From an uncultured Acidobacteriota bacterium (GTDB lineage Bacteria; Acidobacteriota; Thermoanaerobaculia; Multivoradales; DATKCC01): a DNA stretch of 64,000 nucleotides. Below, piece by piece: positions 1 through 64,000 of the stretch (within the stretch, counting starts at the first letter, position 1; each line of letters opens with the position of its first letter). Below the pieces are notes generated by a model. That model made no database searches. It was not told the DNA's origin and saw only the letters and a list, made by a program, of their open reading frames with translations. The stretch spans positions 410,798 to 474,797 of the forward strand of contig CAVUBL010000010.1 of the NCBI GenBank assembly GCA_963739795.1. Reading direction: 5' to 3'. Made by a program: the position numbers and the translations under genes.

Positions 1-2
1 GC

Positions 3-1247
<1,245 letters not shown>

Positions 1248-1253
1248 CGAGCG

Positions 1254-2888
1254 ATGCCCAGCGTCACGATCAACGGCCGGACCGTCGAGGTCGAGGCCGG
1301 CACCAATGTGATCGAGGCCGCCAAGCTGGTGGGGGTCCAGATCCCCCACTACTGCTACCACCCGCGGCTTTCGGTGGTGGGCCAGTGCCGCATGTGCCTG
1401 GTCCAGGTCGACGGTCACCCGAAGCTCCAGGCCGGCTGCTCGGTCACCGTCCAGAAGGACGGCATGGAGATCCGCACCGACGTGCCCGAGGTCGAAGAGG
1501 CCCAGCGGGCGATGATGGAGTTCCTCCTCATCAACCACCCGCTCGACTGCTCGATCTGCGACCAGGCGGGCGAGTGCGGCCTCCAGGACTACGCCTTCAA
1601 GCACGGCCAGTCCTTCTCCCGCTTCCGCTACGAGGAAAAGCGCACCTACCCGGGCCGCGAGCGCATCCCTCTCGGGCCGAGCGTGCTCCTCAACATGAAC
1701 CGGTGCATCCAGTGCACCCGCTGTGTGCGCTTCACCCGGGAGATCTCGGGCACCGGCTCCCTCGGCTTCTTCAACCGCGGAGCCCGCACCGAGATCGGGA
1801 CCTTCCCCGGCCAGGAGCTCGACGACCCACTGGCCGCCAACGTGGTGGACATCTGCCCGGTGGGCGCCCTGACCTCCACCCGCTTCCGCTTCGCCGAGCG
1901 GGTCTGGTACCTGGACAAGAAGCCGTCCCTGTGCACCGGGTGCGAGGTCGGCTGCAACGTGACCCTGGAGCACCGCCGCGGCGCGATCCGCCGCTACAAG
2001 CCCCGCGCGAACCCCGAGGTCAACGACTACTGGCTGTGCGACTTCGGACGGGCGAGCCACGAGCGCTACGGCCAGCTCCCCCGTCTGGTGACCCCCCGCA
2101 TCGGCGCCCACGAGGACGGCGTGTCCACCACCTGGGCCGCGGCCCTCGACACCGTGCACCACGCCATGACCTCGCGCTCGACCGGCGGCGCCGTCGCCTT
2201 CCTCGGCTCGGCTCACATGAGCACCGAAGCGGCCTACATGCTGGCCCGGGTCGCCGACCACGTGGGCTCGCCCCACCGGGCGGTCTGGGTGGACATCGGG
2301 CCCGAGCGCTCGATCCCCAACACCCACGGCGGCCTCTCCGGCACCGAGGCCGGCCCCAACCGCCGGGGCGCCGAGCTCGCCGGGCTCGCCTCGCGCGAGG
2401 GCGGGATGACGGCCGAGGAGCTGCTGAGCGGCACCGGCGCCGAGCGCTGCGCCGTGCTGGTGGTGGCGGACAGCGACCTCGGCGAGGCCGCCCACGACCC
2501 GGAGAGCGTCGAGCGCCTGCGCCGCGCGAGCTTCCTGGTGGTCCTGGGCTGGGCTGACACGCCCCTGGCCCGGGCCGCCGACGTGGCCCTGCCCGTCGCG
2601 ACCCACGCCGAGACCAGCGGCACGTTCATCAACGTGGAGTGGCGCCTGCAGCGCTTCGAGCGGGCCTTCCCGGCTCCCGGCCAGGCGCGGCCGGCCTTCG
2701 AGGCCCTCGCCGACCTGCTCTCCCGCTTCGACCAGGGCTGGAACGACCGAGTGACCGCCGCCGAAGTCTTCGACCGGCTGGCCGCGGAGGCCGCACCCCT
2801 CTCCGGGCTGCGCTTCGACGACCTGCCGGCCACCGGCCAGCCCATCGAGGCGCCCCGCGAGACGCCCGAGCCGGCCCTCGAAGGCTGA
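1254..2888 (+). CDS. nuoG: NADH-quinone oxidoreductase subunit G (short, 544 aa)
   Basis: CYHP..GQCRMC (N1b), HPLDCSICDQAGEC (N5), CIQCTRC..CP (N4), CTGCEVGC-x27-C (N7); operon position. Confidence 0.93.
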   Translation: MPSVTINGRTVEVEAGTNVIEAAKLVGVQIPHYCYHPRLSVVGQCRMCLVQVDGHPKLQAGCSVTVQKDGMEIRTDVPEVEEAQRAMMEFLLINHPLDCSICDQAGECGLQDYAFKHGQSFSRFRYEEKRTYPGRERIPLGPSVLLNMNRCIQCTRCVRFTREISGTGSLGFFNRGARTEIGTFPGQELDDPLAANVVDICPVGALTSTRFRFAERVWYLDKKPSLCTGCEVGCNVTLEHRRGAIRRYKPRANPEVNDYWLCDFGRASHERYGQLPRLVTPRIGAHEDGVSTTWAAALDTVHHAMTSRSTGGAVAFLGSAHMSTEAAYMLARVADHVGSPHRAVWVDIGPERSIPNTHGGLSGTEAGPNRRGAELAGLASREGGMTAEELLSGTGAERCAVLVVADSDLGEAAHDPESVERLRRASFLVVLGWADTPLARAADVALPVATHAETSGTFINVEWRLQRFERAFPAPGQARPAFEALADLLSRFDQGWNDRVTAAEVFDRLAAEAAPLSGLRFDDLPATGQPIEAPRETPEPALEG

Positions 2889-2945
2889 AGCTCCACCCCC
2901 GACGCCCATCACGATCGAACCGAATCCATCTTCGAGGAGCCGCAC

Positions 2946-3968
2946 GTGAGCGTCCAAAACGTGGCCATGCTCGTCAAGCTAGCGGCCTTTCTCCTCCTCA
3001 TGCTGACCATCGTGCCGGTCATGGTCTGGGTGGAGCGACGGGGCGGCGCCCTGATGCAGGACCGCCCCGGGCCCAACCGCCTGGGTCCCCTGGGCCTGAT
3101 CCAGCCGCTGGCCGACGCGGCGAAGTTCATTTTCAAGGAGGACGTCCTGCCCCGGGAGGCGGACCGGCTGCTCTACCTGCTGGCGCCCATCCTGGCGCTG
3201 ATCCCCGCCTTTTCCACCTTCGTGGTCATCCCCCTGGGGCCGACGATCGAGATCGCCGGCCAGCGGATCCCCATGATGGTGGCGGACGTCGACACCGGGG
3301 TGCTCCTGTTCCTGGCGATCGCCAGCCTCGGGGTCTACTCCCTGGTGATGGCGGGGTACGCCTCCAACAACAAGTTCTCCCTCATGGGCTCGATCCGCGC
3401 CTCGGCGCAGATGATCAGCTACGAGCTCGCCCTCACCCTGAGCGTGGTGGCGGTGCTTCTGCCGGTGGGCTCCTTCCGCCTCGACGACGTGGTCACCTAC
3501 CAGGTCCAGCACGTCTGGAACGTCATTCCCCAGTGCGTGGGCTTCGTGATCTTCCTGGTCGCCGCCTTCGCCGAGACCAACCGCCTGCCCTTCGACCTGC
3601 CCGAGGCCGAGTCGGAGCTGGTGGCCGGGTACCACACCGAGTACAGCGCCATGCGCTTCGCCGCCTTCTTCATGGCGGAGTACGCCGGCATGACCGTCCT
3701 CTCGGCGCTCGCCGCGACCCTCTACCTGGGCGGCTGGCACCTGCCGGGGGTCGACCTGGCGGCGATGGGGATCGTGGGCGTGGTGATCGGGGCGATCGTG
3801 TTGGTGGCCAAGATCCTCCTGTTCCTCTTCTTCTTCGTCTGGGTGCGCTGGAGCTTCCCGCGCTTCCGCTACGACCAGCTCATGGCCATCGGCTGGAAGG
3901 TCCTCCTGCCCCTCGCCATCGTCAACCTGATCTGGGTCGCTTCGGCGAGCCTCGCGGGGTGGCTGTGA
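2946..3968 (+). CDS. nuoH: NADH-quinone oxidoreductase subunit H
   Basis: ERR..A.MQDRPGPN, FAETNRLPFDLPEAESELVAGYHTEYS and PRFRYDQLM motifs. Confidence 0.97.
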   Translation: MSVQNVAMLVKLAAFLLLMLTIVPVMVWVERRGGALMQDRPGPNRLGPLGLIQPLADAAKFIFKEDVLPREADRLLYLLAPILALIPAFSTFVVIPLGPTIEIAGQRIPMMVADVDTGVLLFLAIASLGVYSLVMAGYASNNKFSLMGSIRASAQMISYELALTLSVVAVLLPVGSFRLDDVVTYQVQHVWNVIPQCVGFVIFLVAAFAETNRLPFDLPEAESELVAGYHTEYSAMRFAAFFMAEYAGMTVLSALAATLYLGGWHLPGVDLAAMGIVGVVIGAIVLVAKILLFLFFFVWVRWSFPRFRYDQLMAIGWKVLLPLAIVNLIWVASASLAGWL

Positions 3969-4522
3969 TGGAAGCCTTGATCTTCTTTCTGTTCGCCTTC
4001 TTCACCGTCGGCTCGGCCCTGGTGGTCGTCCTTCACCGCGACCCGGTGAAATCGACCCTGAGCCTGGTGCTGACCCTGGCCTCGACGGCGGTCCTCTTCG
4101 TCCTGCTCGGCGCCCCGTTCATCGGCACCCTCCAGGTGCTGATCTACACCGGCGCCATCGTCGTCCTGTTCCTGTTCGTCGTCATGCTGCTCAACCTCTC
4201 CCGGGAGGCCGGCACCGAGCCCGGTGGGCGCGGGCAGCGGCTGTTCGCGATTCTCGGCGCCGTGGTCTTCGCCCTGCTCGTCGGCGGCACGGTCTGGCGC
4301 TCGGTGGCGGGAGCCTCGGCGCCGCCCCTCGACGAGCAGTTCGTCGCCCTGCGCGAGCTCGCCCTCGAGCTTTTCGACCGCTTCCTCCTGCCGTTCGAGA
4401 TCGTCGGCCTGCTCCTCCTGGTGGCGGTCATCGCCGCCTACATCCTGGCCAAGCGCCCCGAGACCGCCGAACCCACCCCGAGCGGGGCCGGCGGCGATGA
4501 GACCCCGGAGGGTCCGCGATGA
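3968..4522 (+). CDS. nuoJ: NADH-quinone oxidoreductase subunit J
   Basis: ATG overlaps nuoH stop (TGATG); QVLIYTGAIVVLFLFVVMLL and LLPFEIVGLLLLVA motifs; buried inside ORF 2639..4522. Confidence 0.95.
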   Translation: MEALIFFLFAFFTVGSALVVVLHRDPVKSTLSLVLTLASTAVLFVLLGAPFIGTLQVLIYTGAIVVLFLFVVMLLNLSREAGTEPGGRGQRLFAILGAVVFALLVGGTVWRSVAGASAPPLDEQFVALRELALELFDRFLLPFEIVGLLLLVAVIAAYILAKRPETAEPTPSGAGGDETPEGPR

Positions 4523-4824
4523 GCGTTCCCGTCTCCTGGTACCTGTTGCTGGCGGCCGCCCTGTTCGCCATCGGCACGGCCGGCGCCCTGACCCGCCGCA
4601 ACGGCATCACCATCTTCCTGTCCATCGAGCTCATGCTCAACTCGGTCAACCTGACGCTGATCGCCTTCTCGCGCCTGCTGGGGGATCGGACCGGACAGAT
4701 CGTCGTCCTCTTCGTGCTCGCGGTCGCCGCGGCCGAGGCGGCGGTCGGCCTGGCCCTGTTCATCGCCCTCTACCGGCACCGGCGGACGATCGACATCGAC
4801 CGGGTCAACCTGATGCGGTGGTGA
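4519..4824 (+). CDS. nuoK: NADH-quinone oxidoreductase subunit K
   Basis: RRN..IFLSIELMLNSVNL and AAAEAAVGLA motifs. Confidence 0.96.
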   Translation: MSVPVSWYLLLAAALFAIGTAGALTRRNGITIFLSIELMLNSVNLTLIAFSRLLGDRTGQIVVLFVLAVAAAEAAVGLALFIALYRHRRTIDIDRVNLMRW

Positions 4825-4828
4825 CGCC

Positions 4829-6781
4829 ATGGAAATCCTCTGGCTGATTCCGCTCCTGCCTTTCCTGGGCGCCGCCCTCAACGGCCTCATGGGCCCGCGG
4901 GTGTCGCGCTCGGCGACCACCGCCGTCGCCCTGGGAGCGCCGTTGGCGAGCCTGCTGGCCGGCTTGTGGGTGATCTGGCAGTACGTGGGCTCCCACTATC
5001 CGGAGGCCTTCGTCCAGGTGCTGTACCCCTGGACCGTCGGGCCCCTGCACATCGACGTCGGGTTCCTCCTCGATCCGCTCTCGGCGGTGATGCTCTTCGT
5101 GGTGACCTTCGTCGGCTTCCTGATCCACGTCTACTCGGTGGGCTACATGGCCCACGAGGAGGGCTACCAGCGCTACTTCGTCTTCCTGAACCTGTTCATG
5201 GGGGCGATGCTGCTGCTGGTCCTCGGCTCGAGCTACCTGGTCTCGTTCGTCGGCTGGGAGGGTGTAGGGCTCTGCTCCTACCTGCTGATCGGCTACTACT
5301 ACGACCAGGAGTTTCCGCCGTTCGCCGGCATGAAGGCGTTCATCGTCAACCGGATCGGGGACTTCGCGTTCCTGATCGGCCTGTTCGCCCTGGTCTCGGT
5401 CTTCGGCACCCTCGACTACGAGAGCCTGTTCTCCCGGATCGCCGCCGATCCGGCGACGGCCCAGGCGACGTTCTTGTTCGGCCTGCCGTTGGCGAGCTTC
5501 GTGGCCCTGTGCCTGTTCATCGGCGCCATGGGCAAGAGCGCCCAGTTCCCCCTCTACGTCTGGCTGCCCGACGCCATGGCCGGCCCGACGCCGGTCTCCG
5601 CCCTGATCCACGCCGCCACCATGGTCACCGCCGGCGTCTTCATGGTGGCGCGCTCGAACGTCCTCTTCCAGCTCGCACCGGGGGTCGGCCTCTTCGTGGC
5701 CGCGATCGGCACCTTCACGGCGATTTTCGCGGCGACCATCGGCCTCGCCCAGACCGACATCAAGAAGGTCCTGGCCTACTCCACCGTCTCGCAGCTCGGC
5801 TACATGTTCCTGGCCGCGGGCCTCGGCGCCTACACGGCGGCGATCTTCCACGTGGCCACTCACGCCTTCTTCAAGGCCCTCCTGTTCCTCGGCTCCGGCT
5901 CGGTGATCCACGCCATGAGCGGCGAGCAGGACATGCGCAAGATGGGCGGCCTGAAGAAGCAGCTCCCGGTGACCTACTGGACCTTCCTGGTGGCAACGCT
6001 GGCGATCTCGGGGATCCCGCCCTTGGCGGGCTTCTTCTCCAAAGACGAGATCCTCGCCGCGGCCGCCGGCCGGGGCCACTGGGTCCTCTACACGGTGGGT
6101 CTGGTGACCGCAGGCCTGACCGCGCTCTACATGTTCCGGGTGGTCTACCTGACCTTCCACGGGTCGTTCCGGGGCACCGAGGAGCAGCGTCACCACCTTC
6201 ACGAGTCGCCGCCGGTCATGACCGTCCCCCTGGTGATCCTGGCCGTGGGCGCGGCCCTGGCCGGCTTCCTGGGCATCCCCGCGGTGCTCGCCGGCGGACA
6301 CGAGAGCTGGAACTGGATCGCGCGTTTCCTCGAGCCCGCCTACTGGAAGGTGGCTCCGGCCGAGGCGGCCGTCGAGGCCCACCACATGGGCTCGGGGGTC
6401 GAGCTCCTGTTGATCGTGCTGTCGGTGGCGGTGGCCGTCGGCGGCATCGTGGCGGCCCGGAGCTGGTACGGCGGTGAGCGCGGGCTGGCGAAGGGCCGGG
6501 CGACGGCGGAGCGCTACCCCGCCATCCACCGGCTGCTGGTGAACAAGTACTTCGTGGACGAGATCTACGACCGGGTCTTCGTGCGGCCCTTGCGCGGCCT
6601 GGCCCGGTTCTTCTGGAAGGGGGTGGACGGCAAGGTGATCGACGGCTCGATCCACCTCGGCGCCTACCTCACCGAGCTGACGGGGAACCTGGGGCGCCTG
6701 ACGACAACCGGCAACGTCCGCAACTACGCCCTGTACCTCTTCCTCGGCATCGTCGTCCTCCTGACCTGGGTGCTCCTGTGA
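4829..6781 (+). CDS. nuoL: NADH-quinone oxidoreductase subunit L
   Basis: GWEGVGLCSYLLIG, KSAQFPLYVWLPDAMAGPTPVSALIHAATMV and HAFFKALLFL motifs. Confidence 0.97.
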   Translation: MEILWLIPLLPFLGAALNGLMGPRVSRSATTAVALGAPLASLLAGLWVIWQYVGSHYPEAFVQVLYPWTVGPLHIDVGFLLDPLSAVMLFVVTFVGFLIHVYSVGYMAHEEGYQRYFVFLNLFMGAMLLLVLGSSYLVSFVGWEGVGLCSYLLIGYYYDQEFPPFAGMKAFIVNRIGDFAFLIGLFALVSVFGTLDYESLFSRIAADPATAQATFLFGLPLASFVALCLFIGAMGKSAQFPLYVWLPDAMAGPTPVSALIHAATMVTAGVFMVARSNVLFQLAPGVGLFVAAIGTFTAIFAATIGLAQTDIKKVLAYSTVSQLGYMFLAAGLGAYTAAIFHVATHAFFKALLFLGSGSVIHAMSGEQDMRKMGGLKKQLPVTYWTFLVATLAISGIPPLAGFFSKDEILAAAAGRGHWVLYTVGLVTAGLTALYMFRVVYLTFHGSFRGTEEQRHHLHESPPVMTVPLVILAVGAALAGFLGIPAVLAGGHESWNWIARFLEPAYWKVAPAEAAVEAHHMGSGVELLLIVLSVAVAVGGIVAARSWYGGERGLAKGRATAERYPAIHRLLVNKYFVDEIYDRVFVRPLRGLARFFWKGVDGKVIDGSIHLGAYLTELTGNLGRLTTTGNVRNYALYLFLGIVVLLTWVLL

Positions 6782-8373
6782 TGGCTACCGTCCTAGCGCT
6801 CTTCTTCGGCAACACCCTCACCCGGCTGGTCTTCTTTCCGACCGTGGCGGCCCTGCCGCTCCTGCTGGTCCGGAAGAACGACGAGCGGTTCACCAAGCTC
6901 TACACGCTGATCGTCTCGCTGGCCGAGCTGGTTTTCGCCGTCGAGTACGCGGCGACCCACTTCTCGGGCGGTCACTTCGAGCTGGCGAGCGACGGCGTCT
7001 ATCGGTGGATCGCGGCCTACGGGATCTCCTACCACCTGGTGGCCGACGGCATCTCCATGCCGCTGGTGCTGCTCTCCTGCTTCCTCCTGCCCCTCGTGGT
7101 GCTGGGCACCTGGAAGGGGATCTCGCGCCACTGGCCGGGCTACGCCGCCTCCCTGCTGCTCCTGACCACCGGAGTTCTCGGCACGTTCCTGGCGTTCGAC
7201 CTCTTCCTCTTCTACGTCTTCTTCGAGATCTCCCTGGTGCCCATGTACCTGATCATCGGCATCTGGGGCGGCGAGCGACGAATCTACGCGGCGGTCAAGT
7301 TCTTCCTCTACACCATGGTCGGGAGCCTCCTGATGCTGGTCGCCCTGCTCTTCCTGGGCTGGACCTACGCCCGGGTCACGGGCACCTGGAGCTTCGCCTA
7401 CAGCGACCTGCTGCAGCTCTCGCTGCCCCTGGGCACCCAGATCTGGCTGTTCGCGGCCTTCGCCCTGGCCTTCGCCATCAAGGTGCCCATGGTGCCGTTC
7501 CACACCTGGCTCCCCGACGCCCACGTCGAGGCGCCCACGGGTGGCTCGGTGATCCTGGCCGGCGTCCTCCTGAAGCTCGGCACCTACGGCTTCCTTCGCT
7601 TCGCGCTGCCTCTCTTCCCCCACGCCGCCCAGCGCGCCCAGCCCGTGCTCATCACCCTGGCGGTGGTGGGCATCCTCTACGGCGCCCTCGTGGCCTGGGT
7701 CCAGGAGGACATGAAGAAGCTGGTCGCCTACTCCTCGGTGGCCCACCTGGCGTTCGTCATGCTCGGCCTCCTGGCCTTCGACGCCATCGCCTGGCAGGGA
7801 TCGCTCCTCCAGATGGTCAACCACGGCATTTCGACCGGCGCCCTCTTCCTCCTGGTGGGGATGGTCTACGAGCGTCGCCACACCAAGCGCTTCGACGACC
7901 TGGGCGGCCTCGCCAAGGCCATGCCCGTCTTCGCCTTCTTCCTGGTCTTCTCCGCCCTCGCCTCGGTCGGCCTGCCGGCCCTCAACGGCTTCGTCGGCGA
8001 GTTCCTGATCCTGGTGGGCAGCTTCAAGACCCTGGGCTGGCCGGTGATCCTGGCCACCTTCGGCGTCGTGCTCGCCGCCGTCTACCTGCTGAAGATGATC
8101 GCGCGCACGGTCTGGGGACCGGTGACGCGGGAGGAGAACCGCAACATCGCGGACCTCTCGGTGCGCGAGATCGTCACCCTGGTGCCTCTGGTGGTCCTCA
8201 TGCTCTGGATCGGCGTGGCGCCCAAAGCCTTCCTCGAGCCGAGCCGGCCGGCCTTGGAGCAGACCTTGACCCGGTATCAAGAGCGGATCGCGGCCCCGCC
8301 GCCAGAGGAAGCGCGGCTGGTGGGCGTGGGCGACGAGACTCACATCGCGGCCCTGCCGGAGGTGACCCCATGA
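6781..8373 (+). CDS. nuoM: NADH-quinone oxidoreductase subunit M
   Basis: FAIKVPMVPFHTWLPDAHVEAP, KKLVAYSSVAH and GFVGEFLIL motifs. Confidence 0.97.
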   Translation: MATVLALFFGNTLTRLVFFPTVAALPLLLVRKNDERFTKLYTLIVSLAELVFAVEYAATHFSGGHFELASDGVYRWIAAYGISYHLVADGISMPLVLLSCFLLPLVVLGTWKGISRHWPGYAASLLLLTTGVLGTFLAFDLFLFYVFFEISLVPMYLIIGIWGGERRIYAAVKFFLYTMVGSLLMLVALLFLGWTYARVTGTWSFAYSDLLQLSLPLGTQIWLFAAFALAFAIKVPMVPFHTWLPDAHVEAPTGGSVILAGVLLKLGTYGFLRFALPLFPHAAQRAQPVLITLAVVGILYGALVAWVQEDMKKLVAYSSVAHLAFVMLGLLAFDAIAWQGSLLQMVNHGISTGALFLLVGMVYERRHTKRFDDLGGLAKAMPVFAFFLVFSALASVGLPALNGFVGEFLILVGSFKTLGWPVILATFGVVLAAVYLLKMIARTVWGPVTREENRNIADLSVREIVTLVPLVVLMLWIGVAPKAFLEPSRPALEQTLTRYQERIAAPPPEEARLVGVGDETHIAALPEVTP

Positions 8374-9806
8374 ACGCCGCCGATCTGGCGACCCTCGCCC
8401 CCGAGATCACCCTGGCCGCGGCGGGCTGTTTCATTCTGCTGCTGGAAGCCTTCGCCCCGAGCCTGCGGCGGGCGTTCACCGGTCTCTCCGTACTCGCCGT
8501 CCTGGTCGCCGGCTGGTTCGCCTGGGGCCTGCCGGCGGGATCGTCCTTCGGCGGCCTGATCGAGTCCACCTCCATGACCGCCCTGGGCTCGACCATCGTC
8601 CTGACGGCGGCGGCCCTCTCCCTCCTCGCCTCCCAGGGGTACCTGCTGCGCGAGCGGATCCTCACCGGTGAGTACCACGCGCTGATGCTCTGGGCGGTCA
8701 CCGGGATGCTCCTCATGCTCCGCTCGACGGAGCTGCTGACGGTCTTCGTCTCCTTGGAGCTCTTGTCGCTCTGCCTCTACGCCCTGGCCGCCTTCAACCG
8801 GAAGGTGGTGGTGGGTTCCGAGGCCGCGCTCAAGTACTTCCTGATGGGGGCGTTCGCCAGCGCCTTCGTGCTCTACGGCATCGCCCTCGTCTACGGCGCC
8901 ACCGGCACCACCTTTTTCTCCGGGATCGCCCAGGCCTTCTCCTCTGGGACCCACGCGGCGGCCTCTCCGGCCGTCGGTGCGATCGGCGTGATCCTCCTGA
9001 TCGCCGGGTTCGGTTTCAAGATGAGCGTGGCGCCCTTCCACGCCTGGGCCCCGGATACCTATCAGGGGGCGCCGTCGCCCTATGTGGCGTTCCTCTCGGT
9101 GGCGCCGAAGGCGGCCAGCGCCTTCGTCCTGATCCGGGTTCTCCACACCGTCTTCCCGCACCTGCTGGGGGCGAACTGGCCGGCGATCGTGGCCACCCTG
9201 GCGGTCCTCTCCATGGTCGGGGGCAACCTGCTGGCGCTGGTCCAGAAGGACATCAAGCGCATGCTCGCCTACTCGGGCGTGGGGCACATGGGCTACCTGC
9301 TGATCCCCCTCGCCGGGCTGGACCTCGGCGCGTCCGGCACCGGAAGCTCGTGGACGCCGGTTCTGGTCTACCTGGCGGCCTACGCCCTGATGAACGCCGG
9401 TGCCTTCGCGGTGATCGCCATGCTCTACTCCCGGGCCGGCGAGCAGCACCTGATCTCCGAGCTCTCCGGCTGGGGCTACCGCTTCCCTCTCCTCGGTCTC
9501 TGCCTGACCGTGTGCATGCTGTCCCTGGGCGGCATCCCTCCCACCCTGGGCTTCCTGGGAAAGTACCTGGTCTTCCTCCACGCCGTGCGCCACGGGCAGG
9601 TGTGGCTCGCCCTGGTCGGCGTCGCGACCTCGTTGGTGGGCGTGTTCTACTACCTGCGGGTGGTCTACACGCTGTACATGAAGGAAGAGGTCCACGAGCC
9701 GTCCGGCCTACGGATCGATGGCTGGGGCAAGACCGCTGCCTTGCTGGCGGCCCTCGGAACCCTGGTGCTGGGCATCTTCCCGGCCTGGCTCCTCGGTTGG
9801 TTCTGA
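8370..9806 (+). CDS. nuoN: NADH-quinone oxidoreductase subunit N
   Basis: ATG at 8370 overlaps nuoM stop; EAALKYFLMG, FKMSVAPFHAWAPD and KRMLAYS motifs; 3' part of ORF 7005..9806. Confidence 0.96.
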   Translation: MNAADLATLAPEITLAAAGCFILLLEAFAPSLRRAFTGLSVLAVLVAGWFAWGLPAGSSFGGLIESTSMTALGSTIVLTAAALSLLASQGYLLRERILTGEYHALMLWAVTGMLLMLRSTELLTVFVSLELLSLCLYALAAFNRKVVVGSEAALKYFLMGAFASAFVLYGIALVYGATGTTFFSGIAQAFSSGTHAAASPAVGAIGVILLIAGFGFKMSVAPFHAWAPDTYQGAPSPYVAFLSVAPKAASAFVLIRVLHTVFPHLLGANWPAIVATLAVLSMVGGNLLALVQKDIKRMLAYSGVGHMGYLLIPLAGLDLGASGTGSSWTPVLVYLAAYALMNAGAFAVIAMLYSRAGEQHLISELSGWGYRFPLLGLCLTVCMLSLGGIPPTLGFLGKYLVFLHAVRHGQVWLALVGVATSLVGVFYYLRVVYTLYMKEEVHEPSGLRIDGWGKTAALLAALGTLVLGIFPAWLLGWF

Positions 9807-9889
9807 GAGCAGGTGAATGACCCTCCGCCCCGCCATCGAGGTCCGCGCGACGGCCGGAGGCTCCTTCACCCGCGCCGAGGCGATCCGCC

Positions 9890-10522
9890 GTGGCCGAGCG
9901 TGAGCCCTCGGCGGTCTCCCCGCTCACCCTCAACCGGCTGTCGTTCTATCTGCGCTGCCTGCGGCGTCTCCAGGAGGAGGACGTGGAGCGGGTCTCCTCC
10001 CAGATGCTCGCCCGCCGCTTCCACCTCTCGGCGGCCCAGATCCGCAAGGACCTGGCCCACTTCGGCGGCTTCGGCATCCGGGGCGTCGGCTACGAGGTCG
10101 ACGGGCTGATCGAGCGCCTCTCGGGTCTTCTCGGCCTCGACCGCCGCCACCGCATGGTGATCGTCGGCATGGGCAACCTGGGCAGCGCCCTCGCCTGCTA
10201 CCTCGGCTTCAACTCCGACGCCTTCCGAGTGGTCGCCGGCGTCGATCGGGATCCGGCCAAGATCGGCAAGCGGATCGGGGACTTCGTCGTCCGGCCCACG
10301 ACAGAGATCCCCTCTGCCGTCCAGGAGACGCACGCCGAGATCGGCGTGCTCTGCGTGCCCGCCGAGGCCGCCCAGGAGAACTACGACGCCCTGGTCGCCG
10401 CCGGAATCCGCGGGGTGATCAACTTCTCCCCCGTGCGGGTGAGGCCGGTTCCGGGCGTGCCCTTGAAGGACGTGGACCTGCGCATCAACCTGGAGGAGCT
10501 CGCCTTCTTCTTGAAGGAGTAG
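9890..10522 (+). CDS. rex: Redox-sensing transcriptional repressor Rex
   Basis: RLSFYLRCL..L, QIRKDLAHFG.FG.RGVGY winged helix; VGMGNLG Rossmann motif. Confidence 0.95.
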   Translation: MAEREPSAVSPLTLNRLSFYLRCLRRLQEEDVERVSSQMLARRFHLSAAQIRKDLAHFGGFGIRGVGYEVDGLIERLSGLLGLDRRHRMVIVGMGNLGSALACYLGFNSDAFRVVAGVDRDPAKIGKRIGDFVVRPTTEIPSAVQETHAEIGVLCVPAEAAQENYDALVAAGIRGVINFSPVRVRPVPGVPLKDVDLRINLEELAFFLKE

Positions 10523-10654
10523 CCGCCGCGGCGCCAGGCCACGTGTCCGGGCCTCCAACATCGGCCGCTCGCCTGCCCGTCGGGGTGGTGCTACTCTCTG
10601 TGCGGCGCTTCGCCGCCGGCAACCCCCTCCAGAAAACGCTCACAGGAGACAAGA

Positions 10655-11239
10655 ATGCAGTCCAGAGCATGGTCTGTCGTAGCAATGCTGTTCGTCGCCG
10701 TCACAGGGTTCTTCACTCTCTCCGCAGCAAAGTCTCCCCAGCCCAACCCCCAGGCGGACCTCGCCAACCGCTCACTCGAGCAGCAGCGGGTCATCCAGGG
10801 TTTCCGCATTTCCCCTGTGCCCCTCGAAACCCATCACCGCGACTGGAACCTCCTCGGGCTCGGCAGCTACATCGTCAACGCCGAGGCGGCGTGCAACGAC
10901 TGCCACACCAACCCGCCCTACGCCGACGGCGGTGACCCCTACATGGGCCAGCCGACCCAGATCAACACCGACGGCTACCTGGCCGGCGGGGTGCAGTTCG
11001 GCCCCTTCACGTCGCGCAACCTCACTCCGGAGGCCAACGGGAAGCCCGCGGGCCTCACCTTCCAGCAGTTCAAGCAGGTCATGCGCAACGGGCACGACTT
11101 CGACAACCTCCACCCCCAGCTCGGTCCGCTCCTCCAGGTGATGCCCTGGCCGGCGTACCACAACATGACCGACCACGACCTGCGCGCCGTCTACGAGTAC
11201 CTCCGGTCGATCCCCAGCATCGACAACGGGAACGAGTAG
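10655..11239 (+). CDS. Exported monoheme cytochrome c
   Basis: Signal peptide, one CxxCH (CNDCH), SRNLTP and VMPW (probable Met ligand) motifs. Confidence 0.85.
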   Translation: MQSRAWSVVAMLFVAVTGFFTLSAAKSPQPNPQADLANRSLEQQRVIQGFRISPVPLETHHRDWNLLGLGSYIVNAEAACNDCHTNPPYADGGDPYMGQPTQINTDGYLAGGVQFGPFTSRNLTPEANGKPAGLTFQQFKQVMRNGHDFDNLHPQLGPLLQVMPWPAYHNMTDHDLRAVYEYLRSIPSIDNGNE

Positions 11240-11282
11240 GCGGACGCCGACAGGCCGGAGAGATAGCATCGGAGGCCGACCG

Positions 11283-13352
11283 ATGTCGATCCGCCCTGTC
11301 CTCCGTCTCGCCGCCGGCCTGGCTCTCGCCGCGGCCTGTGCCGTCCCGTCTCTCGGGGACGCCGGCGTCCCGGCCGGCCCCGTCGCCGCCGGCTACGTTC
11401 CGGACCGGGAGTGCGCCCTCTGCCACCGGGACGAGACGCGATCGTTCCGGGAGGTCGGGATGGGCCGCTCGTTCGAGCCCGTGGCGACGGCGGTGCGCGA
11501 CGGGCTCCTGATCGAGGACTTTGACGCCCCGGCCTTCCACCACGCCCCCTCTCACCGCTGGTACCGGATCCTCCGCGCGGGCGGCGGCCTGGTCTTCCGG
11601 CGCTGGCAGCTCGACGACTCCGGCCGGAAGCTCAACGTCTTCGAGCAGCCCATCGACTACATCCTGGGCTCGGGCAACCACTCCCGCGTCTACCTGTACC
11701 GCACGCCCGTGGGCGAGCTCTTCCAGCTCCCCCTCGCCTGGTACTCGCAGGAGAACGGGGGGCGAGGGGGCTGGGGCATGTCCCCGGGCTACGACCATCC
11801 GGATCACCCGGGCGTCACCCGGCTCGTCCACCCCGAGTGCATGTTCTGTCACAACGCCTACCCCGACGCCGCCGCGGCCGGCGAGTCCCCGGGCGTGCCC
11901 GACACCTTCCCGGCGCGGCTCCCGGAGGGCATCGGCTGCCAGCGCTGCCACGGTCCGGGCGCGGACCACGTGCGCCTCGCCCTCGACTCGCAGGCCCCGG
12001 ACTCGATGATCCGGTCGGCGATCGTGAACCCGGCGCGGCTCTCCCCGGGGCGGCGCAACGACGTCTGCTACCAGTGCCACCTGCTGCCGTCCTTTTCCAT
12101 CGCGGGGATCCGCCGCTTCGGGCGCGGCGCGTATTCGTTTCGACCCGGACAGGTCCTGGACGACTTCCGGGTCCTCATGGACATTCGGGAAGCGGACCGA
12201 AAGCCGAGCGAGCGCTTCGAGATCGACCACCAGGCCTACCGGCTGGAGCAGAGCCATTGCTTCCAGGCGAGCGGCGGCGCCCTGTCCTGCCTCTCCTGCC
12301 ACGACCCGCACCGCAAAGTGCCGGCCGCCGACCGGCCGGCCCACTACCGCAAGGTCTGCCTCGGATGCCACGACGGCGCCCTGGCGGACCACCCGGCGGT
12401 CCACCGGCCCGGCGCCGAGGCGGCCGCCGGAGCCGCGCCCCTCGCGGTCCGTGACAGCGACTGTGTCCGTTGCCACATGCCTCCGCGCCGGGCCGAGGAC
12501 GTCGTCCACACCGTGATGACCGACCACCGCATCCAGCGGCCGCCGGCGGACCTCGCCGCCCTCCTCGCGCCGCTCCAGGAGCGGGAGACGGACCTCCAGG
12601 ACGTGCTGGTGGTGGACACCGACGGCGCGCCCAGCGGCCGTCTCGCGGGGGTCTATCGAGCGGTCGCCGCGATCGGAAAGCAGGTCGCGGTGAGCGACGC
12701 CGTCGACTTCCTGGAGGCGAACCTGGCAGGCGTCGCGCCCGAGGCCCGGGAAGCCTGGTTGGCCCTCGCCCGTGGGCAGATCCAGCTCCACCGCTGGAAG
12801 AGCGCGGAGGCGACCCTGCGCCGGGCCCTGGCCCTGACTCAGAATCAGGCTCAGAATCAGGCCCAGGACGAACCAGAGGTCCGGGCGAACCTCGCCCTCG
12901 CCCTGGCCGGAGAGGGCAAACCGGCGGCGGCCGAGGCGGTCTTTCGAGGCCTGGTCACGGACTACCCGAAGTGGCCCGACACGCTGGCCGGCCTGGGGCG
13001 GATTCTCCTCGGCCAAGGGCGGATGGGCGCCGCGATCCCCTACCTCCGGCGCGCCACCGACGAGGGCCCGAACCGGGCGGTGGCCTGGGACGCCCTGGGC
13101 GCCGCCGAGCTGGCTCTCCACCACCCCGCCGAGGCCACGGAGGACTTCCGCCGGGCCCTCGAGGTCGACCCGACCCGGGCCCCCACCTACCTGCGCCTCG
13201 CCGACGCCCTCGTCGCCCAGGGCCGGCGAGACGAGGCGCTGCGCTATCTGCGGGTGGGGGCGGCCACCGCCGCCGAGCCGAAGGAGATCGAAGCCCGTAT
13301 CGAGCGTCTACAGGCCGTCGCCCCGGCGGCTTCTCAGGGCAGTCGCCGGTAG
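11283..13352 (+). CDS. Multiheme (7 CxxCH) cytochrome c with C-terminal TPR repeats
   Basis: CALCH, CMFCH, CQRCH, CYQCH, CLSCH, CLGCH, CVRCH; signal peptide; TPR-like helices after ~aa 470. Confidence 0.88.
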   Translation: MSIRPVLRLAAGLALAAACAVPSLGDAGVPAGPVAAGYVPDRECALCHRDETRSFREVGMGRSFEPVATAVRDGLLIEDFDAPAFHHAPSHRWYRILRAGGGLVFRRWQLDDSGRKLNVFEQPIDYILGSGNHSRVYLYRTPVGELFQLPLAWYSQENGGRGGWGMSPGYDHPDHPGVTRLVHPECMFCHNAYPDAAAAGESPGVPDTFPARLPEGIGCQRCHGPGADHVRLALDSQAPDSMIRSAIVNPARLSPGRRNDVCYQCHLLPSFSIAGIRRFGRGAYSFRPGQVLDDFRVLMDIREADRKPSERFEIDHQAYRLEQSHCFQASGGALSCLSCHDPHRKVPAADRPAHYRKVCLGCHDGALADHPAVHRPGAEAAAGAAPLAVRDSDCVRCHMPPRRAEDVVHTVMTDHRIQRPPADLAALLAPLQERETDLQDVLVVDTDGAPSGRLAGVYRAVAAIGKQVAVSDAVDFLEANLAGVAPEAREAWLALARGQIQLHRWKSAEATLRRALALTQNQAQNQAQDEPEVRANLALALAGEGKPAAAEAVFRGLVTDYPKWPDTLAGLGRILLGQGRMGAAIPYLRRATDEGPNRAVAWDALGAAELALHHPAEATEDFRRALEVDPTRAPTYLRLADALVAQGRRDEALRYLRVGAATAAEPKEIEARIERLQAVAPAASQGSRR

Positions 13353-13909
13353 AAGGAGACGGCGCACTCGCCGTAGCGCCGCTGGTCGACCCGGATCAGC
13401 CCGCCGGTCTCGTCGGGAAGCGTGGTCCGCGCCGAGTGCTCGATCGCCGCCTCGCCCTCCTCGGAGAGGAGCGGGGCCAGCCCCTCGAGGAGCGCGGCGT
13501 AGCCCGAAAACCGGTACGGGGGGTCGGCGAAGATCAGGTCGAAGGGCCCCTCCCCCCGCGTCGCCAGCTCCCGGAGGCCGCCGGGCAGGTCGAGACGGCG
13601 GATCTCGACCAGGGCCTCGCCCAGGCGGTCCCGGTTGCTCTGGAGGAGCGCCGCGGCGCGCCGGTCCGAGTCCACGCAGACCACCCGGAGAGCTCCCCTC
13701 CCCGCCGCCTCCAGCCCGATGACGCCGCTCCCGGCGAACAGGTCGAGGAGGCTCGCGCCTCGCTTCAGGGGCTCGTGCCAGATGGAGAACAGGGCTTCGC
13801 GCACCCGGCCCTCGGTCGGTCGGGCACCGGGAGGCACGGCGAGCCACCGGCCCCGGTGTTCCCCGCCCGTCGCCCGGACCCGGTTGGTCCTCGAGGCCCC
13901 GGCGCTCAC
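13334..13909 (-). CDS. rsmD: 16S rRNA (guanine966-N2) methyltransferase
   Basis: RPTEGRVREALF, LDLFAGSG..GLEA and DPPY motifs. Confidence 0.92.
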   Translation of the reverse strand: MSAGASRTNRVRATGGEHRGRWLAVPPGARPTEGRVREALFSIWHEPLKRGASLLDLFAGSGVIGLEAAGRGALRVVCVDSDRRAAALLQSNRDRLGEALVEIRRLDLPGGLRELATRGEGPFDLIFADPPYRFSGYAALLEGLAPLLSEEGEAAIEHSARTTLPDETGGLIRVDQRRYGECAVSFYRRLP

Positions 13910-14853
13910 GGCGGGCCCTCGGACGGCTTCTGATCCCCACTGGAGTCACTGGAGTCCGGGACGGGATCCGGGGTGGCGCCCAGCCCCGTGGCGTGCTTGA
14001 CCAGGGAGACGAAGGTCCGGGCGATGTCGTCGACGGCGACGTAGACGGTCAGGGGATTGTCCACCCCCTCGAGCTCCACGCCCTTGCCGTCGGACGTGAA
14101 GTCGACCACCTGGAAGTGGTCTCCGTCGGCGCGCTGGAGGATGTCGCCGCGCACCGGCTTGTAGCCCACGGGCAGCTCCGGCGGAAGCTCCATTCCTGCG
14201 ACGACGGCCAGGCGGTCCGCCACCTGGACCACGCGCGAGAGGGCGAGGGGCAGGCTCGAGAAGCGGCCGAAGCGTAGCTCGATGCGCCCGTCGGGGCCGG
14301 GCCGGGAGACCGGCGGCGGGCTCTTCATGGACGGCCGGCCCCGGTCGCCCGCCGGGTCGGGATTCGGAGCCCCCGGCACATCCAGCTCGAGCAGGCAGCT
14401 CTCGACCCAGTCCCCCTCGACCGTCAGCGGATCGGGGTCGACCTCCGAAAGGTCCTCCCGGCGGAGCTGGTCGAGGGTCGCCGCCAGCTCGTCCGGGCCC
14501 AGCTCGCCCAGATGCATCGCCTCCTTGCCGAGCGGCCCCTGCCGCAGGCGCACGGTGCCGTTGGCGAACAGGGTCACCTCGCGGCGGTCGATGCGGCTTC
14601 GGCAGTCCAGCCGCAGCAGGACGTGAGACCGGGGGTCCGTGGAAACCGCAGAGGGCTCGGGGAGCGGGTTGGGCCGGCCGGCTGTGTCCGGCTTCGAGCC
14701 GGGTTCCTGTCCGGATGGCTGGCCGGCTTCCTGACTCCGCTGGACGAGCGGCTGGTTCGAAGGCTCCTGGGCGGCAAGGCGGGAGCCGCCCGCCGCCAGG
14801 GTCGCCACCAGGAGCAGAGCGAGGACCAGGACCTCTCGTAGGCGGTATGTCAT
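13906..14853 (-). CDS. Hypothetical exported protein
   Basis: ATG overlaps upstream stop; hydrophobic signal MTYRLREVLVLALLLVATLAAG; 3' part of ORF 13906..16410. Confidence 0.6.
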   Translation of the reverse strand: MTYRLREVLVLALLLVATLAAGGSRLAAQEPSNQPLVQRSQEAGQPSGQEPGSKPDTAGRPNPLPEPSAVSTDPRSHVLLRLDCRSRIDRREVTLFANGTVRLRQGPLGKEAMHLGELGPDELAATLDQLRREDLSEVDPDPLTVEGDWVESCLLELDVPGAPNPDPAGDRGRPSMKSPPPVSRPGPDGRIELRFGRFSSLPLALSRVVQVADRLAVVAGMELPPELPVGYKPVRGDILQRADGDHFQVVDFTSDGKGVELEGVDNPLTVYVAVDDIARTFVSLVKHATGLGATPDPVPDSSDSSGDQKPSEGPP

Positions 14854-17573
14854 CGATTGCCCTCCCCCGCCGGACCGGCGGCCACCGGCTGGGCCTCCTC
14901 CTCGTCCCGATGGACGAGCTCGAGGGCGAGCTCCAGCTCTTGCTCGGGGCCGATCCGCCCGTCGAGGCGGGCGTCGCGGACCGCGGCGAGGGCCTTGCCC
15001 ACGAGCGGCCCGGGCGCCACCCCCCGGGCCACCAGGTCGCGGCCCCGCACCGTCAGCTCCAGGCGACGGAGCTCGGTCAGGTCGCGCCGCGCCCAGGCGC
15101 GGACCGGCTCGTTCTCCGACGCCACAAGGAGGAGGATCTCTTCGCCCGCCAGGTGTCCCAGGGCCGCGGCCACCCGATGAGCCGCCAGCTCGGGGCGGGC
15201 GAGCAGCTCCCGCGTCCGGGCGAGCCGCGAGGCGCTCCCGACGAGCAGGGCCCGGTCCGCCCCCGCGAGCATGAGCCGATCTGCCAGGGCCTCGCCGGCG
15301 GCGAGATCCCGGCCGGCATCGCGCTCCCCGCCGGTTCCCGCGACCAGGGCGAGGAGCAGGAGGCGCCACAGGCGAGCCGGAGGCTCGTCCAGGCCCTCGA
15401 CCGAGTACCAGTTCCAGGCCACGACCACCCGGCGCAGGCTCTCCCGGTCCCCTTCGGCGAGGTGCAGGGAGGGGTGGAGCGCCTCGAGCACGCCCAGCCC
15501 GTCGAGGCGCTCGAGGCCGCGGACCGCGAGGGCCGGGTCGTCGAGCAGGAGGACGAGCTCCTCGCGCAGGCGACTGCCCGAGAGGCGGTCGAAGACGCCC
15601 TCGGCAAGGGCCACGTCCACCAGGTTCAGGGTCTCGGGGGAGATCTCGAACCCGAGGCGGAGGCCGAGCCGCACCGCCCGCAGGACCCGGGTCGGATCGT
15701 CGATGAACGACAGGCTGTGGAGCACCCGGAGGAGGTGGTTGTCCAGGTCCCGCCGGCCGCCGAAGTAGTCGATCAGCTCCGGCGACGGCTCGGGCCCGAG
15801 GCGCACCGCCAGGGCGTTGATCGTGAAGTCGCGCCGGTAGAGGTCCTGGCGCACGGGCGAGGTCTGGACCTCGGGCAGGGCCGCCGGGGCGCGGTAGAAC
15901 TCGCTGCGCGCCGTGGCCACATCCACGTGGAAACCCTCCGGGTCGATCACCACCGCGGTCAGGAACGCCTCGTGGACCCGCACCCGCCCGCCGAGCTCGG
16001 CGGCCAGGAGGCGGGCGAAGTGAGGGCCATCCCCCTCCACCACCAGGTCCAGGTCCCGGTTCTCGCGGCGCAGCAGGAGGTCCCGAACGATCCCCCCCAC
16101 CAGGTAGACGGGGATCTCGCGGCGGCGGGAGACCTCGGCGACGGTTCGTACCCGCTCGTAGACCGCGGTGGGCAGGCGTTGGCGCAGGAGGTCGCCCACC
16201 GCGAGGCGCTCCTCGGGCAGGTGGGCCAGGCGTCGCTCCACGCCGCTCCCCGCCTCCCGCAGGCGGCCGTGGAGGTGACGGAGCACCTGCATCCGGGTGA
16301 CCAGGCCGGCGGCCTGCCCGCTCTCCCGGTCGCCCACCAGGATGAGGCGCGGGTGGCGACGGGTCATACGCTCGCCGACCTCGTCGGCCGGCGCGTCGGG
16401 CTCCACCCACTCCAGGTCGCGGTCCGCCACCGTCTCGACCCGCCGCTCGCCCAGCCCGTGCTGCAGGGCGCCGTCCAGGGTCTGGCGGGTGACGACGCCG
16501 ATCGTCCGGCCCCCGGGCTCGACGATGGGCGCGGCGTTGATCCGGCGCGCGACCAGGGCCTCCTTGGCCTCGGCGACGGTCTGGTCGAGGCGGAGGGTGA
16601 AAAAGCCCGTGACCATGAGGTCCGCGGCCCGGGCCGAGGGCGGAAGGTTGCGCTCGAGAAACGCGCGCAGCGACTCGCGGGCCTCCAGGGGGGTGACTCC
16701 CTTGAGGCGGGCGGAGGCCGCCGTGGCGTGACCACCGCCGCCGGCGAACGCCTCGAGCAGCCTGCCCAGGTCGACGCCCGGCTGATCTCCCCGCGCAATC
16801 ACCGTCACCCGGTCGCCCTCACCGAAAAGGGCGAAGAGCAGGGGGAGGTCGAAAATCTCCAGACAGCGGTTGACCAGGGGCGCCAGCTCGTCCACGTAGT
16901 CGCCCAGCTCGAGGGCCACGTAGCCCACCCGGCGTCCCCGAACCCCCTCGACCTCCAGGGCCTCGGTCATCCGGTGGAGGATGTCGAAACGGCTCGGGTC
17001 GAGTCGCTGGAGGGCGTGGCGCCGGACGACGGAGAGGTCGGCGCCACGCTCCAGGAGGCCGGCGACGGCCCGCAGGTCCCGGGGCCCGGTCCCGGAGTAC
17101 GCCAGGGATCCGGTGTCCTCGTAGATCCCCAGCAGGAGGAGTGTGGCCTCGACGGGTGTCGGAGCGTAGCCCCGCTCCGCGAAGATCTCGGCAAGGAGGG
17201 TGCAGGTGGAGCCTGCTCCGGGGTCGACGCGGCCTCCGGCGACGGTCAGGTCGCCCTCGGACGGTGCGTGGTGGTCGTAGGCCCAGAGCTCGATGGCGGG
17301 GTTGGCGGCAAGCCAGTCGGCGACGACGCCGATGCGGTCGCGCTGGACGACGTCGCACAGGACGAGGCGGGTGACGCGGGCGGGGTCGACTTCCTTCGGG
17401 CGGAGCTCGGTAAAGGGGATCTCGTTGCCGAAGGGCCCTTCCAAGAGGCGGCGGACGGACTCTTCCTTGGAGCCGGGAAAGAAGACGCCGGCTCCGGGAT
17501 GGAGCTTGCGGGCCATGAGGACCGCGCAGGTGGCGTCGAAGTCGGCGCCCAGGTGGGTGGTGACGATCTCCAT
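14850..17573 (-). CDS. DHH/DHHA1-CBS-tRNA nucleotidyltransferase (CCA- or A-adding enzyme)
   Basis: HLGADFDA, YDHH, GGGH (DHH family); CBS pair; GGIVRDLLL..DLDLVV, RRDFTINA and DDPTR class II NTase motifs. Confidence 0.9.
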   Translation of the reverse strand: MEIVTTHLGADFDATCAVLMARKLHPGAGVFFPGSKEESVRRLLEGPFGNEIPFTELRPKEVDPARVTRLVLCDVVQRDRIGVVADWLAANPAIELWAYDHHAPSEGDLTVAGGRVDPGAGSTCTLLAEIFAERGYAPTPVEATLLLLGIYEDTGSLAYSGTGPRDLRAVAGLLERGADLSVVRRHALQRLDPSRFDILHRMTEALEVEGVRGRRVGYVALELGDYVDELAPLVNRCLEIFDLPLLFALFGEGDRVTVIARGDQPGVDLGRLLEAFAGGGGHATAASARLKGVTPLEARESLRAFLERNLPPSARAADLMVTGFFTLRLDQTVAEAKEALVARRINAAPIVEPGGRTIGVVTRQTLDGALQHGLGERRVETVADRDLEWVEPDAPADEVGERMTRRHPRLILVGDRESGQAAGLVTRMQVLRHLHGRLREAGSGVERRLAHLPEERLAVGDLLRQRLPTAVYERVRTVAEVSRRREIPVYLVGGIVRDLLLRRENRDLDLVVEGDGPHFARLLAAELGGRVRVHEAFLTAVVIDPEGFHVDVATARSEFYRAPAALPEVQTSPVRQDLYRRDFTINALAVRLGPEPSPELIDYFGGRRDLDNHLLRVLHSLSFIDDPTRVLRAVRLGLRLGFEISPETLNLVDVALAEGVFDRLSGSRLREELVLLLDDPALAVRGLERLDGLGVLEALHPSLHLAEGDRESLRRVVVAWNWYSVEGLDEPPARLWRLLLLALVAGTGGERDAGRDLAAGEALADRLMLAGADRALLVGSASRLARTRELLARPELAAHRVAAALGHLAGEEILLLVASENEPVRAWARRDLTELRRLELTVRGRDLVARGVAPGPLVGKALAAVRDARLDGRIGPEQELELALELVHRDEEEAQPVAAGPAGEGNR

Positions 17574-17611
17574 GGCGATAGAAGTCTACCCAGGGATGCT
17601 AGCCTTGCGCT

Positions 17612-17688
17612 GGCGCGCTGCCCCAACTGGTAGAGGGGCCCGACTTAAAATCGGGCGGTTCCGGGTTCGAGTCCCGGGCGCGCTACCA
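17612..17688 (+). tRNA. tRNA-Leu(TAA), 77 nt, short variable loop, encoded CCA
   Basis: Acceptor GGCGCGC/GCGCGCT-A-CCA; anticodon arm CCCGA-CTTAAAA-TCGGG; T arm CCGGG-TTCGAGT-CCCGG. Confidence 0.9.
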
Positions 17689-17827
17689 CCCGACGCGGCC
17701 GCGCAGACTCCTCGATCCGCCTGGCCGGGACCGGCGGCCCCACGCCGGCGTCGACCTCCTCCGCAGCTTACACGTAGCCCCGCCCGGCCCGGGCGCCCGC
17801 TGAACTCCGTTCCGGCCGCGCGGGCCC

Positions 17828-18302
17828 CTACTCCACCTCGAGCTCGTAGTCGGTGGTGATCTCGATCGCCTTGTGGATGGACTGGTAGACCGGGCAGTGC
17901 TCGGCGTGGATGCGGTGCACCCGGTCGACCGTCTCCCGGGCCGCCTCCGGCGCCCGCAGCCGGTAGTGCACGTGGATGCGCCGGATCACCAGGACCCGGT
18001 TCACGAGCTCGATCTCGCCCCGCACGTGGGCCACCAACCGCCCCTCGCTCGCATCGACGTGACGCGCCTCCAGCGCGCCTCCCAGGGTCCCGGTCAGTCA
18101 GCCACCGGCGGCGGCCACGATGTAGTCGAGGGTCGTGGCGTGGGGCTCGAAGGCGTCGGCGGGCACGCCGTAGTGCTCGGCGATGGCTCCGTGGACGCCG
18201 AAGACGACCGGCTCGGGCTCGGCCGGCAGGCGGGCGTGGCGCATCGGGACCCCTCTCCCGCTCGATCAGGACCTCGGAAACGTAGGCGACGTCATGACTC
18301 AT
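17828..18302 (-). CDS. OsmC-like protein, probable selenoprotein (in-frame TGA 18098-18100; +1 indel near 18245)
   Basis: Reads ...TLDYIVAAAGG-[TGA]-LTGTLGGALEAR...HCPVYQSI; TGA sits at the first catalytic Cys position; hairpin follows. Confidence 0.75.
18061..18079 (-). promoter_or_regulatory. Candidate bacterial SECIS hairpin
   Basis: mRNA GGCGCGC-UGGAG-GCGCGUC, stem begins 18 nt after the UGA, G at loop position 2. Confidence 0.5.
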
Positions 18303-18348
18303 GGGAAACCTCCTCGGCCATCGGATTCTGCTCTTTCGAGGCACACGG

Positions 18349-19865
18349 TCAACCGCCGGCGGGATCGCTCACCCGCTCGCGCAGGTCGCCCAGGACGTCC
18401 TCGATCTCCTCGAGCGCCGAGCGCAGGTCGTCGGCGATCTCCTCGGCCAGAAGGTGCGGCTCCGGCAGGTTGGCCGAGTCCTCCAGGCTCTCGTCCCGGA
18501 GCCAGAAGAGATCGAGGCTGAGCTTGTCCCGCTGGGCCAGCTCGTCGTAAGTGTAGGCCCGCCAGCGCCCGTCCGGGGTCTCCTCGGACCAGGTCGGCTT
18601 CCGGTTGTGGCGATCGCCGGGCTGGTAGCAGGCGACGAACTCGTCCAGGTCGCTCCGGGTGAGCGGCCGCTCCTTGAGGGTGAAGTGCCCGTTGGTCCGG
18701 AGGTCGTAGACCCAGACCTCCTGGGTCCACGGCTTGTCCGAGCCCGGCTTGCGATCGAAGAAGAGCACGTTGGCTTTGACGCCCTGGGCGTAGAAGATGC
18801 CCGTCGGCAGGCGAAGCAGGGTGTGCACCTCGGTCTCCCGGAGGAGCTTCCTCCGCACCGTCTCCCCCGCCCCACCCTCGAACAGCACGTTGTCCGGCAC
18901 CACCATGGCCGCCCGGCCGTGGATCTTCAGCAGGCTCTTGACGTGCTGCACGAAGTTGAGCTGCTTGTTCGAGGTGGTGGTCCAGAAGTCGGGGCGGTTG
19001 TAGGTCAGCGTCTTGCGGTCGGTCTCGCCGGCCTCGTTGATCACCGTGATGCTCGACTTCTTGCCGAACGGCGGGTTGGTCAGCACCACGTCGGCGTGGA
19101 CGCTCGGCTCGTCCCGCAGGGCGTCGTCGGTGGCGATCGGCGGGGTCGTCTCGTCGTCGGTCGGGCCGATCCCGTGGAGCAGGAGGTTCATGGCGCACAG
19201 CCGGCTCACCCCGTCCACCAGCTCCACGCCGCGCAGCGCCTCGTACTGGAGGAAGCGCTTCTGGTCCTTGTCGAGGTCGAAGCGCTCGGCCAGGTACTGG
19301 TGCGCCGCCAGCAGGAACCCGCCGGTGCCGCAGGCCGGGTCGAAGCACCACCTCGCCCGGCTTGCGGCTGGACGCACCGGACCATCGCCTCGATCACGCT
19401 CCGCGGCGTGAAGTATTGGCCGGCGCCGCCCTTGACGTCCTGGGCGTTCTTCTCCAGCAGGCCCTCGTAGGCGTCCCCCTTGACGTCGGAGGACATGGAG
19501 AGCCACTCCTCCTTGCCGATCAGGTCGACGATCAAGGTGCGCAGCTTCGCCGGGTCCTGGATCTTGTTCTGGGCCTTGCGGAAGATCAGCCCCAGCATGC
19601 CCCCCTCCTGGCCGAGGGTCTGGAGGGTCTCCCGGTAGTGGGCCTCGAGCTTCTCGCCCTCCATCAGGGGGTCGGAGAGGTCGGACCAGCGGAAGCCCGC
19701 GGGCACCGGCTGCTCGTCTCCGGTGAGCTGCTCGCGCTCGTCCGCCATCTTGAGGAACAGCAGGAAGGTGAGCTGCTCCAGGTAGTCCTGGTAGGAGAGC
19801 CCGTCGTCTCGCAGGACGTTGCAGTAGGACCAGAGCTTGTTGACCAGGCGCGAAGGGTCGGTCAC
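18349..19865 (-). CDS. hsdM: Type I R-M N6-adenine methyltransferase (one indel near 19350)
   Basis: LWSYCNVLRDDG, GAGQYFTPR, FDPACGTGGFL and NPPF motifs across ORFs 19206..19865 and 18349..19953. Confidence 0.9.
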
Positions 19866-21442
19866 GAGGTCGCCCTCTTCTGGCGCTTCGTGGGCTCCGT
19901 CGCCGCCCGCTCGGCCCGGATGCGCTCCAGGAGGACGGAGGCCGGCTCGTCATTCGGGTCCTGGTCCACGAGCCGGCCCTCGAAGGCCCACTTGAGGATG
20001 GACTGGCGAAGGCGGGTGATGCGGGCTGATGGCTGCGTCAGGAGTGGCGCTCGTCAGGTGACGCTCGACAGTCGATGAGCTCAATCGCACTGCCTCGCCG
20101 TGATCCGCTCCTGTTCAGCCGCAGGAGGGAGTGGAATGGGAAGCCGCTTGAGGTCGTCGATGTTCAGACCGACGGTCGATCTTGCGCCCTGCGTGTGCTC
20201 TCTCGAAGTCCAGCTCCTTGGCCAAGGAGAGTCCAATAAAGTAGCCACGCCGCTCGACAACTCGACGAGTCGACTAGCCGAAGACATGCCACTTCTGGTA
20301 GATATGAACGCCGCGCAATCGGCTGGGACTACCGCAACCCGTCCAGTGTTCCGCGCCGACGGTGACCAGAACATCACCTGCCGGCCTGAGCGGTCCTCCG
20401 ATATCTCATCTGAGCGACGTTCGCTGAGATCGGCTTTACATCGGCCAGGTCGAGATGAACCGATCTGACATTGGATGACGCGACGATCGGAACCTCCGCC
20501 CGGAGTCTTGGGGCCAGCTTCTACCGAACGGCCCGCTTCTGAATAGCCTCGACTGCGATGAGTGGCCAAGCTGGTCGACGCGTCGCCCAGCACCACCCCT
20601 CGGGCAGCTCGGGAAGCTCCGAGGTGTCCGGCGCCGCCGGCTCCTTGTACTTCGCCTTCCACCTGTCGTCCTTGGGCTCCTTGCCCTTGGCCCGCATCGA
20701 CTCGAGCTCGGCCTCTTCCCACCTCTTGCGCCGCTCCACCAGGATCCGCTCGAGCAGCTCGTCGGCGGGCTCGTAGTCCCGGCCCTCCTCCCGGGCCAGC
20801 TCGGCCTCGGTGGGGACCAGCCGGCCCTCGACCGCCGCCTTGAGCACCGAAGCCCGGTAGCGCTTCAGGTTGGCCTGAACCCGCCGGAGGGCCTGCTCGG
20901 CGGCGTCCAGGCGGGTGAAGTAGGAGTCGAGGGCGGAGACGATGCGGCGCTGTTCGGGGAGAGGTGGTACTGCAACCTCGGGATTTGCCTGATCGACTCC
21001 TTGAGTGCAGCTTGAGCCGACGTCGTGCCGCTGACAAACCGCCGATAGTCAACCCGGTCGAGCTGTACGTCAGGAAACCAGGTGGTATGCCAGCTCGAGA
21101 GGCGCAAGACTCCTCATCGAGACGTGATTGTGGAGCCATGCCTTACCACGAACAGGCATGCCATATCGATTGTCCAGAGTGCCCACGAACCAGGCTCCAT
21201 CCTCACTCAGCAGAACCAGACTTCGCCTCGTTACAAGAGGTGACCTGCTTCGAGTCCACCGCCTTGACTTGCATCCTAGATACGCTCCGTCGTATCGGAC
21301 GTGCCCCCACGCGAACGGCGATGTTCGGCCGCATTGACTGGTAGCACGCTTCCCGGCGGTACACGGATCTCGACGAGCTCTTCGCAGAGATGCAGATGCC
21401 CGATCCCCGGCATCGGTTTCCCAGCTGGTGGTAGTCACTCAC
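19862..21442 (-). CDS. hsdS: Type I R-M specificity subunit (multiple frameshifts as sequenced)
   Basis: PPLPEQRRIV...RASVLKAAVEGRLV central conserved region; LPIPLPPAAEQERI and ILKWAFEGRLV..DPNDEPAS C-terminal repeat; two lower-GC TRDs. Confidence 0.82.
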
Positions 21443-24282
21443 GCCGCCAGCACCTCGTTCAGCTCACGCAGCACCTCGGGCAGCTCCTCTCCGAACACCT
21501 GCCGGGCCTTGCCCAGGCCGCCCTCCTCGGCGAACGGGGTGTACGCGAAGTCGTCCACCTCGATCTCCAGGCTCGTCGAGATGTGGTCCCGGATCATCTC
21601 CAGCCACTCGACCTGCTGCGGCGTGAACCGCCGGCCGGTCTGCATCTGCTGGGCGAGCCAGCCGCGGAACCGCTCCTGCACCTGCTCCGGGTAGGGCACC
21701 AGCTCGTCCGCCTCGTGGAGGGCGTAGCGGACCAGCGAGACGACGTCGGTCAGCAGCCGCCGGCCCGAGGCGCCGCGCACCCGGCTGCGGTCGAGGGTCT
21801 CGTACGCCCGCCACAGCCTCTCGGGCGTCCAGGAGCGGGGCGGCGCGCCGATCGCCTCGGCCAGGCCCTTGACGTCGGCGTAGTGGAGCCGGTCCTTGTA
21901 GCCCACCGAGTAGAAGAACTGGAGCGCCGTGATCTCGTCCTTGTGCTCCGCGATGAACTGCTCGAACGAGGTCACCATCGCCTTCGCCTTGAGCCGGGCC
22001 TCCTCGGAGACGCCGGCCTCGAGGACCGTGTCTTCCGACACCTCGTCGATGATCTGCTCCAGGTTCCGCTTCACCTCGAGGAGGGTCTGGCGGAGGCCGG
22101 GCCGGGTGGCCAGGGGCAGGGCCGCCTCGTGGAGCATCGCGATGCCCGCCTGCTTCACCTGCTCGTCGCTGGGCGGCTCCTCGCCGGCGAGGCTCGGGTC
22201 GGCCCGGGCGCGCTCGATCCGGGCGTCCGGGTCCAGAGCCTTGACCAGATCTCCGGTCATCTCCTGGAGCGTCACGCCGTCGGAGGCGTACTCGATGAGC
22301 TTCCGGTCCTGGACGCCGCACTGCTTGTCCAGCCGCGACAGCCGGCTCACCAGGCTGCTGTAGACCCTCGGGTCGACCGTGCCCGCGGCCACCTGGTCGA
22401 GGAGCGCCTTCAGGCTGACGCGGGGCTCGCGTTCGAGGGGCTGCGTGTCCGCCAGCTCGGACTCGGTGATCTCGACGCAGTCCACGATGACGAAGTGGGT
22501 CTTGGCCCGGGCGTCCGGGGAGACGCCCTGAAGCTCAGTTCGATCGACGATCCGCACGCCGCGCCCCTTCATCTGCTCGAACAGGACCCGGCTCTTGACC
22601 GAGCGCATGAACATGACGATCTCGATGGGCTTGACGTCGGTGCCGGTCGCCACCATGTCGACGGTCACTGCGATCCGCGGGAAGTAGCTCGTCCTGAAGT
22701 CCTGGATCAGGTCCGACGGCTTGCCCTCGGTGTTCTTGTAGGTGATCTTGCGGGCGAACTGGTCGCCCCGCCCGAACTCCTCGCGCACGATGCCCACGAT
22801 GTCCTCCGCGTGGGAGTCGTCCTTGGCGAAGATCAGGGTCTTGGGGACCTCGGTGCGGCCCGGGAAGATCTCGGTGGTCACCTTGTCGCGGAAGGTCTGG
22901 ATGATCGTGCGGATCTGGTCTTTGGCCACGACCTTGCGGTCCAGGTCGCCCGCCTGGTAGGTGACGGGCTCGTCCGGTGCCTGCCAGCGGGTGGTGCGGG
23001 TCTGGCGGTCCCGGATCCCCAGCAGGGGCAGCGGGCTGGCCTCGATGGTCGAGCCGTGCTGGGTGATCCGCGTCCGGATCCGGTAGATCTCGAAGTCGAC
23101 GTTCACCCCGTCGGCCACCGCCTCCTCGTGGCTGTACTCCATGACCAGGTTCTGGTTGAAGAAGCCGAAGGTGTGCTTGGCCGGGGTGGCGGTGAGCCCC
23201 ACGAGGTAGGCGTCGAAGTACTCCAGGACCTGGCGCCAGAGCGAGTAGATCGAGCGGTGGCACTCGTCGATGAAGATGACGTCGAAGAACTCGGGCGGGA
23301 TGGCCGGGTTGTAGACCACGGGCAGGGGCTCTGAGGCGGCCGGAACCGAGCTCTCGAAAAGAGACGCTTCCTCGACCGCGGCGTCGAGCTCGTCCTCCCC
23401 TTTCAGCATCGAGTAGAGCCGCTGGATCGTGGTGATGACGACCTTCGAAGACGAGGCGATGGTGTTCGAGGTGAGCCGCTGAACGTTGTAGAGCTCCGTG
23501 AGCTTGCGGTTGTCGTCGGGCGTTCGGTACCCCTGGAACTCCTTCTCCGCCTGCTCGGCCAGGTTCGAGCGGTCGACCAGGAAGAGCACCCGGCGCGCGC
23601 CGCCGAGCTTGATCAACCGGTAGATCGAGCTGACCGCCAGGAGGGTCTTGCCGGACCCCGTGGCCATCTGGATGAGCGCCCTCGGCTTGTCCTGCTTGAG
23701 CGACGCCTCCAGGTGGGTGATGGCGGTGACCTTGTTGTGCCAGAGGTCCGGCAGGTGAACCGGCGGCAGGCAGGCGATCCGCGACCTCAAGGTGGAGGGC
23801 GCCTCGGTCTCCTCCACCGGGCCACCGCCCCAGCCCTCGGTCCATCGGCCGAGCGGCTCGGCCTGGAGCCACTCCGCCAGCGTCGCCGGCTGATGGAAGC
23901 TGAAGACCGGCCGGCTGCGGGGGTGTGGATCGAGGAGGTTGGCGAACCGGGTCTCGCCGCCGGTGCTCGTGTATAGGAAGGGCAGAGGCCGGACCGGCGG
24001 GTCGAGATCCCCGGGCAGGCCCTCGGAGTACTTCTTGGCCTGGAGCTCCACGCTGGCGAGCGGGTACCCCGCGGGCTTCGCCTCCAGCACGCCGACCGGC
24101 TTGGCATCCACGAAGAGCAGGTAGTCGACCGTGCCGTGGCCGCGGGCCATCTTGAACTCGCGGACGGCCACGCCCCGACCGGCGTGGAGGTTCAGCTCGG
24201 CGTGGTCCTGGATCACCCAGCCGGCCTGCTCCAGGAGCCGGTCGATTCGGCGACGGGCCTGCTCCTCGGGCTTGAGAGGCAT
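21439..24282 (-). CDS. hsdR: Type I R-M restriction subunit (EcoEI-like)
   Basis: VDYLLFVD..VLEAK nuclease motif, MATGSGKT, DECHRS, TATP, QMKGRG; ATG at 24282. Confidence 0.93.
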   Translation of the reverse strand: MPLKPEEQARRRIDRLLEQAGWVIQDHAELNLHAGRGVAVREFKMARGHGTVDYLLFVDAKPVGVLEAKPAGYPLASVELQAKKYSEGLPGDLDPPVRPLPFLYTSTGGETRFANLLDPHPRSRPVFSFHQPATLAEWLQAEPLGRWTEGWGGGPVEETEAPSTLRSRIACLPPVHLPDLWHNKVTAITHLEASLKQDKPRALIQMATGSGKTLLAVSSIYRLIKLGGARRVLFLVDRSNLAEQAEKEFQGYRTPDDNRKLTELYNVQRLTSNTIASSSKVVITTIQRLYSMLKGEDELDAAVEEASLFESSVPAASEPLPVVYNPAIPPEFFDVIFIDECHRSIYSLWRQVLEYFDAYLVGLTATPAKHTFGFFNQNLVMEYSHEEAVADGVNVDFEIYRIRTRITQHGSTIEASPLPLLGIRDRQTRTTRWQAPDEPVTYQAGDLDRKVVAKDQIRTIIQTFRDKVTTEIFPGRTEVPKTLIFAKDDSHAEDIVGIVREEFGRGDQFARKITYKNTEGKPSDLIQDFRTSYFPRIAVTVDMVATGTDVKPIEIVMFMRSVKSRVLFEQMKGRGVRIVDRTELQGVSPDARAKTHFVIVDCVEITESELADTQPLEREPRVSLKALLDQVAAGTVDPRVYSSLVSRLSRLDKQCGVQDRKLIEYASDGVTLQEMTGDLVKALDPDARIERARADPSLAGEEPPSDEQVKQAGIAMLHEAALPLATRPGLRQTLLEVKRNLEQIIDEVSEDTVLEAGVSEEARLKAKAMVTSFEQFIAEHKDEITALQFFYSVGYKDRLHYADVKGLAEAIGAPPRSWTPERLWRAYETLDRSRVRGASGRRLLTDVVSLVRYALHEADELVPYPEQVQERFRGWLAQQMQTGRRFTPQQVEWLEMIRDHISTSLEIEVDDFAYTPFAEEGGLGKARQVFGEELPEVLRELNEVLAA

Positions 24283-24360
24283 GCGCGGAGCAGTGTAGTG
24301 CACGCGACAAGCTCGTGCACCGGCCGGCTCCGCCATCCCGGACACCGGGCACCGGGCCCC

Positions 24361-24391
24361 GCGGCCGCCGGGGTCGGGCTCCGGCGGCCGC
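24361..24391. terminator. GC-rich hairpin downstream of the RND operon
   Basis: GCGGCCGCCGG-9nt-CCGGCGGCCGC; no U-tract. Confidence 0.3.
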
Positions 24392-24407
24392 TTGCCGGCA
24401 TGAGCTT

Positions 24408-27400
24408 CTACACCTCCAGCCGGTCGTTCGGCCGGGCGACGAGCAGGTAGAGCGCTGGCATCGAGAAGATGCTGATGACCAAGCGCGCCACCAGGCCGGC
24501 GACGATGACCAGCGCGAAGGGGCGCTGCGAGTCCGAGCCGATGCCGGTGGAGAGCGCCGCCGGCAGCAGCCCCAACGCCGCCACCAGGGCCGTCATCATG
24601 ATCGGTCGTAGCCGGACCAGCGCCGCCTCGTGGGTCGCCGTCGCGATGTCCACCCCTCCGCGCCGCAGCTCGTTGGCGTACGAGATGTAGACCACGGCGG
24701 TCTGAACGGAGACCCCGAAGAGCACCAGGAAGCCGATGCCCGACGAGACCGAGAACGGCGTCCCGGTCGCCCACAAGGCGACCAGGCCTCCGACCGGGGC
24801 CGAGAGCAGCACTCCGACGACCGTGATCAGTGGGAACTTGAAGTTGCTGTAGAGGGCGAAGAGCAGCAGGAAGATCACGAACAGGGTCAGCGGCAGGATG
24901 ATCCTCATCTGCCGCCGCGAGGCCGTGTACTCCTTGTACTCGCCACCCCAGTCGATCCGGTAACCGGTCGGGATCTTCACCTTCCCGCTCACCTGGCGCT
25001 GTGCGTCCTCGACCGCGGAGGCCAAGTCCCGGCCTTCGACCGAAAACTGAACGCCGATATAGCGCTGGTCGTTCTGCCGGTAGATGAACGAGGCGCCGTT
25101 CTCGATGCTGATCTTGGCGAGCTCCTTGAGCGGCACCTGCTGGCCGCCCGGCGTGGCGACCAGGATGTTGCCGATCGTCTGCGGGTTGCTGCGGAACTGG
25201 GGCTCCAGGCGAACCACCAGGTCGAAGAGCTTCTCGCCCTCGACCACCTCGGTCGCCGCATCGCCTCCCACCGCGGCTTCGATCAGGTCGTTGATGTCTG
25301 CGACGTTCACCCCGTAGCGGGCGATGGCGGCGCGATCGACCTCGATCGCCAGGCTCGGCTGGCCGAGCTCCTGGACCAGGGTCACGTGGTCGATGCCGCG
25401 CACCCCCTCGAGGACGCGCTTGATCTGCTTGCCCTTGTCCTCGAGGACGTGGAGGTCACTGCCGAAGACCTTGACCGCCAGCGCGCTCTTCAGGCCGGTC
25501 TCCGCCTCGTCCACCGCATCTTCGGCCGGCTGGGTGTAATTGAAGATGATGCCGGGGAAGGACTCCAGCTTCTGGTCGATGGCGGCGATGAGCTCGGGCT
25601 TCGTGCGGTACTTGCCGTGCCACTGGCTGTACGGCTTCAGGCCGACGAAGAACTCGGCGTTGAAGAAACCCGTGGGGTCGGTGCCGTCGTCCGGCCGCCC
25701 GTGCTCGGAGGCGACCACGGTGACCGGCCCGAAGGAGCGCAGAACCTTGCGGATCTCCGGCACGATCTTGCGCGACTCGTCGAAGGAGATGGTGTACGGC
25801 ATGGTGGCCCGCACCCACAGCGCCCCTTCGTCCAGCTTGGGCATGAACTCCGCCCCGATGTGGGGGATCAGGAGCATCGACAGGCCCAAGAGCGCGGCCG
25901 AAACGAAGGTCGTCGTCCAGGGGTGGCGGAGACTCGCGTCGAGACCGCGGCCATAGACCCTCTTGGTCCACTCGAACGCCACGTTGCGCCGCTCCTTGAC
26001 GCCCCGCCTCATCGCCCAGGAGCAGAGCACCGGGAGGAGAGCCAAGGTGACGATCAGGGAGCCCACCAGGGCGAAGATCATGGTGTCGGCCATCGGCTTG
26101 AACAGCTTGCCCGACGGGCCGGAGAGGACATAGATCGGCAGGAAGCCGGCGATCATCACCACCACCGAGTAGAAGATCGGGCGGTCGACCTCCGCCGCGG
26201 CGCGGACGATGAGCTGATGGATCTTGATCGGTTGCTCGTGGTTCTCCGCCACCTGCCGGAAGATGTTCTCCACCATGAAGACGGCGCCGTCCACGAGGAT
26301 GCCGAAGTCCACGGCGCCGATCGAGAGCAGATTGGCTGGGATCCCCTTGAGGTCCAGGCAGACGAAGGCGAAGAGCAGGGCGAGAGGGATGGTGACCGCG
26401 ACGATCAGACCGGAGCGCCAGTCGTAGAGAAAGAAGATCAGCGCCACGACGACCAGGACCATGCCGCGCATCAGGTTGTCCTCGACCGTGCGGGTGGTGA
26501 GGTCGATGAGATCCGTGCGGTCGTAGAAGGGATGGACCTTGACGTCCTTGGGCAGGATGTGCGCGTTGAGCTCGCGGGTCTTGGCTTCGACCCGCTTGAG
26601 CACGGTCTGCGCCTGCTCGCCCTTGCGCAGCAGGATCACGCCCTCGACGGCGTCGCTCTTCTCGTTGAAGCCGAACTGGCCGAGGCGCGGGGCGTGGCCG
26701 ATCACCACCTTCCCCACGTCCTTGACCAGGACCGGCGTGCCGTCGTGGACGGCCAGGACCACCTGGCCGATGTCCTCCGGGGTGTGCACCCGTCCGAGGC
26801 CGCGCACGTAGTAGAACTGCCCGCCCTCCGAGTAGAAGCCGCCGCCGGCGTTGCCGTTGTTGGCGGCCAGCGCCGAGACCACGTCGGCGACCGAGAGCCC
26901 CGCGCCGGCGATCTTGGACGGGTCGAGGAGCACCTGGTACTGCATCGTCTCCCCGCCCAGCCCGGAGTCGTCGGCGACGCCGGGCACCGCCTTGAACTGG
27001 CGCTCGACGATCCAGTCTTCGATCGTCTTGAGCTCCATCGGAGAGCGATCGGGGCTCTCGAGGACGTAGCGGTAGATCAGCCCCGACGGCGAAAAGAGCG
27101 GTGCCACCGAGGGCGAGACCCCGTCCGGAAGCTCGACGTCGGGCAGACGCTCGAAGACGAGCTGGCGGTCGAAGTAGTTGTCGGTCTTGTCGCCGAAGGT
27201 GAGGCGCACGTCCGAGAGGCCGTAGAGCGAGATCGACCGCTGCACCACCATCCCCGGCGTGCCGTTCATCTCGACTTCCGTGGGGACGGTGATCAGCCGC
27301 TCCACCTCCTCGGCGGCGTGCCCCGGCCATTGGGTGACGATCTCGACCAGGGGCGGAGAGAGATCTGGATAGGCGTCGACCGGCAGGCGGCGGAAGGAGT

Positions 27401-27533
27401 AGACACCGGCTCCGACCAGAAGCAGAGCGAAGAGAACCATCAAGAAGCGCTGGTTGAGCGCCAGCTTGACGATCCGGTTGATGATCGACGGCGTCGCGTC
27501 GACGGAGGGCTGCGGAGTCTCGGGGGTGCTCAT
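24408..27533 (-). CDS. CusA/CzcA-family heavy-metal efflux RND transporter
   Basis: LPVDAYPDLS, DFGILVDGAVFMVEN, AEFMPKLDEG and RLRPIMMTALVA motifs. Confidence 0.93.
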   Translation of the reverse strand: MSTPETPQPSVDATPSIINRIVKLALNQRFLMVLFALLLVGAGVYSFRRLPVDAYPDLSPPLVEIVTQWPGHAAEEVERLITVPTEVEMNGTPGMVVQRSISLYGLSDVRLTFGDKTDNYFDRQLVFERLPDVELPDGVSPSVAPLFSPSGLIYRYVLESPDRSPMELKTIEDWIVERQFKAVPGVADDSGLGGETMQYQVLLDPSKIAGAGLSVADVVSALAANNGNAGGGFYSEGGQFYYVRGLGRVHTPEDIGQVVLAVHDGTPVLVKDVGKVVIGHAPRLGQFGFNEKSDAVEGVILLRKGEQAQTVLKRVEAKTRELNAHILPKDVKVHPFYDRTDLIDLTTRTVEDNLMRGMVLVVVALIFFLYDWRSGLIVAVTIPLALLFAFVCLDLKGIPANLLSIGAVDFGILVDGAVFMVENIFRQVAENHEQPIKIHQLIVRAAAEVDRPIFYSVVVMIAGFLPIYVLSGPSGKLFKPMADTMIFALVGSLIVTLALLPVLCSWAMRRGVKERRNVAFEWTKRVYGRGLDASLRHPWTTTFVSAALLGLSMLLIPHIGAEFMPKLDEGALWVRATMPYTISFDESRKIVPEIRKVLRSFGPVTVVASEHGRPDDGTDPTGFFNAEFFVGLKPYSQWHGKYRTKPELIAAIDQKLESFPGIIFNYTQPAEDAVDEAETGLKSALAVKVFGSDLHVLEDKGKQIKRVLEGVRGIDHVTLVQELGQPSLAIEVDRAAIARYGVNVADINDLIEAAVGGDAATEVVEGEKLFDLVVRLEPQFRSNPQTIGNILVATPGGQQVPLKELAKISIENGASFIYRQNDQRYIGVQFSVEGRDLASAVEDAQRQVSGKVKIPTGYRIDWGGEYKEYTASRRQMRIILPLTLFVIFLLLFALYSNFKFPLITVVGVLLSAPVGGLVALWATGTPFSVSSGIGFLVLFGVSVQTAVVYISYANELRRGGVDIATATHEAALVRLRPIMMTALVAALGLLPAALSTGIGSDSQRPFALVIVAGLVARLVISIFSMPALYLLVARPNDRLEV

Positions 27534-28705
27534 TGATTCTCCGCGAACTTGAGGAAGAGTCCACCCTCGACGACGACGCGGTCGTCGGGCGAGAGCCCGG
27601 AGGTCACCTCGAAGAGATCGCCGATCCGCGAGCCGAGGTCGACCCGGCGGCGGAAGTAGTTACCGTCCTTGCCGGCGAGATAGACGAACGGCAGGTTCTC
27701 GTCATCGCGCAGCACGGCCGAGGTCGGCGCCAGAAGCCCCTGATGCCCGGTGCTCGAGTGGATCCGCACCTTGACGTAGAGGTCCTTCTTCAGGGCGCCT
27801 CCCGGGTTGTCGGCCAAGATGCGAACCGCCACGGCCCGGGTCTGGGGATCGACGACGGCGGCGATGTAGGAGACCTTGCCGGGGACCGGGTCGGGCGCGG
27901 TCTCGGTGAGGACCTCGGCCGGATCTCCCACCTTGACGTCGGCCAGGTCGCGGGTGAAGACGTTGGCCATCACCCACATCTTGGAGAGGTCGGCGACGGT
28001 GAAGCAGGTCGTTGCGCCGGCGCCGAGGAGCTCGCCCGGCGTGATCATCCGCTCGACCACCGTGCCGCGGATCGGAGACCGCAGCAGCGCATAGCTCCGG
28101 TCGATCGCCTTGCCGGCCACCAGGTCGTCGAGGGTCTTCTGATCGACCCCCAGCGAGCGCAACGCTTCGAGCGCGGCGTCGCGATCCGCCTCGGCGGAGG
28201 TGGCGTCGGTCTGGGCCTGCTCGAGCTCGCGGCGGGAGAGCCCACCGTCGGCGAACAGCTTGCTGTCCAGATCGGCGATGCGCCGGGCGTTGGCGGCGTC
28301 GGCGGCGCCCTTGCGGTAGGCGCTGATGTCGGCGGCGAAGTCGGGCGAGGCCACCTCGGCCAGAGGCTGGCCGCGCTTCACCTGGGCGCCGACGTCCACC
28401 AGCAGCCGGGCCACCGGTCCCGAGATCGGGGAGATGACCTGGGTCGACTGATCGGCGTCGAAGGCCACCGTGCCGGTGGTCTCCACCGTGCGCCGGTAGT
28501 CGGTGGGCTCGAGGGTCACCGTGTGGATGCGAGCCTGCTGGGCAGGCGTGATGGTGATGCCCTGGGGGGTCGGGTCGGCGGCACTGGCGACCGGCGCGGC
28601 GGCCGGGTCGGAGGCCGGATCGGAGGCGTCGTGGCAGGCTCCGAGGAGCGCCACGGCGGGCAGCAGGAAGAGCACGGGGAGGAACTTCGAAGGTTTCGTT
28701 CTCAT
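27530..28705 (-). CDS. RND membrane-fusion (periplasmic adaptor) protein
   Basis: Lipobox LLGAC; ISGPVARL..VKRGQPL and LRSPIRGTV lipoyl halves. Confidence 0.9.
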   Translation of the reverse strand: MRTKPSKFLPVLFLLPAVALLGACHDASDPASDPAAAPVASAADPTPQGITITPAQQARIHTVTLEPTDYRRTVETTGTVAFDADQSTQVISPISGPVARLLVDVGAQVKRGQPLAEVASPDFAADISAYRKGAADAANARRIADLDSKLFADGGLSRRELEQAQTDATSAEADRDAALEALRSLGVDQKTLDDLVAGKAIDRSYALLRSPIRGTVVERMITPGELLGAGATTCFTVADLSKMWVMANVFTRDLADVKVGDPAEVLTETAPDPVPGKVSYIAAVVDPQTRAVAVRILADNPGGALKKDLYVKVRIHSSTGHQGLLAPTSAVLRDDENLPFVYLAGKDGNYFRRRVDLGSRIGDLFEVTSGLSPDDRVVVEGGLFLKFAENQ

Positions 28706-28715
28706 CGTCGGAGTC

Positions 28716-30005
28716 TCAGGAGTTGGCGGCGGGCAGCCTGGTGCCGATGGCGCGTTCGAGATCGGCGCGCGAGTCGTTGGCCGCGCCCAGGGCGTCGGCG
28801 AGCTCGCTTTCCGCGGCGAGCAGCGTGCGCTTGGAGTCGAGAAGATCGAGGGCGGAGAGCCCCCCGAGGCTGTAGCTCTTGCTGGCGATGTCGTAGGCGC
28901 GTTGGGCCTCGGGGAGAAGCTGGTCTCGGAGATAGATCGCCTGGCGGCGGGCGGTGTCGGCGGCCTGGAAGGCGCTCCGTACCTCGAGGGCGACTTGCGC
29001 TTCGAGGTCGCGGGAGGAGGCCGAGAGCTCCTCCTCGTAGTGCTCGGCCTCGGCGACCTGCCCCTTTTCGTGCTGCCAGAAGAAGAGCGGGAAGCTGATG
29101 CCCGCCACCGTGCTGAAGGTCGAGGTGTCCCCTCGGTAGTTGTTGCGCTCCAGGGTGACGTCGAAGTCCGGCAGCCAGTAGGACCGGGCGAGCTTGGTGG
29201 AGGTGTGCGCCGCCTTGCGCTGCGCCGCCAGGCTCGCCAGGTCCGGACGGTTCGCCGCGGCGAGCTTGACCAGCGTGTCCAGGGGTGGCAGCGGGGGCGG
29301 CACGGACAAGGGGTCGCTGAGCGCCAGGGGCGAGGCGAGTGGCCGCCCGACCAACCGGTTGAGGGTCGAGCGCGAAGTCGCGAGCTGCCGCTCCGTGGCG
29401 ATCAGGGCGTTTTCCGCCTGGGCCACGTCCACCTTGGCCTTGATCACGTCGATCTCGGGCACCGTGCCGGCTTCGAAACGGGCCTGGGTCTTGGCGAGGA
29501 AGTCGTCGGCCAGGGCCTTGGCCTGCTCGAGGTCGCGCAGGTGCCGCCGGGCCACGAGGAGCGCGTCGTAGGCGGTGACGGTGTCGGCGGCGAGCTGCTG
29601 GCGCGCCTGGGTGTAGTCGAGCTCGGCCGACTTGTACAGGTCGGTCGCCGCCTTGCCGCCGAGGCGGATCTTGGTGGGAAAGGGGACGGCGAGGTCGAAG
29701 GCGTAGATGCGCGCCGGCGAGCTGCCGGGCGAGAGCAGGCCGGTCTCGTCGTCGTACTCGGCCGACAGGGCCGGATCGGGCAGGGCGCGGGCCTCGACGA
29801 TCCGGGCTCGCGCCTGCTCCACTTGCTGGCGGGCGGCGGCGAGGCCCGGGTTGTGCGCCCAGGCCTCGCGGACGGCCTGCTCGCGGCTGAGTCCGGGCGG
29901 CGTCGCTTTCGGCGGCGCGGCCGGCGGAGCCGCCGAAGCGCGGGCAGCCGGCAGACAGGCTATGGTGATCGCTACCGCCAACGAGGCGGCACGAAGAGGT
30001 TTCAT
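28716..30005 (-). CDS. TolC/CzcC-family outer-membrane efflux protein
   Basis: Signal peptide, OEP helical repeats, C-B-A operon position. Confidence 0.88.
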   Translation of the reverse strand: MKPLRAASLAVAITIACLPAARASAAPPAAPPKATPPGLSREQAVREAWAHNPGLAAARQQVEQARARIVEARALPDPALSAEYDDETGLLSPGSSPARIYAFDLAVPFPTKIRLGGKAATDLYKSAELDYTQARQQLAADTVTAYDALLVARRHLRDLEQAKALADDFLAKTQARFEAGTVPEIDVIKAKVDVAQAENALIATERQLATSRSTLNRLVGRPLASPLALSDPLSVPPPLPPLDTLVKLAAANRPDLASLAAQRKAAHTSTKLARSYWLPDFDVTLERNNYRGDTSTFSTVAGISFPLFFWQHEKGQVAEAEHYEEELSASSRDLEAQVALEVRSAFQAADTARRQAIYLRDQLLPEAQRAYDIASKSYSLGGLSALDLLDSKRTLLAAESELADALGAANDSRADLERAIGTRLPAANS

Positions 30006-30073
30006 GAACTCCCTCCTTCGGGGCGTTCGAGGCCCCGAGCCAAGCGTTGATCTGTGAAGTCGCTAGGTGCCGC

Positions 30074-30439
30074 CTACGCGGCAGGAGGTGCGCGCCCGTC
30101 GAAGGGGCGCGGGAGGCTGACGTGCGGGGGCCGAGCCGGGCGGCTCACGGTCCGCGAGGAGACCGCGGGAAGGCCAACGCCGGCGAGGGGACTGGTGCCC
30201 ACAAGGGCCATGCCCAGGAGCAGGCAGGCGGGGCAATCGAAGGGGCTGTGCGAGCCCAGGAGCTGCCCGCTGGCCACGGGATGGCCGGGCGAGACGCTAT
30301 GGGCGACGGCCGCCGCGGCGAACAGGTCGCCGAGCTCGTTGCTGTCGTGGTGGAACTGCGGCAGGGGCGCCAGGGTCTCGACGGAGACGAACAGGGCGAG
30401 GAGCGCCAGGCCGGTGAGGGTGCGTTTCCAGCTCCGCAT
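30074..30439 (-). CDS. DUF2946/CzcI/CruR-like leader protein (121 aa)
   Basis: N-terminal hydrophobic helix, His-rich segment, CPAC, C-terminal RAPP; immediately upstream of the efflux operon. Confidence 0.7.
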   Translation of the reverse strand: MRSWKRTLTGLALLALFVSVETLAPLPQFHHDSNELGDLFAAAAVAHSVSPGHPVASGQLLGSHSPFDCPACLLLGMALVGTSPLAGVGLPAVSSRTVSRPARPPHVSLPRPFDGRAPPAA

Positions 30440-30607
30440 CGGTTCAGGACCGTACCACACTCGCGGGAGGACAGAGGGGTGCGATTCTCCGCTCTATCGT
30501 GAGAGCCCCGGGGCTCGCCCTTTCCCTTTGGGCGGTCGTGTTAGGTCCCGGCGACGTGGCGATCGAGCTGTTCGAGTCTGGGACGCTTGTCTCCGCGCCT
30601 CCGGCCA

Positions 30608-31177
30608 TCACACGAGCTCGGCCGGAGTCCAAGGCGGCGGCTGGTCGATACCGACGAGACGGCCTCCGTGGTAGCGGGCGATTCTTCGGAACGGGGCCGC
30701 GGCATGGCTGTTGTCCAGGAGCTCGGCTTCGTCCACGACGCCGAGGGCTTGGCGGACGAGTCGCCAGAGGCGACGGAAGCGGCTGCGGATCTTCTCCTCG
30801 GGCACATCGTGGCCTCCGAGCTCACACCGCAGCTCCACCCGGGCCACCGCGAGGTCTTCCGGGATCAGGAGAACGTGGAGGGAGACGAGGTAGCCCGCGG
30901 ACTTCGCTTCACGAATCAGGTCGAGCTTCGAAGGGTGGGAGAAGACCGTCTCGGCGACGAAGGAGCGGCGTTCCAGGATCAGCTCATGGCGCCGCGTGGC
31001 TGCCAGCTCCGCGGCGTCGTAAGCGTGCCGGGCCGGGTCGGTCGGCCAACGCTCGCGTGCGATCTGGTCCGCGTTCACGAAGGGCAGCCGTGTCGCCGGG
31101 CCGAGAACGCGTTCGTAGAAGGTCGTCTTGCCGGCGCCGTTGGGCCCTGCCACGAGATGCAGAACCGGCGTGGGCAC
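30608..31177 (-). CDS. Zeta-toxin/AAA_33-family P-loop kinase toxin
   Basis: GPNGAGKTT, NADQIA, ETVFSH and GGHDVP motifs. Confidence 0.8.
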   Translation of the reverse strand: MPTPVLHLVAGPNGAGKTTFYERVLGPATRLPFVNADQIARERWPTDPARHAYDAAELAATRRHELILERRSFVAETVFSHPSKLDLIREAKSAGYLVSLHVLLIPEDLAVARVELRCELGGHDVPEEKIRSRFRRLWRLVRQALGVVDEAELLDNSHAAAPFRRIARYHGGRLVGIDQPPPWTPAELV

Positions 31178-31178
31178 G

Positions 31179-31556
31179 TCAGTCTTCGTGCTCGCGGTCG
31201 GAGGGCTTCGGCCCGCGTCGCGTCAAGTGCCCCTGGTCGTCCAGCTCGACATAAGGCCGTCCCTCGGCCTGGAACTCGCGGTCCAGGCGGAGCGCGTCCC
31301 TCAGGGCAGTCATCCGCTCGCTCCAAGACGCCCTGACGATGGCCTGCTCTTCCGTGTCGAGCGCGTCGTATTCCTTGGTCCCGCGGAGTACCTCGGCCAC
31401 CGTCTCGATGGAAACGTCGGGGCTCGCTTCCAGCTCTCGCCCGATGCGTGCCCAGTGGCTGAGCTGCTGTGCGGTGCTCCGGCTCATCACGGAGGCGGCT
31501 TGCGCGGCCGTCGCGTAGAGCTCTTCGTCGATTCGTACAGGGGTGCTCTTCTTCAC
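31179..31556 (-). CDS. ParD-like (RHH) antitoxin
   Basis: VRIDEELY..A...SRS..QQLSHWARIGR signature; directly upstream of the toxin. Confidence 0.75.
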   Translation of the reverse strand: MKKSTPVRIDEELYATAAQAASVMSRSTAQQLSHWARIGRELEASPDVSIETVAEVLRGTKEYDALDTEEQAIVRASWSERMTALRDALRLDREFQAEGRPYVELDDQGHLTRRGPKPSDREHED

Positions 31557-31584
31557 GCCAAGATCCTCGTGCGACAGACGGATC

Positions 31585-31599
31585 GTAGCAGATTGCTAC
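31585..31599. promoter_or_regulatory. Palindromic operator upstream of the ParD-like/Zeta module
   Basis: GTAGCA-gat-TGCTAC. Confidence 0.55.
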
Positions 31600-31664
31600 A
31601 CCATCATCATGAACTGGAGCATCCGGCGCGAGACTCGGAGCTGCCGGGCGGCTTCGCAATCCCC

Positions 31665-32891
31665 TCAGGCGGCAGCCTGGACGATTCGAACCCGACTATT
31701 GCTCTGCCAGCAGCTCACGTTCGACTCGGTGCAGACCGGCCTCTCTTCCCCGTAGGAGAGGGTTTTAAGTCGGCTGCTGCTGATGCCCAGGGCAACCAAG
31801 GCAGCCTTCACGGCATCCGCTCGCGCCTGACCCAGTATGAGATTTTCTTCGGCGGTTCCGCACTCCGCGGTATGGCCCTCGAGGAAATAGAGAGAGGTTG
31901 GAACGGACGCCATTCCCGCGGCGATGACTGCCAACTCCTCCGGGTTGATCTCGACTCCGGTGTTGACGCCGCCGACCGTCTTGTTCCCAAAGTACAACGG
32001 CCACGTGGGATACGGGAATACAACCATGTCCGCGGGCACGAACGACGTGATCGGAGCGTCCTTCGGCGCGAGATTCAGGCAGGTCATGGCGTCGAGGCGC
32101 AGGAAGAGCTGGCTGCCTTCCACCCTGGCGAAGCTGGCGAAGATGTCCGCGCCGCTCGCGTCGTCTTGTGGATCCGTGCCGAGCTGGCTCATCGGATTCC
32201 AGTCCGATGGATCGCCGTCGAGCTGGATCGCGGCCCACGCCACCCCGCTCGCAACGGTCACCAGGAGCGCGGCGGAGAGCAGGGCCGGGACGCTGTTGCG
32301 GTGCGCGCGCAGAGTGCGAACCGCGGTGAAGGCCAGCAACAGGGCCAGCAGCCCGAGGCCCCACTCGCCGAGGGTCGGAACCTCCACGATGGAACGCAGG
32401 TCGAGCAGCATCGGCGCCCCGTCGCCGGCGCCGTTGTCGGTGAGCATCGCCTCGTCGCTGCCGGTATGGTTCACGCACGCAGACGGATCTTCGGCCGGGC
32501 AGGTGAGGAATGCGATGCGGCTCGACGCGCCGTGCGGCGCGGTCGCCAGCGGAAAGTGGGTTTCGAGGACGTTGGAGGCGCCGGTGCCGAGGCGCACGCC
32601 GAGCGGCCAGGTGCCGGAGTCGAGGGACTGGGGCGCTCCATAGGTCCCTCCCGAGCACGTCTCGAAGGTCACCGGTCCCACCCCGGGGGACGCATCGTCG
32701 AGCATCGTCGTGACGACGACCTCGACCCCCGCGAAGGGACCGTCCGAAGAGGGAACCTCGCATCCGGTCGCCGGATCGTTATCGAGGTTCAGGAGCGTCT
32801 GAACCACCGTTTGTGCGGATGCCGGGTTCCCGGCCGGGAAGAGCGCGATCAGTGGTATCGCGAGAGCAAGAAGCGTCGGTCGGAGTCTCAT
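31665..32891 (-). CDS. Exported protein with internal IPTL-CTERM-like motif and C-terminal OmpA/Pal-like domain
   Basis: Signal peptide; VPTLGEWGLGLLALLL; EGHT..CGT.E.N..LG..RA.AV..LSYGEERP. Confidence 0.72.
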   Translation of the reverse strand: MRLRPTLLALAIPLIALFPAGNPASAQTVVQTLLNLDNDPATGCEVPSSDGPFAGVEVVVTTMLDDASPGVGPVTFETCSGGTYGAPQSLDSGTWPLGVRLGTGASNVLETHFPLATAPHGASSRIAFLTCPAEDPSACVNHTGSDEAMLTDNGAGDGAPMLLDLRSIVEVPTLGEWGLGLLALLLAFTAVRTLRAHRNSVPALLSAALLVTVASGVAWAAIQLDGDPSDWNPMSQLGTDPQDDASGADIFASFARVEGSQLFLRLDAMTCLNLAPKDAPITSFVPADMVVFPYPTWPLYFGNKTVGGVNTGVEINPEELAVIAAGMASVPTSLYFLEGHTAECGTAEENLILGQARADAVKAALVALGISSSRLKTLSYGEERPVCTESNVSCWQSNSRVRIVQAAA

Positions 32892-32949
32892 CAGGCAGCG
32901 GTCTCCTCGAAGCGATCCGCGAGAAGGACTCCGGCGGAACGGTAAGAGG

Positions 32950-33290
32950 CGGACCCTATCCCATTCGAGGGTCACGGACAACGCCCCGGCAGGGCGATGC
33001 GAAGGCGCGACGGTTCCAATCGCTCTCGGTCGAAGAGCGGATGGCGTATCTCACCGAGCTCACCGAGCTGGCCCTCCAGAACAACCCCCGCATCGCCGAG
33101 TCCAAGGATGCTCCAGCGGCTCCAGGGCGTGCTCGCGTCCTTACGCTCCCATGACGTCGAATACCTGGTGATCGGCGGAATCGCCTCCGTTCTCCACGGC
33201 GTGCCGCGGGCGACGTTCCATCTCGACATCCTCATCCGGCCGGACATCGAGAACGCTCGGCGACTCCTCCAGGTATTGCACCTCGAGGCG
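32950..33290 (+). pseudogene. Truncated copy of the small-protein/nucleotidyltransferase module
   Basis: ~280 bp near-identical to 46058-46338; NTase (ATG 33108) stops matching after ~57 aa; DLD changed to HLD. Confidence 0.75.
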
Positions 33291-33627
33291 CCTGGCACCT
33301 GCGCCCGGGGCAGGCGGCGCTGCCGGCCGTCGAGGCGAGGCTCTCCCGGAGGATCCGGGGGTGGCGAGCGGCGATCCGTAGCAGGGCGATGGCGGGGCCC
33401 TCGGGATGCCGGCGGCCTTGCTCCCAGTTGCGCAGGGTGTGGACGCTGATCCCGACGGCGCGGGCGAGCTCCGCCTGCGAGAGGCCGATGAAGCGACGGA
33501 GGGCCGCCACGTCGGCGCCGGATTCGAACTGTCCGTTCATCAGGCGCTTTCTCATGCTCGCCGGGAGGCTGCGCGCGAGTTGCTCCGGAGTGAGCTCGGG
33601 GATGTGCTGTCGGGGCGACTCGTCCAT
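33232..33627 (-). CDS. XRE-family HTH protein (orphan HigA/MqsA-like antitoxin)
   Basis: LRRFIGLSQAELARAVGISVHTLRNWEQGRRHPEGPAIALL. Confidence 0.75.
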   Translation of the reverse strand: MDESPRQHIPELTPEQLARSLPASMRKRLMNGQFESGADVAALRRFIGLSQAELARAVGISVHTLRNWEQGRRHPEGPAIALLRIAARHPRILRESLASTAGSAACPGRRCQAPRGAIPGGVAERSRCPAG

Positions 33628-33685
33628 GCTGACGACGGGGCGCGGTCCGGGGCCGATAGCGCACCCTGTGCTAACGTCTCGCTTC

Positions 33686-34051
33686 ATGTCGAAGCAACGG
33701 ATTCGACGGGTAGCCGTTCCGTGCCTGTCCGCGATCCTGCTGCTGGGTGCGATCGACCTCGGCTCGTCGCGCGAGGTGCACGACCCCTACGCCACGGCCG
33801 GCGTGGAGGTCTTTCCGTGCACCTCGGCGCAGCCGGCCCCCTATCGCCACATCGAGTCGACGCACCCCGAGCACCTGCCGCTCTGCCCCTTCTGCCTGCT
33901 GCAGATGCAGAGCGCGGGCGCCCACCTGCCGCCGGCCGCGGGCAGGGTCTCGTCGCCCTCGCGAGAGTTCGAGGTGCGCGAGGTCCCCACTCCTCCCCTC
34001 CTCACCTTCCACCACCCGGCAAGCCTCCGCGGCCCCCCCGCGGCCTTCTGA
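33686..34051 (+). CDS. DUF2946/CruR-like leader protein (121 aa)
   Basis: N-terminal hydrophobic helix, His residues, CPFC, C-terminal RGPP; upstream of a TonB-dependent receptor. Confidence 0.7.
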   Translation: MSKQRIRRVAVPCLSAILLLGAIDLGSSREVHDPYATAGVEVFPCTSAQPAPYRHIESTHPEHLPLCPFCLLQMQSAGAHLPPAAGRVSSPSREFEVREVPTPPLLTFHHPASLRGPPAAF

Positions 34052-34201
34052 GCCCCTTCCAGCCGTCGCCTGAACACCCGGGCACCGCCGCGCGCGGCGC
34101 CTGGTCGATGTCCGTTTAGCCGGACGGTCCGCCGGATTCGGCCCCGTGCGGGATCCGGGCCGCCCGCTTGCGAAGGATTCAAAGGAACTCAGGAGGTACC
34201 C

Positions 34202-36634
34202 ATGTCTCGATATGGAATAGACCGAATCTTCAACCGGCGGGCGCTTCGCGTCGCCCGTCTCGTCTTCTGGCTCTCGCTCGCCCTGCCCGCCGCGGCCCTG
34301 GCCGGCCAGGTGCTGGGCAAGGTCATCGGCCCCGACGGCTCGCCGCTCCCCGGCGTGACCGTCCGTCTCTCCAACCACGTCACCGGCTACGAGCAGCAGG
34401 TCACCACCGGCGCCGACGGCGCCTTCCTGCTCTACAACGTCCCCGACAACCCCTATCACCTGACCGCCGAGCTCTCGGGCTTCTCGCCGGTCCACGAGGA
34501 CGTCTCGGTACGCGGCGCGGTGCCGGTGGAGCGCATGCTCACCCTGGCGCCGAGCTTTTCCGAGAGCGTCTCGGTCGAAGGCGCGAAGGAGCCCGTGGCC
34601 CTCGAGACCGACAGCTCCACCAGCCACGTGGACATCGACCGCTCCCTCATCCGCCGCTTCCCGGCGGCCGCAGCCTCGCGCGCCTTCGAGTCGATCGTGC
34701 TCTCGGCTCCCGGCTTCTCCCAGGACGAGAACGGGCGCTACCACTTTCAGGGCGGTCACTCGCAGCAGCTCCTGGTGGTCGACGGCCAGCCCATCGGCGA
34801 CCAGGTGGGGATCACATTCTCCAACTCTCTCGACCCGGCCATCGTCCAGGACCTCGAGATCCAGACCGGCGGGATCTCGGCCGAGTACGGAGAGAAGGCC
34901 TACGCGGTGCTCAACCTCACGACGCGCTCGGCCCTGGGTCATGACGGCTTCCACGGCGACGCCGGGGTCGGCGGCGGCAGCTTCGGCACCCACCAGGGCT
35001 CTGCGAACCTCGGCTGGGGCGCTGCGCGCCGCGGGGTGTTCGCCAGCGTCGACGGCTCGTCCTCGGACCGCTTCCTCGATCCCGTGTCGTTCGGCAACCT
35101 CCACAACCACGGCGACACTACCCGCGCCTTCGTCCGCTACGACCTGCTCTCGGGGAGCGGCTCGGACTCTCTGAGGTTCACGGCCAACGCCGGCCGTACC
35201 CGCCGCGACGTCACCAACCTGCCGTCCCAGGAGGCGGCGGGTCAGGCCCAGCGGGTCCACTCGGAGGACTGGAACGGCAACCTCGGGTATCAGCACGTCG
35301 CCGGCGACTGGGTCGCCGAGGGCCTCCTCTATGCCCGCGACAACCGCCTGCGCCTCTTCGGCTCACCCGGCGACACGCCGGTGACCGCCGACCAGAACCG
35401 CTCCCTGGCCAACCTGGGCGGGTCGTTCTCGATCTCTCGGCAGATGGGGGTCCACGAGCTCGAGGCCGGTGTCCAGGCCAAGAGGTTTCCCATCGACGAG
35501 CGGTTCGACTTCGGGATCACCGATCCCGGCTTGAACGACCCGGCTTCGGAGGGGTACGACGCCAATCTCGCGCCCTACGACCTCACCCGCGGCGGGCAGC
35601 TCTTCACATTCTCGGGCTCGCGCACGGGCACCTACGGAGCCGCCTTCGTCGAGGACACGATGCGCCTCCGGGCCCTGACCGTGCACGCGGGCGTGCGCTA
35701 CGGGCGCAACCGGCTCTTCGAGACGGAGTCGGAGGTCCAGCCGCGCCTCGGCGTCGCCTACTCCATCGCGCCCACCCACACGGTCCTCCGCGCCTCCTAC
35801 GACCGGATGTTCGTCACCCCGGAGTACGAGAACATCCTGCTCTCCTCCTCGCCCGAGGCCGCGGCCTTGGTGCCGCCGGACATCCAGGCCTCGAACCGCC
35901 TGGGCTTCGGGCAGCTCTACAACGTGTCGGAGAAACAAGACGTGATCAACGTCGGTGTGCAGCAGGGGATCGGCTCCGCCCTCAGAGTCGACGCCTCCTT
36001 CTGGAAGCGGCGGGTCACGAACGCCGCCGACCAGTCGCAGTTCTTCAACACCGGCATCGTCTTCCCCCTCAACTTCAAGGGCGGCGACCTACACGGCTGG
36101 AACCTACGGCTGGACGGTGGTCCGGTCGCCGGAGTGCGCGGCTACCTGTCGCTGGGGCACGTCCGGGCCATCTACGACCCGCCGTTCGTCGGCGGGCTCT
36201 TCCTCGACGCCGAGGCCCTCGACAGCCTTAGCGGCGGCCCGTTCGTCATCGACCACGACCAGAACCTCCAGGAGCAGCTCGGCCTTTACTGGGACGTTCC
36301 CGGAACCGGGTTCTGGCTCGGCCTGACCCAGCGCTACGACTCCGGCCTGGTGACCGACGCCGGGGACCCGGCGGACGTCCTCGCCAGCCCGGACACGGCC
36401 TACGCCGAGCCCTACATCCGGTTCGCCGAGGACCCGCAGCGGATCCGGCCACGCACCGTCTGGAACGCCTCCGCCGGGACGCGCCTGGAGCGCTACCACC
36501 TCCCGTTGGAGCTCGAGGTGGACGTCCTGAACCTGACCAACGAGAAGGGCCTCTACAACTTCCAGTCGGTCTTCGGCGGCACCCACGTCATCCCGCCCCG
36601 GGCGATCTCAGCCCGCCTCCGGGCGACGTTCTAG
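34202..36634 (+). CDS. TonB-dependent receptor with N-terminal carboxypeptidase-regulatory-like domain
   Basis: Signal peptide, plug region (GGISAEYG), beta-barrel pattern, C-terminal Phe (RLRATF). Confidence 0.9.
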   Translation: MSRYGIDRIFNRRALRVARLVFWLSLALPAAALAGQVLGKVIGPDGSPLPGVTVRLSNHVTGYEQQVTTGADGAFLLYNVPDNPYHLTAELSGFSPVHEDVSVRGAVPVERMLTLAPSFSESVSVEGAKEPVALETDSSTSHVDIDRSLIRRFPAAAASRAFESIVLSAPGFSQDENGRYHFQGGHSQQLLVVDGQPIGDQVGITFSNSLDPAIVQDLEIQTGGISAEYGEKAYAVLNLTTRSALGHDGFHGDAGVGGGSFGTHQGSANLGWGAARRGVFASVDGSSSDRFLDPVSFGNLHNHGDTTRAFVRYDLLSGSGSDSLRFTANAGRTRRDVTNLPSQEAAGQAQRVHSEDWNGNLGYQHVAGDWVAEGLLYARDNRLRLFGSPGDTPVTADQNRSLANLGGSFSISRQMGVHELEAGVQAKRFPIDERFDFGITDPGLNDPASEGYDANLAPYDLTRGGQLFTFSGSRTGTYGAAFVEDTMRLRALTVHAGVRYGRNRLFETESEVQPRLGVAYSIAPTHTVLRASYDRMFVTPEYENILLSSSPEAAALVPPDIQASNRLGFGQLYNVSEKQDVINVGVQQGIGSALRVDASFWKRRVTNAADQSQFFNTGIVFPLNFKGGDLHGWNLRLDGGPVAGVRGYLSLGHVRAIYDPPFVGGLFLDAEALDSLSGGPFVIDHDQNLQEQLGLYWDVPGTGFWLGLTQRYDSGLVTDAGDPADVLASPDTAYAEPYIRFAEDPQRIRPRTVWNASAGTRLERYHLPLELEVDVLNLTNEKGLYNFQSVFGGTHVIPPRAISARLRATF

Positions 36635-36662
36635 CGGCCGGTGGCCCCCTGCCCGCCTCGCG

Positions 36663-36758
36663 TCACCCGGCGCGGGGCGGGTCGTAGATGAACTCGAAGC
36701 GGTCCCAGAGGGCCTTGGCCTGTGCGGGTGGAAGGGTCTCGTAGGGCGATCCGGACAT
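36663..36758 (-). pseudogene. IS630-family transposase fragment
   Basis: Translates SPYETLPPAQAKALWDRFEFIYDP, resembling the IS630 LYE.FPP.EA....RLEFHYTP segment. Confidence 0.5.
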
Positions 36759-36780
36759 TGTTGGTTCTTCCACTTGCTTC

Positions 36781-37029
36781 GCCCTGGACCTCTACGCCTG
36801 GACCACCTACCGAGTGAGCCGGCTCCGTCGGCCGGCCTCGATTCCCTGGCATGAGCTGGCGCGGCGGTTCGGGAGCAGGGAGAGGGCGCTCCGGAACTTC
36901 CGGGTCTAGGTCCGGCGAGCGCTCGAGCGGATCCGGGTGGTCTATCCCGGGCTGCGCTAGGAGGTGACGCGGGAGAGCCTGCGGCTCTTCCCGGGGCCGA
37001 GCCATGTGGGACCGCGGCCGGTGCGGTGA
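36781..37029 (+). pseudogene. Plasmid replication initiator RepA (RepA_C-like) C-terminal remnant
   Basis: ALDLYAWTTYRVSRLRRPASIPWHELARRFGS..RNFRV*VRRALERIRVVYPGLR*EVT..LRLFPGPSHV; two in-frame TAG. Confidence 0.65.
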
Positions 37030-37052
37030 AGCTGAGGGGGCCGGCAGCTATC

Positions 37053-37370
37053 TCAGGCCGCCGTGTGCCTCGGGATCTTCTCCACCTCGCTCTCGAGCTT
37101 CCGCTCGGCGTGCCAGAGGTCGTACTCCGTCTGCATGCGGAGCCAGAGGCCGGGACCGTTGCCGCAGAAGCGGCCCAGGCGGACGGCCATCTCGGGCGAG
37201 ACGGCGGAGCGCTCGGCGAGGACCGCGTGGAGCATCTGGCGCGAGACGCGGAGCTGCCGAGCGGCCTCGCTGACGCTCAGACCGAGGGCGGGGAGCACGT
37301 CCTCGCGGAGAATTGCTCCGGGGTGGGTCGGGGCCATTCGAGGTGGCTGTTCCGCGGGAATCTCGGGCAT
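37053..37370 (-). CDS. higA: HigA/VapI antitoxin
   Basis: THPGAILREDVL..LSVSEAARQL..SPEMAVRL..WLRMQ..YDLW. Confidence 0.9.
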   Translation of the reverse strand: MPEIPAEQPPRMAPTHPGAILREDVLPALGLSVSEAARQLRVSRQMLHAVLAERSAVSPEMAVRLGRFCGNGPGLWLRMQTEYDLWHAERKLESEVEKIPRHTAA

Positions 37371-37383
37371 CTCTCTCCTGCCT

Positions 37384-37659
37384 TCAGTGGTACTGCTCCA
37401 GGTCCACCCGGAGGGCATCGCCGTCGTCCCACTCGAACGTGATGCGCCACGGGCCGTTGACGGCGAGGGCGTAGCGTTCGGGCTTTCCGTGGAGGCGGTG
37501 GAGTCGCCAGCCGGGCAAGTCGAGATCCTTCGGGTCTTCTGCGGCCTGAAGCGCCGTCAGTCGCATCCGCACACGATCGACCAGGTCGGGACGGATCCCC
37601 TTCGGGTCGTTCGCGTTCCAGAGCCTCGCCAGCCCCTTGTGCCGGAAGCTCCGGATCAT
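37384..37659 (-). CDS. higB: HigB (RelE superfamily) toxin
   Basis: MIRSFRHKGL..DLDLPGWRLH.L.G..VNGPWRITF signature. Confidence 0.9.
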   Translation of the reverse strand: MIRSFRHKGLARLWNANDPKGIRPDLVDRVRMRLTALQAAEDPKDLDLPGWRLHRLHGKPERYALAVNGPWRITFEWDDGDALRVDLEQYH

Positions 37660-37667
37660 CGAAAGTC

Positions 37668-37696
37668 AGGCTAGCGGATGGCACCGCCATTGTCAA
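37668..37696 (-). promoter_or_regulatory. sigma70 promoter of higBA with palindromic operator in the spacer
   Basis: TTGACA-17-TAGCCT, 8 nt before ATG; ATGGC-ggt-GCCAT inverted repeat at 37678-37690. Confidence 0.7.
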
Positions 37697-37721
37697 GCGA
37701 GGCTTTACAGGTTGAGCGGCG

Positions 37722-37742
37722 GGCCCGCGCACAGCGCGGGCC
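37722..37742. other. Hairpin/cruciform downstream of VR2
   Basis: GGCCCGCGC-aca-GCGCGGGCC, 12 nt past the stop codon. Confidence 0.75.
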
Positions 37743-37754
37743 AGAGGGCCAAGA

Positions 37755-39939
37755 TCACAGTCCTCCCGACGACGAACAACACACCCGAAACCCGATGACG
37801 TCGTTGCGGCTCTCGGGATGGACGACGTCGCGGTAGGCCGCGCGCAGGTACCTCGGGTAGTCGTGGAACGAGCCGCCCCGCAAAACCCGCGACGCGCCCG
37901 AGGACGGTCCGCTCGGGTCCTTCTCGGCTTCCGGGGGGTAGTCCCCGTACCAATCACCGCACCATTCCCAGACGTTGCCGGCGAGATCTTGGACTCCCTC
38001 CGGCGTCGCCCCCTCGGGGTAGGCGCCCACCGGCGTGGTGTCCCCAACACTCATGCCAAAGTTGGCCAGCTGCTCGCTGGGCTCGGCGTCTCCCCACGGG
38101 TACTTGCGCCCGTCGGGCCGCCGGGCGGCGTACTCCCACTCCGCCTCGGTGGGCAGCCGCACAAGACGTTCGTCTCCGCCCTCGGAGATCCGGCTTGAGA
38201 GCCACTCGCAAAACGCCATCGCATCCATCCAGGAGACGTTGACCACCGGGTGCTCGTCCTTGCCCTCGGGGATCTGCCCGTCCACCCAATGCTCCGGAGG
38301 CTCCTTGCGCGTCGCCTTTACGAAGACGGCGTACTCGGCGTTGGTCACCGGGTGGCGCGAGAGCCGGAACGGGCTCACCGTGACACGCCGGACGGGGGAT
38401 TCGTTTTTCTGGGCCTCTGAATCGTAGCCCGGGCCGTCCGGCTTCGTCCTGCTGCGCCCCCATCCAGAAGCTGCCTCCGGGGATCTCGAGCCAGGCCCCG
38501 GAGCCCAGGTCGAAGAGGTCTCGCTTGCCGCTGACGGGCCGCGCCTTGGGCGCTTCGACTGCCGGCGGCGTGGCGAAGTAGACCAGCAGGTGGCGCTGGC
38601 GGTCGCTGAGCTCTCGCAGCACCTTGAGATGCCGCTCCGGAAGGCCGCTCGCCCGGATGCGGGCCCACTCCGGAGGAGCTTCCTTCTCCCCGGCCGTCCC
38701 CTCCGCCGAGTCCTCGGTCTCCAGCCGTTCCATGTCCAGGAGAAACTTCCTCAGGTTCTGGGGCAGCGCTCGCACCTCTCGCCAGCGGTCGGCGGGCAGA
38801 ATCTCGGAAAGGAGGTGCCAAGCGACGACAGCGGGCTCGGGTAGCTCTTCCTCCCCCTCGCCCAGCTTGCCCGTATTGCGGAGCACCGCGAGAGTCATCG
38901 AGAGGTCGTTCAGGAAACGCTTCACGTGGCGGGGGTGCCGGGTCTCCAGGGCTCGAGCCAGGACCCGGACGTCTTCGCTCCCGCGCTCGCCGCCCGATCC
39001 CAGGACCCTCGCCAGGTCGGAACCCTCGAGGAGGCCGGTCACGTACCCTTCCGCCCCACTGGGGCTCACCTCCGGAAGGTCGAAGGCGACCTGGACGACC
39101 TTCTCGAGGAACTGATCCGCCTGCCCCTGAACGGTCTCCGGCAGGACTTCGACCAGGCGCTCCCAGTCGATCCCCAGGAAGAAGCAGACGCCGGGGAGGT
39201 CGAGGAAGAGGTTGATGGCCTCGATCACCTCGACGACTCGCTCCCGCCGACACCGGTCCAGGTCGTCGAGGAAGACGGCCAGGACCTCTCGGCGCTGGGT
39301 TTCCGGGCTCCAGAGCTGCGCTTCGGTGAGGCCGCCGGTATCGCGGAAAGCGGGCTGGAGCTCGAAGAGGAGCCGGGAGACCTCGTTGAAGAGGTCCCGG
39401 AAGGTGTCGTGGAAGGCCCGCTTCTCGTGGGCCGGGGCGTAGCGGCTTTCCGGGCCGTCGCCGAGGATGAGATCCCGGAGCGGCGCCGGCGCCGCCAGGC
39501 CGAAGAGGGCCTTCAAGGTCGCGCTCTTGTACGAGCCGACCAGGTGCTTGAGCTGGTCGAGCATGCCGCCCTTGCGGAGCTCGTCGATGGCGGCGCCCAG
39601 CAGGCCGGCCAAGATCGTGTCGTCGTCCGGGTACTTCCAGGCGTTGAACCAGAGGGTCCGGACCTTGCGGACGCCGGCAGGAGGGTTCGACTCGGGCTTC
39701 CCCGGGTTCTCGAGTAGCCACTGCGCCCGGCGGAGCAGCGTCGTCTTGCCGCGCCCCCAGCCGCCCCGCACCACCACCGTGAAGGGCGTCGAGTTGTCCG
39801 GGTTCCAGGCCAGCTCCGCCAGGGTTCGGGCGAAGCCCTCGAAACCGAGATCCAGCTCTTGCTCCCGAAGGGGATGGTCCGGGAAGACGCGCGCGAGGCG
39901 GGACGCCTCCGACGCCTCGGACTTCTTGCCCTTGCTCAT
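37755..39939 (-). CDS. DGR target 2: KAP-family P-loop NTPase fused to FGE-sulfatase/CLec domain (one indel near 38450)
   Basis: GGWGRGKTT, FNAWKY, FLDDLDRC, FLEKVVQVAFDLP; [31 protein letters not shown]; ends in VR2. Confidence 0.88.
37758..37895 (-). repeat. DGR variable repeat VR2
   Basis: 138 nt; 12 substitutions versus TR in the variable core, all at TR adenines. Confidence 0.93.
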
Positions 39940-40961
39940 GGGCTCCATCCTCTCAAACTTCGCCACGTCCCGGCCAGCTCGACGTGGCCGCGCCAGGCGG
40001 CGAGGCTCCGCTCGAGCTCCTCCGGCAGCTCGCCACCCTGCCGGCGGCGCCGCAACCGGCGCCGATACCGTCGAACGGTCTCACCGCGGACCCGGATCCG
40101 ATCCGGCCAGACGACATAGCCCAGGAACGGAACCCCTTCGTCCGATCGGCGGATCGACGCTCTTGCGGGGGTGGGCCACGAGGCGAAGCTCCGCGAGCTT
40201 GCCTTCGACTCGTTCCATCCACTGCCGTCAGGACTGCTTCTCGTCGTGAAGGAGGATGAAGTCGTCGACGAAGCGCAGGTACGCCGGCGCGCGCAAGCGT
40301 CCTTACCCAGTGGTCGAAGCCGTCCAGGTACAGGTTGGCCCAGATCTGCGCGGTCAGATTGCCGATGGGCAGGCCCTGCCGTCGGTCCCAAGGGGTGAGA
40401 CAGTCGTCGCCTGGGAAGTAGCACGAAACGGCTCGCGGGCTCGTGCCCATGATCCACGATTCGATCGAGCAGGGAGAGGAGCAGGGCATCCTTGAAGATT
40501 CCCGGAACTTCGCCTTCAGGATCTCATGGTCGATGGCCGGGAAGTACTTCCGAACGTCCACCTTGAGGGCGTAGCGGAAACGGCCGGCGAAACGCTGGTA
40601 GCGGAGAACGGCCCGGTGGCTTCCCTTGCCCCGCCGGTTGGCCCAACAGTCGAAGATCAGGCGGCGGTCGATCTCCGGTTCGATCACGTTGCAGATCGCG
40701 TGATGGACCACCCGGTCGGGATAGGGAGCGGCCGAGATCCAGCGCCTCTTGGGATCGTGAACCAGGAAGTGGCGATGAGGTGAGGGGCTCCAGCTCTCGG
40801 CCGCGAGCTCTCGGCTCAGGCCGATGGAGGTGGTCCTCCAGGCGGCGGTTGAAGCAGAGGACGTCCGGGCGGTAGCGCTTCCCGCACTGGGCTCGGCGGG
40901 CAGCGAGACGGAGGTTTTCGAAAGAGCACACCTCGGCGAAGAGCCCTCCGACCCGGCGCAC
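39936..40961 (-). CDS. DGR reverse transcriptase (several single-base indels as sequenced)
   Basis: Assembled from frames: [67 protein letters not shown]. Confidence 0.88.
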
Positions 40962-40971
40962 GGCGCGACGC

Positions 40972-41335
40972 CTACTCTTCTCGACGGGGCCCGGTGGCCT
41001 GGAGCCACCCGCCGATCATCCGCCCCAGCTCCTCGTTCTGGCCGCTGATGTATTCGAGCTGGCGTGGGGACAGGGCCTCGACCTCGGCCGCCAGCCGCAG
41101 CAGGATGCGGAGCTGGTCCAGAAGGCGGTTCGCCCGGTGGAGGGGGCGCTCCTTGCTGCGGGCATGGGACGCCTCGACGAGGGCCATGCAGAGGTCGAGG
41201 GCCGTGGTCTGGAGCTCGGTCGCCCAGGGTCAACTTGTAGCCGCCGGGGAACCGCTCGACCCGCGGCAGCAGCCACCGGTTGACGTCGTACGCCTTCTGG
41301 ACGATGGGAAGTAGCGCGTCGTCTGAGGGCGACAT
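40972..41335 (-). CDS. avd: DGR accessory variability determinant (four-helix bundle; one indel near 41220)
   Basis: KAYD..WL...[27 protein letters not shown]...ELGRMIGGW. Confidence 0.85.
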
Positions 41336-41360
41336 GGAGAAGGGAAGACCCAGGCGGCGC

Positions 41361-41401
41361 CCCCGCCGCGCGTTCGCCGACGAGCTACCAGCGCGGCGGG
41401 G
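41361..41401. other. Stem-loop in the TR-avd spacer (Sp-like DGR RNA element)
   Basis: CCCCGCCGCGC-19nt-GCGCGGCGGGG perfect 11 bp stem. Confidence 0.45.
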
Positions 41402-41532
41402 AGCCTTCTTCTTCGCCCGCGACCCGCGGGGCGCGACCCGGTCGGCCGGCGGGACTGGAGAGCGCGCGCTCCAACCGGGCCACCGTGGTGGCGCGACTGG
41501 ACTCCGGCGTCGCACCTGGAAGGCCAGGCCCC

Positions 41533-41671
41533 CAGTGCTCCCGACGACGAACAACAACACCCGAAACCCGATGTTGTCGTTGCGGTTCTCGGGATGGTTG
41601 TTGTTGCGGTAGGCCGCGCGCAGGTTCCTCGGGTTGTTGTTGAACGAGCCGCCCCGCAAAACCCGCGACGC
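41533..41671 (-). repeat. DGR template repeat TR
   Basis: 139 nt, 10 in-frame AAC codons ([32 protein letters not shown]); non-coding location. Confidence 0.95.
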
Positions 41672-41734
41672 TGTGCCGGCTGACCGCGGAGACGGTATCA
41701 CGGCACCGCTCGGCGCTTGCAGGATTCGCGGCGC

Positions 41735-41753
41735 GCCCGCGCACGGCGCGGGC
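41735..41753. other. Hairpin/cruciform downstream of VR1
   Basis: GCCCGCGC-acg-GCGCGGGC, 13 nt past the stop codon. Confidence 0.75.
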
Positions 41754-41766
41754 CAAAGGGACGAGA

Positions 41767-44700
41767 TCACAGTCCTCCCGACGACGAACAACAAACCCGA
41801 AACCCGAAGTTGTCGAAGCGGCCCTCGGGATGGACGCCGTCGCGGTAGGCCGCGCGCAGGTACCTCGGGAGGCAGATGAACGAGCCGCCCCGCAAAACCC
41901 GCGACGCGCCCGAGGGCGGTCCGGTCGGGTCCTCCTCGTCTTCCGGGGGGTAGTTCCCGAACCAGTCGGCGCACCACTCCCAGACGTTCCCGGCCAGGTC
42001 GTGGAGCCCCTCCGGCGTGGCTCCCAGGGGATAGATCCCGACCGGTGTGGGGCGCCCGACGTTCCAGGCGAAGTTCGCATGGAGGGAATCCGGCTCCTCT
42101 TCTCCCCAGGGGTAGCGTCGGCCTTCCAGGCCTCGAGCAGCCAGCTCCCACTCGGCCTCGGTCGGCAGGCGCCCGCCCGCCCAGCGGCAGAAGGCGTCCG
42201 CCTCGTACCAGGAGACGTAGGTCACCGGGCGGTTCGGGTGCCGGAGCTGGTCGTTCCAGGAGTCCGGGCTCGTGTATCCCTCTCGCTCCCGCCAGGTCCA
42301 CCCTTCCGGGTCCCAGCTCCTGGGGTCGAGGTACCCCTCGTCGCCCGCCTCGACGAACCTCCGGTACTCCTGGACCGTCACCGGGTAGCGCCCGAGGACG
42401 AAGGGGCTCACGGTGACGCGGCGGACCGGGGATTCGTCGCCGAAGGCGTCCGGGTCGTAGCCAGGGCCAGGGGCCTCGGAGTCCGCCGTCTGGGCGCCCC
42501 TCCAGAAGGTGCCGCCGGGGATCGCCACCCGGTTCTCCTCCGGCTTCGCCAGACGCGGGTCCCCGGCCTGGCCGAGGGCCTCGCCCACGTCCACGCGAAC
42601 GGCTTCCTCGACGACCTCTTCGCCTTCCGCAGGAGGCTTGAAGATCGTGATGGCGTTCTCGAGGGCGGTCGAGTATGCGGTGCCCGCGGCGGGGTCACCG
42701 CCGTAGGGTTTGAGGTCCACGAGAATCCGGCCTACCAGGCCCACGGCCCGGGCCTCGCTCACCCGGTCGGTGCCGGTCGCGAGGATCTTCTCGAGGAGTC
42801 GCCGGGTGGCCCGCCGCCCGTCCAGGTGGCACAGGCACCCTGCCAGCAGCAGGACCACCTCGCTCCAGCGGTCGTCGTAGAGCCGGCCGTCCTTGGAGAG
42901 GACGTCCCAGTATTGGCCGTCGGTCTTGAGCTCGCGGGCCGCCAGATACTCCTGGAAGGAGAGATGCCAGAACTCGACCTCCCCCTCGGTGTGGCTCACC
43001 ACGATGCCACTCTCGAGCGCTTCGGCTTCGAGGAACGCCCGGCCCTCGGCCTCTCCGGTCTCGAGAACGGGGGCCACGGCTCGGCTCGCCTCGGGCAGGC
43101 CCAGGGAACGCTGGACGCCCTCTGGATCGGTGAACATGTCGAGGGCCAGGGCCTGGAGGGCCTCCTGCCGCTGGCTCGTCGTGAAGGCGAAGTGGTCCTT
43201 GTGGGAGTCCAGGAGATAGGAGATCGCCACCTCGTAGAGCTCGTTGCGGCATTCCGGGAGCTTCTTCTGGTTCCAGTGGACGACCGCGAGCATGGTGAGC
43301 ATCAGGGGGCTCTCGGTCATGGGGCCCACGTCCTCGTGGGAGCGGATGGCCTCGAGGAGCTCGGCCTCGTACTCCGCCGCCTCCCGGCTGGCGTCGGGGC
43401 CGGCGCCCGCACCCTCCGACCCCGGGTCCCGGACCTGGAAGAGGGCGCGGCTCCAGCCGCGGATGAAGGTCGCCACCTGGTCATCGTCGAAGGGCGCCAA
43501 GGGATAGGCGGGCAGGCCGCCGAGGTGCGCGAGCCGCTGATAGGCCCGGGTGCGGCAGGTGATGAGGTGGCGGTTGGGGCGGTCGGTGGAGCCGGTGGCC
43601 ACCAGCTCGTCGACGATGGCGGCGACCCGGGTGCGGAGCGCCCCAGGCACCTCGTCGAGGCCGTCCAAGAGGAGGAAGCAGCCGCCCGAGGTGACACGGC
43701 GGCGCAGGTAGCCCTCCGACAGGCCGAGGTTTCGGCCCTGGAGGTCGAAGTCCAGGTACCGAAGCAGGTGGTCGGGGGCGTCTTCGGGGCAGGAATCGTT
43801 CGGCTGGTCGGCCAGGAACCGGGCGAAGCTGGAAAGGTAGACGAGGACCGGGAAGGGGATCTCCTCGGCGGTGGTGGCGTCGAGGCCCAGCTCGCGGGTC
43901 GCCAGTCTCGGGTCCCTGGTGAGGAGCGACCGGGCCAGGACCTGCGCCGCGAAGCGGAGGAAGGTGGTCTTGCCCGACCCCGGGTCGCCGATGAGGACGG
44001 CGTGCGGCGAGCGGCTGAGGGCCTCGGGAAGCTCGAGGTGCCGCTCCCGGCGGAGATCCTCCTCGATGGGCTCGTGCTGCCGCCCTTCGGGTCCGACGCC
44101 GGCCACTCGAAGGCGGGTGTAGACGCGATCGAGCGGAAGGCGCTCGGCGACCTGAGCGCCCATACCCCGGATCTTGACGTAGGAGTTGCGGCTCTCGACG
44201 GCCTGGAGGTAGCGGGTGGGGTCGGGACCTGCCGGTCGCCGCGTGCCCTCCGACCCCCAGGCTCACCACTTCCTGGGCCACCTTCGGGCCGGTGGCCTGC
44301 GATCTGTCGGCGAGCTCCTCCACCAGCTCCAGCAGCCGCTTCGCCACGTCCTCCCAGGCCTTGTCCTCGTTCCCCCACTCGGGGTCCGTCACGGCGAGGC
44401 CGTTCGTGGGAAGGGCCTGGAGCTTGCCGAACGGAGCGGTCTGCCAGTTCCCCGTCGGCCGGACGATCACCGGCACCACCCGGGCCTCGCCTCTTCGCCT
44501 CCCGCTCCAGCGCCCGCTTCATCTCCCGGCCCCAGATGAACTCCGAGGCGATGAAGTCGTCGCTCACCAGGAAGAGGATGAGGTTCGCCCGCTCCAGCTC
44601 TTCCGCGATCCCCTCCTCCCAGCGGTCGCCGGGGAGGAGCTTGCGGTCGGTCCAGGTGTCGATCAGGCCCTGGCGCTCCAGGAGCTTGAGCGCCTTCTCG

Positions 44701-44774
44701 AGGCGGATCCGGTGCCGGTCGTCGGCGTGCGAGTAGCTGAAGAAGACCCGGACGGGTGGACGTTCGTCGCTCAA
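41767..44774 (-). CDS. DGR target 1: TIR-NACHT(STAND)-FGE-sulfatase/CLec protein (indels near 44500 and 44225)
   Basis: [35 protein letters not shown] (TIR); [28 protein letters not shown] (NACHT); FGE motifs; ends in VR1. Confidence 0.88.
41770..41907 (-). repeat. DGR variable repeat VR1
   Basis: 138 nt; 16 substitutions versus TR in the variable core, all at TR adenines. Confidence 0.93.
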
Positions 44775-45084
44775 GAGATTCCTCCGATGGAGTGGAAGCT
44801 ACCACCCTGAGTGGTGGGAACCACCTGGCCGTTTCGCATCAAGCCGGCGGGCGCCGGAGCTCGGCCGGGAGATTTCCACAGGGAGCTTCGGAGCGGCGCC
44901 GTGGCAGAACCGGCACTCCGGCGGGCATGGCCGGGGTGAGCCCAGGGATGTCGGTCATGGTCCCGACTCCAGGCACGAAACGAAGAGCGATCGTCACGCC
45001 GAGGCGCCGATCGAGGGCGGCGGGGGCGTTGCCCAAAGGACCCGGCGCGGGAGGGCAGCCGTGCAGTCGACGCACCTCCGCTCC

Positions 45085-45720
45085 ACTCAAGTGGACGGTG
45101 AGGGCGAAGTACACGGCCAGCGGTACGCCGTTGAGTCGCGCGGGCCGAACCACCGACGGCGGATCGCTTGAGGGCACTGTAACTAGCGTCGCCTGTCGAG
45201 GGCCTCCGGAACGCCGCGGTTGGATACCTGCCCGTGCATGGCGATCATCGTCTCTACGTCGACGCGTCCGCGGACCGCGAAGAACTGAGTGCCGAATGGA
45301 AACTTCTCAGGTAGTCGGGCGTACCCGTGGGTCGAGTGAGCTTGCCGGGTGGCGAGGCGTGAACCGACACCGCCTCGCCGTCCGCGAGCAGCGTGGGCCG
45401 GGCCTCACGGAGCGGGTTCGCGGCGAGCAGGCTCCCCGGATCGCCGAACTGCCGAGGACCTCGCTCGCCAACGAGGAGTCAAGTTGAGCGCCACGTGCCA
45501 GTCCCAGATCGTCGCTTCCGGGCGACGAGACCGGCCTCGCTAGAGGACGGTGAATCAAGAAGATGCCGAGAACCTGACTAGCCAACCGCCCTGGGCCGAG
45601 GCGCTCGACCATCTCGTCGAAGAGCGGCTCAGATTTCATCTGTCCGCGTGTAATCGCGGGCCAGGAGGGCTTGCTCGCCTTCCTGATCGAGGTCCTCCAG
45701 CGCTTGCGGCGGTCCCGGGC
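45085..45720 (-). pseudogene. Degraded TonB C-terminal-domain gene
   Basis: Fragments GRVDVETMI..GQV and RPARLNGVPLAVYFALTVHL in different frames. Confidence 0.35.
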
Positions 45721-45964
45721 GCGGAGGGCTCCCGGGAAGATGGTGGGTAGGAGCGCGAACGTTGTCCACACGCGATCCACGAGACCCTCCCAAGCCGACG
45801 CTAGGCAGGAGACAAGAGTGTCCTGTCCCGGGCGGGAGAGATGGCGGTCTCGGGCCGCCCTGGCTCGCTTGGGGATTCGGTGGACCGTCGCCTCCGAGCT
45901 GTCGCGCCAGGATCCCCCCGAGGCTCGAGTTGAGCCGCCCGCCGCCTGGTATCATCGGCAGAGA

Positions 45965-46213
45965 ATGAAGCCGCCGCCACCAGCGCTCTCTGGTTCGGGC
46001 GTGTCCCCGACTCCGGTTCGCGGTGTCTCTCACTCGCGGGACGACGAGAGCCTCGAAGCGAAGGCGCGATGGTTCCAATCGCTCTCCGTCGAAGAGCGGA
46101 TGGCGTATCTCGTCGAGCTCACTGAGCTGGCCCTCCAGAACAACCCCCGCATCGCCGAGTCCAAGGATGCTCCAGCGGCTTCAGGGCGTGTTCGCGTCCT
46201 TACGCTCCCATGA
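45965..46213 (+). CDS. Small protein paired with the nucleotidyltransferase (putative TA partner)
   Basis: KARWFQSLSVEERMAYL; overlaps the downstream NTase; duplicated at 33.0 kb. Confidence 0.55.
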   Translation: MKPPPPALSGSGVSPTPVRGVSHSRDDESLEAKARWFQSLSVEERMAYLVELTELALQNNPRIAESKDAPAASGRVRVLTLP

Positions 46214-46622
46214 CGTCGAATACCTGGTGATCGGCGGAATCGCCGCCGTTCTCCACGGGGTGCCGCGGGCGACGTTCGATCTCGACATCCTCATCCGGCC
46301 GGACCTCGAGAACGCCCGGCGACTCCTCCAGGCATTGCTCGCGGCAGGACTGGCCACCGCGGACCTGACGACGCCCGAGGAAGTTCTGGCCAACGAGATC
46401 ACCATCTTTCAGGACCGCGTCCGCATCGACGTCCAGACGTCGACGCCGGGCCTCGACTTCGAGACGGCCTGGCGGCGGCGGGAGACCATGGACTACCAAG
46501 GGGAGCCATTCTTTGTGGTGTCCCGCAAGGACCTGGTGGCCTCGAGGCGAGCCGCCGGGCAGGACGTGGATCTTCAGGACGCGGAGATGCTCGAAAGCGC
46601 CGGCGAGGACGAGGACGCCTGA
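46167..46622 (+). CDS. Minimal nucleotidyltransferase (DUF6036/MNT-like)
   Basis: YLVIGGIAAVLHGVPRATFDLDILI, RIDV and AAGQDVDLQD motifs. Confidence 0.8.
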   Translation: MLQRLQGVFASLRSHDVEYLVIGGIAAVLHGVPRATFDLDILIRPDLENARRLLQALLAAGLATADLTTPEEVLANEITIFQDRVRIDVQTSTPGLDFETAWRRRETMDYQGEPFFVVSRKDLVASRRAAGQDVDLQDAEMLESAGEDEDA

Positions 46623-46724
46623 CGGTAAGGCGGCGGCCCCGGCTCTGGGTCTTCGGGGCCTGGCCGGCGGTGGGGCGGCGAGGTGGTTCAGGGAGAAGAG
46701 CCTGGCAGCCCCCCCTGGGCGGCC

Positions 46725-47186
46725 CTACAGAGGCACCTCGCTCCATCGGAAGGTGGGGACGAAGCGCTCCAGATGTCGCACGTTCTCGGTGACGACAGAG
46801 CCGCCGACGGCAATCGCTTGAGCGGCGAGGATGGCGTCGCCGTCGAGTGCCTCCGGCGCCGCGGTGGGGCGCCCACTGTGGCGAGCCTCGGCCCACAGGC
46901 CGGCAGCTCGTCGGAGCGTGGACGTGTCAAGGCTCAGGTAATCGAGCGTCTCGGTGAGTCGGTCGAGGCGCTGTAGGCTCCGAGTCGTGGACCGCCCGCT
47001 GCGAAGGGCAACGTGCAGCAGACCTCGCCGGACCTCGTAGTCGACGATCTCGGGAAGGCAGATCACGATGGAGTGAGCCCCCTCGAGTAGTAGTTGCGTG
47101 AGCCACGCAGCCACGGGATGGTTCGCCTCGCGGGCTGGATGGCACAGCCTCGAGACGACCGTCGAGTCGAGAAGGAGAACCGTCAC
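46725..47186 (-). CDS. vapC: PIN-domain (VapC-like) toxin
   Basis: LLLDSTVV, IVDYEVRRG, DGDAILAAQA and TENVRH acidic tetrad. Confidence 0.85.
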   Translation of the reverse strand: MTVLLLDSTVVSRLCHPAREANHPVAAWLTQLLLEGAHSIVICLPEIVDYEVRRGLLHVALRSGRSTTRSLQRLDRLTETLDYLSLDTSTLRRAAGLWAEARHSGRPTAAPEALDGDAILAAQAIAVGGSVVTENVRHLERFVPTFRWSEVPL

Positions 47187-47374
47187 TCAGGACAACGCAC
47201 GCCGAGGGTGGGGAGCTCTTCCTCGAGGAGGGGCCAGATTTCATCGTCGTAGCCAGTCGGGTCTTGCTCCCACTTCCGGAGGAGGTCGGCTGCTCGGCGA
47301 TACCGGCGCACGCGATCCCGCTCCGCCGGTTCGGCGGTGACTGGTTCCTGGGGAGAAGTGATGCTCGTCTTCAT
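47183..47374 (-). CDS. Putative VapB-type antitoxin (63 aa)
   Basis: Small acidic ORF overlapping the PIN start. Confidence 0.55.
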   Translation of the reverse strand: MKTSITSPQEPVTAEPAERDRVRRYRRAADLLRKWEQDPTGYDDEIWPLLEEELPTLGVRCPE

Positions 47375-47798
47375 GGTCTCGGCGGGAACTAAGTGGACCT
47401 TCCGAGTGTAGCAGAGCTTCGGAGCGAGACCCGGCCCCGGGTCAGAAGCACCTGGCACGACACCCAGGTGCGGGAGGAAGCTCGCGGAGAGCTCAAGGAC
47501 GCGGCGCGGAGGGTCGGCCAGGTGATCGGCGTTCGCTCGCTCGTGGCGCAGGCGGCGCCGGGGATCGGCACGGCGCTCGGGCTGGTGCGGATCGCTCGGC
47601 GGGTGGTGCGGCAGATGGAGCTGGATCGGGGGGGTGGGCGGGAGCGGTGACGGGGGACACCGGCCGCCCGCCGCCCTATTGCGCATTCGCAAGCCAGGCC
47701 CAGAAGCACCTGGCACACCCTCCGGCGAGCTCGAGGAGAACGGCGTTCACCTGGAGGCCGTCGAGGGGCAGCGCCTTTCTACCCCTCTGGGGAGAGCT

Positions 47799-47906
47799 TC
47801 AGCCAGCCGGACCCAGGACGAACCGCGCTCGCTCCCGCCGGAGCATTGCGTAGGGCGTCATGTGCTTCACACCGAGCCCGATGCAGGCGTCCAGGAGGTA
47901 GGCCAT
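47799..47906 (-). pseudogene. DUF4411 (PIN-like) gene with large internal in-frame deletion
   Basis: 35 aa MAYLLDA|CIGLGVKHMTPYAMLRRERARFVLG matches my recollection of the DUF4411 N- and C-termini joined; TGATG-coupled to the peptidase gene. Confidence 0.65.
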
Positions 47907-49051
47907 CAGAAGCCCACTCCGAGGCTCTGGCCCAACTGGTGGAACGTCGCCATCTTCTTGACGCCCAGCAGGCGGAACGATTCGGTGAACGAGGTCCGTC
48001 CTTCCAGCGTGCTGGTGACCATGGCCCGGGCAAAGCGCTTGCTGACGCGGGCCGGGAGGGTGAGGTAGAAGTTGCCGCCGGAGCCCCGGGGCATGCCGCG
48101 CAGGCGGGCCAGCTCCTCCTCGTAAGCCGACCAGAGCTCAGGCCGGCTCAGGCCACCGGCGTCGTGGATACGGCGAAGGACGACCAGGGTGCTCACCTTG
48201 AAGCGCCGAGCCAGGCGGGCGAGCTCGCTCCGCAGTGGGGCCTTTGCGTCGTACTCGGAGCGCACGAGCTCGAGCGGAGCCAGGAGCTCGGCGGCGACGC
48301 GGTTGCACCAACGTTCGGTCGTCTGGTCCGGAACCGCGACGGCTTGGGCATCGGACACCGCGGACTGACCCAGCCACAGATGCGCGAGCTCGTGGGCGAG
48401 GGTGAACATCTGCGCCGCCTTGGTGTCGGCGCCGTTGATGAAGACCAGGGGCGCGAGCGGATCGCTGAGGGCGAATCCTCGGAACTCGTCCGGGTCCAGG
48501 TGGCGGTGGGTGTTGCTCCCGACGACTCCGCTCACCATCACCAAGATGCCGAGGTCGTCGGCCTGGGCGATGAAGCGGCGGAGCGCCTCCGTCCAAGTGG
48601 AGAGGCGGCGGCGCTCCTCGACGTCGAAGGCCAGGGCGCCTCGGATGGCTGCGGCGGTGGCCACGACGTCGTCTCCAAGTCCCGCCGAGCCGGTGAATCC
48701 GAGCGGTCTCTCCCCCACCGAGCGCGCGAAGTCGCGGAACCAGTCCTGGCGCTGCTGGCAGAGGTAGATCGTGTCGAGGAGGTCCGGGCTGGGACGCCCG
48801 AAGCCGGCGCTGGCGACGGTGCGGAAGTCCGGGATCGGGACTTCCTCGGCCGGCGGCTCGGGCAGGAACAGAAAGCCGATCGGGGTGAAAGTCGCCCTGG
48901 CGAAGCGTTCGAGCTGCTTGAGGGTGGGAAGCCGTTCACCGCGTTCCCAGGCGTCGAGCTTCGGGAAGCGCCTACCGAGCGCATCGACGCTCAAGCCGCT
49001 GCGCTCGCGGGCCCAGCGGAGCAGCTCGGGCTTCACCTCTACACGGTTCAT
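47906..49051 (-). CDS. HTH + ImmA/IrrE-family Zn metallopeptidase
   Basis: N-terminal XRE HTH (LRWARERSG..PTLKQLE); FTLAHELAHLW HExxH. Confidence 0.9.
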   Translation of the reverse strand: MNRVEVKPELLRWARERSGLSVDALGRRFPKLDAWERGERLPTLKQLERFARATFTPIGFLFLPEPPAEEVPIPDFRTVASAGFGRPSPDLLDTIYLCQQRQDWFRDFARSVGERPLGFTGSAGLGDDVVATAAAIRGALAFDVEERRRLSTWTEALRRFIAQADDLGILVMVSGVVGSNTHRHLDPDEFRGFALSDPLAPLVFINGADTKAAQMFTLAHELAHLWLGQSAVSDAQAVAVPDQTTERWCNRVAAELLAPLELVRSEYDAKAPLRSELARLARRFKVSTLVVLRRIHDAGGLSRPELWSAYEEELARLRGMPRGSGGNFYLTLPARVSKRFARAMVTSTLEGRTSFTESFRLLGVKKMATFHQLGQSLGVGF

Positions 49052-49559
49052 CGTTCTCCTTCGCCTTTAGAGCTGGAACGGGCCTCTCGATCGACTCAAG
49101 CTACGACGCGCGGGACCTCGTCTGGATCGACACGAGAGGAGGTCCGGGAAGGGGTGACTGGCGAGGGCGCTGTGGAGGGAGGGGCCACCGCCCACGCGGC
49201 TGGGTGCTTGAGGCGAGCCAGTTGCCAGGGGTTTGTGAAGGAGGGCAGAGCTGTATGGGAGGGGAGGGTGGGTGAGCAGCTGCGCTGCTAGGAGGGGGGG
49301 TTTGGAGAGGTAGCGAGGGCAGTGCTGAGGAGGGTGGTAGGCGCTGCAGGGGTTTGGGATGGGATGGGGGTAGGCGCTGGGGATGGAGCAGCTTCAGTAT
49401 AGCGGGAGCGCTCGCGCTAGGTGCGGTGACTTCACCGGTAAGCAAGTGGATGTGCACGCTGCAGCGTGCCATCGAGGAGCTGGATCGCGGGGGAAGGTGG
49501 GGGCGGTGGGGTGGGGATCCCCGCGGGTTTAGCGCAGTTGCGGGAAGCGGGCTTCAGCT

Positions 49560-50069
49560 TCACGGGTTCGGCACGAAGCGATGCTGGAATCCTGCGTCCT
49601 CAAGCGGCGCCGCAGATCCCGAGCTCCTGGATGGTCGGAAACGCGAAGAGAAAGGGCGCATGCGAGACGTAGTAGAAGGCTGGGAAACGCTCTGGTGCAA
49701 GGCCCGCAGCTTGGCTCCTCTCTGGTCAGCGAGGTCGAGCTCATGGCTGCGGTAATGGCTCTGGTCAAAAGTGATGATGCAGCGAGGCTCTCGTCGCAGC
49801 TGATCCACTATCGAAGCGACGCGATGTGCGTGCGCCTTCGGATTGATTAGCCTCGCCTGGCAAACGGATTCCGGTATCTGGGTGTTCAGGAGCGAATAGA
49901 TGGACGGTCGGTTGTGCGGCAAGATGGCAATTCCGGTGAGGCGGGTGAACTCCCCTGAAGATCCTCGGGCGGGAACCGGGGCTCTGCGTAGATGGGTGCC
50001 AGTCCGCGAGGAGCTGCTGCCAGAGCCCCTTGACCACATCGTAGGAGTGGCCAGGTAGTCGCGTTTCAC
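49560..50069 (-). CDS. Hypothetical protein, frameshifted, lower GC
   Basis: Coherent segments MKRDYL.HSYDVVK, CIITFDQSHYR and FYYVSHAPFLF across frames. Confidence 0.4.
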   Translation of the reverse strand: MKRDYLATPTMWSRGSGSSSSRTGTHLRRAPVPARGSSGEFTRLTGIAILPHNRPSIYSLLNTQIPESVCQARLINPKAHAHRVASIVDQLRREPRCIITFDQSHYRSHELDLADQRGAKLRALHQSVSQPSTTSRMRPFSSRFRPSRSSGSAAPLEDAGFQHRFVPNP

Positions 50070-50255
50070 TGTCGAAGCGTCTCTGAGGCCAACGGCCTAT
50101 CGTTAGCGGCGGCGCCACTTGCCACTGCCCCTGCCATCGCGCTCCCTGCGCCCCACGACGAGGTGTACACTGACTCGGGAACCTTTCGCGAGGACGACAG
50201 GTGCAAGTTGGGTGGCGACCACTGAGGAGATGCATTGAGGCCGTCTCCAGAGGCC

Positions 50256-51210
50256 TTAGTGGAACTGCCTCAGAATCTTCCTGACTGTTCGGTCCAGGTC
50301 TTGATCTGTCTGTCGTAGCTGCTCAATCTTGTCCACAGCGTACATCACCGTAGAATGGTGTTTGTTGCCGAATGCTTTCCGATTTCTGGGTATGAGAGGT
50401 TTGTCAACTTCTTGCAGCAATACATCGCTACCTGGCGAGGAAATGCGACCTGTTGGGAATTTGTCCGGCTCAGAACCTCGTCGACTTTGAGGCAGTAGAG
50501 ACGTGCTACATGCCTGATGACCGCGCGCGCGTCGACGCGGCGTTTACGCGATCGTCTGACGGATGCCGCTCGGTTCTCCGCCAGCTTCGCCAGGTAGGGA
50601 ACGGTGTAGATGCTCTCCAAGAGGGCACGACAGAGGTCCGAGAGGAGGTCCGCCTCGCCCGCCGAAAGCTCGCCAGGTCCGCGTGAGCCCCAATGTTCCG
50701 CATTCTTCTAAACTGGGAGGCAACGCGGACGAGCTTTGGCGGGATCTCCCCTTTTTCCTCGAGGTTCTTAAGTTTCTCAAACAGGTTGTCGCCCCGAGCG
50801 TCGCGATCCGCACAAACTCTCTCGATCACCCTCCCAAGCAGAACAGCGTAGCCGTTGAAGTCGATGGGCTTCACGCGCTCCGCGGCTTCCAATGCGGAGG
50901 CTACCTCCTCTGGCAAGCCTTTCGGGTGGAGTTCTCCAGGTGGGTAAACGGTGTCCGTCAGAATTAGTTCAGGGCTCCCGCCCTCCTCAAGAATGCCCTG
51001 CACTTCATGTTCCGTTCCCTGAGAGAAGAGAAGGCTAATACCTCCGTACGGTGGGCAACGGACCAGCTCCCAGGTCCTCCATGCTGTGTCGCCTCCGGAG
51101 GCATCTTCTTCCTCGCTGTACTCCCGAAGTACGTAGAGAAGTCCGGAATTCCCGCAATGTCGGCAGAGATGGGGGGCTGCAGTCAGCCGTCCGTCGGGGT
51201 CTCCTGGCAT
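50256..51210 (-). CDS. DUF4145 (HEPN-like) domain fused to DnaA domain IV (two single-base indels)
   Basis: CRHC; LGRVIERVC..LFEKL..L..RNIGAH; then FPRQVAMYCCKKLTNLSYPEIGK(A)FGNKHHSTVMYAVDKI. Confidence 0.75.
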
Positions 51211-51385
51211 CAACCACCCTCCCGCGGGCCACCTATCGCTTCCAGGCGAATGTTCGGCATCGAAGCATGTCTTAGACCAAGCGACGAGCCGGCCTCACCT
51301 TCAGTTGCGCGGCCGCGGTCGCGCCTCGGCGGCTCTCCACGCCGGACGGGACGAAGGCCCGAAGGCAACCCTGATCATCCACTCC

Positions 51386-51586
51386 TTATTCGTCCAGATG
51401 AAGATGAGCCCGAAGCGCCTCCCTCATGATCTCCGAGGCAGGTCTGTCTTCCTCAAAGGCGGCTCTCCGCAACGCCTCTCGCTCATCGGGATGCAGGTAG
51501 ACCACACTCCGTATCAGTCCGGCCTTCGTAACGGTCGTTTTGCCTCCGCGCGGCCCCTCTGTCGGGGGTTTGGATTTCTTCGCCAT
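51386..51586 (-). CDS. Ribbon-helix-helix (CopG-like) regulator
   Basis: RSVVYLHPDEREALRRAA..SEIMREAL; SD GGAGG upstream. Confidence 0.7.
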   Translation of the reverse strand: MAKKSKPPTEGPRGGKTTVTKAGLIRSVVYLHPDEREALRRAAFEEDRPASEIMREALRAHLHLDE

Positions 51587-51629
51587 GCACTCCTCCCAGC
51601 GAGAGTATACATGATGGGATTTAGGGCTC

Positions 51630-51658
51630 TTGACATTAGGACCCAAAGGCCCTAGCCT
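51630..51658 (+). promoter_or_regulatory. sigma70 promoter, back-to-back with the RHH gene promoter
   Basis: TTGACA-17-TAGCCT; flanking TAGGGC/GCCCTA inverted repeat; TATACT on the minus strand at 51604-51609. Confidence 0.55.
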
Positions 51659-51791
51659 AGGTGACGGCGACTTCGAAGATGCTGGAGCGCCGCAAACACG
51701 GGGCGGGCTGCCGCCGCCCACAAACAGAAACGGCCCCGGCAGGTGCGGACACACCCACCGGAGCCTGACCACTCAAGGAGGTACAAGCTCC

Positions 51792-52136
51792 ATGAGCAGC
51801 TTGACGGATCGTATCTCGCCCGCCGACCCGACGAACGAGCAGCTTCGGGTCTCCCTTCTGATCGGCCTCGGCCTGCTGCACATCGGGGCCGAGATCCTTT
51901 CCCGGGCCCCGGACGTCGAGACGGCGCTCGAGGCCGGGGACCGGGAGCGGTTTCGGCTCCTCTTCGCGGCAGAGGCGGCCCACTGCTGGGTCGTCGGCCA
52001 CGGCGCCTCCGACTCGGCCGACTTCCCCGGCCAGGACAGCGCCTTCGCGGCGGCGCTTCGCGCCCTCGACTGGACGCCCGAGGAGCTGGAGCGGCACTTC
52101 TCCGCCGCGCTCGCCGACCTCCGCGAGGAGGGCTGA
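51792..52136 (+). CDS. Hypothetical protein
   Basis: SD AGGAGG, ATG 51792, TGATG-coupled to radC. Confidence 0.55.
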   Translation: MSSLTDRISPADPTNEQLRVSLLIGLGLLHIGAEILSRAPDVETALEAGDRERFRLLFAAEAAHCWVVGHGASDSADFPGQDSAFAAALRALDWTPEELERHFSAALADLREEG

Positions 52137-52864
52137 TGGGCGGCCCGAGCGGGAAGAGTCGCCCCAAGCCGTTCTCTCCTCCAGCGCCGAGCCTGATCCG
52201 GGAGATGCCTCCCGATGAGCGGCCCCGGCAGCGGCTCCTCCGGAGCGGCGGCGCGGTCCTCTCCGACCCGGAGGTGCTGGCTTTGGTGCTCGGCAACGGG
52301 TGCCGGGCAGTGTGCAGCCTGGAGCTGGCGCGGGGCATCTTGCAGGAGACGTCCGGGATCGGCGGCCTCGTGGGCATTCGGGCCAGCGCGCTTCGGCGTC
52401 GGGGGGTGGGCGAGGCCAAGGCCGCCGCGGTGCTGGCGGCGCTGGAGCTCGCCCGGCGACTGGTGCAGGCCGAGGTTCCCGAGCGCATCCCCATGGACCG
52501 GCCCCGGGCCGTGGCGAGCTATCTGGTGCTGCGCTACGCCCTCCGGGACCAGGAGGTGATGGGTGCGCTCTACCTCGACGTCCGGCGGCGGCTACTCGGA
52601 GAGGGGGAGGTGTTCCGGGGAGCCATCGGCCGGACCTGCGTCGAGCCCCGGCAGATCCTCTGCCGGGCTCTGCTCCACGGGGCAGCAGGTGTGGTGCTCT
52701 TCCATTCGCACCCGAGCACCGATCCTTCGCCGAGCCCGGAGGACGTCCGCTTCACCCGGAGGATGGACGCCGCGTGCGAGGTGGTCGGCGTGCAGCTCCT
52801 CGACCACCTGATCCTCGGGAACGCGCAGAGGTGGGTGTCGCTTCGGGACCGGGTGCGCTGGTGA
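52136..52864 (+). CDS. radC: RadC/JAB-domain protein
   Basis: ERPRQRLL..G...LSD.E.LA.VL; HSHPS.DP.PSPED..FT; LLDHLILG. Confidence 0.9.
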   Translation: MGGPSGKSRPKPFSPPAPSLIREMPPDERPRQRLLRSGGAVLSDPEVLALVLGNGCRAVCSLELARGILQETSGIGGLVGIRASALRRRGVGEAKAAAVLAALELARRLVQAEVPERIPMDRPRAVASYLVLRYALRDQEVMGALYLDVRRRLLGEGEVFRGAIGRTCVEPRQILCRALLHGAAGVVLFHSHPSTDPSPSPEDVRFTRRMDAACEVVGVQLLDHLILGNAQRWVSLRDRVRW

Positions 52865-53245
52865 TGCGAGGGGAGGAGTACCTGCTGTTCGTGCCCCCCG
52901 GGCCACAGGCTTCGCCCGTGGCCCCTCCCCCACCCGCAGGGACTTGCAGCTTGGCTCCCGGGCGCCAGGCGCCCGGTCTCCAAACTGCCTGGGGCTGTCA
53001 GTCGCCGGAGTGGCTGGGCGGCCTGTGCCGGAGGGCCGCGCACCTGGCGTGTCCCCTTCGAGGTGAACGGCGTTCACCTGAACGAAGGCGTCGCGAGAGG
53101 GTGCAGATCTCTACACTGAGCGCATGGAACACGCGCCTTCGCTCAGCCAGTGCCGGCGACGCCGGGCGTGTCTCAGGGACTCCTCCCTGCGCATTTCCCG
53201 GATCGGAACCGGCCTTCCCCAAACCTCACTTCTAAAGGAGCCGAC

Positions 53246-53473
53246 ATGACCCCATCTACCGAAGCCGAATCCCCCGTCACCCTCGTCAACCAGGTCAAGG
53301 CCGCAGAGATCCTCACTGTCGATCCTCGAACCTTGGCGGGCTGGCGCTACCGCGGAGGTGGGCCGCCGTTCGTCCGCATCGGCAACCGGGTGCGCTACAA
53401 GGTCCGCGATCTCTATGCGTGGATCGAGGAGCGGACGTTCCAGTCCACCGCCGAGGCCGATGAGCTGGCGTAG
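53246..53473 (+). CDS. HTH_17/AlpA-like excisionase-type DNA-binding protein
   Basis: KAAEILTVDPRTLAGWRYRGGGPPFVRIGNRVRY. Confidence 0.8.
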   Translation: MTPSTEAESPVTLVNQVKAAEILTVDPRTLAGWRYRGGGPPFVRIGNRVRYKVRDLYAWIEERTFQSTAEADELA

Positions 53474-53491
53474 CTGCACCCCCTGGAGTCC

Positions 53492-53510
53492 GCTTCCTAT
53501 GTGCTTCCTA
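53492..53510. repeat. GCTTCCTA direct repeat (11 bp period) next to the tRNA-Cys 3' end
   Basis: Copies at 53492-53499 and 53503-53510; candidate integrase arm sites. Confidence 0.4.
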
Positions 53511-53577
53511 CGGCCAGATGGCTCCGGCCGGGACACGGACCTCGAATGAACAACTCCTTTGTCTAGAGAGGCTTAAA

Positions 53578-53652
53578 TGGAGGCGACGGGCGGATTCGAA
53601 CCGCCGAATGAGGGTTTTGCAGACCCTTGCCTTACCACTTGGCTACGTCGCC
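53578..53652 (-). tRNA. tRNA-Cys(GCA), encoded CCA
   Basis: GGCGACG..AGGGT-CTGCAAA-ACCCT..GGTTCGAATCC..CGTCGCCTCCA. Confidence 0.96.
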
Positions 53653-53697
53653 TTGGGCGGGGTCGGAGCGCGCCCTTGGCGGCCCGACTGCGCGGCG

Positions 53698-53783
53698 AGT
53701 TTAGCATCCACTCGACGAGCCTTCAACAGGCCCGGAATCGAGCCTCGGCGGCGCTTGACAGTGCCCGCCGGCCCGTCTATCCT
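53698..53783. promoter_or_regulatory. Divergent sigma70 promoters for tRNA-Cys and tRNA-Gly
   Basis: Minus strand TTGAAG-17-TAAACT (53698-53726); plus strand TTGACA-17-TATCCT (53755-53783). Confidence 0.65.
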
Positions 53784-53795
53784 TGGCCTCCCCGG

Positions 53796-53870
53796 GCGGG
53801 AATAGCTCAGTGGTAGAGCACAACCTTGCCAAGGTTGGGGTCGCGGGTTCGAATCCCGTTTCCCGCTCCA
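53796..53870 (+). tRNA. tRNA-Gly(GCC), encoded CCA
   Basis: GCGGGAA..CAACC-TTGCCAA-GGTTG..GGTTCGAATCCC..TTCCCGCTCCA. Confidence 0.97.
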
Positions 53871-53956
53871 TTCCTCTGAAAGTCCGACGCAGGATTCCGT
53901 CGATCCGCCCGGCGCCTCGCGCGCCGGGCGTTCGTGTCTTCGGGGGCTCCCCTTTC

Positions 53957-54343
53957 CTACTCCTCGACCTGGAACGCGTCCCTGAGCAGGGTGTACTCCA
54001 CCCGGCCCTCGATCTGGTCGAGCCCTAAGACGTCGAAGCGCACGGGGCCGTCCCACGGGCGTTCGGCCAGGTAGGCGCTCGCCGCCTGGGCGAGCTTGCG
54101 CCGCTTGGCGGCGTCCACGGCGAGAATCGCGGGGCCGAAGCGATCGCTTGCCCGGGCCTTGACCTCCACGAAGCAGAGGGTGTCGCCCTCGCGGGCCACC
54201 AGGTCCAGCTCGCCGCCGGCGTTGCGCACGTTCCGGGCGATCACCCGAAAGCCCCGGCGGCGGAGCCAGGCGGCGGCCCGATCCTCGGCGCCGGCGCCCT
54301 TGGCACGGTTGTGGGGTCCGGTGAGGAAGCGCCGAAAGCTCAC
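53957..54343 (-). CDS. yraN: YraN/UPF0102 endonuclease-fold protein
   Basis: GAGAEDRAA.WL..GF..RN..GELDLVA..FVEVKAR..RFDV. Confidence 0.88.
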   Translation of the reverse strand: MSFRRFLTGPHNRAKGAGAEDRAAAWLRRRGFRVIARNVRNAGGELDLVAREGDTLCFVEVKARASDRFGPAILAVDAAKRRKLAQAASAYLAERPWDGPVRFDVLGLDQIEGRVEYTLLRDAFQVEE

Positions 54344-55752
54344 CGGCGCTTCCAGCGGGTGCCGCTGGGCGTGTCCTCCAGAACTACGCCTCGGGCGGCC
54401 AGCTCGTCGCGCAGGCGGTCGGCTTCGGCCCAGTCCCTGGCCGCCCGGGCCTCCTCCCGGCGGCGGACCAGATCCTCGATCTCCGCGTCGTCGCCGGCCC
54501 CGGCCGGGGCCTCTTCCCACGCCGCCGGATCGAGGACTCCGAACACCCGGTCGGCGTCGGCCAGGGCCGCGACGACCCGCTCCCGGTCCCCCTCGACCAG
54601 CCCCTCCTCCACCGCCACGTTGATCTCCTTGACGAAGCCGAAGAGGGCGGCCAGGGCTTTGGAGACGTTGAGGTCCTCGGCCAGGGCGGCGGCCAGATCC
54701 CGGGCGAGGCGGGCGGCGGGCTCGCGCACCTTGGAGACGCCGTCCTCCGCCTCGGGCGCGTGCTCGACTCGGAAGCGCATCTCGTCGATCCGCGCCAGGG
54801 CCTTGGCCGAAGCCTCCACCGATTCGAAGGTGAAGTTCAGCTTCTGGCGGTAGTGGACGGAGAGGAAAAGGTAGCGCAGGGCCCGCGAGGAGACGCCGCG
54901 CTCGAGGAGCTGCGTGAGGGTGAACTGGTTGCCCAGGCTCTTGGCCATCTTCTCGCCGTCGACCACCAGGTGCTCGGCGTGGAGCCAGAGGTGCACGAAG
55001 GGCTCGCCGGTGGCGGACTCGCTCTGGGCGATCTCGTTCTCGTGGTGGGGGAAGATGTTGTCGACGCCGCCCGTGTGGATGTCGAACGTGTCCCCCAGGT
55101 ACTTCATGCTCATGGCCGAGCACTCCACGTGCCAGCCGGGGCGTCCGGGCCCCCACGGGCTGTCCCACGAGGGCTCGCCCGGCTTGGCGGCCTTCCAGAG
55201 CACGAAGTCGCGGACGTTCTCCTTCTCGTACTCGTCGCTCGCCACCCGCTCGCCGCGGCGCACCTGGGAGGGGTCGATCCGCGACAGGCGCCCGTAGTCG
55301 GGATCGCTCTCGATGCGGAAGAAGACCGAGCCGTCACTCTCGTAGGCGTAGCCGCGCTCGAAGAGGCGCTCGACCAGGGCGATCATCTCCGCCACGTGCT
55401 CGGTGGCCCGTGGGTACTTCTCGGCCCGTTCCACGTGGAGCGCGTCGAGGTCGGCGAAGAAGGCGTCGATGAACGGCGCGGTGTACTCGTCGATCCCCAC
55501 CCCGGCCTCGCGGGCGGCGGCGATGATCTTGTCGTCCACGTCGGTCAGGTTCATCACCTGGGTCACGTCGTAGCCCAGGTAGCGAAGTGTCCGGCGCAGG
55601 ACGTCCTCGAACAGGAAGGTCCGCAGGTTCCCGATGTGGACGTAGTTGTAGACCGTCGGCCCGCAAGTGTAGACGCGCGCCTCGCCTTCGCGGATCGGTC
55701 GGAGGGGCACCTGGCGGCGCTCCAGGGTGTCGTAGAAGTGGGGATGTGCCAT
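54340..55752 (-). CDS. cysS: Cysteine-tRNA ligase
   Basis: CGPTVY..HIGN, PGWHVECSAM, HHENE and KMAKS motifs. Confidence 0.97.
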   Translation of the reverse strand: MAHPHFYDTLERRQVPLRPIREGEARVYTCGPTVYNYVHIGNLRTFLFEDVLRRTLRYLGYDVTQVMNLTDVDDKIIAAAREAGVGIDEYTAPFIDAFFADLDALHVERAEKYPRATEHVAEMIALVERLFERGYAYESDGSVFFRIESDPDYGRLSRIDPSQVRRGERVASDEYEKENVRDFVLWKAAKPGEPSWDSPWGPGRPGWHVECSAMSMKYLGDTFDIHTGGVDNIFPHHENEIAQSESATGEPFVHLWLHAEHLVVDGEKMAKSLGNQFTLTQLLERGVSSRALRYLFLSVHYRQKLNFTFESVEASAKALARIDEMRFRVEHAPEAEDGVSKVREPAARLARDLAAALAEDLNVSKALAALFGFVKEINVAVEEGLVEGDRERVVAALADADRVFGVLDPAAWEEAPAGAGDDAEIEDLVRRREEARAARDWAEADRLRDELAARGVVLEDTPSGTRWKRR

Positions 55753-55760
55753 GGGAGCTG

Positions 55761-56348
55761 TCAGGGGGTGACCTGGACGGTGCCGCCGAGCCAGGAGGGC
55801 CCGCGGATCTCGTCGCCGGAGGCGTCGAACACCTTGGTGGCGGAGAACGACAGGGTCCCGGAGCCGGCGCCGATGCCGGTGAAGCGCAGGGTCATGAGCT
55901 GGCCCGAGCCGCCGGTCGCGCCCACGTCGCCCAGGCGCGAGGCGCCCACCACGAGCTGGCCCGGGGCCGCCTCGGCGACCTGGAGGGTGGTGGTGGCGCC
56001 GCCGGCGCTCAGGAAGGTGCCCTCGGTCGAGCCGTCGTAGCGCAGCACGCCCGACGGAAAGGACAGGTCGAAGGCGAGGCCGTAGACGCCGCTGAGCTGA
56101 TCGGCCTGGACCTGGACGACGAGGGTGGTGCCCGAGGTTCCGGCGGCGGTGAGAAGTCGAACCGCCGGTGCCGAGCCGCCCTCGGCGGTGAAGGTGAGGC
56201 CGGCCTGGGGCGCCGTCGGCCCACCCCCTCCCCCACCCCCTCCGCCTCCGCCGCAGGAGGTGAGGGCCAGGGTCAGCGTCAGGATCAGGACCTGGGCGAG
56301 GGCTCCCGCAAGCCCCAGCCCCGCCGGTCGCTGTGGGGCAGACCTCAC
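55761..56348 (-). CDS. Cohesin-like domain lipoprotein
   Basis: Lipobox LTSC, poly-Gly linker, GLAFDLSFP..LRY..EGTFL beta-sandwich pattern. Confidence 0.65.
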   Translation of the reverse strand: MRSAPQRPAGLGLAGALAQVLILTLTLALTSCGGGGGGGGGGGPTAPQAGLTFTAEGGSAPAVRLLTAAGTSGTTLVVQVQADQLSGVYGLAFDLSFPSGVLRYDGSTEGTFLSAGGATTTLQVAEAAPGQLVVGASRLGDVGATGGSGQLMTLRFTGIGAGSGTLSFSATKVFDASGDEIRGPSWLGGTVQVTP

Positions 56349-56866
56349 GCGGGGACTCCCTCGCGGGACTCCGCCAGGCGCCGGAGCTGGCGTTTCACCC
56401 GCTCCCGGCGCAGGCCCCGGAGGTGGTCGACGAAAAGTACCCCGTCCAGATGGTCGATCTCGTGGAGGATCGCCCGCGCGAGCCAGTCCTCGGCCTCGAT
56501 CTCGAAGCTCTCCCCCGCCAGGTCCTGCGCCCTCAGCCGGATCCACTTCGCCCGCTCCACCTTGTCGTTGATCTCGGGGATCGAGAGGCAACCCTCCACG
56601 TCCGTCACCCGCCCTTCTTCCTCGAGGACCTCGGGGTTGACCAAGATCACGAGCTGCTCCGGGTCCTTGCCGACCGAAAGGTCGACCACCGCGAGGCGGG
56701 TCTCGACCCCCACCTGGGAGGCGGCCAGGCCCACGCCCGGCGCCGCGTGCATGGTCTCCACCATGTCGGCCGCGAGCCCGCGGAGCTCGTCGTCGAAGCG
56801 CTCGACGTCCGGGCACTTCACGCGCAGCACGGGGTCGGGATAGATGCGGATGGGAAGCAAGGCCAT
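56345..56866 (-). CDS. def: Peptide deformylase
   Basis: GVGLAASQVG, EGCLSIP and HEIDH motifs. Confidence 0.97.
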   Translation of the reverse strand: MALLPIRIYPDPVLRVKCPDVERFDDELRGLAADMVETMHAAPGVGLAASQVGVETRLAVVDLSVGKDPEQLVILVNPEVLEEEGRVTDVEGCLSIPEINDKVERAKWIRLRAQDLAGESFEIEAEDWLARAILHEIDHLDGVLFVDHLRGLRRERVKRQLRRLAESREGVPA

Positions 56867-56881
56867 CAGGATTCCTCGAAA

Positions 56882-57748
56882 CTAGGCGTTGAGGCGGCGG
56901 AGGTTGTTCAGAACCTCCTGGTCGTTGTGCTGCATGCGCAAGGCGTTGAGCAGGCCGCGGGGATCGGGGTTGCCCACCAGCGCCTTCTCCAGGCCCTCGC
57001 GGTTCAGGACGAGCGCTCTGACGGCCTCGGTCACCCGGTAGTCGGCGGGCCAGCTCCCGTGCTCCAGGAGCACGCTCTCGCCGATCACGTCGCCGGGGCC
57101 GAAGTCGCGCAGGCCGGTGTCCCGGCCGTGCACGCGGGCGTGTGCCGACACCACTCCCATGAGGAGGAAGTAGAGAGGACCCTCCGTCGAGCCGGACTCG
57201 GCCAGGGCCTCGCCGACCTTGAAGGAGAGCAGCTCCATGGCCGAGAAGAGCTGCTTGAGCTGCTCCGGGGTCAGGTTGCGCGCCAGGGTGGAGGGCGCCA
57301 CGTGATGCCACAGGCGCTGGACCTGGAGGGCGGCGGTGGCGCCGCTCGGGCGGCCTTCGCGCAGGCCCTCGAGCGCCAGGGACCGGCTGCGCTCGGAGTC
57401 CTTGGCCAGGCGGAGCTGCTCGATGCGGTCGTCGAGGCCGGCATCGAGGGGCAGGTAGCGCTTCGCCTTCAGGAGCAAGGCCATCCCCCGGTCGTAGAAG
57501 CCGTCCTGTGCGAATTCCTCGGCCACGAACACGAACTCGTCGGCCGCCTTGTCGAACTCCTCGAGGCCGGCGTAGGCCTCGGCGAGCCGGAGGTGGCCGT
57601 GGAGATCCTCGATGTTTCCACGCAACCGGTGCTTGAGGCGCTCGACCGCCTCCTCGTACCGCTCGAGCACGATCAAGTCCTCGATCGTGCTGATTTCGTC
57701 AGGGGCGGGGGCGCGGTCACCGCCGCCGAACAGCTTCTTGAAGACCAA
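56882..57748 (-). CDS. TPR + cyclic-nucleotide-binding domain protein
   Basis: TPR-like helices, then LFSAM..GE.L..G..YFLLMGVV..FGPGDVIGE. Confidence 0.7.
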   Translation of the reverse strand: MVFKKLFGGGDRAPAPDEISTIEDLIVLERYEEAVERLKHRLRGNIEDLHGHLRLAEAYAGLEEFDKAADEFVFVAEEFAQDGFYDRGMALLLKAKRYLPLDAGLDDRIEQLRLAKDSERSRSLALEGLREGRPSGATAALQVQRLWHHVAPSTLARNLTPEQLKQLFSAMELLSFKVGEALAESGSTEGPLYFLLMGVVSAHARVHGRDTGLRDFGPGDVIGESVLLEHGSWPADYRVTEAVRALVLNREGLEKALVGNPDPRGLLNALRMQHNDQEVLNNLRRLNA

Positions 57749-58101
57749 CGGCTTGCGTCCTCTGGGATCTTCCCGCCTCGCCGTCAGGGTGGGCGGGCTC
57801 TCCCCCGTCTCTCCTGCCGGGGGAAGTCGCGACCGGGCAGGGACACCGTCGACCTCCGCGGTGGACGTCGGCGGGCTCCCACAGCCCGTCGCCATTATAG
57901 TCGAGGGGCCCCAGGACCCTGCCCCGGGCCCGTGGGGACGGCACTGATCGGCCCACGCCCCGGGCGAAGCGGGCCCCGGCGCCCCCCTGGCGCGGATCTT
58001 GCCCTCTCTTCCGGTGGCCAGGCGGTGGACCGCCGGGCCGGGAGACATCGATCGTGAACGTAACCAACAAGAACCGACCCAGACTACGGGGGGCCGAGAC
58101 C

Positions 58102-60534
58102 ATGACCACCCTGCGCACCAGGCGAATCCTTCGGCGCATCGCGCTACCCGCTTCCCTCTTCTCCGTCGCCGCGTGGCTCGCGGCGCCGGTCTTCGCCGCC
58201 GCTCCGCCCGAGGCCGGCTACGACGGCTACGGCTCGGGCTATTCAGGCCAGGGCGGCGACACCCTGGACCCGGAGACCGGCGGCTACGACGGGAGCTACT
58301 CCTACGTCCGCACCCTCGAGGGCTCGGCCACGCTGATCCAGGGGGCCAGCGGCGACCGGCAACAGATCGAGGGCCAGCAGCCGGTCCTGGCCGGCGACCG
58401 GATCTGGGTCGCCCCGTCGGGCCGGGTCGAGCTGGTGCTGTCGGACCGCAACCGGCTGCGGATCGACGGCGGCTCGGAGGTCGTCTTCGACGCCCTGGCC
58501 TCCTCCCCCGACCGGCAAGACCGATCCACCCTGCTGCGCGTTCCCCAGGGCAACATCCAGCTCGTCGTGGCCGACGATTTCCTGGGCGACGACCTGCCGC
58601 GGATCGACACGGGGAATGCCACGATCTATCCCCGCGGCCCGGGAAGCTACCGGATCACCTCGGGTGGTGAGGACTGGACCGAGGTGGTGGCCCGCGACGG
58701 CGCGGCCGACGTGGTGACCCACGAGGGCTCGGTCTTGGTGGAGCCGGGCGAGGAGGCCGTGCTCGAGGGCCGCGGTTCGACCCGCTCGGACGTGCGCCGG
58801 GCCTCGGCCGAGGACTCTCTCGAGCTCTGGGGCCTGCGCCTGGACCGGGAGGCCCGGTACGCCGAGGTCCCCTACGTCGACGACTCGCTGCGCTACGAGG
58901 CGTCCTCCCTCGACCGCTACGGCTCCTGGGTCCAGCTCGAGGGCACCTACGGCTGGCGCCCGCGGGTGGCCACCGACTGGCGCCCGTACTGGGACGGCCG
59001 GTGGGACTTCAGCCCCTTGGGCCTCACCTGGGTGTCGTACGAGCCCTGGGGCTGGGTGCCCTACCACTACGGCTCCTGGGACTACGTGTCCAGCTACGGC
59101 TGGGTCTGGTTCCCCGGGAACCGGTTCGGGCCGGCCTGGGTCTACTGGAACTGGACCAACGACTACGCCGGCTGGATCCCGGTGGGCTATTACTCCCGCT
59201 ACTACCGCCACTACGTCGGCGCGTCGTTCGGATTCCGCCTCGGAGTCTACGGCTGGGCCGGAGGCGGCTGGAATGACTACGACGACTGGGTGTTCTGTCC
59301 CCGCGGGTACCTCGGCTACCGCCAGCAGAACCGCTACGCCGAGCCCGGCCGGAGGTTCGCCCGGGGCGAGGGCCAGCGCTACGGGGTGCCGCGCCGCGGC
59401 CTGATCACCACCGACACGCGAGGCCTGACCCGGGCCGAGCTGCGCAAGAGCGGCTCCATCGTCGACGTGCTGACCGCCGGGCGGCGCGGAGCGGGGCGCG
59501 ACCTGCCCGACGTGACCGCCTTCGTGGCGCGCAAGCCGGACCTGCCTCGGGACGTCCAGCAGACGGTCGTAGTGGACCGACGCGGCTCCGGCGGTCGCGA
59601 CCGAACTCCGTCCATCGCGGTGGACCGGGGGCAGCCCCCGGGCTCGCCGGACCGCTCGCGGGCCGGCATCGAGCGCCCCTCCCTGCGCACGCCGGAGGTG
59701 AATCGGCCCACGGCCGACGCCCCCCGCCGGGTCTCCCCCCGGCTCGACGCTCCCGTCGCGCGGGCGCCGGTCTCCCGGGACGAGTCCTGGCGCAGCAACG
59801 GGTCGCGTCCCGGGCTCCGGGCGCCCCGCGCCGAGGCTCCGCGCACCGAGGCCCCTCGAGCCTCCGGCCCGACGCTGGAACGCAGGCCCAGCCAGGCCCC
59901 GACGCTGGAACGCAGGCCCAGCCAGGCCCCGACCCGGAACGAAGTGCGGCCGCGGGCGGTGCCCGAGCGCCCCACCCGCACCGAGCCTCGTTCCAACGGC
60001 GACGCGGCGCGCCCGCGGACCTCGCCGGACCGGCCGCCCGAGCTCGGAAGAACCGCCGCGCCCTCGTGGCGCGACCGGCGGCCCCTCGCCAACGACTCGG
60101 TGGCGCCGCGAGTGGGCGGGGACCGTGGAGCCGGGAGGACCTACTCGCTGCCCTCCGTACCCCGCCGCGTGATCGACGGGGTCCGGGCGAACGGCTACTC
60201 TCGCGTGCCCATCGAGTCCTACCGGAAGCCGGTCACCGCCTCGCCGCCGGCTTCCTCCGTCCGGGTCCGCCCTGAGGTCGGCCGCGGAGTGCCCTCGCGC
60301 ACCGCTCCCACGCCGCGCACCTACAGCCCGCCGCCGGCGAGCGAGCGGTCGCGGTCGTCGGCGTCCCGCTCTCCGAGCCGGCCCTCCTCGCCGCCTTCGA
60401 CGAGGGCTCAGAGGCCGCCCTCCCACCGGTCGTCGTCGTCTTCCGCCTCGCGCTCGCGAAGCTCCTCCGGCAGCCGGAGCCGCGGCTCCTCCAGCCGCTC
60501 CTCCCGAGGCCACAGCCGCCCGCCCGGCGGCTGA
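58102..60534 (+). CDS. FecR-like + DUF6600 protein with Arg/Pro/Ser-rich tail
   Basis: Signal peptide; LDRYGSW..YGW.P..WRPYWDGRW..WVSYEPWGWVPYHYGSW aromatic repeat domain. Confidence 0.75.
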   Translation: MTTLRTRRILRRIALPASLFSVAAWLAAPVFAAAPPEAGYDGYGSGYSGQGGDTLDPETGGYDGSYSYVRTLEGSATLIQGASGDRQQIEGQQPVLAGDRIWVAPSGRVELVLSDRNRLRIDGGSEVVFDALASSPDRQDRSTLLRVPQGNIQLVVADDFLGDDLPRIDTGNATIYPRGPGSYRITSGGEDWTEVVARDGAADVVTHEGSVLVEPGEEAVLEGRGSTRSDVRRASAEDSLELWGLRLDREARYAEVPYVDDSLRYEASSLDRYGSWVQLEGTYGWRPRVATDWRPYWDGRWDFSPLGLTWVSYEPWGWVPYHYGSWDYVSSYGWVWFPGNRFGPAWVYWNWTNDYAGWIPVGYYSRYYRHYVGASFGFRLGVYGWAGGGWNDYDDWVFCPRGYLGYRQQNRYAEPGRRFARGEGQRYGVPRRGLITTDTRGLTRAELRKSGSIVDVLTAGRRGAGRDLPDVTAFVARKPDLPRDVQQTVVVDRRGSGGRDRTPSIAVDRGQPPGSPDRSRAGIERPSLRTPEVNRPTADAPRRVSPRLDAPVARAPVSRDESWRSNGSRPGLRAPRAEAPRTEAPRASGPTLERRPSQAPTLERRPSQAPTRNEVRPRAVPERPTRTEPRSNGDAARPRTSPDRPPELGRTAAPSWRDRRPLANDSVAPRVGGDRGAGRTYSLPSVPRRVIDGVRANGYSRVPIESYRKPVTASPPASSVRVRPEVGRGVPSRTAPTPRTYSPPPASERSRSSASRSPSRPSSPPSTRAQRPPSHRSSSSSASRSRSSSGSRSRGSSSRSSRGHSRPPGG
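59868..59934 (+). repeat. 30 bp tandem repeat (PTLERRPSQA x2)
   Basis: CCGACGCTGGAACGCAGGCCCAGCCAGGCC repeated twice plus a partial copy. Confidence 0.8.
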
Positions 60535-60597
60535 TCGGGACCGAGGAATCGAGAGCGAGAAGGGAGACCTCGTGCGAAGAGCGAATACAATCCCCCG

Positions 60598-60840
60598 GTG
60601 CGCCACGACCGGATCACCCTGTTTCTCTTCGTCGTCTACTGTGTGGAGATCGGCCTCTTCCTGATCTTCGCCCCGTGGACCGTCCTGTGGGACCGAACCC
60701 TCGCTCAGATCCCATCTCAGCTCGTGCGACTCTTCGTCCTCCACCCGGCGGCGCGGGCGGCGGTGACCGGTTTCGGGCTGGTGCACTTGGTGTGGGGAGC
60801 CCACGACCTGACGCTCCTCTTCTCCCGCCGCGGCTCATGA
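60598..60840 (+). CDS. Small membrane protein
   Basis: 80 aa, two hydrophobic segments, overlaps thiE start. Confidence 0.6.
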   Translation: MRHDRITLFLFVVYCVEIGLFLIFAPWTVLWDRTLAQIPSQLVRLFVLHPAARAAVTGFGLVHLVWGAHDLTLLFSRRGS

Positions 60841-61493
60841 AGCCCCGCGTCCCCCGCCTCCTAGCCATCACCGATCCAGTCGCCCTCGCCGAAGTGGGGC
60901 TCGAGGCCTGGCTCCGCCTCCTGGCCGATGCCGCCGTAGAGGCGGTCCAGGTGCGCGCCAAGGAGCTCGACGACCGCGACCTGCTCGAGCTCGCGCGGCG
61001 AGCCCGGGCCGGTCTGCCGGCGGCGACAACCGTGCTGATCAACGGCCGTCCCGATGTGGCCCTGATCGCCGAGGCCGACGGCGTCCACCTGCCGGCGGAC
61101 GGGCTGCCCGTCCCCGTGGTGCGCCGGCTGGCCGCCCGCCTCGGCCGGAAGCTCCTGGTCGGCCGCTCGACCCACCGGCCCGACGAGGTGGCGGCTGCCC
61201 GCGCCGAGGGCGCCGACTACGTGACCTTCGGGCCGGTCTACCCCACTCCGAGCAAAGAAACCTACGGTGAGCCTCCCGGGCTCGCCGGGCTCGCCAGGGC
61301 GGCCGGGGAGGGCCTGCCGGATCTGCCGAATCTGCCGAATCTGCCGGTATTGGCCCTGGGCGGGGTCTCGGCGGCGAGGATTCCGGAGATCGCCGCCGCG
61401 GGAGCGGCCGGGGCTGCGGGGATCCGGATGTTTCTCGACGGCGGAAGCGTGGCCGAGGCCGTGGCCGGGGCCGCCGCGGCCTGGCCCAGATGA
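60837..61493 (+). CDS. thiE: Thiamine-phosphate synthase family protein
   Basis: VQVRAK, LINGRPDVA..ADGVHL, GRSTH, DYVTFGPVYPTPSK and LALGG motifs. Confidence 0.88.
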   Translation: MKPRVPRLLAITDPVALAEVGLEAWLRLLADAAVEAVQVRAKELDDRDLLELARRARAGLPAATTVLINGRPDVALIAEADGVHLPADGLPVPVVRRLAARLGRKLLVGRSTHRPDEVAAARAEGADYVTFGPVYPTPSKETYGEPPGLAGLARAAGEGLPDLPNLPNLPVLALGGVSAARIPEIAAAGAAGAAGIRMFLDGGSVAEAVAGAAAAWPR

Positions 61494-61567
61494 GCCCGGC
61501 TGACCCCGACGGGGCCCGGCCGACGCCGGCCGCCGTGGTACATTCCTGCGACGGACGATCGACGCCG

Positions 61568-62092
61568 ATGACTCAAGCTCCCCGCAAGGTCGAGTACCTT
61601 TTCCTCTCCCTGGGCGTCCTGGTCCTCGACCAGTGGACCAAGTGGCTGGTGGAGGTCCATCTGCCCCACTCCGCCTCCATCCCGATCCTCGCCGGGTTCC
61701 TGAACCTCACCCACGTGCGCAACACCGGCGTCGCCTTCGGCTTGTTTGCGGCCCGCGGCGCTCAGGGCGGCACCTGGCTGCTGGTGGGCATGGGCCTGGT
61801 CGCCCTGGCCGCCGTGTTCCTGTACTTCCGCCTGGCTCCGGCGCGCAACCGCCTGCTGCTCACCTCCCTCGCCCTGATCGTGGGCGGCGCGCTGGGCAAC
61901 CTCATCGACCGCCTGGCGAGCGGCGCCGTGACCGATTTCATCGACGTCTACGTGAGCCACCACCACTGGCCCGCGTTCAACGTCGCCGACAGCGCCATCA
62001 CCCTCGGGATCGCCCTCATGGTGGTGGACAGCTTCCGGGCGCACCGGCGGCCCGAGGCCGGCGCCGAGCAGGCCGCGCCCTCCGAGGCTTGA
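61568..62092 (+). CDS. lspA: Lipoprotein signal peptidase II
   Basis: DQWTK, NTGVAFG, GGALGNLIDR, VTDFI and FNVADSAI motifs. Confidence 0.96.
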   Translation: MTQAPRKVEYLFLSLGVLVLDQWTKWLVEVHLPHSASIPILAGFLNLTHVRNTGVAFGLFAARGAQGGTWLLVGMGLVALAAVFLYFRLAPARNRLLLTSLALIVGGALGNLIDRLASGAVTDFIDVYVSHHHWPAFNVADSAITLGIALMVVDSFRAHRRPEAGAEQAAPSEA

Positions 62093-63048
62093 GCCCCCGC
62101 TTCCAGGTGCCGCCGGAGGCTGCCGGCGAACGCCTCGACCGCTATCTCGCCCGCCTCCTCGACGAGCCCCGCAACCAGGTCCAGCGCTGGATCCGCGAGG
62201 GCCTCGTGCTCCTCGACGGCCGGCCGGCCAAGCCCTCGGCCGCGCTGGCCGGCGGTGAGCGCCTGGACGCCGAGCCGCCGCCGCCCCCGCCGAGCGGAAT
62301 CGAGCCGGAGGCGGGCCAGCTCACCCTCCTGCACCAGGACCCCTCGCTGATCGTGGTCGACAAGCCGGCGGGTCTGACCGTCCACCCGGGGGCGGGCCGT
62401 TCCTCCGGAACCCTGGTCCACCGGCTTCTCGCTCGCTTCCCGGAGATCGAGGGCGTGGGAGGGCCGGGCCGGCCGGGCATCGTCCACCGGCTGGACAAGG
62501 ACACCAGCGGCGCCCTGGTCGTGGCGCGCACCCGGGAGGCGTACCGGGCCCTCCAGCAGGCGTTCTCCGGGCGGCGGGTCGAGAAGAGGTACCTGGCGGT
62601 GGTCTACGGTGCCCCGGAGCCCGCCCGCGGCGAGATCGCCGGGCCCATCGGTCGCCACTCGGAGCGGCGCAAGCAGATGACCGTCCGGGCCGACGGGCGG
62701 CCTGCCCTCACCCGCTACCGCACCGTGGCCTCCGCCTCCGGCGTGGCCCTCTTGGAGATCGACCTGGCGACGGGGCGTACCCACCAGATCCGGGTGCACC
62801 TCAAGAGCGTCCACCATCCGATCGTCGGGGACCCCGTCTACGGCGAGGCGCGCTGGAAGACCCTCCCCGGGCCGGTGCGGGCTGCGCTCCGGGCCTTTCC
62901 GCGCCCGGCCCTCCACGCCTGGCGCCTGGCTTTCGAGCACCCGACGACCGGCGAACGGGTCGCTTTCGAAGCCCCGGTGCCCGAGGACCTCCGATGTCTA
63001 TGGCAGGAGGTAACCGGCGAGCCGATCCCGGAGCTGCCGGCAGCCTGA
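62089..63048 (+). CDS. rluD: RluA-family pseudouridine synthase with S4 domain
   Basis: RLDRYL, VVDKPAGL.VHP, HRLDKDTSG, TGRTHQIRVH and LHAWRL motifs; lspA-linked. Confidence 0.9.
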   Translation: MSPRFQVPPEAAGERLDRYLARLLDEPRNQVQRWIREGLVLLDGRPAKPSAALAGGERLDAEPPPPPPSGIEPEAGQLTLLHQDPSLIVVDKPAGLTVHPGAGRSSGTLVHRLLARFPEIEGVGGPGRPGIVHRLDKDTSGALVVARTREAYRALQQAFSGRRVEKRYLAVVYGAPEPARGEIAGPIGRHSERRKQMTVRADGRPALTRYRTVASASGVALLEIDLATGRTHQIRVHLKSVHHPIVGDPVYGEARWKTLPGPVRAALRAFPRPALHAWRLAFEHPTTGERVAFEAPVPEDLRCLWQEVTGEPIPELPAA

Positions 63049-63118
63049 ATGAAGGCGGCGGGCTCCGTCCCGGCCCACCGGCGCTCCAGGCGTCAGATGT
63101 GTCGGATTCGAAGCCGCC

Positions 63119-64000
63119 CTACAGTAGATCGGCCAGAGGCGTGAACTCCTGATCCTGGGACTCGGCCACCGCCTGGCAGGTGATCTTGCCCTGGTGGGTG
63201 TTCACGCCGGCGAGCAGGCCGGGATCGTCGAGCACCGCCTTGCGCAGCCCCTTGCCCGCCAGCTCCAGGGCGTAGGGCAGGGTCACGTTGTTGAGGGCCA
63301 GGGTCGAGGTACGCGGCACCGCTCCGGGCATGTTCGCCACGCAGTAGTGGATCACGCCGTCGACGTCATAGATCGGGTCGGAATGTGTGGTCGGGTGGGT
63401 GGTCTCGAAGCACCCCCCCTGGTCCACCGCCACGTCGACCGCGACCGAGCCGTTCTTCATCTCGCCGAGCATCTCCCGGGTGACCAGCTTGGGTGCCGAG
63501 TGGCCCGGGATGAGCACGGCGCCGATGAGCACGTCGGCCCGCGCCAGGGCGGCGAGGAGGTTGTAGCGGTTGCTGTAGAGGGTGGTCACCTGCCCGTTGA
63601 AGGTGTCGTCGAGGAAGCGCATGCGGTCCAGGTTCGCCTCGAGAACCACGACCCGCGCCCCCATCCCCAGGGCGACCTTGGCCGAGTTCAGGCCCACGAT
63701 GCCGCCGCCGATGATGGTGACGTCGCCCGGCGGCACGCCCGGCACGCCGGAGAGGAGCGTTCCGCGCCCCCCGAAGCGCCGCTGGAGATAGTAAGCGCCC
63801 ACCAGCGAGGCCATGCGGCCGGCGACCTCCGACATGGGGGTCAGCAGGGGCAGGGCGCCCCGCCGGTCGGTGATCGTCTCGTAGGCGACCCCCGTGACCT
63901 CCCGCTGCTGGAGGACACCCGTCAACCCCGGCAGGGGGGCCAGGTGGAGGTAGGTGAACAGGAGCTGGCCGGTCTGGAGCAAGGGGTACTCGGGCTCGAT
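63119..64000 (-). CDS. ald: Alanine dehydrogenase (5' part outside window)
   Basis: [41 protein letters not shown] and [15 protein letters not shown] motifs. Confidence 0.96.

What the first reader, a model, noticed from the sequence alone, without database searches (positions are those of the whole stretch)
37755..39939. DGR target 2 is a KAP NTPase-FGE/CLec fusion translationally coupled to the RT
Seen: KAP motifs (GGWGRGKT, FNAWKY, LDDLDRC, LEKVVQ) with no obvious TM helices between Walker A and B, then an FGE domain closely paralogous to that of target 1. Its ATG overlaps the RT stop (39936-39939). Known: KAP NTPases include the phage-exclusion protein PifA. Inference: a soluble KAP with a hypervariable C-terminal sensor is an uncommon DGR target and may partner target 1.
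Basis: partly seen in the sequence, partly recalled or inferred. Interest (0 to 1): 0.78.

Follow-up and report, generated by a model that had tools for sequence, protein, structure and literature searches.

The report
Retroelement-diversified KAP ATPase sensor gene
This is the second target gene of a diversity-generating retroelement, a soluble KAP ATPase joined to a hypervariable lectin-like sensor; the type is already described, and this copy is split by one extra base.

Summary
On the minus strand, 39939-37755 encodes a KAP-family P-loop NTPase followed by an FGE/C-type-lectin-fold domain. The last ~115 nt of that domain (VR2) differ from the template repeat (TR, 41671-41558) at 12 positions, all TR adenines. 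The ATG overlaps the RT stop (ATGA, 39939-39936). No transmembrane segment lies between Walker A and B.

The fusion is not one ORF here. One extra G in the run 38428-38430 splits it. Removing that G gives 727 aa, the length of the nearest intact homologues.

The architecture is not rare. About 100 of the 120 best database clusters carry KAP_NTPase plus FGE-sulfatase. Kaur et al. 2021 (eLife) and Doré et al. 2024 (PNAS) already describe KAP ATPase-FGS/CLec proteins as DGR targets.

Two points add something:
- The pair TIR-NACHT-FGE followed by KAP-FGE is conserved in at least 14 loci from Acidobacteriota and Pseudomonadota. The Avd-RT-TR module is sometimes absent from the gap between them.
- This window's cassette has about 10 frame breaks, concentrated in TR-Avd-RT, while flanking genes are intact. 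Substitution patterns show no relaxed selection, so I favour local consensus errors or very recent decay. Reads are needed to decide.

Verdict: a new member of a known kind, of modest interest.

The parts
38431..39939 (-). Target 2, N-terminal part: KAP-family P-loop NTPase, a helical domain and a linker (aa 1-503 of the conceptual 727-aa protein)
   Evidence: Pfam PF07693 at E 3.9e-25. 86% identical to the intact 727-aa homologue P0002. AF2 model of P0002 has pLDDT 84.
39742..39765 (-). Walker A motif (GGWGRGKT)
   Evidence: G59, G62, G64 and T66 are invariant and K65 nearly invariant across 51 homologues.
39250..39270 (-). Walker B motif (LDDLDRC)
   Evidence: D225-C230 are invariant across 51 homologues.
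38428..38430 (-). GGG run holding the most parsimonious site of the +1 nt that splits KAP from FGE
   Evidence: Dropping one G gives 2184 nt, 727 aa plus stop. The resulting protein aligns without gaps to P0002 across the junction.
37755..38429 (-). Target 2, C-terminal part: FGE-sulfatase / C-type-lectin-fold domain, including the stop codon
   Evidence: Pfam PF03781 at E 6.3e-50. Foldseek matches FGE (TM 0.70) and the DGR target TvpA, 2y3c (TM 0.69).
37782..37895 (-). VR2, the variable repeat of target 2
   Evidence: 12 mismatches to TR, all at TR adenines.
37722..37742 (-). GC-rich hairpin 3' of VR2 (9-bp stem)
   Evidence: DNA fold of -13.7 kcal/mol, z -3.4. The equivalent element follows VR1.
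39936..40961 (-). DGR reverse transcriptase. Indels relative to L001 lie at about 40822 (+1), 40502 (-1), 40445 (+1), 40305 (-2), about 40236/40224 (-1/+1, giving TGA) and about 40158 (+1)
   Evidence: tblastn finds pieces in three frames. Gap list from the alignment. The 40236/40224 and 40158 sites were read by eye. Pfam RVT_1.
40972..41335 (-). Avd accessory protein, with +1 nt at about 41216
   Evidence: tblastn finds two frames. The L001 orthologue passes NCBIfam DivGenRetAVD, 98 bits against a cut-off of 80.
41535..41671 (-). Template repeat (TR). The 114-nt core has 26 adenines, all at codon positions 1 or 2. There is one extra T at about 41554 relative to both VRs and to the TR of L001
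41767..44774 (-). Target 1: TIR-NACHT-FGE, read in three frames here (breaks at about 44492 and about 44250). It is an intact 971-986 aa protein in relatives
   Evidence: Pfam TIR_2, NACHT and FGE. tblastn frames. Intact orthologues.
41794..41907 (-). VR1, the variable repeat of target 1
   Evidence: 16 mismatches at TR adenines plus 1 at the edge.
41735..41753 (-). GC-rich hairpin 3' of VR1 (8-bp stem)

Best explanation
Window 37755-39939 (minus strand) is the downstream target gene of a two-target diversity-generating retroelement. The gene order is TIR-NACHT-FGE (target 1), TR, Avd, RT, KAP-FGE (target 2).

What is shown:
- Target 2 is a cytoplasmic 727-aa protein. It consists of a short N-terminal tail without a recognised effector domain, a KAP-family P-loop NTPase with a soluble helical insert between Walker A and B, an all-helical domain, a flexible linker, and a non-catalytic FGE/C-type-lectin-fold domain.
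- The last ~38 codons of that domain are rewritten from the TR by adenine-specific mutagenic retrohoming. Sixteen codons contain adenine, ten of them AAC.

What is inferred:
- It belongs to the published class of DGR-diversified NTPase-FGS/CLec 'antigen sensors' (KAP variant), by analogy with STAND/Avs/NLR systems.
- In that model the hypervariable lectin pocket binds an invader molecule and binding switches the NTPase into an oligomeric state.
- Target 2 has no effector of its own and is almost always encoded right after a TIR-NACHT-FGE gene. Its output is therefore most likely delivered through, or together with, the ThsB-like TIR of target 1.

State of this copy:
- The ORF is interrupted by one extra G (38428-38430). 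Neighbouring cassette genes carry about 9 more frame breaks.
- I judge these more likely (about 60%) to be local consensus errors or very recent lesions than long-standing pseudogenisation.
For: Domains and motifs:
- Pfam KAP_NTPase and FGE-sulfatase both hit the protein. All 51 aligned homologues hit both families.
- Walker A and B are invariant across those homologues.

DGR signature:
- All 12 VR2 mismatches and 16 of 17 VR1 mismatches fall on TR adenines.
- A hairpin lies 3' of each VR.
- Avd and RT lie between the two targets.

Intact fusion in relatives:
- About 100 of the 120 listed clusters carry both domains, at 700-737 aa.
- Dropping one G gives exactly 727 aa.

Structure:
- The AF2 model has pLDDT 84, a disordered linker at aa 457-482 and a CLec domain above 90.
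- Foldseek matches FGE and TvpA.
- A low-confidence model of the KAP part is nearest to the ring-forming defence ATPase RdrA and to ORC/Cdc6.

Defence kinship:
- PADLOC gives QatA, PifA and PDC-S20 for the KAP part, and ThsB (2e-52) for the target-1 TIR.

Pairing of the two targets:
- Target 1 directly precedes target 2 in WIN, L001, L003, L005, L007, L008, L010, L011, L014 and L074-L078.

Literature:
- PMC8195603 and PMC10907252 describe KAP ATPase-FGS/CLec proteins with DGRs.

Frame breaks as errors or recent events:
- dN/dS is 0.145 for RT and 0.22 for Avd, as low as the other genes.
- There is no lineage-specific excess of amino-acid changes: 15 vs 12 and 12 vs 8 for RT.
- The indels are insertion-biased, and most of the aligned ones sit outside base runs of three or more.
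- AcrB, HsdR, CysRS, the CCA enzyme and the TonB receptor in the same window are full length.
Against: - As given, the sequence does not encode the fusion. The RT it overlaps is not translatable in one frame either, so neither diversification nor coupling can operate if the sequence is correct.
- No experiment exists for any KAP-FGE protein. The ligand, oligomerisation and link to TIR are analogies.
- Synteny with target 1 could reflect shared dependence on one TR rather than physical partnership. L002, L004, L012 and L016 show no adjacent target 1 in the sequence available.
- Real decay does occur in this family. L001 has an IS in its RT. L003 has a frameshifted, truncated target 1. L002, L006 and L008 keep only RT remnants.
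- Why errors would be confined to about 7 kb of a 64-kb window is unexplained.
Confidence: 0.72

Rival explanations
1. The whole cassette, target 2 included, is a genuinely decaying pseudogene cluster. The retroelement died, the VRs were frozen, and both targets are now being lost.
For: - There are about 10 frame-disrupting indels in target 1 (2), Avd (1), RT (5, plus a TGA) and target 2 (1). At least 20 kb of flanking genes are intact.
- Relatives show independent loss of the RT module: an IS insertion in L001, remnants of the RT C-terminus in L002, L006 and L008, and a frameshifted target 1 in L003.
- The TR carries a 1-nt insertion relative to both VRs.
Against: - dN/dS for RT and Avd is as low as for the other genes.
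- The relative-rate test shows no excess substitutions on the window branch. Thirteen indels in 1.6 kb without accompanying substitutions is not what neutral decay gives.
- The indels are mostly insertions, which runs against the deletional bias usual in bacterial pseudogenes (my knowledge).
Confidence: 0.35
2. Target 2 is an autonomous sensor-effector. It shares only the TR with target 1 and acts on its own, for example by an NTPase-driven process of the kind proposed for PifA or QatA.
For: - KAP-FGE genes without an adjacent target 1 occur in L002, L004, L012 and L016.
- Kaur et al. 2021 note that genomes carry several NTPase-FGS paralogues with different NTPases as parallel sensors.
- PADLOC shows similarity to PifA and QatA.
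Against: - The N-terminal tail before the KAP domain is short and Pfam finds no effector domain in any of 51 homologues.
- Tight adjacency to TIR-NACHT-FGE holds across Acidobacteriota and Pseudomonadota loci.
- The PifA and QatA matches cover only the P-loop core. QatA scores 77 bits against a cut-off of 600.
Confidence: 0.3
3. The C-terminal domain is a working formylglycine-generating or sulfoxide-synthase-type enzyme, and the KAP part regulates it.
For: Pfam FGE-sulfatase gives a strong hit, and there are NCBIfam partial hits to EgtB, SenA and PvdO.
Against: - All NCBIfam enzyme models score far below their cut-offs, for example EgtB at 103 against 360.
- The stretch that holds the two catalytic cysteines in FGE (my knowledge of the human enzyme) reads [17 protein letters not shown] here, has no cysteine, and is the hypervariable VR itself.
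- The domain also matches the DGR binding protein TvpA in fold (TM 0.69).
Confidence: 0.02

Closest known systems
NTPase-FGS (FGE/CLec) conflict systems with an associated DGR, KAP ATPase variant (Kaur, Iyer, Burroughs, Aravind 2021, eLife 10:e70394)
   Same: A central P-loop NTPase (here KAP) is fused to a C-terminal FGS/FGE lectin-fold domain. An RT and a four-helix accessory protein are adjacent. The genome carries a second NTPase-FGS paralogue with a different NTPase (NACHT) and a TIR effector.
   Different: Target 2 has no N-terminal effector or effector-associated domain. Here the two paralogues flank the RT module as a fixed pair.
Clade 5D cellular DGRs with two NTPase-CLec targets (Doré et al. 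2024, PNAS 121:e2316469121)
   Same: There are two targets, each with a single C-terminal CLec VR and a central NTPase. That paper mentions KAP NTPase as an alternative NTPase and TIR as an N-terminal effector. Both targets are predicted to be cytoplasmic.
   Different: The host is probably a Thermoanaerobaculia acidobacterium rather than the multicellular taxa emphasised there. Placement of this RT in clade 5D was not tested. This copy has broken reading frames.
KAP-family defence ATPases PifA (F plasmid) and QatA (Qat system)
   Same: They share the KAP P-loop core (PADLOC E about 1e-17) and a defence-island-like setting (HigBA, type I R-M and IrrE-like genes nearby).
   Different: The match covers only the NTPase core. 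There is no FGE/CLec sensor in PifA or QatA, and no QatBCD or PifC partners here. The NCBIfam QatA score is far below its cut-off.
Treponema denticola TvpA and Bordetella phage Mtd (classical DGR variable proteins)
   Same: The VR lies at the C-terminal end of a C-type-lectin/FGE-like fold (Foldseek 2y3c TM 0.69), with AAC-rich TR codons.
   Different: Those are surface or tail-fibre binding proteins without an NTPase. This one is an intracellular NTPase fusion.

Membership tests
KAP family P-loop NTPase (Pfam PF07693; Aravind et al. 2004) | Match to the family HMM above the curated threshold over most of the profile | tested here: met
   89.2 bits against a cut-off of 20, over profile positions 2-291 of 293. 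All 51 homologues match.
KAP family P-loop NTPase (Pfam PF07693; Aravind et al. 2004) | Walker A (GxxGxGKT) and Walker B (hhhhDDLDR) with an insert between them | tested here: met
   GGWGRGKT at aa 59 and LDDLDRC at aa 224, with a ~155-aa helical insert between. Both motifs are conserved in homologues.
KAP family P-loop NTPase (Pfam PF07693; Aravind et al. 2004) | Transmembrane helices inserted in the NTPase domain. This is typical of many members but not obligatory. | tested here: not met
   No KD19 window above 1.44 lies between Walker A and B. The maximum, 1.72, is at aa 235-257 and contains D/E. The insert is soluble and helical in the AF2 model.
DGR target gene (variable protein) | A VR/TR pair whose differences lie only at TR adenines | tested here: met
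   12 of 12 mismatches fall at A, with 26 A in 114 nt; chance is about 2e-9.
DGR target gene (variable protein) | VR at the 3' end of the ORF within a CLec/FGE fold, followed by an IMH region and a hairpin | tested here: met
   The VR ends about 25 nt before the stop. A conserved GC-rich 3' segment is shared with the TR. A 9-bp hairpin lies 13-33 nt after the stop.
DGR target gene (variable protein) | A cognate RT and accessory protein able to act on it | tested here: inconclusive
   RT and Avd are adjacent and clearly orthologous to intact copies in L010 and L014. Both are frame-broken in this sequence.
NTPase-FGS conflict system (Kaur 2021) / clade 5D DGR (Doré 2024) | NTPase plus a C-terminal FGS/CLec domain with a DGR nearby, and paralogous targets with different NTPases | tested here: met
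   KAP-FGE and TIR-NACHT-FGE flank Avd-RT. The same layout occurs in L001, L010 and L014.
NTPase-FGS conflict system (Kaur 2021) / clade 5D DGR (Doré 2024) | An N-terminal effector or effector-associated domain on the NTPase-FGS protein | tested here: not met
   Nothing is detected in the short N-terminal tail of target 2 or in any of 51 homologues. Target 1 does carry a TIR domain.
NTPase-FGS conflict system (Kaur 2021) / clade 5D DGR (Doré 2024) | RT falls in phylogenetic clade 5D | not tested
STAND NTPases (NACHT / NB-ARC / nSTAND) | Match to a STAND family model above threshold | tested here: not met
   nSTAND_NTPase5 gives only 16.5 bits against a cut-off of 34, over 38 residues around the P-loop.
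QatA / PifA defence ATPases | Full-length match to the equivalog model, and the partner genes | tested here: not met
   NCBIfam QatA scores 77 bits against a cut-off of 600. The PADLOC matches are partial. No Qat or Pif partner genes appear in the locus.
Formylglycine-generating enzyme (catalytic) | The catalytic cysteine pair, and a score above the threshold of an enzyme equivalog model | tested here: not met
   There is no cysteine in [17 protein letters not shown]. All enzyme models score far below their cut-offs.

The most novel reading that the evidence does not exclude
The effector-less KAP-CLec protein and the TIR-NACHT-CLec protein form an obligate two-receptor immune module. Both are programmed from one TR. 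The KAP sensor gates or co-assembles with the TIR-NACHT sensor, giving a bacterial 'sensor/helper' NLR pair with hypermutable specificities. The Avd-RT-TR module is a detachable accessory that can be lost, or supplied in trans, once useful specificities are fixed.
Probability: 0.2. Interest if true: 0.65.

Novelty: new member of a known kind. Interest (0 to 1): 0.32.

Why it matters
DGR-diversified NTPase-lectin proteins are the best candidates for a hypermutating, adaptive-like receptor system in bacteria, and none has been tested experimentally. This locus adds an acidobacterial (probably Thermoanaerobaculia) example of the KAP variant.

More usefully, the comparison across relatives shows that TIR-NACHT-FGE plus KAP-FGE is a conserved gene pair. 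The retroelement module between them comes and goes. That gives a concrete, testable hypothesis: paired sensors that share one TIR output. Intact cassettes for such a test exist in L010 and L014. The window copy itself is a poor experimental starting point until the frame breaks are checked in reads.

Tried and rejected
- I looked for the same population in JGI metagenome contigs, using an exact pattern across the frameshift site and another across the RT/target-2 junction. Both gave no match, so no second copy was found to arbitrate the indel.
- An exact look-up of the window's own 661-aa product found no contig on record.
- I tested whether the cassette indels could stem from RT-mediated retro-conversion of its own locus. 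The substitution spectrum against L001 shows no adenine bias in Avd or RT, so I rejected this.
- I tested for long-standing pseudogenisation with dN/dS and a relative-rate test against L010 and L014. Neither showed a signal.
- A GC3 frame plot of the whole window was too noisy to count frameshifts. I replaced it with Pfam coverage of large flanking ORFs.
- A sequence search of the PDB found no solved KAP relative.
- The KAP-only AF2 model had pLDDT 65, so its RdrA and ORC matches are only a weak lead.
- A programmed +1 frameshift was considered and rejected, because all 100-plus homologues encode the fusion in a single frame.
- My first FGE1/FGE2 comparison used a wrong frame. It was repeated correctly.
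Full report
**Anatomy.** All elements lie on the minus strand. ORF listing and Pfam give this order:
- Target 1: TIR_2, NACHT and FGE-sulfatase, 44774-41767.
- A 137-nt template repeat (TR), 41671-41535.
- An Avd-like four-helix protein, 41335-40972.
- A reverse transcriptase, 40961-39936.
- The gene in question, 39939-37755.

ORF 37954-39966 matches KAP_NTPase (E 3.9e-25, 89 bits against a cut-off of 20, profile positions 2-291 of 293). ORF 37755-38378 matches FGE-sulfatase (E 6.3e-50).

The ATG at 39939 overlaps the RT stop as ATGA.

**DGR signature.** The TR core (41671-41558, 114 nt) holds 26 adenines, all at codon positions 1 or 2, in 16 codons (10 are AAC).
- VR2 (37895-37782) differs from it at 12 positions, all adenines.
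- VR1 (41907-41794) differs at 16 adenines plus one edge position.
- The chance that all mismatches fall on adenines is about 2e-9 for VR2 and 4e-13 for VR1.
- Each VR is followed, 13-33 nt after the stop codon, by an 8-9-bp GC hairpin.

Target 2 has therefore been rewritten by mutagenic retrohoming at least once.

**The fusion and the frameshift.** KAP and FGE are in different frames here.
- Comparison with target 1 and with the orthologue in L001 places the break between GAQQDE and GYDSEAQKNESPV.
- The simplest repair is removal of one G from GGG at 38428-38430. That gives 2184 nt, or 727 aa.
- This is exactly the length of the nearest intact homologues, which are up to 86% identical over the KAP part.
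- A programmed frameshift is excluded because every homologue encodes the fusion in one frame.

**How common is the architecture?** A search with the KAP part alone returned 239 clusters. Of the 120 listed, about 100 carry PF07693 plus PF03781 at about 700-737 aa. All 51 that I aligned hit both families.

The literature already covers it:
- Kaur et al. [quoted passage not shown] They note an associated DGR RT and four-helix protein, and several paralogues per genome with different NTPases and effectors (PMC8195603).
- Doré et al. [quoted passage not shown]

'Uncommon DGR target' is therefore not supported.

**Relatives and context.** The nearest genome hits are Thermoanaerobaculia, Holophagae and other Acidobacteriota MAGs. 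More distant ones come from Pseudomonadota and from Desulfosediminicola flagellatus.
- The same layout (target 1, TR, Avd, RT, target 2) occurs in L001, where an IS sits inside the RT, and intact in L010 and L014.
- In L003, L005, L007, L011 and L074-L078, target 1 is followed directly by target 2, with the two genes about 75-360 nt apart and no Avd or RT between them.
- L008 keeps the TR but not Avd or RT.
- L002, L006 and L008 keep only the last ~12-50 codons of the RT in front of the KAP gene.
- L006 has two tandem copies of [RT remnant, KAP-FGE].
- L013 has a different order: KAP-FGE, Avd, RT, NACHT-FGE.
- The two VRs of L074 differ from the window's TR at 20 and 18 adenines but at only 0 and 1 other positions. 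A near-identical TR therefore acted on them, although none is on that 9.8-kb contig. The module may work in trans or have been lost very recently there.
- The TR is also the best-conserved stretch between the window and L001, at 96% against about 81% overall.

The conserved unit is thus the gene pair TIR-NACHT-FGE plus KAP-FGE.

The ATGA overlap is kept in L001 and in the L002 remnant, and is GTGA in L006. In L010 the stop and start are separated by a few nt, and in L014 by a few tens of nt.

**Protein features.** These come from the AF2 model of the orthologue P0002 (51-sequence alignment, pLDDT 84):
- A P-loop α/β core.
- An all-helical insert (aa 106-217) between the strand after Walker A and the Walker B strand.
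- A helical domain (aa 293-456).
- A low-confidence linker (aa 457-482).
- A very confident FGE/CLec domain.

Other observations:
- Hydropathy gives no TM candidate between Walker A and B.
- Foldseek matches the C-terminal domain to FGE (TM 0.70) and to the DGR protein TvpA (2y3c, TM 0.69).
- A KAP-only model was of low confidence (pLDDT 65). Its best matches, the ring-forming RADAR ATPase RdrA and ORC/Cdc6, are only a lead.
- PADLOC relates the NTPase core to QatA, PifA and PDC-S20, and the target-1 TIR to ThsB.
- NCBIfam enzyme models (EgtB, SenA, PvdO) and QatA are all far below their cut-offs.
- The VR stretch [17 protein letters not shown] has no cysteine, so the domain is a binding module and not an FGE enzyme. 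The position of the FGE catalytic cysteines is from my own knowledge.
- No effector domain is found at the N-terminus of target 2 or of any homologue.

**State of the cassette.** Alignment to L001 (81.5% nt identity) shows 14 gaps. Three further sites in the RT were read by eye from the sequence: about 40236 (-1), about 40224 (+1) and about 40158 (+1).

Frame-disrupting events:
- Target 1: about 44492 (+1) and about 44250 (part of a 37-nt length difference).
- Avd: 41216 (+1).
- RT: 40822 (+1), 40502 (-1), 40445 (+1), 40305 (-2), about 40158 (+1), plus an in-frame TGA from a -1/+1 pair near 40236/40224.
- Target 2: 38428-38430 (+1).

The TR itself has an extra T at about 41554, and three more single-base indels lie in the short spacers.

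Thirteen of the 17 indels fall in the 1.4 kb between 41554 and 40158. This is the segment missing from the relatives that lack RT between their targets.

In contrast, other genes in the window are full length: AcrB (profile 1-1020 of 1021), its HlyD and OEP partners, HsdR, CysRS, a 907-aa CCA/PolyA polymerase-family protein and the 810-aa receptor ORF at 34202-36634.

**Real decay or error?**

For decay:
- Relatives show genuine loss of the RT module.
- L003 has a broken target 1.

Against long-standing decay:
- Frame-corrected dN/dS against L001 is 0.145 for RT and 0.22 for Avd. The other segments give 0.17 to 0.30.
- Relative-rate tests with L010 or L014 as outgroup give 15 vs 12 and 12 vs 8 unique changes for RT, and 8 vs 3 and 7 vs 7 for Avd. 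None is significant.
- There is no adenine bias in substitutions.
- Insertions outnumber deletions about 10 to 4, and most of the aligned indels lie outside base runs of three or more.

Thirteen indels without accompanying substitutions is not what neutral evolution gives.

I therefore put about 60% on local consensus or polishing error, or on very recent events, and about 35-40% on real pseudogenisation. An error could arise from low read support for a module present in only part of the population, or from a multi-copy module. Two exact-pattern scans of JGI metagenome contigs found no second copy to settle this. Reads are required.

**Mechanism.**
- Shown: domain order, adenine-only VR/TR differences, hairpins, adjacency to Avd and RT, and conserved pairing with TIR-NACHT-FGE.
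- Inferred, by analogy with Avs/NLR STAND systems and following Kaur 2021 and Doré 2024: the hypervariable CLec pocket binds an invader-derived ligand in the cytoplasm. Binding drives NTP-dependent oligomerisation of the KAP domain. Because target 2 lacks an effector, signalling proceeds with or through the TIR of target 1.
- Rival: target 2 acts autonomously, since KAP-FGE genes without target 1 exist in L002, L004, L012 and L016.

**Verdict.** It is a new member of a known kind. The conserved pair of sensors and the detachable RT module are the only modestly new points.

Noticed in passing
window 32995-33279 and 46054-46338: A 285-nt direct repeat (95% identical, 13,059 nt apart) brackets the segment that holds the TonB-type receptor, the HigBA pair and the whole DGR locus. 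The copies overlap small ORFs that share the peptide FQSLSVEERMAYL.ELTELALQNNPRIAESKDAPAA. The second copy runs into a DUF6036 nucleotidyltransferase-like ORF (46152-46622).
   Followed up: partly
window 37053-37659 (-): A HigB-like toxin (37384-37659, Pfam E 2.8e-15) and an HTH antitoxin (37053-37418) lie immediately downstream of target 2 on the same strand.
   Followed up: partly
window 41554 (TR): The TR has one extra T (GTTGTTGTT against GTGTTGTT) relative to both VRs and to the TR of L001, just upstream of the shared GC-rich 3' segment. If it is real and were transferred, it would frameshift the last ~12 codons of either target.
   Followed up: partly
L001 6684-8611: An IS (DDE_Tnp_1 transposase, 547 aa) is inserted in the RT gene of the closest related cassette, after RT codon ~267. 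Its targets and Avd are intact.
   Followed up: partly
L002 ~9960-10000; L006 2793-2954 and 7013-7174; L008 ~640-750: Only the last ~12-50 codons of the RT survive in front of the KAP-FGE gene, still ending in the ATGA/GTGA overlap. L006 carries two tandem copies of [RT remnant, KAP-FGE]. L008 keeps the TR (402-537) but not Avd or RT.
   Followed up: partly
L074 3297-3408 and 5585-5698: Both VRs of this pair, which has no RT between the targets, differ from the window's TR at 20 and 18 of 26 adenines but at only 0 and 1 of ~87 other positions. They were written from a near-identical TR that is not on the 9.8-kb contig.
   Followed up: no
L075 1824-4047: The target 1-target 2 pair sits next to relaxase, MobC/NikA and PIN-TPR-GreABC genes, which suggests carriage on a mobilisable element in that relative.
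   Followed up: no
window 21439-24774 (-), 47906-49051 (-), 50506-51213 (-), 33232-33687 (-): Other defence- or island-type genes surround the locus: a type I restriction HsdR (1111 aa), an IrrE-like Peptidase_M78 plus HTH protein, a DUF4145 protein and an MqsA-like antitoxin.
   Followed up: no
window 41535-41671 vs L001 5176-5313: The TR is far better conserved between the window and L001 (5 mismatches in 138 nt, none at adenines) than the flanking genes (about 81% identity).
   Followed up: partly
L003 4365 and 5252-5540: In a short-read-style (k141) co-assembled MAG contig of a close relative, target 1 has a frame change at 4365 and loses similarity after aa 919, while target 2 is intact. 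This looks like genuine decay in the family.
   Followed up: no

Follow-up and report, generated by a model that had tools for sequence, protein, structure and literature searches.

A chromosomal DGR with adenine-specific TR/VR differences and, as sequenced, frame-disrupted reverse transcriptase and avd genes in a Thermoanaerobaculia bacterium

Organization of the locus and its target genes

The window, by which we mean the whole 64-kb stretch of DNA analysed, carries on its minus strand a cassette in the order target1/VR1, TR, structured RNA, avd, RT and target2/VR2 (Table 1). The same ~35-kb island also carries a type I R-M system, a HigB/HTH pair and an IrrE-like regulator.

Table 1. Features of the cassette, listed along the minus strand; domain names are profile-based predictions.
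Feature	Coordinates	Strand	Description
Target 1, N-terminus	44164..44774	-	Predicted TIR domain and linker; out of frame with the NACHT ORF
Target 1, intact ORF	41767..44163	-	798 aa; predicted NACHT (STAND) NTPase and C-terminal FGE-sulfatase/C-type-lectin domain ending in VR1
VR1	41770..41907	-	Last 46 codons of target 1; 16 substitutions; 3' end GGGAGGACTGTGA = IMH, including the stop codon
GC-rich hairpin	41735..41753	-	GCCCGCGC-CGT-GCGCGGGC; starts 13 nt past the target 1 stop; candidate target-recognition hairpin/cruciform
TR	41533..41671	-	139 nt; 26 A in the 112-nt core; 10 AAC codons; 3' end GGGAGCACTGG = IMH*
Structured non-coding element	41345..41532	-	Between TR and avd; helices span 41509-41356; conserved
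avd (bAvd-like accessory protein)	40972..41335	-	~120 aa; +1 frameshift near 41215
DGR reverse transcriptase	39936..40961	-	~340 codons; pseudogene as sequenced
Target 2	37755..39939	-	Predicted KAP-family P-loop NTPase and FGE-sulfatase/C-type-lectin domain ending in VR2
VR2	37758..37895	-	Last 46 codons of target 2; 12 substitutions; IMH identical to that of VR1
GC-rich hairpin	37722..37742	-	GGCCCGCGC-TGT-GCGCGGGCC; after the target 2 stop

Profile matches support the assignment of the target domains (NACHT in target 1, E=2e-7; KAP_NTPase in target 2, E=4e-25). Both VRs fall at the very end of FGE-sulfatase domains (E=1e-57 and 6e-50), which are predicted to have a C-type-lectin fold. When the C-terminal domain of target 1 was compared with PDB sequences, the matches included TvpA of Treponema denticola (2Y3C; E=8.5e-20), a DGR variable protein of FGE-type C-type-lectin fold in which the equivalent C-terminal segment corresponds to that covered by VR1. 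TvpA differs from target 1 in being a lipoprotein that lacks NTPase and TIR modules, and the target 1 domain scores better against EgtB and formylglycine-generating enzymes (E ~1e-35) than against TvpA.

The TIR_2 profile matched the N-terminus of target 1 over positions 1-77 in one frame and over positions 1-104 when the frames were stitched (stitched E=4e-16). A +1 frameshift near 44492 lies within this TIR domain and a further frame change falls in the linker (~44305-44229). Target 2 has a +1 frameshift near 38433-38446, between its KAP NTPase and FGE parts, and its start codon (ATG) overlaps the stop of the RT gene in the sequence ATGA. The distribution of lesions is uneven, with zero in the 2.4-kb NACHT-FGE ORF. 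Judged by domain content, both targets look like NLR-type sensors (TIR-NACHT and KAP-NTPase), and we infer a sensor role for the proteins. Kaur, Burroughs, Iyer and Aravind reportedly described, in 2020, NTP-dependent conflict systems with DGR-diversified FGE/'FGS' sensor domains. Those systems, like the window, would combine a STAND/KAP NTPase, a TIR effector and a DGR-diversified sensor near defence and toxin-antitoxin genes; no vWA/MoxR 'ternary' partners of that type were found among the window ORFs scanned.

The cassette also matches the sensor-type DGR loci that Doré et al. described in 2024 (PMC10907252). There, too, two targets flank an avd-RT pair, each with a central NTPase (KAP NTPases occur in both; NACHT in the window) and a single C-terminal CLec/FGE domain bearing the VR, and some members have an N-terminal TIR effector, as does target 1. 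This sensor architecture, an NTPase joined to a C-terminal VR-bearing lectin domain, was found in the window. The role proposed in that paper is that of diversified antigen sensors, and is stated there as untested. The window differs in its host, a Thermoanaerobaculia-like acidobacterium without evidence of multicellularity, and in having a frameshifted RT, avd, TIR domain and target 2. The words 'pseudogene', 'frameshift' and 'inactive' do not occur in Doré et al. 2024, in which a decayed state is not discussed.

Repeats, homing signals and the structured RNA element

The original prediction was that the repeats are a TR and two VRs subject to adenine-specific mutagenesis, with 28 of 28 core substitutions on template adenines, and it proposed pairwise alignment as the check. 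We computed ungapped anchored alignments of the first 112 nt of the minus-strand repeats. TR differed from VR1 at 16 positions and from VR2 at 12, every one of them a TR adenine, with zero non-adenine mismatches in the core (A>T 13, A>G 13, A>C 2). Given the number of adenines in the core (Table 1), the hypergeometric chance of such an A-only pattern is 5.6e-13 for VR1, 2.2e-9 for VR2 and 1.2e-21 jointly. The presence of RT and bAvd genes adjoining the TR, the position of the VRs in lectin domains and the A-only pattern in relatives all agree with the predicted reading.

In the window, the 30-nt block at the 5' end of the repeats and the 19-nt block at their 3' end have exactly three copies apiece, where shuffled sequence would give 0 to 0.05; the window therefore has a single TR and just two VRs. 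Searches of the whole 64-kb window found no second TR, VR or RT. At the nine sites that are mutated in both VRs, six substitutions are identical (binomial p ~0.04), so selection or a shared history must also have a part in shaping the VRs.

Translation reproduced the three predicted peptides (TR, VR1 and VR2). The estimate of 5.8e11 theoretical variants per target is correct as computed from the 10 AAC codons (15^10 = 5.77e11). As a total it is only a lower bound: six more TR codons carry one A each (AGG, TAC, CAT, GAG, GAC and ATC), and with these included the theoretical ceiling is ~1.8e15 peptides per VR.

The predicted difference at the 3' end is real (TR GGGAGCACTGG versus VR GGGAGGACTGTGA), as is a 1-nt length difference that had been left open. 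The latter is explained as an extra T within a (TGT)n run of the TR, near 41554 (TR GGGTGTTGTTGTTCG, VR2 GGGTGTGTTGTTCG, VR1 GGGTTTGTTGTTCG), absent from both in-frame VRs and from the TR of the related locus L023; it would frameshift any VR receiving a copy. Beside the indel, VR1 and VR2 differ by one synonymous non-adenine G/T (Val GTT/GTG). The 28/28 count refers to the core only, since one non-A VR1/TR difference adjoins the indel; the non-A TR/VR differences are limited to the IMH/IMH* positions, the 1-nt indel and this adjacent synonymous G/T.

Two related loci, L023 and L024, share the order target/VR1, TR, avd, RT, target/VR2 and the same NTPase-FGE/lectin target architecture. Both also have the A-only pattern (33/33 core mismatches at adenines in L023). 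Five substitutions separate the window TR from the L023 TR, and each is shared with the cognate VRs. Lineage-specific TR substitutions that are common to a locus's own VRs show TR-to-VR copying after the lineages split, and this TR/VR co-evolution shows past copying in the lineage of the window. Synteny with L023 was not detected past the cassette: its DUF4365 neighbour had no counterpart upstream of target 1 (negative score).

The suggestion that the differing 3' ends are IMH* and IMH is supported by the same comparison. In the sequence GGGAG(C/G)ACTG, the position that is C in the TR and G in the VRs is kept in the window, L023 and L024, and across the three loci the IMH reads GGGAGGACTG(T/G) in 6/6 VRs versus GGGAGCACTGG in 3/3 TRs. 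A GC stem of 8-10 bp, starting 13-15 nt past the stop codon, follows all six of these VRs and none of the TRs. Guo et al. 2011 (PMC3240598) define the hairpin/cruciform by a 7-10 bp stem with a 4-nt GRNA loop, 4-34 bp from the VR; the loops here are of 3 nt (CGT/TGT/CGG) and depart from the phage GRNA consensus.

The helices of the structured element lie on either side of an invariant purine-rich GGGCGAAGAAGAAGGC (41420..41403). An alignment of eight loci gave 45 pairs, 22 of them with compensatory changes, and pairing in 93% of cells against 82% in shuffles, with 0/500 shuffles reaching the observed values. The window copy retains 43/45 pairs. An Rfam search of 36.5-45.5 kb gave no match for the element, returning only a sub-threshold chance hit to an HCV stem-loop. 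Presumably this is the DGR RNA 3' (Sp-like) element, and with its invariant purine-rich loop it is a tangible candidate for the RNA that serves priming and RT binding in this DGR clade.

The prototype DGR, that of Bordetella phage BPP-1 (mtd VR, TR, avd, brt; Guo et al. 2011, PMC3240598; Handa et al. 2018, PMC6182149), offers a point of comparison for the whole arrangement. Common to both are the adenine-specific TR-to-VR differences, an Avd partner, a VR at the 3' end of a C-type-lectin-fold gene, IMH/IMH* at the 3' end and a GC-rich hairpin (8-9 bp) a few nt past the VR. BPP-1 requires a structured RNA 3' of its TR, and the window has a conserved structured RNA in the same place. The gene order differs (VR-TR-RNA-avd-RT in the window, VR-avd-TR-Sp-brt in BPP-1), and the window has two targets, unlike BPP-1. 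The hairpin loop is 3 nt in the window and its relatives versus the 4-nt GRNA of BPP-1. The targets would be intracellular-type NTPase sensors rather than a phage receptor-binding protein, and the setting is a chromosomal island rather than a phage.

State of the RT and avd genes

As sequenced, the RT gene contains five frame changes: near 40822 (+1), 40501 (-1), 40445 (+1), 40300 (+1 or -2) and 40154 (+1). There is also an in-frame TGA (40230..40228) inside a short out-of-frame stretch. Two independent intact homologues map the same five sites and the TGA, and the GC3/codon model agrees with the homologue-mapped frameshifts. None of the RT frame changes lies in a homopolymer longer than 3 nt. 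When stitched, the product has intact 341-aa homologues at 80-84% identity (80% for a match with full coverage), and its sequence places it clearly in the DGR clade. Its motif reads IGNLTAQ, where Ala replaces the Ser of IGNLTSQ that is invariant in 100 homologues; FVDD is present. The stitched 120-aa avd product matches Pfam bAvd (E=1.1e-15) and also the intact Avd of L023.

In the codon model, frame breaks are confined to the DGR cassette and hsdM (near 19340). NuoL, NuoM, tRNA nucleotidyltransferase, CzcA, CzcB and CysS each align with their profiles over the full length; with these housekeeping and czc genes whole, the lesions are local. Further codon-model flags at 60289 and 60571 were dismissed as noise, since L079 has an 832-aa orthologue matching the 826-aa ORF concerned. 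Neither programmed frameshifting nor an alternative genetic code was accepted as the cause of the broken frames, as there are at least five unrelated sites without a common motif and neighbouring genes use TGA as their ordinary stop. A special mechanism favouring +1 insertions, suggested by the protein-guided alignment, was likewise discarded because the DNA alignment to L023 has both insertions and deletions.

We also looked for an independent copy against which the indels could be checked. An exact 30-mer with 2-fold degeneracy, taken from the 5' block of TR and VRs, had no match in metagenome contigs, and exact-protein look-ups of the 798-aa target 1 ORF and of CysS returned no record. In scans for sequence near-identical to the RT, the best match among genome contigs was at 64% (a Holophagae MAG) and that among metagenomes at 84% (a 2.5-kb contig).

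Interpretation and significance

The repeats belong to a true DGR on the chromosome of a high-GC Thermoanaerobaculia (Acidobacteriota) bacterium. By homology with the Bordetella phage DGR, we infer the following biochemical steps of mutagenic homing. A transcript containing the TR and the downstream structured RNA would be reverse-transcribed by an RT-Avd complex, which would misincorporate opposite template adenines. The cDNA would then replace the last 46 codons of both target genes; the IMH at the 3' end of each VR and the GC hairpin just past each stop codon would direct this homing, whilst the TR would be protected by carrying IMH* (C instead of G). The diversified positions may be the ligand-binding residues of the FGE-type C-type-lectin domains on both sensors.

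As sequenced, RT, avd, TR, target 2 and the TIR part each have a disrupting indel, so that the element has most likely lost its autonomy and ongoing diversification is not to be assumed. The reading that we favour, with some reservation, is that the cassette was recently decayed or silenced ('frozen') and that the two VRs keep their last-written specificities. Some observations sit awkwardly with natural decay. The damage is nearly all indels, and the private RT changes (at sites invariant in five relatives) show neither a clear excess nor a relaxed N/S; the window value is 1.9 versus 0.9-2.8 in intact relatives, with many of the N calls lying beside frameshifts. About 7 RT indels per kb with so few substitutions is an unusual ratio that resembles long-read consensus errors. 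Outside the adenines, the TR and VR cores do not differ at all, which leaves very little neutral time since the last homing.

These same features, indels almost without excess substitutions and TR = VR at all non-A core positions, are what would be expected if the DGR were intact and active and the frameshifts in RT, avd, TR, target 2 and TIR were local assembly consensus errors, for instance because paralogous DGRs misled long-read polishing or because coverage of a variable island was low or mixed. Such an origin would also fit the undamaged RNA element, IMH and hairpins, and the concentration of indels in the RT, the part most conserved between paralogues. The 'contig_N' names and a 3-Mb contig among the relatives' assemblies suggest long-read metagenomes, a weak inference for the window's own source. 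However, the housekeeping and czc genes of the window add up to more than 12 kb without a frameshift, the codon-model frame breaks occur only in the DGR cassette and hsdM, and zero indels fall in homopolymers longer than 3 nt. The RT in addition has the S-to-A change at an otherwise invariant residue, and the interruption of the L023 RT by an IS element demonstrates that genuine RT inactivation occurs in the group. We regard assembly error as the less likely reading.

It is improbable that the local RT and avd are dead and the VRs are diversified in trans, by a second DGR elsewhere that supplies an RT-Avd acting on this TR RNA or that has a near-identical TR of its own. A perfect non-A TR/VR match beside a heavily damaged RT, together with the intact RNA element and IMH, would be consistent with such a supply, and genomes with several related DGRs are documented (PMC10907252). 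Yet the 64-kb window has no second RT, TR or VR, avd and the target genes are damaged too, and the extra T of the TR, which would frameshift a VR if copied, is in neither VR. Scarcely credible is the proposal that there is no retroelement at all and that the repeats are ordinary paralogous or gene-converted copies, with adenine differences due to chance or codon-level selection: the identical VR1/VR2 substitutions noted above lend it something, but it is effectively refuted by the A-only statistics (~1e-21 for 28/28 at A) and the same pattern in two other loci, and has against it the untranslated TR copy adjoining avd and RT and the target flanks, which are only ~77% identical between target 1 and target 2 versus 100% at the VR non-A sites.

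Returning to a recently decayed cassette, the locus is probably a further DGR of the Doré-type sensor class, the new element being the decayed RT, avd and targets. The L023 RT is cut by an IS element, an RT loss that arose independently within the lineage. One cassette can be compared in its intact (L024), IS-disrupted (L023) and frameshifted (window) forms. A bolder and rather unlikely extension is that a hypermutation system was naturally frozen after writing useful specificities, the mutator being lost independently in two lineages (by frameshifts here and by an IS in L023), with the NACHT-lectin ORF and the TR/VR/RNA cis-elements kept and the covarying RNA forming a new family that defines cDNA priming in this clade. 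If true, this would indicate recurrent selection against keeping the mutator once specificity is fixed.

For genome annotation, a perfect A-only TR/VR signature does not on its own denote an active element. DGRs that diversify NLR-like sensors have been proposed, and only proposed, to provide anticipatory immunity in bacteria, and the locus extends the predicted TIR-NACHT-lectin plus KAP-NTPase-lectin architecture to a Thermoanaerobaculia-like acidobacterium. If the lesions are real, they would bear on how long mutators are retained and on the fate of their targets afterwards.

Adenine-specific differences between the repeats

All of the DGR elements of the window lie on the minus strand, in the order target 1, GC hairpin, TR, a 190-nt conserved non-coding element, avd, RT, target 2 and GC hairpin. 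We anchored the template repeat (TR) and the variable repeats that end the two targets (VR1 and VR2) on a common 5′ block, GCGTCGCGGGTTTTGCGG, from which the first 112 nt align without gaps. VR1 differs from the TR at 16 positions and VR2 at 12, and the TR base is adenine in every case (28/28: A>T 13, A>G 13, A>C 2), with zero non-adenine mismatches in this core. The original prediction had counted the same differences by hand; its peptides for the three repeats are likewise correct on translation. Adenine occupies 26 of the 112 nt of the TR core, and the hypergeometric probability of A-only mismatches is 5.6e-13 for VR1 and 2.2e-9 for VR2 (jointly ~1e-21). Exactly three copies each of the 5′ 30-mer and of the 3′ 19-mer are present in 64 kb, against an expectation of ~0. 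The ten AAC codons of the TR give 15^10 = 5.8e11 variants, as predicted; the figure is a minimum, since AGG, TAC, CAT, GAG, GAC and ATC hold one further mutable adenine each, and with these six codons the ceiling is ~1.8e15 peptides.

Nine adenine sites are mutated in both VRs, six of them to the same base where three would be expected at random (binomial p ~0.04), e.g. PR(N>Y)L and YR(N>D). The excess suggests that selection has acted on scaffold residues or that the two VRs have some history in common.

Features of the DGR cassette, and the RNA element in related loci
Feature	Locus	Position	Strand	Remarks
Target 1	window	44774-41767	minus	TIR, NACHT NTPase, FGE-sulfatase/C-type-lectin ending in VR1
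VR1	window	41907..41770	minus	end of target 1
GC hairpin	window	41753-41735	minus	3′ of target 1
TR	window	41671..41533	minus	anchored on GCGTCGCGGGTTTTGCGG
RNA element	window	41345-41532	minus	conserved, non-coding, ~190 nt; between TR and avd
avd	window	41335-40972	minus	
RT	window	40961-39936	minus	
Target 2	window	39939-37755	minus	KAP-family NTPase + FGE-sulfatase ending in VR2
VR2	window	37895..37758	minus	end of target 2
Second GC hairpin	window	37742-37722	minus	3′ of target 2
RNA element	L023	5312-5502		
RNA element	L024	9103-9290		
RNA element	L028	1-185		
RNA element	L030	130-318		
RNA element	L031	170-352		
RNA element	L032	7420-7610		
RNA element	L001	3654-3850		

We also aligned the repeats with those of L023 and L024, two longer contigs carrying the same cassette. 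At the 3′ end every TR reads GGGAGCACTGG and every VR GGGAGGACTG(T/G), so that a single C/G position distinguishes donors and recipients at the three loci, the TRs of which differ at as many as 28 positions. At the sequence level, this split fits the predicted distinction between IMH* (TR) and IMH (VR), and it is kept beyond the window. The 1-nt length difference noticed previously is real, and traces to one extra T in the window TR, in GGGTGTTGTTGTTCG; at the same place the L023 TR reads GGGTGTTG-TGTTCG and the in-frame VR2 of the window GGGTG-TGTTGTTCG. The extra T is absent from VR1 and VR2 and, once copied, would put a VR out of frame. At the base beside it, VR1 and VR2 show a synonymous G/T difference, their sole non-adenine, non-IMH substitution.

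Across the three loci, each of the six VRs has the hairpin GGCCCGCGC-NNN-GCGCGGGCC downstream, and no TR does. Efficient homing of the Bordetella phage DGR needs a GC-rich hairpin/cruciform located 4-34 bp beyond the VR (PMC3240598); the loop is a 4-nt GRNA in that system and 3 nt long here.

Past copying and a conserved RNA element

L023 (ENA ERZ25039483 contig_48805; ~81% nucleotide identity) carries TIR-NACHT-FGE, TR, avd, RT and KAP-FGE, with avd and both targets intact. Its RT is split by an IS of ~1.9 kb (DDE_Tnp_1 transposase; L023 6685-8608), at a site equivalent to window ~40161-40164, a few nt from the +1 at ~40154 in the window RT. The cassette of L024 (GCA_974013605.1) is intact and has two TIR-NACHT-FGE targets. 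Core TR/VR mismatches fall on adenine at 33/33 positions in L023; in L024, 29 are at adenine and a few elsewhere. The window and L023 TRs differ by five substitutions, each common to the cognate VRs, while the surrounding target genes are only ~77-82% identical; the VRs were therefore rewritten from their own TR after the lineages split. This pattern is direct evidence that retrohoming once took place in the lineage of the window.

Across eight loci of the RT clade, the non-coding sequence that separates TR from avd is conserved above the level of coding DNA. It contains an invariant purine-rich GGGCGAAGAAGAAGGC with helices on either side. Compensatory changes occur at 22 of 45 predicted pairs, and 93% of cells are paired, compared with 82% when the alignment is shuffled and 37-49% in slid controls. 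Rfam has no family for this element; in this clade it probably corresponds to the 'Sp' priming RNA of Bordetella.

By homology to the Bordetella phage system, an RT-Avd complex would copy the TR RNA, priming from structured RNA 3′ of the TR and misincorporating at adenines (PMC6182149); the cDNA would then replace the VR as far as the GC-rich part of the IMH, aided by the hairpin (PMC3240598). We infer these retrohoming steps from that homology; it is their sequence signatures that we show here.

Lesions in the cassette

We read the RT frame by three-frame translation, GC3 phase and frameshift-aware protein-to-DNA alignment to two independent intact RTs, and the methods agree. The frame changes near 40822, 40501, 40445, 40300 and 40154, leaving ~107 codons as the longest in-frame stretch; an in-frame TGA at 40230 lies within a short -1/+1 out-of-frame stretch by DNA alignment to L023. 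In the DGR motif IGNLTSQ, the Ser found in 100% of 100 homologues is Ala. Thousands of homologues match the conceptually stitched RT; the best are intact 341-aa proteins (74-80% identity, with 99-100% of the query covered), and a further one on a metagenome contig is at 84%. There is also a +1 in avd near 41215, in target 2 near 38433-38446, where the lectin domain begins, and in the TIR domain of target 1 near 44492. Target 1 has a second frame change in the linker, and only its 798-aa NACHT-lectin ORF is intact. The ATG of target 2 overlaps the RT stop as ATGA (39936-39939), which implies that the two genes would have been translationally coupled in the intact ancestor.

A codon-usage Viterbi analysis of the whole window, scored for switches of frame on the same strand with no stop codon close by, flagged only the DGR cassette, 19351 and around 60.3 kb. 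Comparison with L079, a relative's 3.08-Mb contig, led us to reject the 60.3-kb flags as noise; that at 19351 marks a genuine hsdM frameshift, and the neighbouring hsdS is fragmented too. There are ~11 or more indels in the 7-kb cassette, a few in the adjacent R-M system and none in >12 kb of housekeeping and efflux genes in the window. NuoL, NuoM, the A-adding tRNA nucleotidyltransferase, CzcA, CzcB and CysS give full-length NCBIfam profile matches.

On balance we favour real decay of the cassette, because the lesions are local, hitting two defence systems only, because their sites lack homopolymer context (no run >3 nt at any cassette lesion), because the RT has the S-to-A change at an invariant residue, and because a relative lost its RT independently, to an IS. 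An assembly artefact, which we think rather unlikely, would account for damage that consists almost wholly of indels, substitutions showing no clear excess, for undamaged cis-elements, and for TR and VR agreeing throughout the core outside adenines (neutral TR divergence after the most recent homing <=~2.6%, upper 95% bound); names of related assemblies also suggest long-read metagenomes. That the local RT is dead and its function supplied in trans we consider highly improbable.

Genomic island and relation to known DGRs

By comparison with L079, window ~18.3-53.6 kb (~18305-53577) is a ~35-kb insertion between tRNA-Leu (17612-17688) and tRNA-Cys/Gly (53578-53870). CysS has its best named matches in Thermoanaerobaculia (Acidobacteriota; ~81%) and is 90% identical to that of L079, which comes from the same sample as L023. 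The island holds a type I R-M system, czcCBA, a TonB-dependent receptor, a HigB/HTH pair, the DGR cassette, an IrrE/M78-HTH regulator, DUF4145 and RadC; the ORFs scanned included no integrase.

The type I R-M genes at 18349-21140 (minus) are broken: the reading frame of hsdM shifts near 19340, between GQYFTPR...QPQAG and DPACGTGGFL, and the conserved pieces of hsdS are split over two frames with stops. hsdR (21439-24774) appears whole. Directly downstream of target 2, a HigB-like toxin (37384-37659) and an HTH antitoxin-like gene (37053-37418) overlap on the minus strand. A codon model from the window itself gives no coding signal in long stretches at 44752-47906 and 49038-51810, where GC is lower (down to 0.61) and the ORFs are all short, including a DUF6036-like nucleotidyltransferase and DUF4145; these stretches may be further decayed or foreign island genes.

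The lectin domain has PDB matches to EgtB, formylglycine-generating enzymes and the DGR variable protein TvpA (2Y3C). In the lineage of cellular DGRs described by Doré et al. 2024 there are two targets, and each combines one CLec domain with a STAND NTPase at its centre; some targets have other NTPase types, e.g. KAP NTPase, and some members TIR effectors. A role as antigen sensors was proposed there, without a test (PMC10907252). The window cassette has the architecture of that lineage, and the locus therefore belongs to an already known kind. What is less usual is a broken mutator beside a pristine A-only signature.

Follow-up and report, generated by a model that had tools for sequence, protein, structure and literature searches.

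A probable NLR-like TIR-NACHT-CLec protein as the target of a disrupted DGR cassette in an uncultured Acidobacteriota bacterium

Bacterial NACHT and other STAND proteins with DGR-diversified sensors have been described on several occasions. DGR-diversified STAND/NACHT-CLec "antigen sensors" were predicted by Kaur 2020 (PMC7159879), and Doré 2024 (PMC10907252) reported DGR-diversified STAND NTPase-CLec "antigen sensors" with clade 5D DGRs; for none of the STAND-CLec DGR targets has a function yet been shown (PMC10907252). In the work of Kibby 2022/23 (bioRxiv 10.1101/2022.07.19.500537), TIR is among the N-terminal effectors listed for bNACHT proteins, and the FGS (FGE-sulfatase) sensor is proposed to be diversified by a DGR RT. 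Loci with two targets, with KAP NTPase partners and an N-terminal TIR, have also been published (PMC10907252; bioRxiv 10.1101/2022.07.19.500537; PMC7159879), and a 2026 survey found FGE-sulfatase-like sensors among defence-associated STAND clades. The concept of a DGR-diversified NACHT-CLec sensor, including the two-target layout, is already in print. Of the bacterial analogues proposed so far, such NLR-like proteins, germline-encoded switches with a somatically rewritten sensor, come nearest to anticipatory antigen receptors.

The locus described here lies in a stretch of 64,000 nt (the window) from an uncultured Acidobacteriota bacterium, and all features of its DGR cassette are on the minus strand. 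The gene that we call target 1 runs from a TTG start at 44774, with a GGAGG Shine-Dalgarno upstream, to a stop at 41767, and these limits match exactly those quoted in the earlier note. It has about 1,000 codons with two +1 shifts bridged and reads as TIR, NACHT, helical spacer and FGE-type CLec. The earlier note had read target 1 across two indels, and three-frame translation together with the orthologs bore this out: the frame was continuous only when +1 shifts were bridged at ~44492 and within 44245-44309, and after the second shift a single ORF led down to the stop. At the first shift (44488..44496), one extra base (GCGAAGAGGCGAGG versus GCCGCG-GGCGAGG in an intact ortholog) splits the TIR domain; frame 0 ends there in ...ALEREAK, and frame 1 carries on. 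The second, in the TIR-NACHT linker (44245..44309), comprises 37 extra nt relative to the related cassette L001, net +1, and its exact site is not resolvable because this linker is divergent. GC3 stayed at 0.8-0.96 in each of the three frames, showing an unbroken coding signal. Left unbridged, a 485-aa ORF covers only positions 1-81 of the 122 in the TIR_2 profile; the frameshift therefore falls inside the TIR domain and marks no gene boundary, and target 1 as sequenced does not encode a full TIR domain in frame. The full protein cannot come from the sequence as given, which yields a truncated TIR apart from NACHT-CLec. Target 1 contains no hydrophobic segment (maximum KD over 19 residues, 1.29). 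We judge it quite likely that a single gene at 44774-41767 of the minus strand encodes a tripartite NLR-like protein of the cytoplasm, with VR1 rewritten by the adjacent DGR.

Pfam searches with the bridged protein matched TIR_2, NACHT and FGE-sulfatase, the three domains that the earlier note had read from the sequence. TIR_2 (E = 6.7e-16) spans residues 10-121 of the bridged N terminus and thus crosses the first junction. The first part of the TIR, residues 1-93 (44496..44774), is 95.7% identical to residues 1-93 of the ortholog P0002, and the second part, with the start of the linker, follows in the +1 frame (44264..44491). The motif SEFIWGREM, in which a catalytic-position Glu had been proposed, is present; the conserved Glu of GREM is E84 (codon 44525-44523), at least 90% conserved among 49 homologs and aligned with the DEL-motif Glu of the plant AtTIR (3jrn) and with that of the NADase Cat1. 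The other refuting case in the earlier note, a TIR whose profile alignment lacks the catalytic Glu, is thereby answered. Established TIR biochemistry makes the Glu at this position the catalytic residue. The TIR of P0002 also matched the PADLOC ThsB1 model (E = 2.2e-52). NACHT (PF05729; 43450..43998) was found in the translation of 41767-44262 with E = 2.3e-7 and 31.2 bits (cut-off, 26.7). Its Walker A, GDPGSGKT (43989-43966), and Walker B, LLLDGLDE (43674-43651), are those named previously, and both are conserved among the 49 homologs: in Walker A, G, P, G, G and K are invariant and the other positions at least 90% conserved, and the DGLDE motif of Walker B is invariant. The same translation gave an FGE-sulfatase match of E = 1.1e-57 for the C-terminal domain (41794..42537), an FGE-sulfatase-type C-type-lectin fold and the sensor of the protein, which also matched TvpA (2y3c, E = 7e-20). 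In an alignment to the FGE of T. curvata, the catalytic Cys pair was not conserved in this CLec; the first position is a variable codon (AAC in the TR) and the second is Leu.

The AF2 model of P0002, which is 76% identical to target 1, has a pLDDT of 84. In Foldseek searches it matched NLRC4 (4kxf, E = 1.8e-13 over ~620 columns) and also FGE/EgtB folds, and it has the NBD-helical-winged-helix layout of NLRs. On the strength of this model, the NACHT module of target 1 appears to resemble NLRC4 in structure.

The bridged target 1 matched 837 proteins at E<=1e-5, and this homology excludes a chance origin of the domain match. TIR_2, NACHT and FGE-sulfatase occurred in one protein in 63 of the 120 best homologs. 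Sixteen intact homologs of 954-1205 aa, with 66-76% identity and 98-100% of the bridged query covered, have all three domains each, which indicates that the TIR-NACHT-CLec fusion is ancestral. The N-terminal module is exchanged among relatives, which carry TIR, caspase, Mrr nuclease, metallophosphatase or DUF4062. The best DNA matches to the locus were 81-85% identical. The closest relatives of the cassette come from Acidobacteriota (Thermoanaerobaculia and Holophagae), and a Thiohalocapsa PB-PSB1 relative (L020) is 37% identical over the NACHT-CLec part.

The C terminus of target 1 had been proposed to be DGR diversified, and its last 133 nt indeed depart from the TR almost exclusively at TR adenines. 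This segment, VR1 (41775..41907), has 16 mismatches at TR adenines and 1 elsewhere, and VR2, in target 2 (37763-37895), has 12 at adenines and 0 at other bases. Taken over both VRs, 28 of 29 mismatches are thus at TR adenines, which make up 27 of the 133 positions, and the differences between VR1 and VR2 are at TR-adenine positions as well, an indirect hint of ongoing diversification in the population. The TR (41538..41671) is rich in AAC codons and has one extra T (~41557) that neither VR contains and that the TR of L001 also lacks. Its IMH* is GGGAGCACTG, which differs from the IMH of both VRs, GGGAGGACTG. A GC-rich hairpin with an 8-bp stem lies just downstream of VR1 (41735..41753), and an equivalent follows VR2 (37722-37742; stems of 8-9 bp for the two VR hairpins); no such hairpin follows the TR. 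Avd (40975..41335; bAvd E = 1.1e-15 when bridged) has one +1 frameshift at ~41216. The DGR reverse transcriptase (39936..40961; RVT_1 E = 1.9e-13 when bridged), with the motifs IGNLTAQ and FVDD, has frameshifts at ~40822, 40502, 40445, 40305 and 40150 and an in-frame TGA at ~40231. Target 2 (37755..39966), a KAP-family P-loop NTPase with an FGE-type CLec, has one +1 frameshift at ~38446. The adenine-restricted mismatches of the VRs indicate that target 1 is a genuine DGR target and that a single TR serves both target 1 and target 2.

The order target 1-TR-Avd-RT-target 2 is common to L001 and to L009 from Holophagae, and L009 is intact. A tblastn search with the RT placed Avd/RT beside at least 18 of the 82 relatives' loci, a count bounded by flank length and sensitivity. 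Several relatives are damaged: L008, from a short-read MEGAHIT metagenome-assembled genome, is frameshifted at residue 624 and no longer has its VR; the NACHT region is gone from L010; an IS follows the RT in L001; and L002 and L003 have a target but no RT within the available flanking sequence.

With these parts, target 1 would consist of an N-terminal ThsB-like TIR effector, a central NACHT (STAND) NTPase switch with helical and winged-helix modules and a C-terminal FGE-type CLec, the ligand-binding surface of which, VR1, would be rewritten by TR, Avd and RT. An invader-derived or infection-associated ligand would be bound by the diversified CLec surface; binding would release NACHT autoinhibition and lead to NTP-dependent oligomerisation; oligomerisation would gather the TIR domains, which would then cleave NAD+ or produce a nucleotide signal; and the outcome would be growth arrest or abortive infection. 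New sensor specificities would arise by adenine-specific mutagenic retrohoming. For target 1, as the literature does for its own proteins, we infer this path from ligand binding through oligomerisation to TIR activity. A more elaborate version, which we think improbable, makes the TIR a signal synthase instead of a terminal NADase, such that targets 1 and 2, sharing one TR, would form a programmable circuit that passes DGR-evolved ligand recognition on, through a nucleotide made by the TIR, to an effector encoded in trans. If it were true, the autoimmunity cost of an anticipatory receptor would explain why the cassette has decayed repeatedly in Thermoanaerobaculia. Among the neighbouring genes scanned, there was no SIR2/SLOG or Macro (ThsA) gene and no other signal-responsive effector; a signalling TIR would therefore be one with no visible receiver.

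We then considered how else target 1 might be read. The chance that TIR and NACHT-CLec are two genes, or that programmed ribosomal frameshifting joins them, is in our estimate very small. An ATG at 44163 does open a 798-aa NACHT-CLec ORF, which is the database gene call P0001, and as a consequence of the frameshifts the target 1 gene call is left without its effector domain. However, the first shift interrupts the TIR fold itself, the remainder of which continues in another frame, and the orthologs are a single ORF. Programmed frameshifting would require two successive +1 shifts, and no slippery motif is common to both; lesions of the same kind in RT, Avd, TR and target 2 speak against either version. 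We rejected both. The earlier note had raised the case of separate TIR and NACHT genes; as far as the sequence allows, the intact orthologs answer it with one polypeptide. We also regard it as unlikely that target 1 is real but not anti-phage, with a CLec that tunes a regulatory or kin-recognition pathway or an FGE-like domain that acts as an enzyme. The neighbourhood, with its toxin-antitoxin and restriction-modification genes, and the modules swapped at the N terminus of relatives, which are typical conflict effectors, both weigh against a role outside defence, although a regulatory role has been proposed for cyanobacterial DGR targets (PMC7517822). The enzyme version would fit the source annotations (formylglycine-generating enzyme or SUMF1/EgtB/PvdO) and the sub-threshold NCBIfam matches to EgtB and SenA, but these matches reached only ~140 bits, well under the cut-offs of 360-420. 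Given these scores and the unconserved Cys pair, we rejected an FGE/EgtB enzyme identity. Another NCBIfam model, the NACHT antiphage protein EruA, gave a weak partial match (52 bits; cut-off, 1000), and no PADLOC family matched the NACHT-CLec translation. A single gene for a tripartite protein is the reading that we retain.

The remaining question is what the lesions in this gene and its cassette represent. Within ~7 kb there are nine frameshifts, one in-frame TGA and the 1-nt insertion in the TR; two of the frameshifts are in target 1, one is in Avd, five are in the RT along with the TGA, and one is in target 2. With disruptions in target 1, RT, Avd, TR and target 2 alike, the cassette has been either recently inactivated or locally mis-assembled, and this copy of the target 1 cassette is probably inactive. 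Highly conserved columns were violated at 3 of 182 positions in bridged target 1 (the median of 49 intact homologs being 5) and at 2 of 38 in bridged RT. Both values are unremarkable beside intact homologs and give no support to long neutral decay, but very recent decay and assembly error would look alike by this count. We put at about even the chance that the indels are real and that the whole cassette, with target 1, is a defence island that has recently become pseudogenised, the fossil of a system. The dense packing of the lesions supports this, as does the fact that housekeeping and efflux genes over more than 30 kb of this window are intact. Within the same island, moreover, HigB, PIN, ImmA (ImmA/IrrE) and RadC are single ORFs over most of the Pfam profile, with no frameshift, and the RT is worst affected, with six lesions in 1 kb; neither the sparing of the former nor the clustering in the latter is what assembly error would predict. 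The TGA arose by substitution, which is atypical of consensus indel error, and the second shift of target 1 is a length difference of 37 nt, not 1 nt. Real decay is favoured further by the degraded relatives (L008, L010, L001, L002 and L003). Against it, the conserved-column counts show nothing of the kind expected after long neutral drift, the VRs depart from the TR at one non-adenine position only, and the lesions are mostly single-base insertions outside homopolymers, which would be odd for natural bacterial indels; at the indel contexts inspected there was no shared motif and no homopolymer. These same observations (+1 insertions in nonrepeat contexts, amino acid conservation after bridging equal to that of intact homologs and a near-perfect adenine-only TR/VR pattern, which suggests recent retrohoming) are what would be expected if the indels were assembly or consensus errors in strain-variable or poorly polished islands, the gene being intact and the DGR active in the organism. 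We consider this a serious possibility, if somewhat short of even. The contig, at 514 kb, would fit a long-read assembly. In another island hsdM and hsdS are broken too, which may be counted as further decay; the hsdM lesion, being in an accessory island, would also be expected from lower or mixed accessory coverage.

The locus alone leaves current knowledge unchanged. It adds a clear TIR-effector case from Acidobacteriota, beyond the multicellular taxa stressed so far, and it points out intact orthologs, namely, P0002 and the L009 cassette. It also carries a warning for annotation, in that such proteins are publicly named formylglycine-generating enzyme or SUMF1/EgtB.

Among the closest known systems are the clade 5D sensors of Doré (PMC10907252). 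Like them, the cassette has two targets that each end in one FGE-type CLec bearing the VR; one target has a central NACHT and its partner a KAP NTPase. The N-terminal TIR, the presence of Avd and RT at the same locus and the predicted cytoplasmic location agree as well. This likeness is one of layout, and the cassette may belong to clade 5D. In contrast to those sensors, its nearest relatives are Acidobacteriota, which are absent from PMC10907252 and not known to be multicellular, and the cassette is frameshifted throughout. The tripartite effector-NACHT-sensor layout is shared with the "antigen receptor type" bNACHT with FGS, whereas bNACHT01, bNACHT11 and bNACHT25 are not described with an FGS sensor in the available portions of that work (bioRxiv 10.1101/2022.07.19.500537). 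Avs and other antiviral STAND proteins likewise combine an effector, a STAND NTPase and a C-terminal sensor (PMC13581612, PMC11564622), but Avs sensors are germline-fixed TPR-like repeats for conserved phage proteins and that of target 1 is a single, somatically rewritten lectin fold; in PADLOC, no Avs model matched target 1. With Thoeris ThsB, target 1 has in common the ThsB1-like TIR, seen in P0002, and the Glu kept at the catalytic position. ThsB, however, is a stand-alone sensor/synthase that signals to ThsA, and the TIR of target 1 is fused to NACHT; a Thoeris identity was rejected, as no ThsA was found among the neighbours scanned. The TvpA protein of Treponema denticola has the same FGE-subtype CLec with the VR at its C-terminal end, and, as in other FGE-type CLec variable proteins, the region of the FGE active site has been turned into a variable binding site. 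To our knowledge, TvpA has not been described with a signalling module. In target 1, unlike in TvpA, the lectin fold would act as sensor for a cytoplasmic machine made up of NTPase and effector.

Three-frame translation of 44900-41700 placed a TIR-like N-terminus on the minus strand, behind a TTG start at 44774 with a GGAGG ribosome-binding site upstream (window GC, ~69%). Beyond a first shift the reading carried on in the +1 frame, and a second +1 shift, within 44309-44245, led into an open reading frame (ORF) that holds GDPGSGKT (43989-43966), LLLDGLDE (43674-43651) and an FGE-sulfatase-like C-terminus and stops at 41767. The GC3 frame plot showed a strong coding signal (0.8 to 0.96) passing between phases without a break. 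Ortholog alignment pinned the first shift exactly (the window reads ALEREAK and then the other frame), and relative to the DNA of L001, the closest intact ortholog locus, the window had one extra base near 44492 and 37 additional nucleotides (net +1) in the divergent TIR-NACHT linker. The unbridged 485-aa ORF covered only positions 1 to 81 of the 122 in the TIR_2 profile; therefore, the first shift falls inside the TIR fold and marks no gene boundary. The bridged 1000-aa protein matched 837 relatives, and among the best 120 of these, all three domains (TIR_2, NACHT and FGE-sulfatase) were found in 63, including 16 proteins of 954 to 1205 aa that carry them in one chain and are 66 to 76% identical to the query over 98 to 100% of its length. 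The gene call for the window (P0001) covers a 798-aa NACHT-FGE remnant. These comparisons indicate that the TIR, NACHT and C-type-lectin fold (CLec) regions were ancestrally one gene. The earlier note's coordinates (41767-44774, with two bridged shifts) and its placement of TIR and NACHT in one protein were thus confirmed by translation, GC3 plot, Pfam and the single-chain orthologs. More distant relatives keep NACHT-CLec and exchange the N-terminal module for a metallophosphatase, DUF4062, caspase, Mrr nuclease, cyclase or kinase, as is typical of the modularity of conflict-system effectors.

A Pfam search of the indel-corrected protein, hereafter target 1, recovered the three domains that had been named from sequence: TIR_2 (E = 6.7e-16, bridged N-terminus, with the match crossing the first junction), NACHT (E = 2.3e-7, 31.2 bits, above the 26.7 cut-off) and FGE-sulfatase (E = 1.1e-57). 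The glutamate earlier placed at the TIR catalytic position, E84 in GREM, was kept by 90% or more of the 49 full-length homologs and aligned with the DEL-motif Glu of plant AtTIR (3jrn) and of the CRISPR-associated NADase Cat1, a position that we take, from established TIR biochemistry, to be that of the catalytic glutamate. Both Walker motifs were present as described and conserved in these homologs, with G, P, G, G and K of Walker A invariant and its remaining positions at least 90% conserved, and with DGLDE of Walker B invariant. An AlphaFold2 model of P0002, an intact ortholog (pLDDT 84, pTM 0.68), matched NLRC4 over ~620 columns (E = 1.8e-13) and, at its C-terminus, FGE/EgtB folds; the P0002 TIR matched the PADLOC ThsB1 model (E = 2.2e-52). 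No hydrophobic segment was found in the target 1 protein, so a cytoplasmic location is predicted.

The CLec domain matched TvpA (2y3c), a structurally solved DGR variable protein, with an E value of 7e-20. In an alignment to T. curvata FGE, the positions of the catalytic cysteines were taken by a variable AAC codon, encoded by the template repeat (TR), and a leucine, and the NCBIfam EgtB and SenA scores were far under their cut-offs. The nonconserved cysteine pair and these scores rule out an FGE or EgtB enzyme, and the CLec of target 1 is a putative binding domain. Relatives are publicly annotated as formylglycine-generating enzyme or SUMF1/EgtB/PvdO nonheme iron enzyme, names that are misleading for these putative sensor proteins.

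Target 1 is followed 3′, on the same minus strand, by the TR (41671-41538), the accessory protein gene avd (41335-40975), the reverse transcriptase (RT) gene (40961-39936) and target 2 (39966-37755), a KAP NTPase with an FGE-type CLec whose NTPase is similar to the defense ATPases QatA and PifA. The variable repeat in the C-terminal part of target 1 (VR1, 41907-41775, minus strand) differed from the TR at 16 adenines plus a single synonymous change at a non-adenine base, and that of target 2 (VR2, 37895-37763, minus strand) differed at 12 adenines and nowhere else, while adenine occupies only 27 of the 133 TR positions. The VRs end in GGGAGGACTG and the TR in GGGAGCACTG, which is the IMH versus IMH* difference. 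Past the stop codons of both targets (41735-41753 and 37722-37742, minus strand) lie near-identical, GC-rich hairpins of 8 to 9 bp (GGCCCGCGC-NNN-GCGCGGGCC) that resemble the DGR target-recognition hairpin; none follows the TR. On these sequence features, target 1 is a predicted DGR target, in line with the DGR-diversified C-terminal domain proposed in the earlier note. The RT hallmark motif reads IGNLTAQ in the window and IGNLTSQ in aligned relatives; its other conserved columns are intact once the shifts are bridged. The cassette order is the same at L001 and, intact, at L009 (a Holophagae MAG). At L001 (5883-8499), the RT ends at about residue 270 to 279 and has an IS (DDE_Tnp_1) behind it. 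At the related locus L008 (2515-5252), target 1 is followed by target 2 with no intervening avd or RT. L010 (8001-9602, a long-read Acidobacteriota MAG) carries an in-frame variant lacking residues 132 to 566, the entire NACHT region, in which TIR directly joins the helical spacer and CLec; this variant may be what a deletion left behind or may be a TIR-lectin protein that naturally has no NACHT.

Lesions were mapped against L001 and its proteins, all on the minus strand. Target 1 has two frameshifts (~44492 and within 44309-44245), avd one (~41216), RT five (~40822, 40502, 40445, 40305 and 40150) plus an in-frame TGA (~40231), and target 2 one, of +1 (~38446). The TR carries one T (GGGTGTTGTTGTTCG, ~41557) that its two VRs and the L001 TR lack; if copied, this base would frameshift a target. 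Elsewhere in the window, no frameshifts were seen in nuoF-N, AcrA, OEP, CCA/polyA polymerase, the TonB receptor or CysS, and AcrB was unshifted over profile positions 1 to 1020 of 1021. Within the island that holds the cassette, none were seen in HigB, PIN, ImmA/IrrE or RadC, each a single ORF covering most of its Pfam profile. The copy of target 1 and its DGR in the window is thus apparently inactive as sequenced.

The lesions may be real decay of the cassette, in which they are concentrated, the RT above all, and the RT stop codon is the product of a substitution. Relatives point the same way: target 1 of L008, a short-read assembly, has no VR left and shifts frame at residue 624, L010 lacks the NACHT region, L001 has the IS after its RT, and L002 and L003 have a target without an RT within the available locus sequence. 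Alternatively, the lesions may reflect a local assembly artifact or very recent inactivation, since most are single-base insertions outside homopolymers, bridged target 1 violates 3 of 182 highly conserved columns (median in intact homologs, 5), bridged RT violates 2 of 38, and non-adenine drift in the VRs is almost nil.

The DGR island (~37300-53900) lies between the TonB receptor and tRNA-Cys plus tRNA-Gly (53578-53870). It also carries the HigB toxin, a PIN protein, ImmA/IrrE with HTH, DUF4145, RadC and an HTH_17 excisionase-like gene; its GC falls to 0.61 at 50 to 52 kb, and no integrase was seen in it. A type I restriction-modification island (18349-21139, minus strand) adjoins tRNA-Leu (17612-17688). 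There, a frameshift divides hsdM exactly at position 48/49 of the N6_Mtase profile and hsdS is present only as fragments; hsdR reads through as one 1111-aa ORF that matches EcoEI_R_C and ResIII in full.

The architecture and DGR targeting read by the earlier note are supported, and its mechanism is plausible by analogy with Avs, bNACHT, eukaryotic NLRs and TIR effectors. The CLec surface would bind a ligand, the NACHT module would then oligomerize, and the clustered TIR domains would cleave NAD+ or produce a nucleotide signal, leading to growth arrest, with the DGR renewing the sensor repertoire. Being ThsB-like, the TIR could instead have a signaling role, but no ThsA-like receiver was found among the neighboring genes scanned.

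Kibby et al. (bioRxiv 10.1101/2022.07.19.500537) describe NACHT proteins of an "FGS domain type" (FGE-sulfatase sensor) as probably diversified by a DGR RT, citing Kaur et al. 2020 (PMC7159879) for diversification of that domain, suggest that they may be antigen-receptor analogues, and give TIR among the effectors. Clade 5D DGRs of Doré et al. 2024 (PMC10907252) have two CLec targets with NACHT/nSTAND1 or KAP NTPases, some with an N-terminal TIR, and by the authors' account none of them had been characterized by experiment. The closest relatives of the cassette (the nearest at 81 to 85% nucleotide identity) are in the Acidobacteriota (Thermoanaerobaculia, Holophagae and Bryobacterales), groups that Doré et al. 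do not discuss. Judged by the nearest cassette relatives and by a gene content usual for the phylum, the window probably comes from a Thermoanaerobaculia-like acidobacterium. FGE-sulfatase sensors are also shown in a 2026 STAND survey. Given these earlier descriptions, the locus belongs to the known class of DGR-diversified NACHT-CLec proteins, and its novelty is modest.
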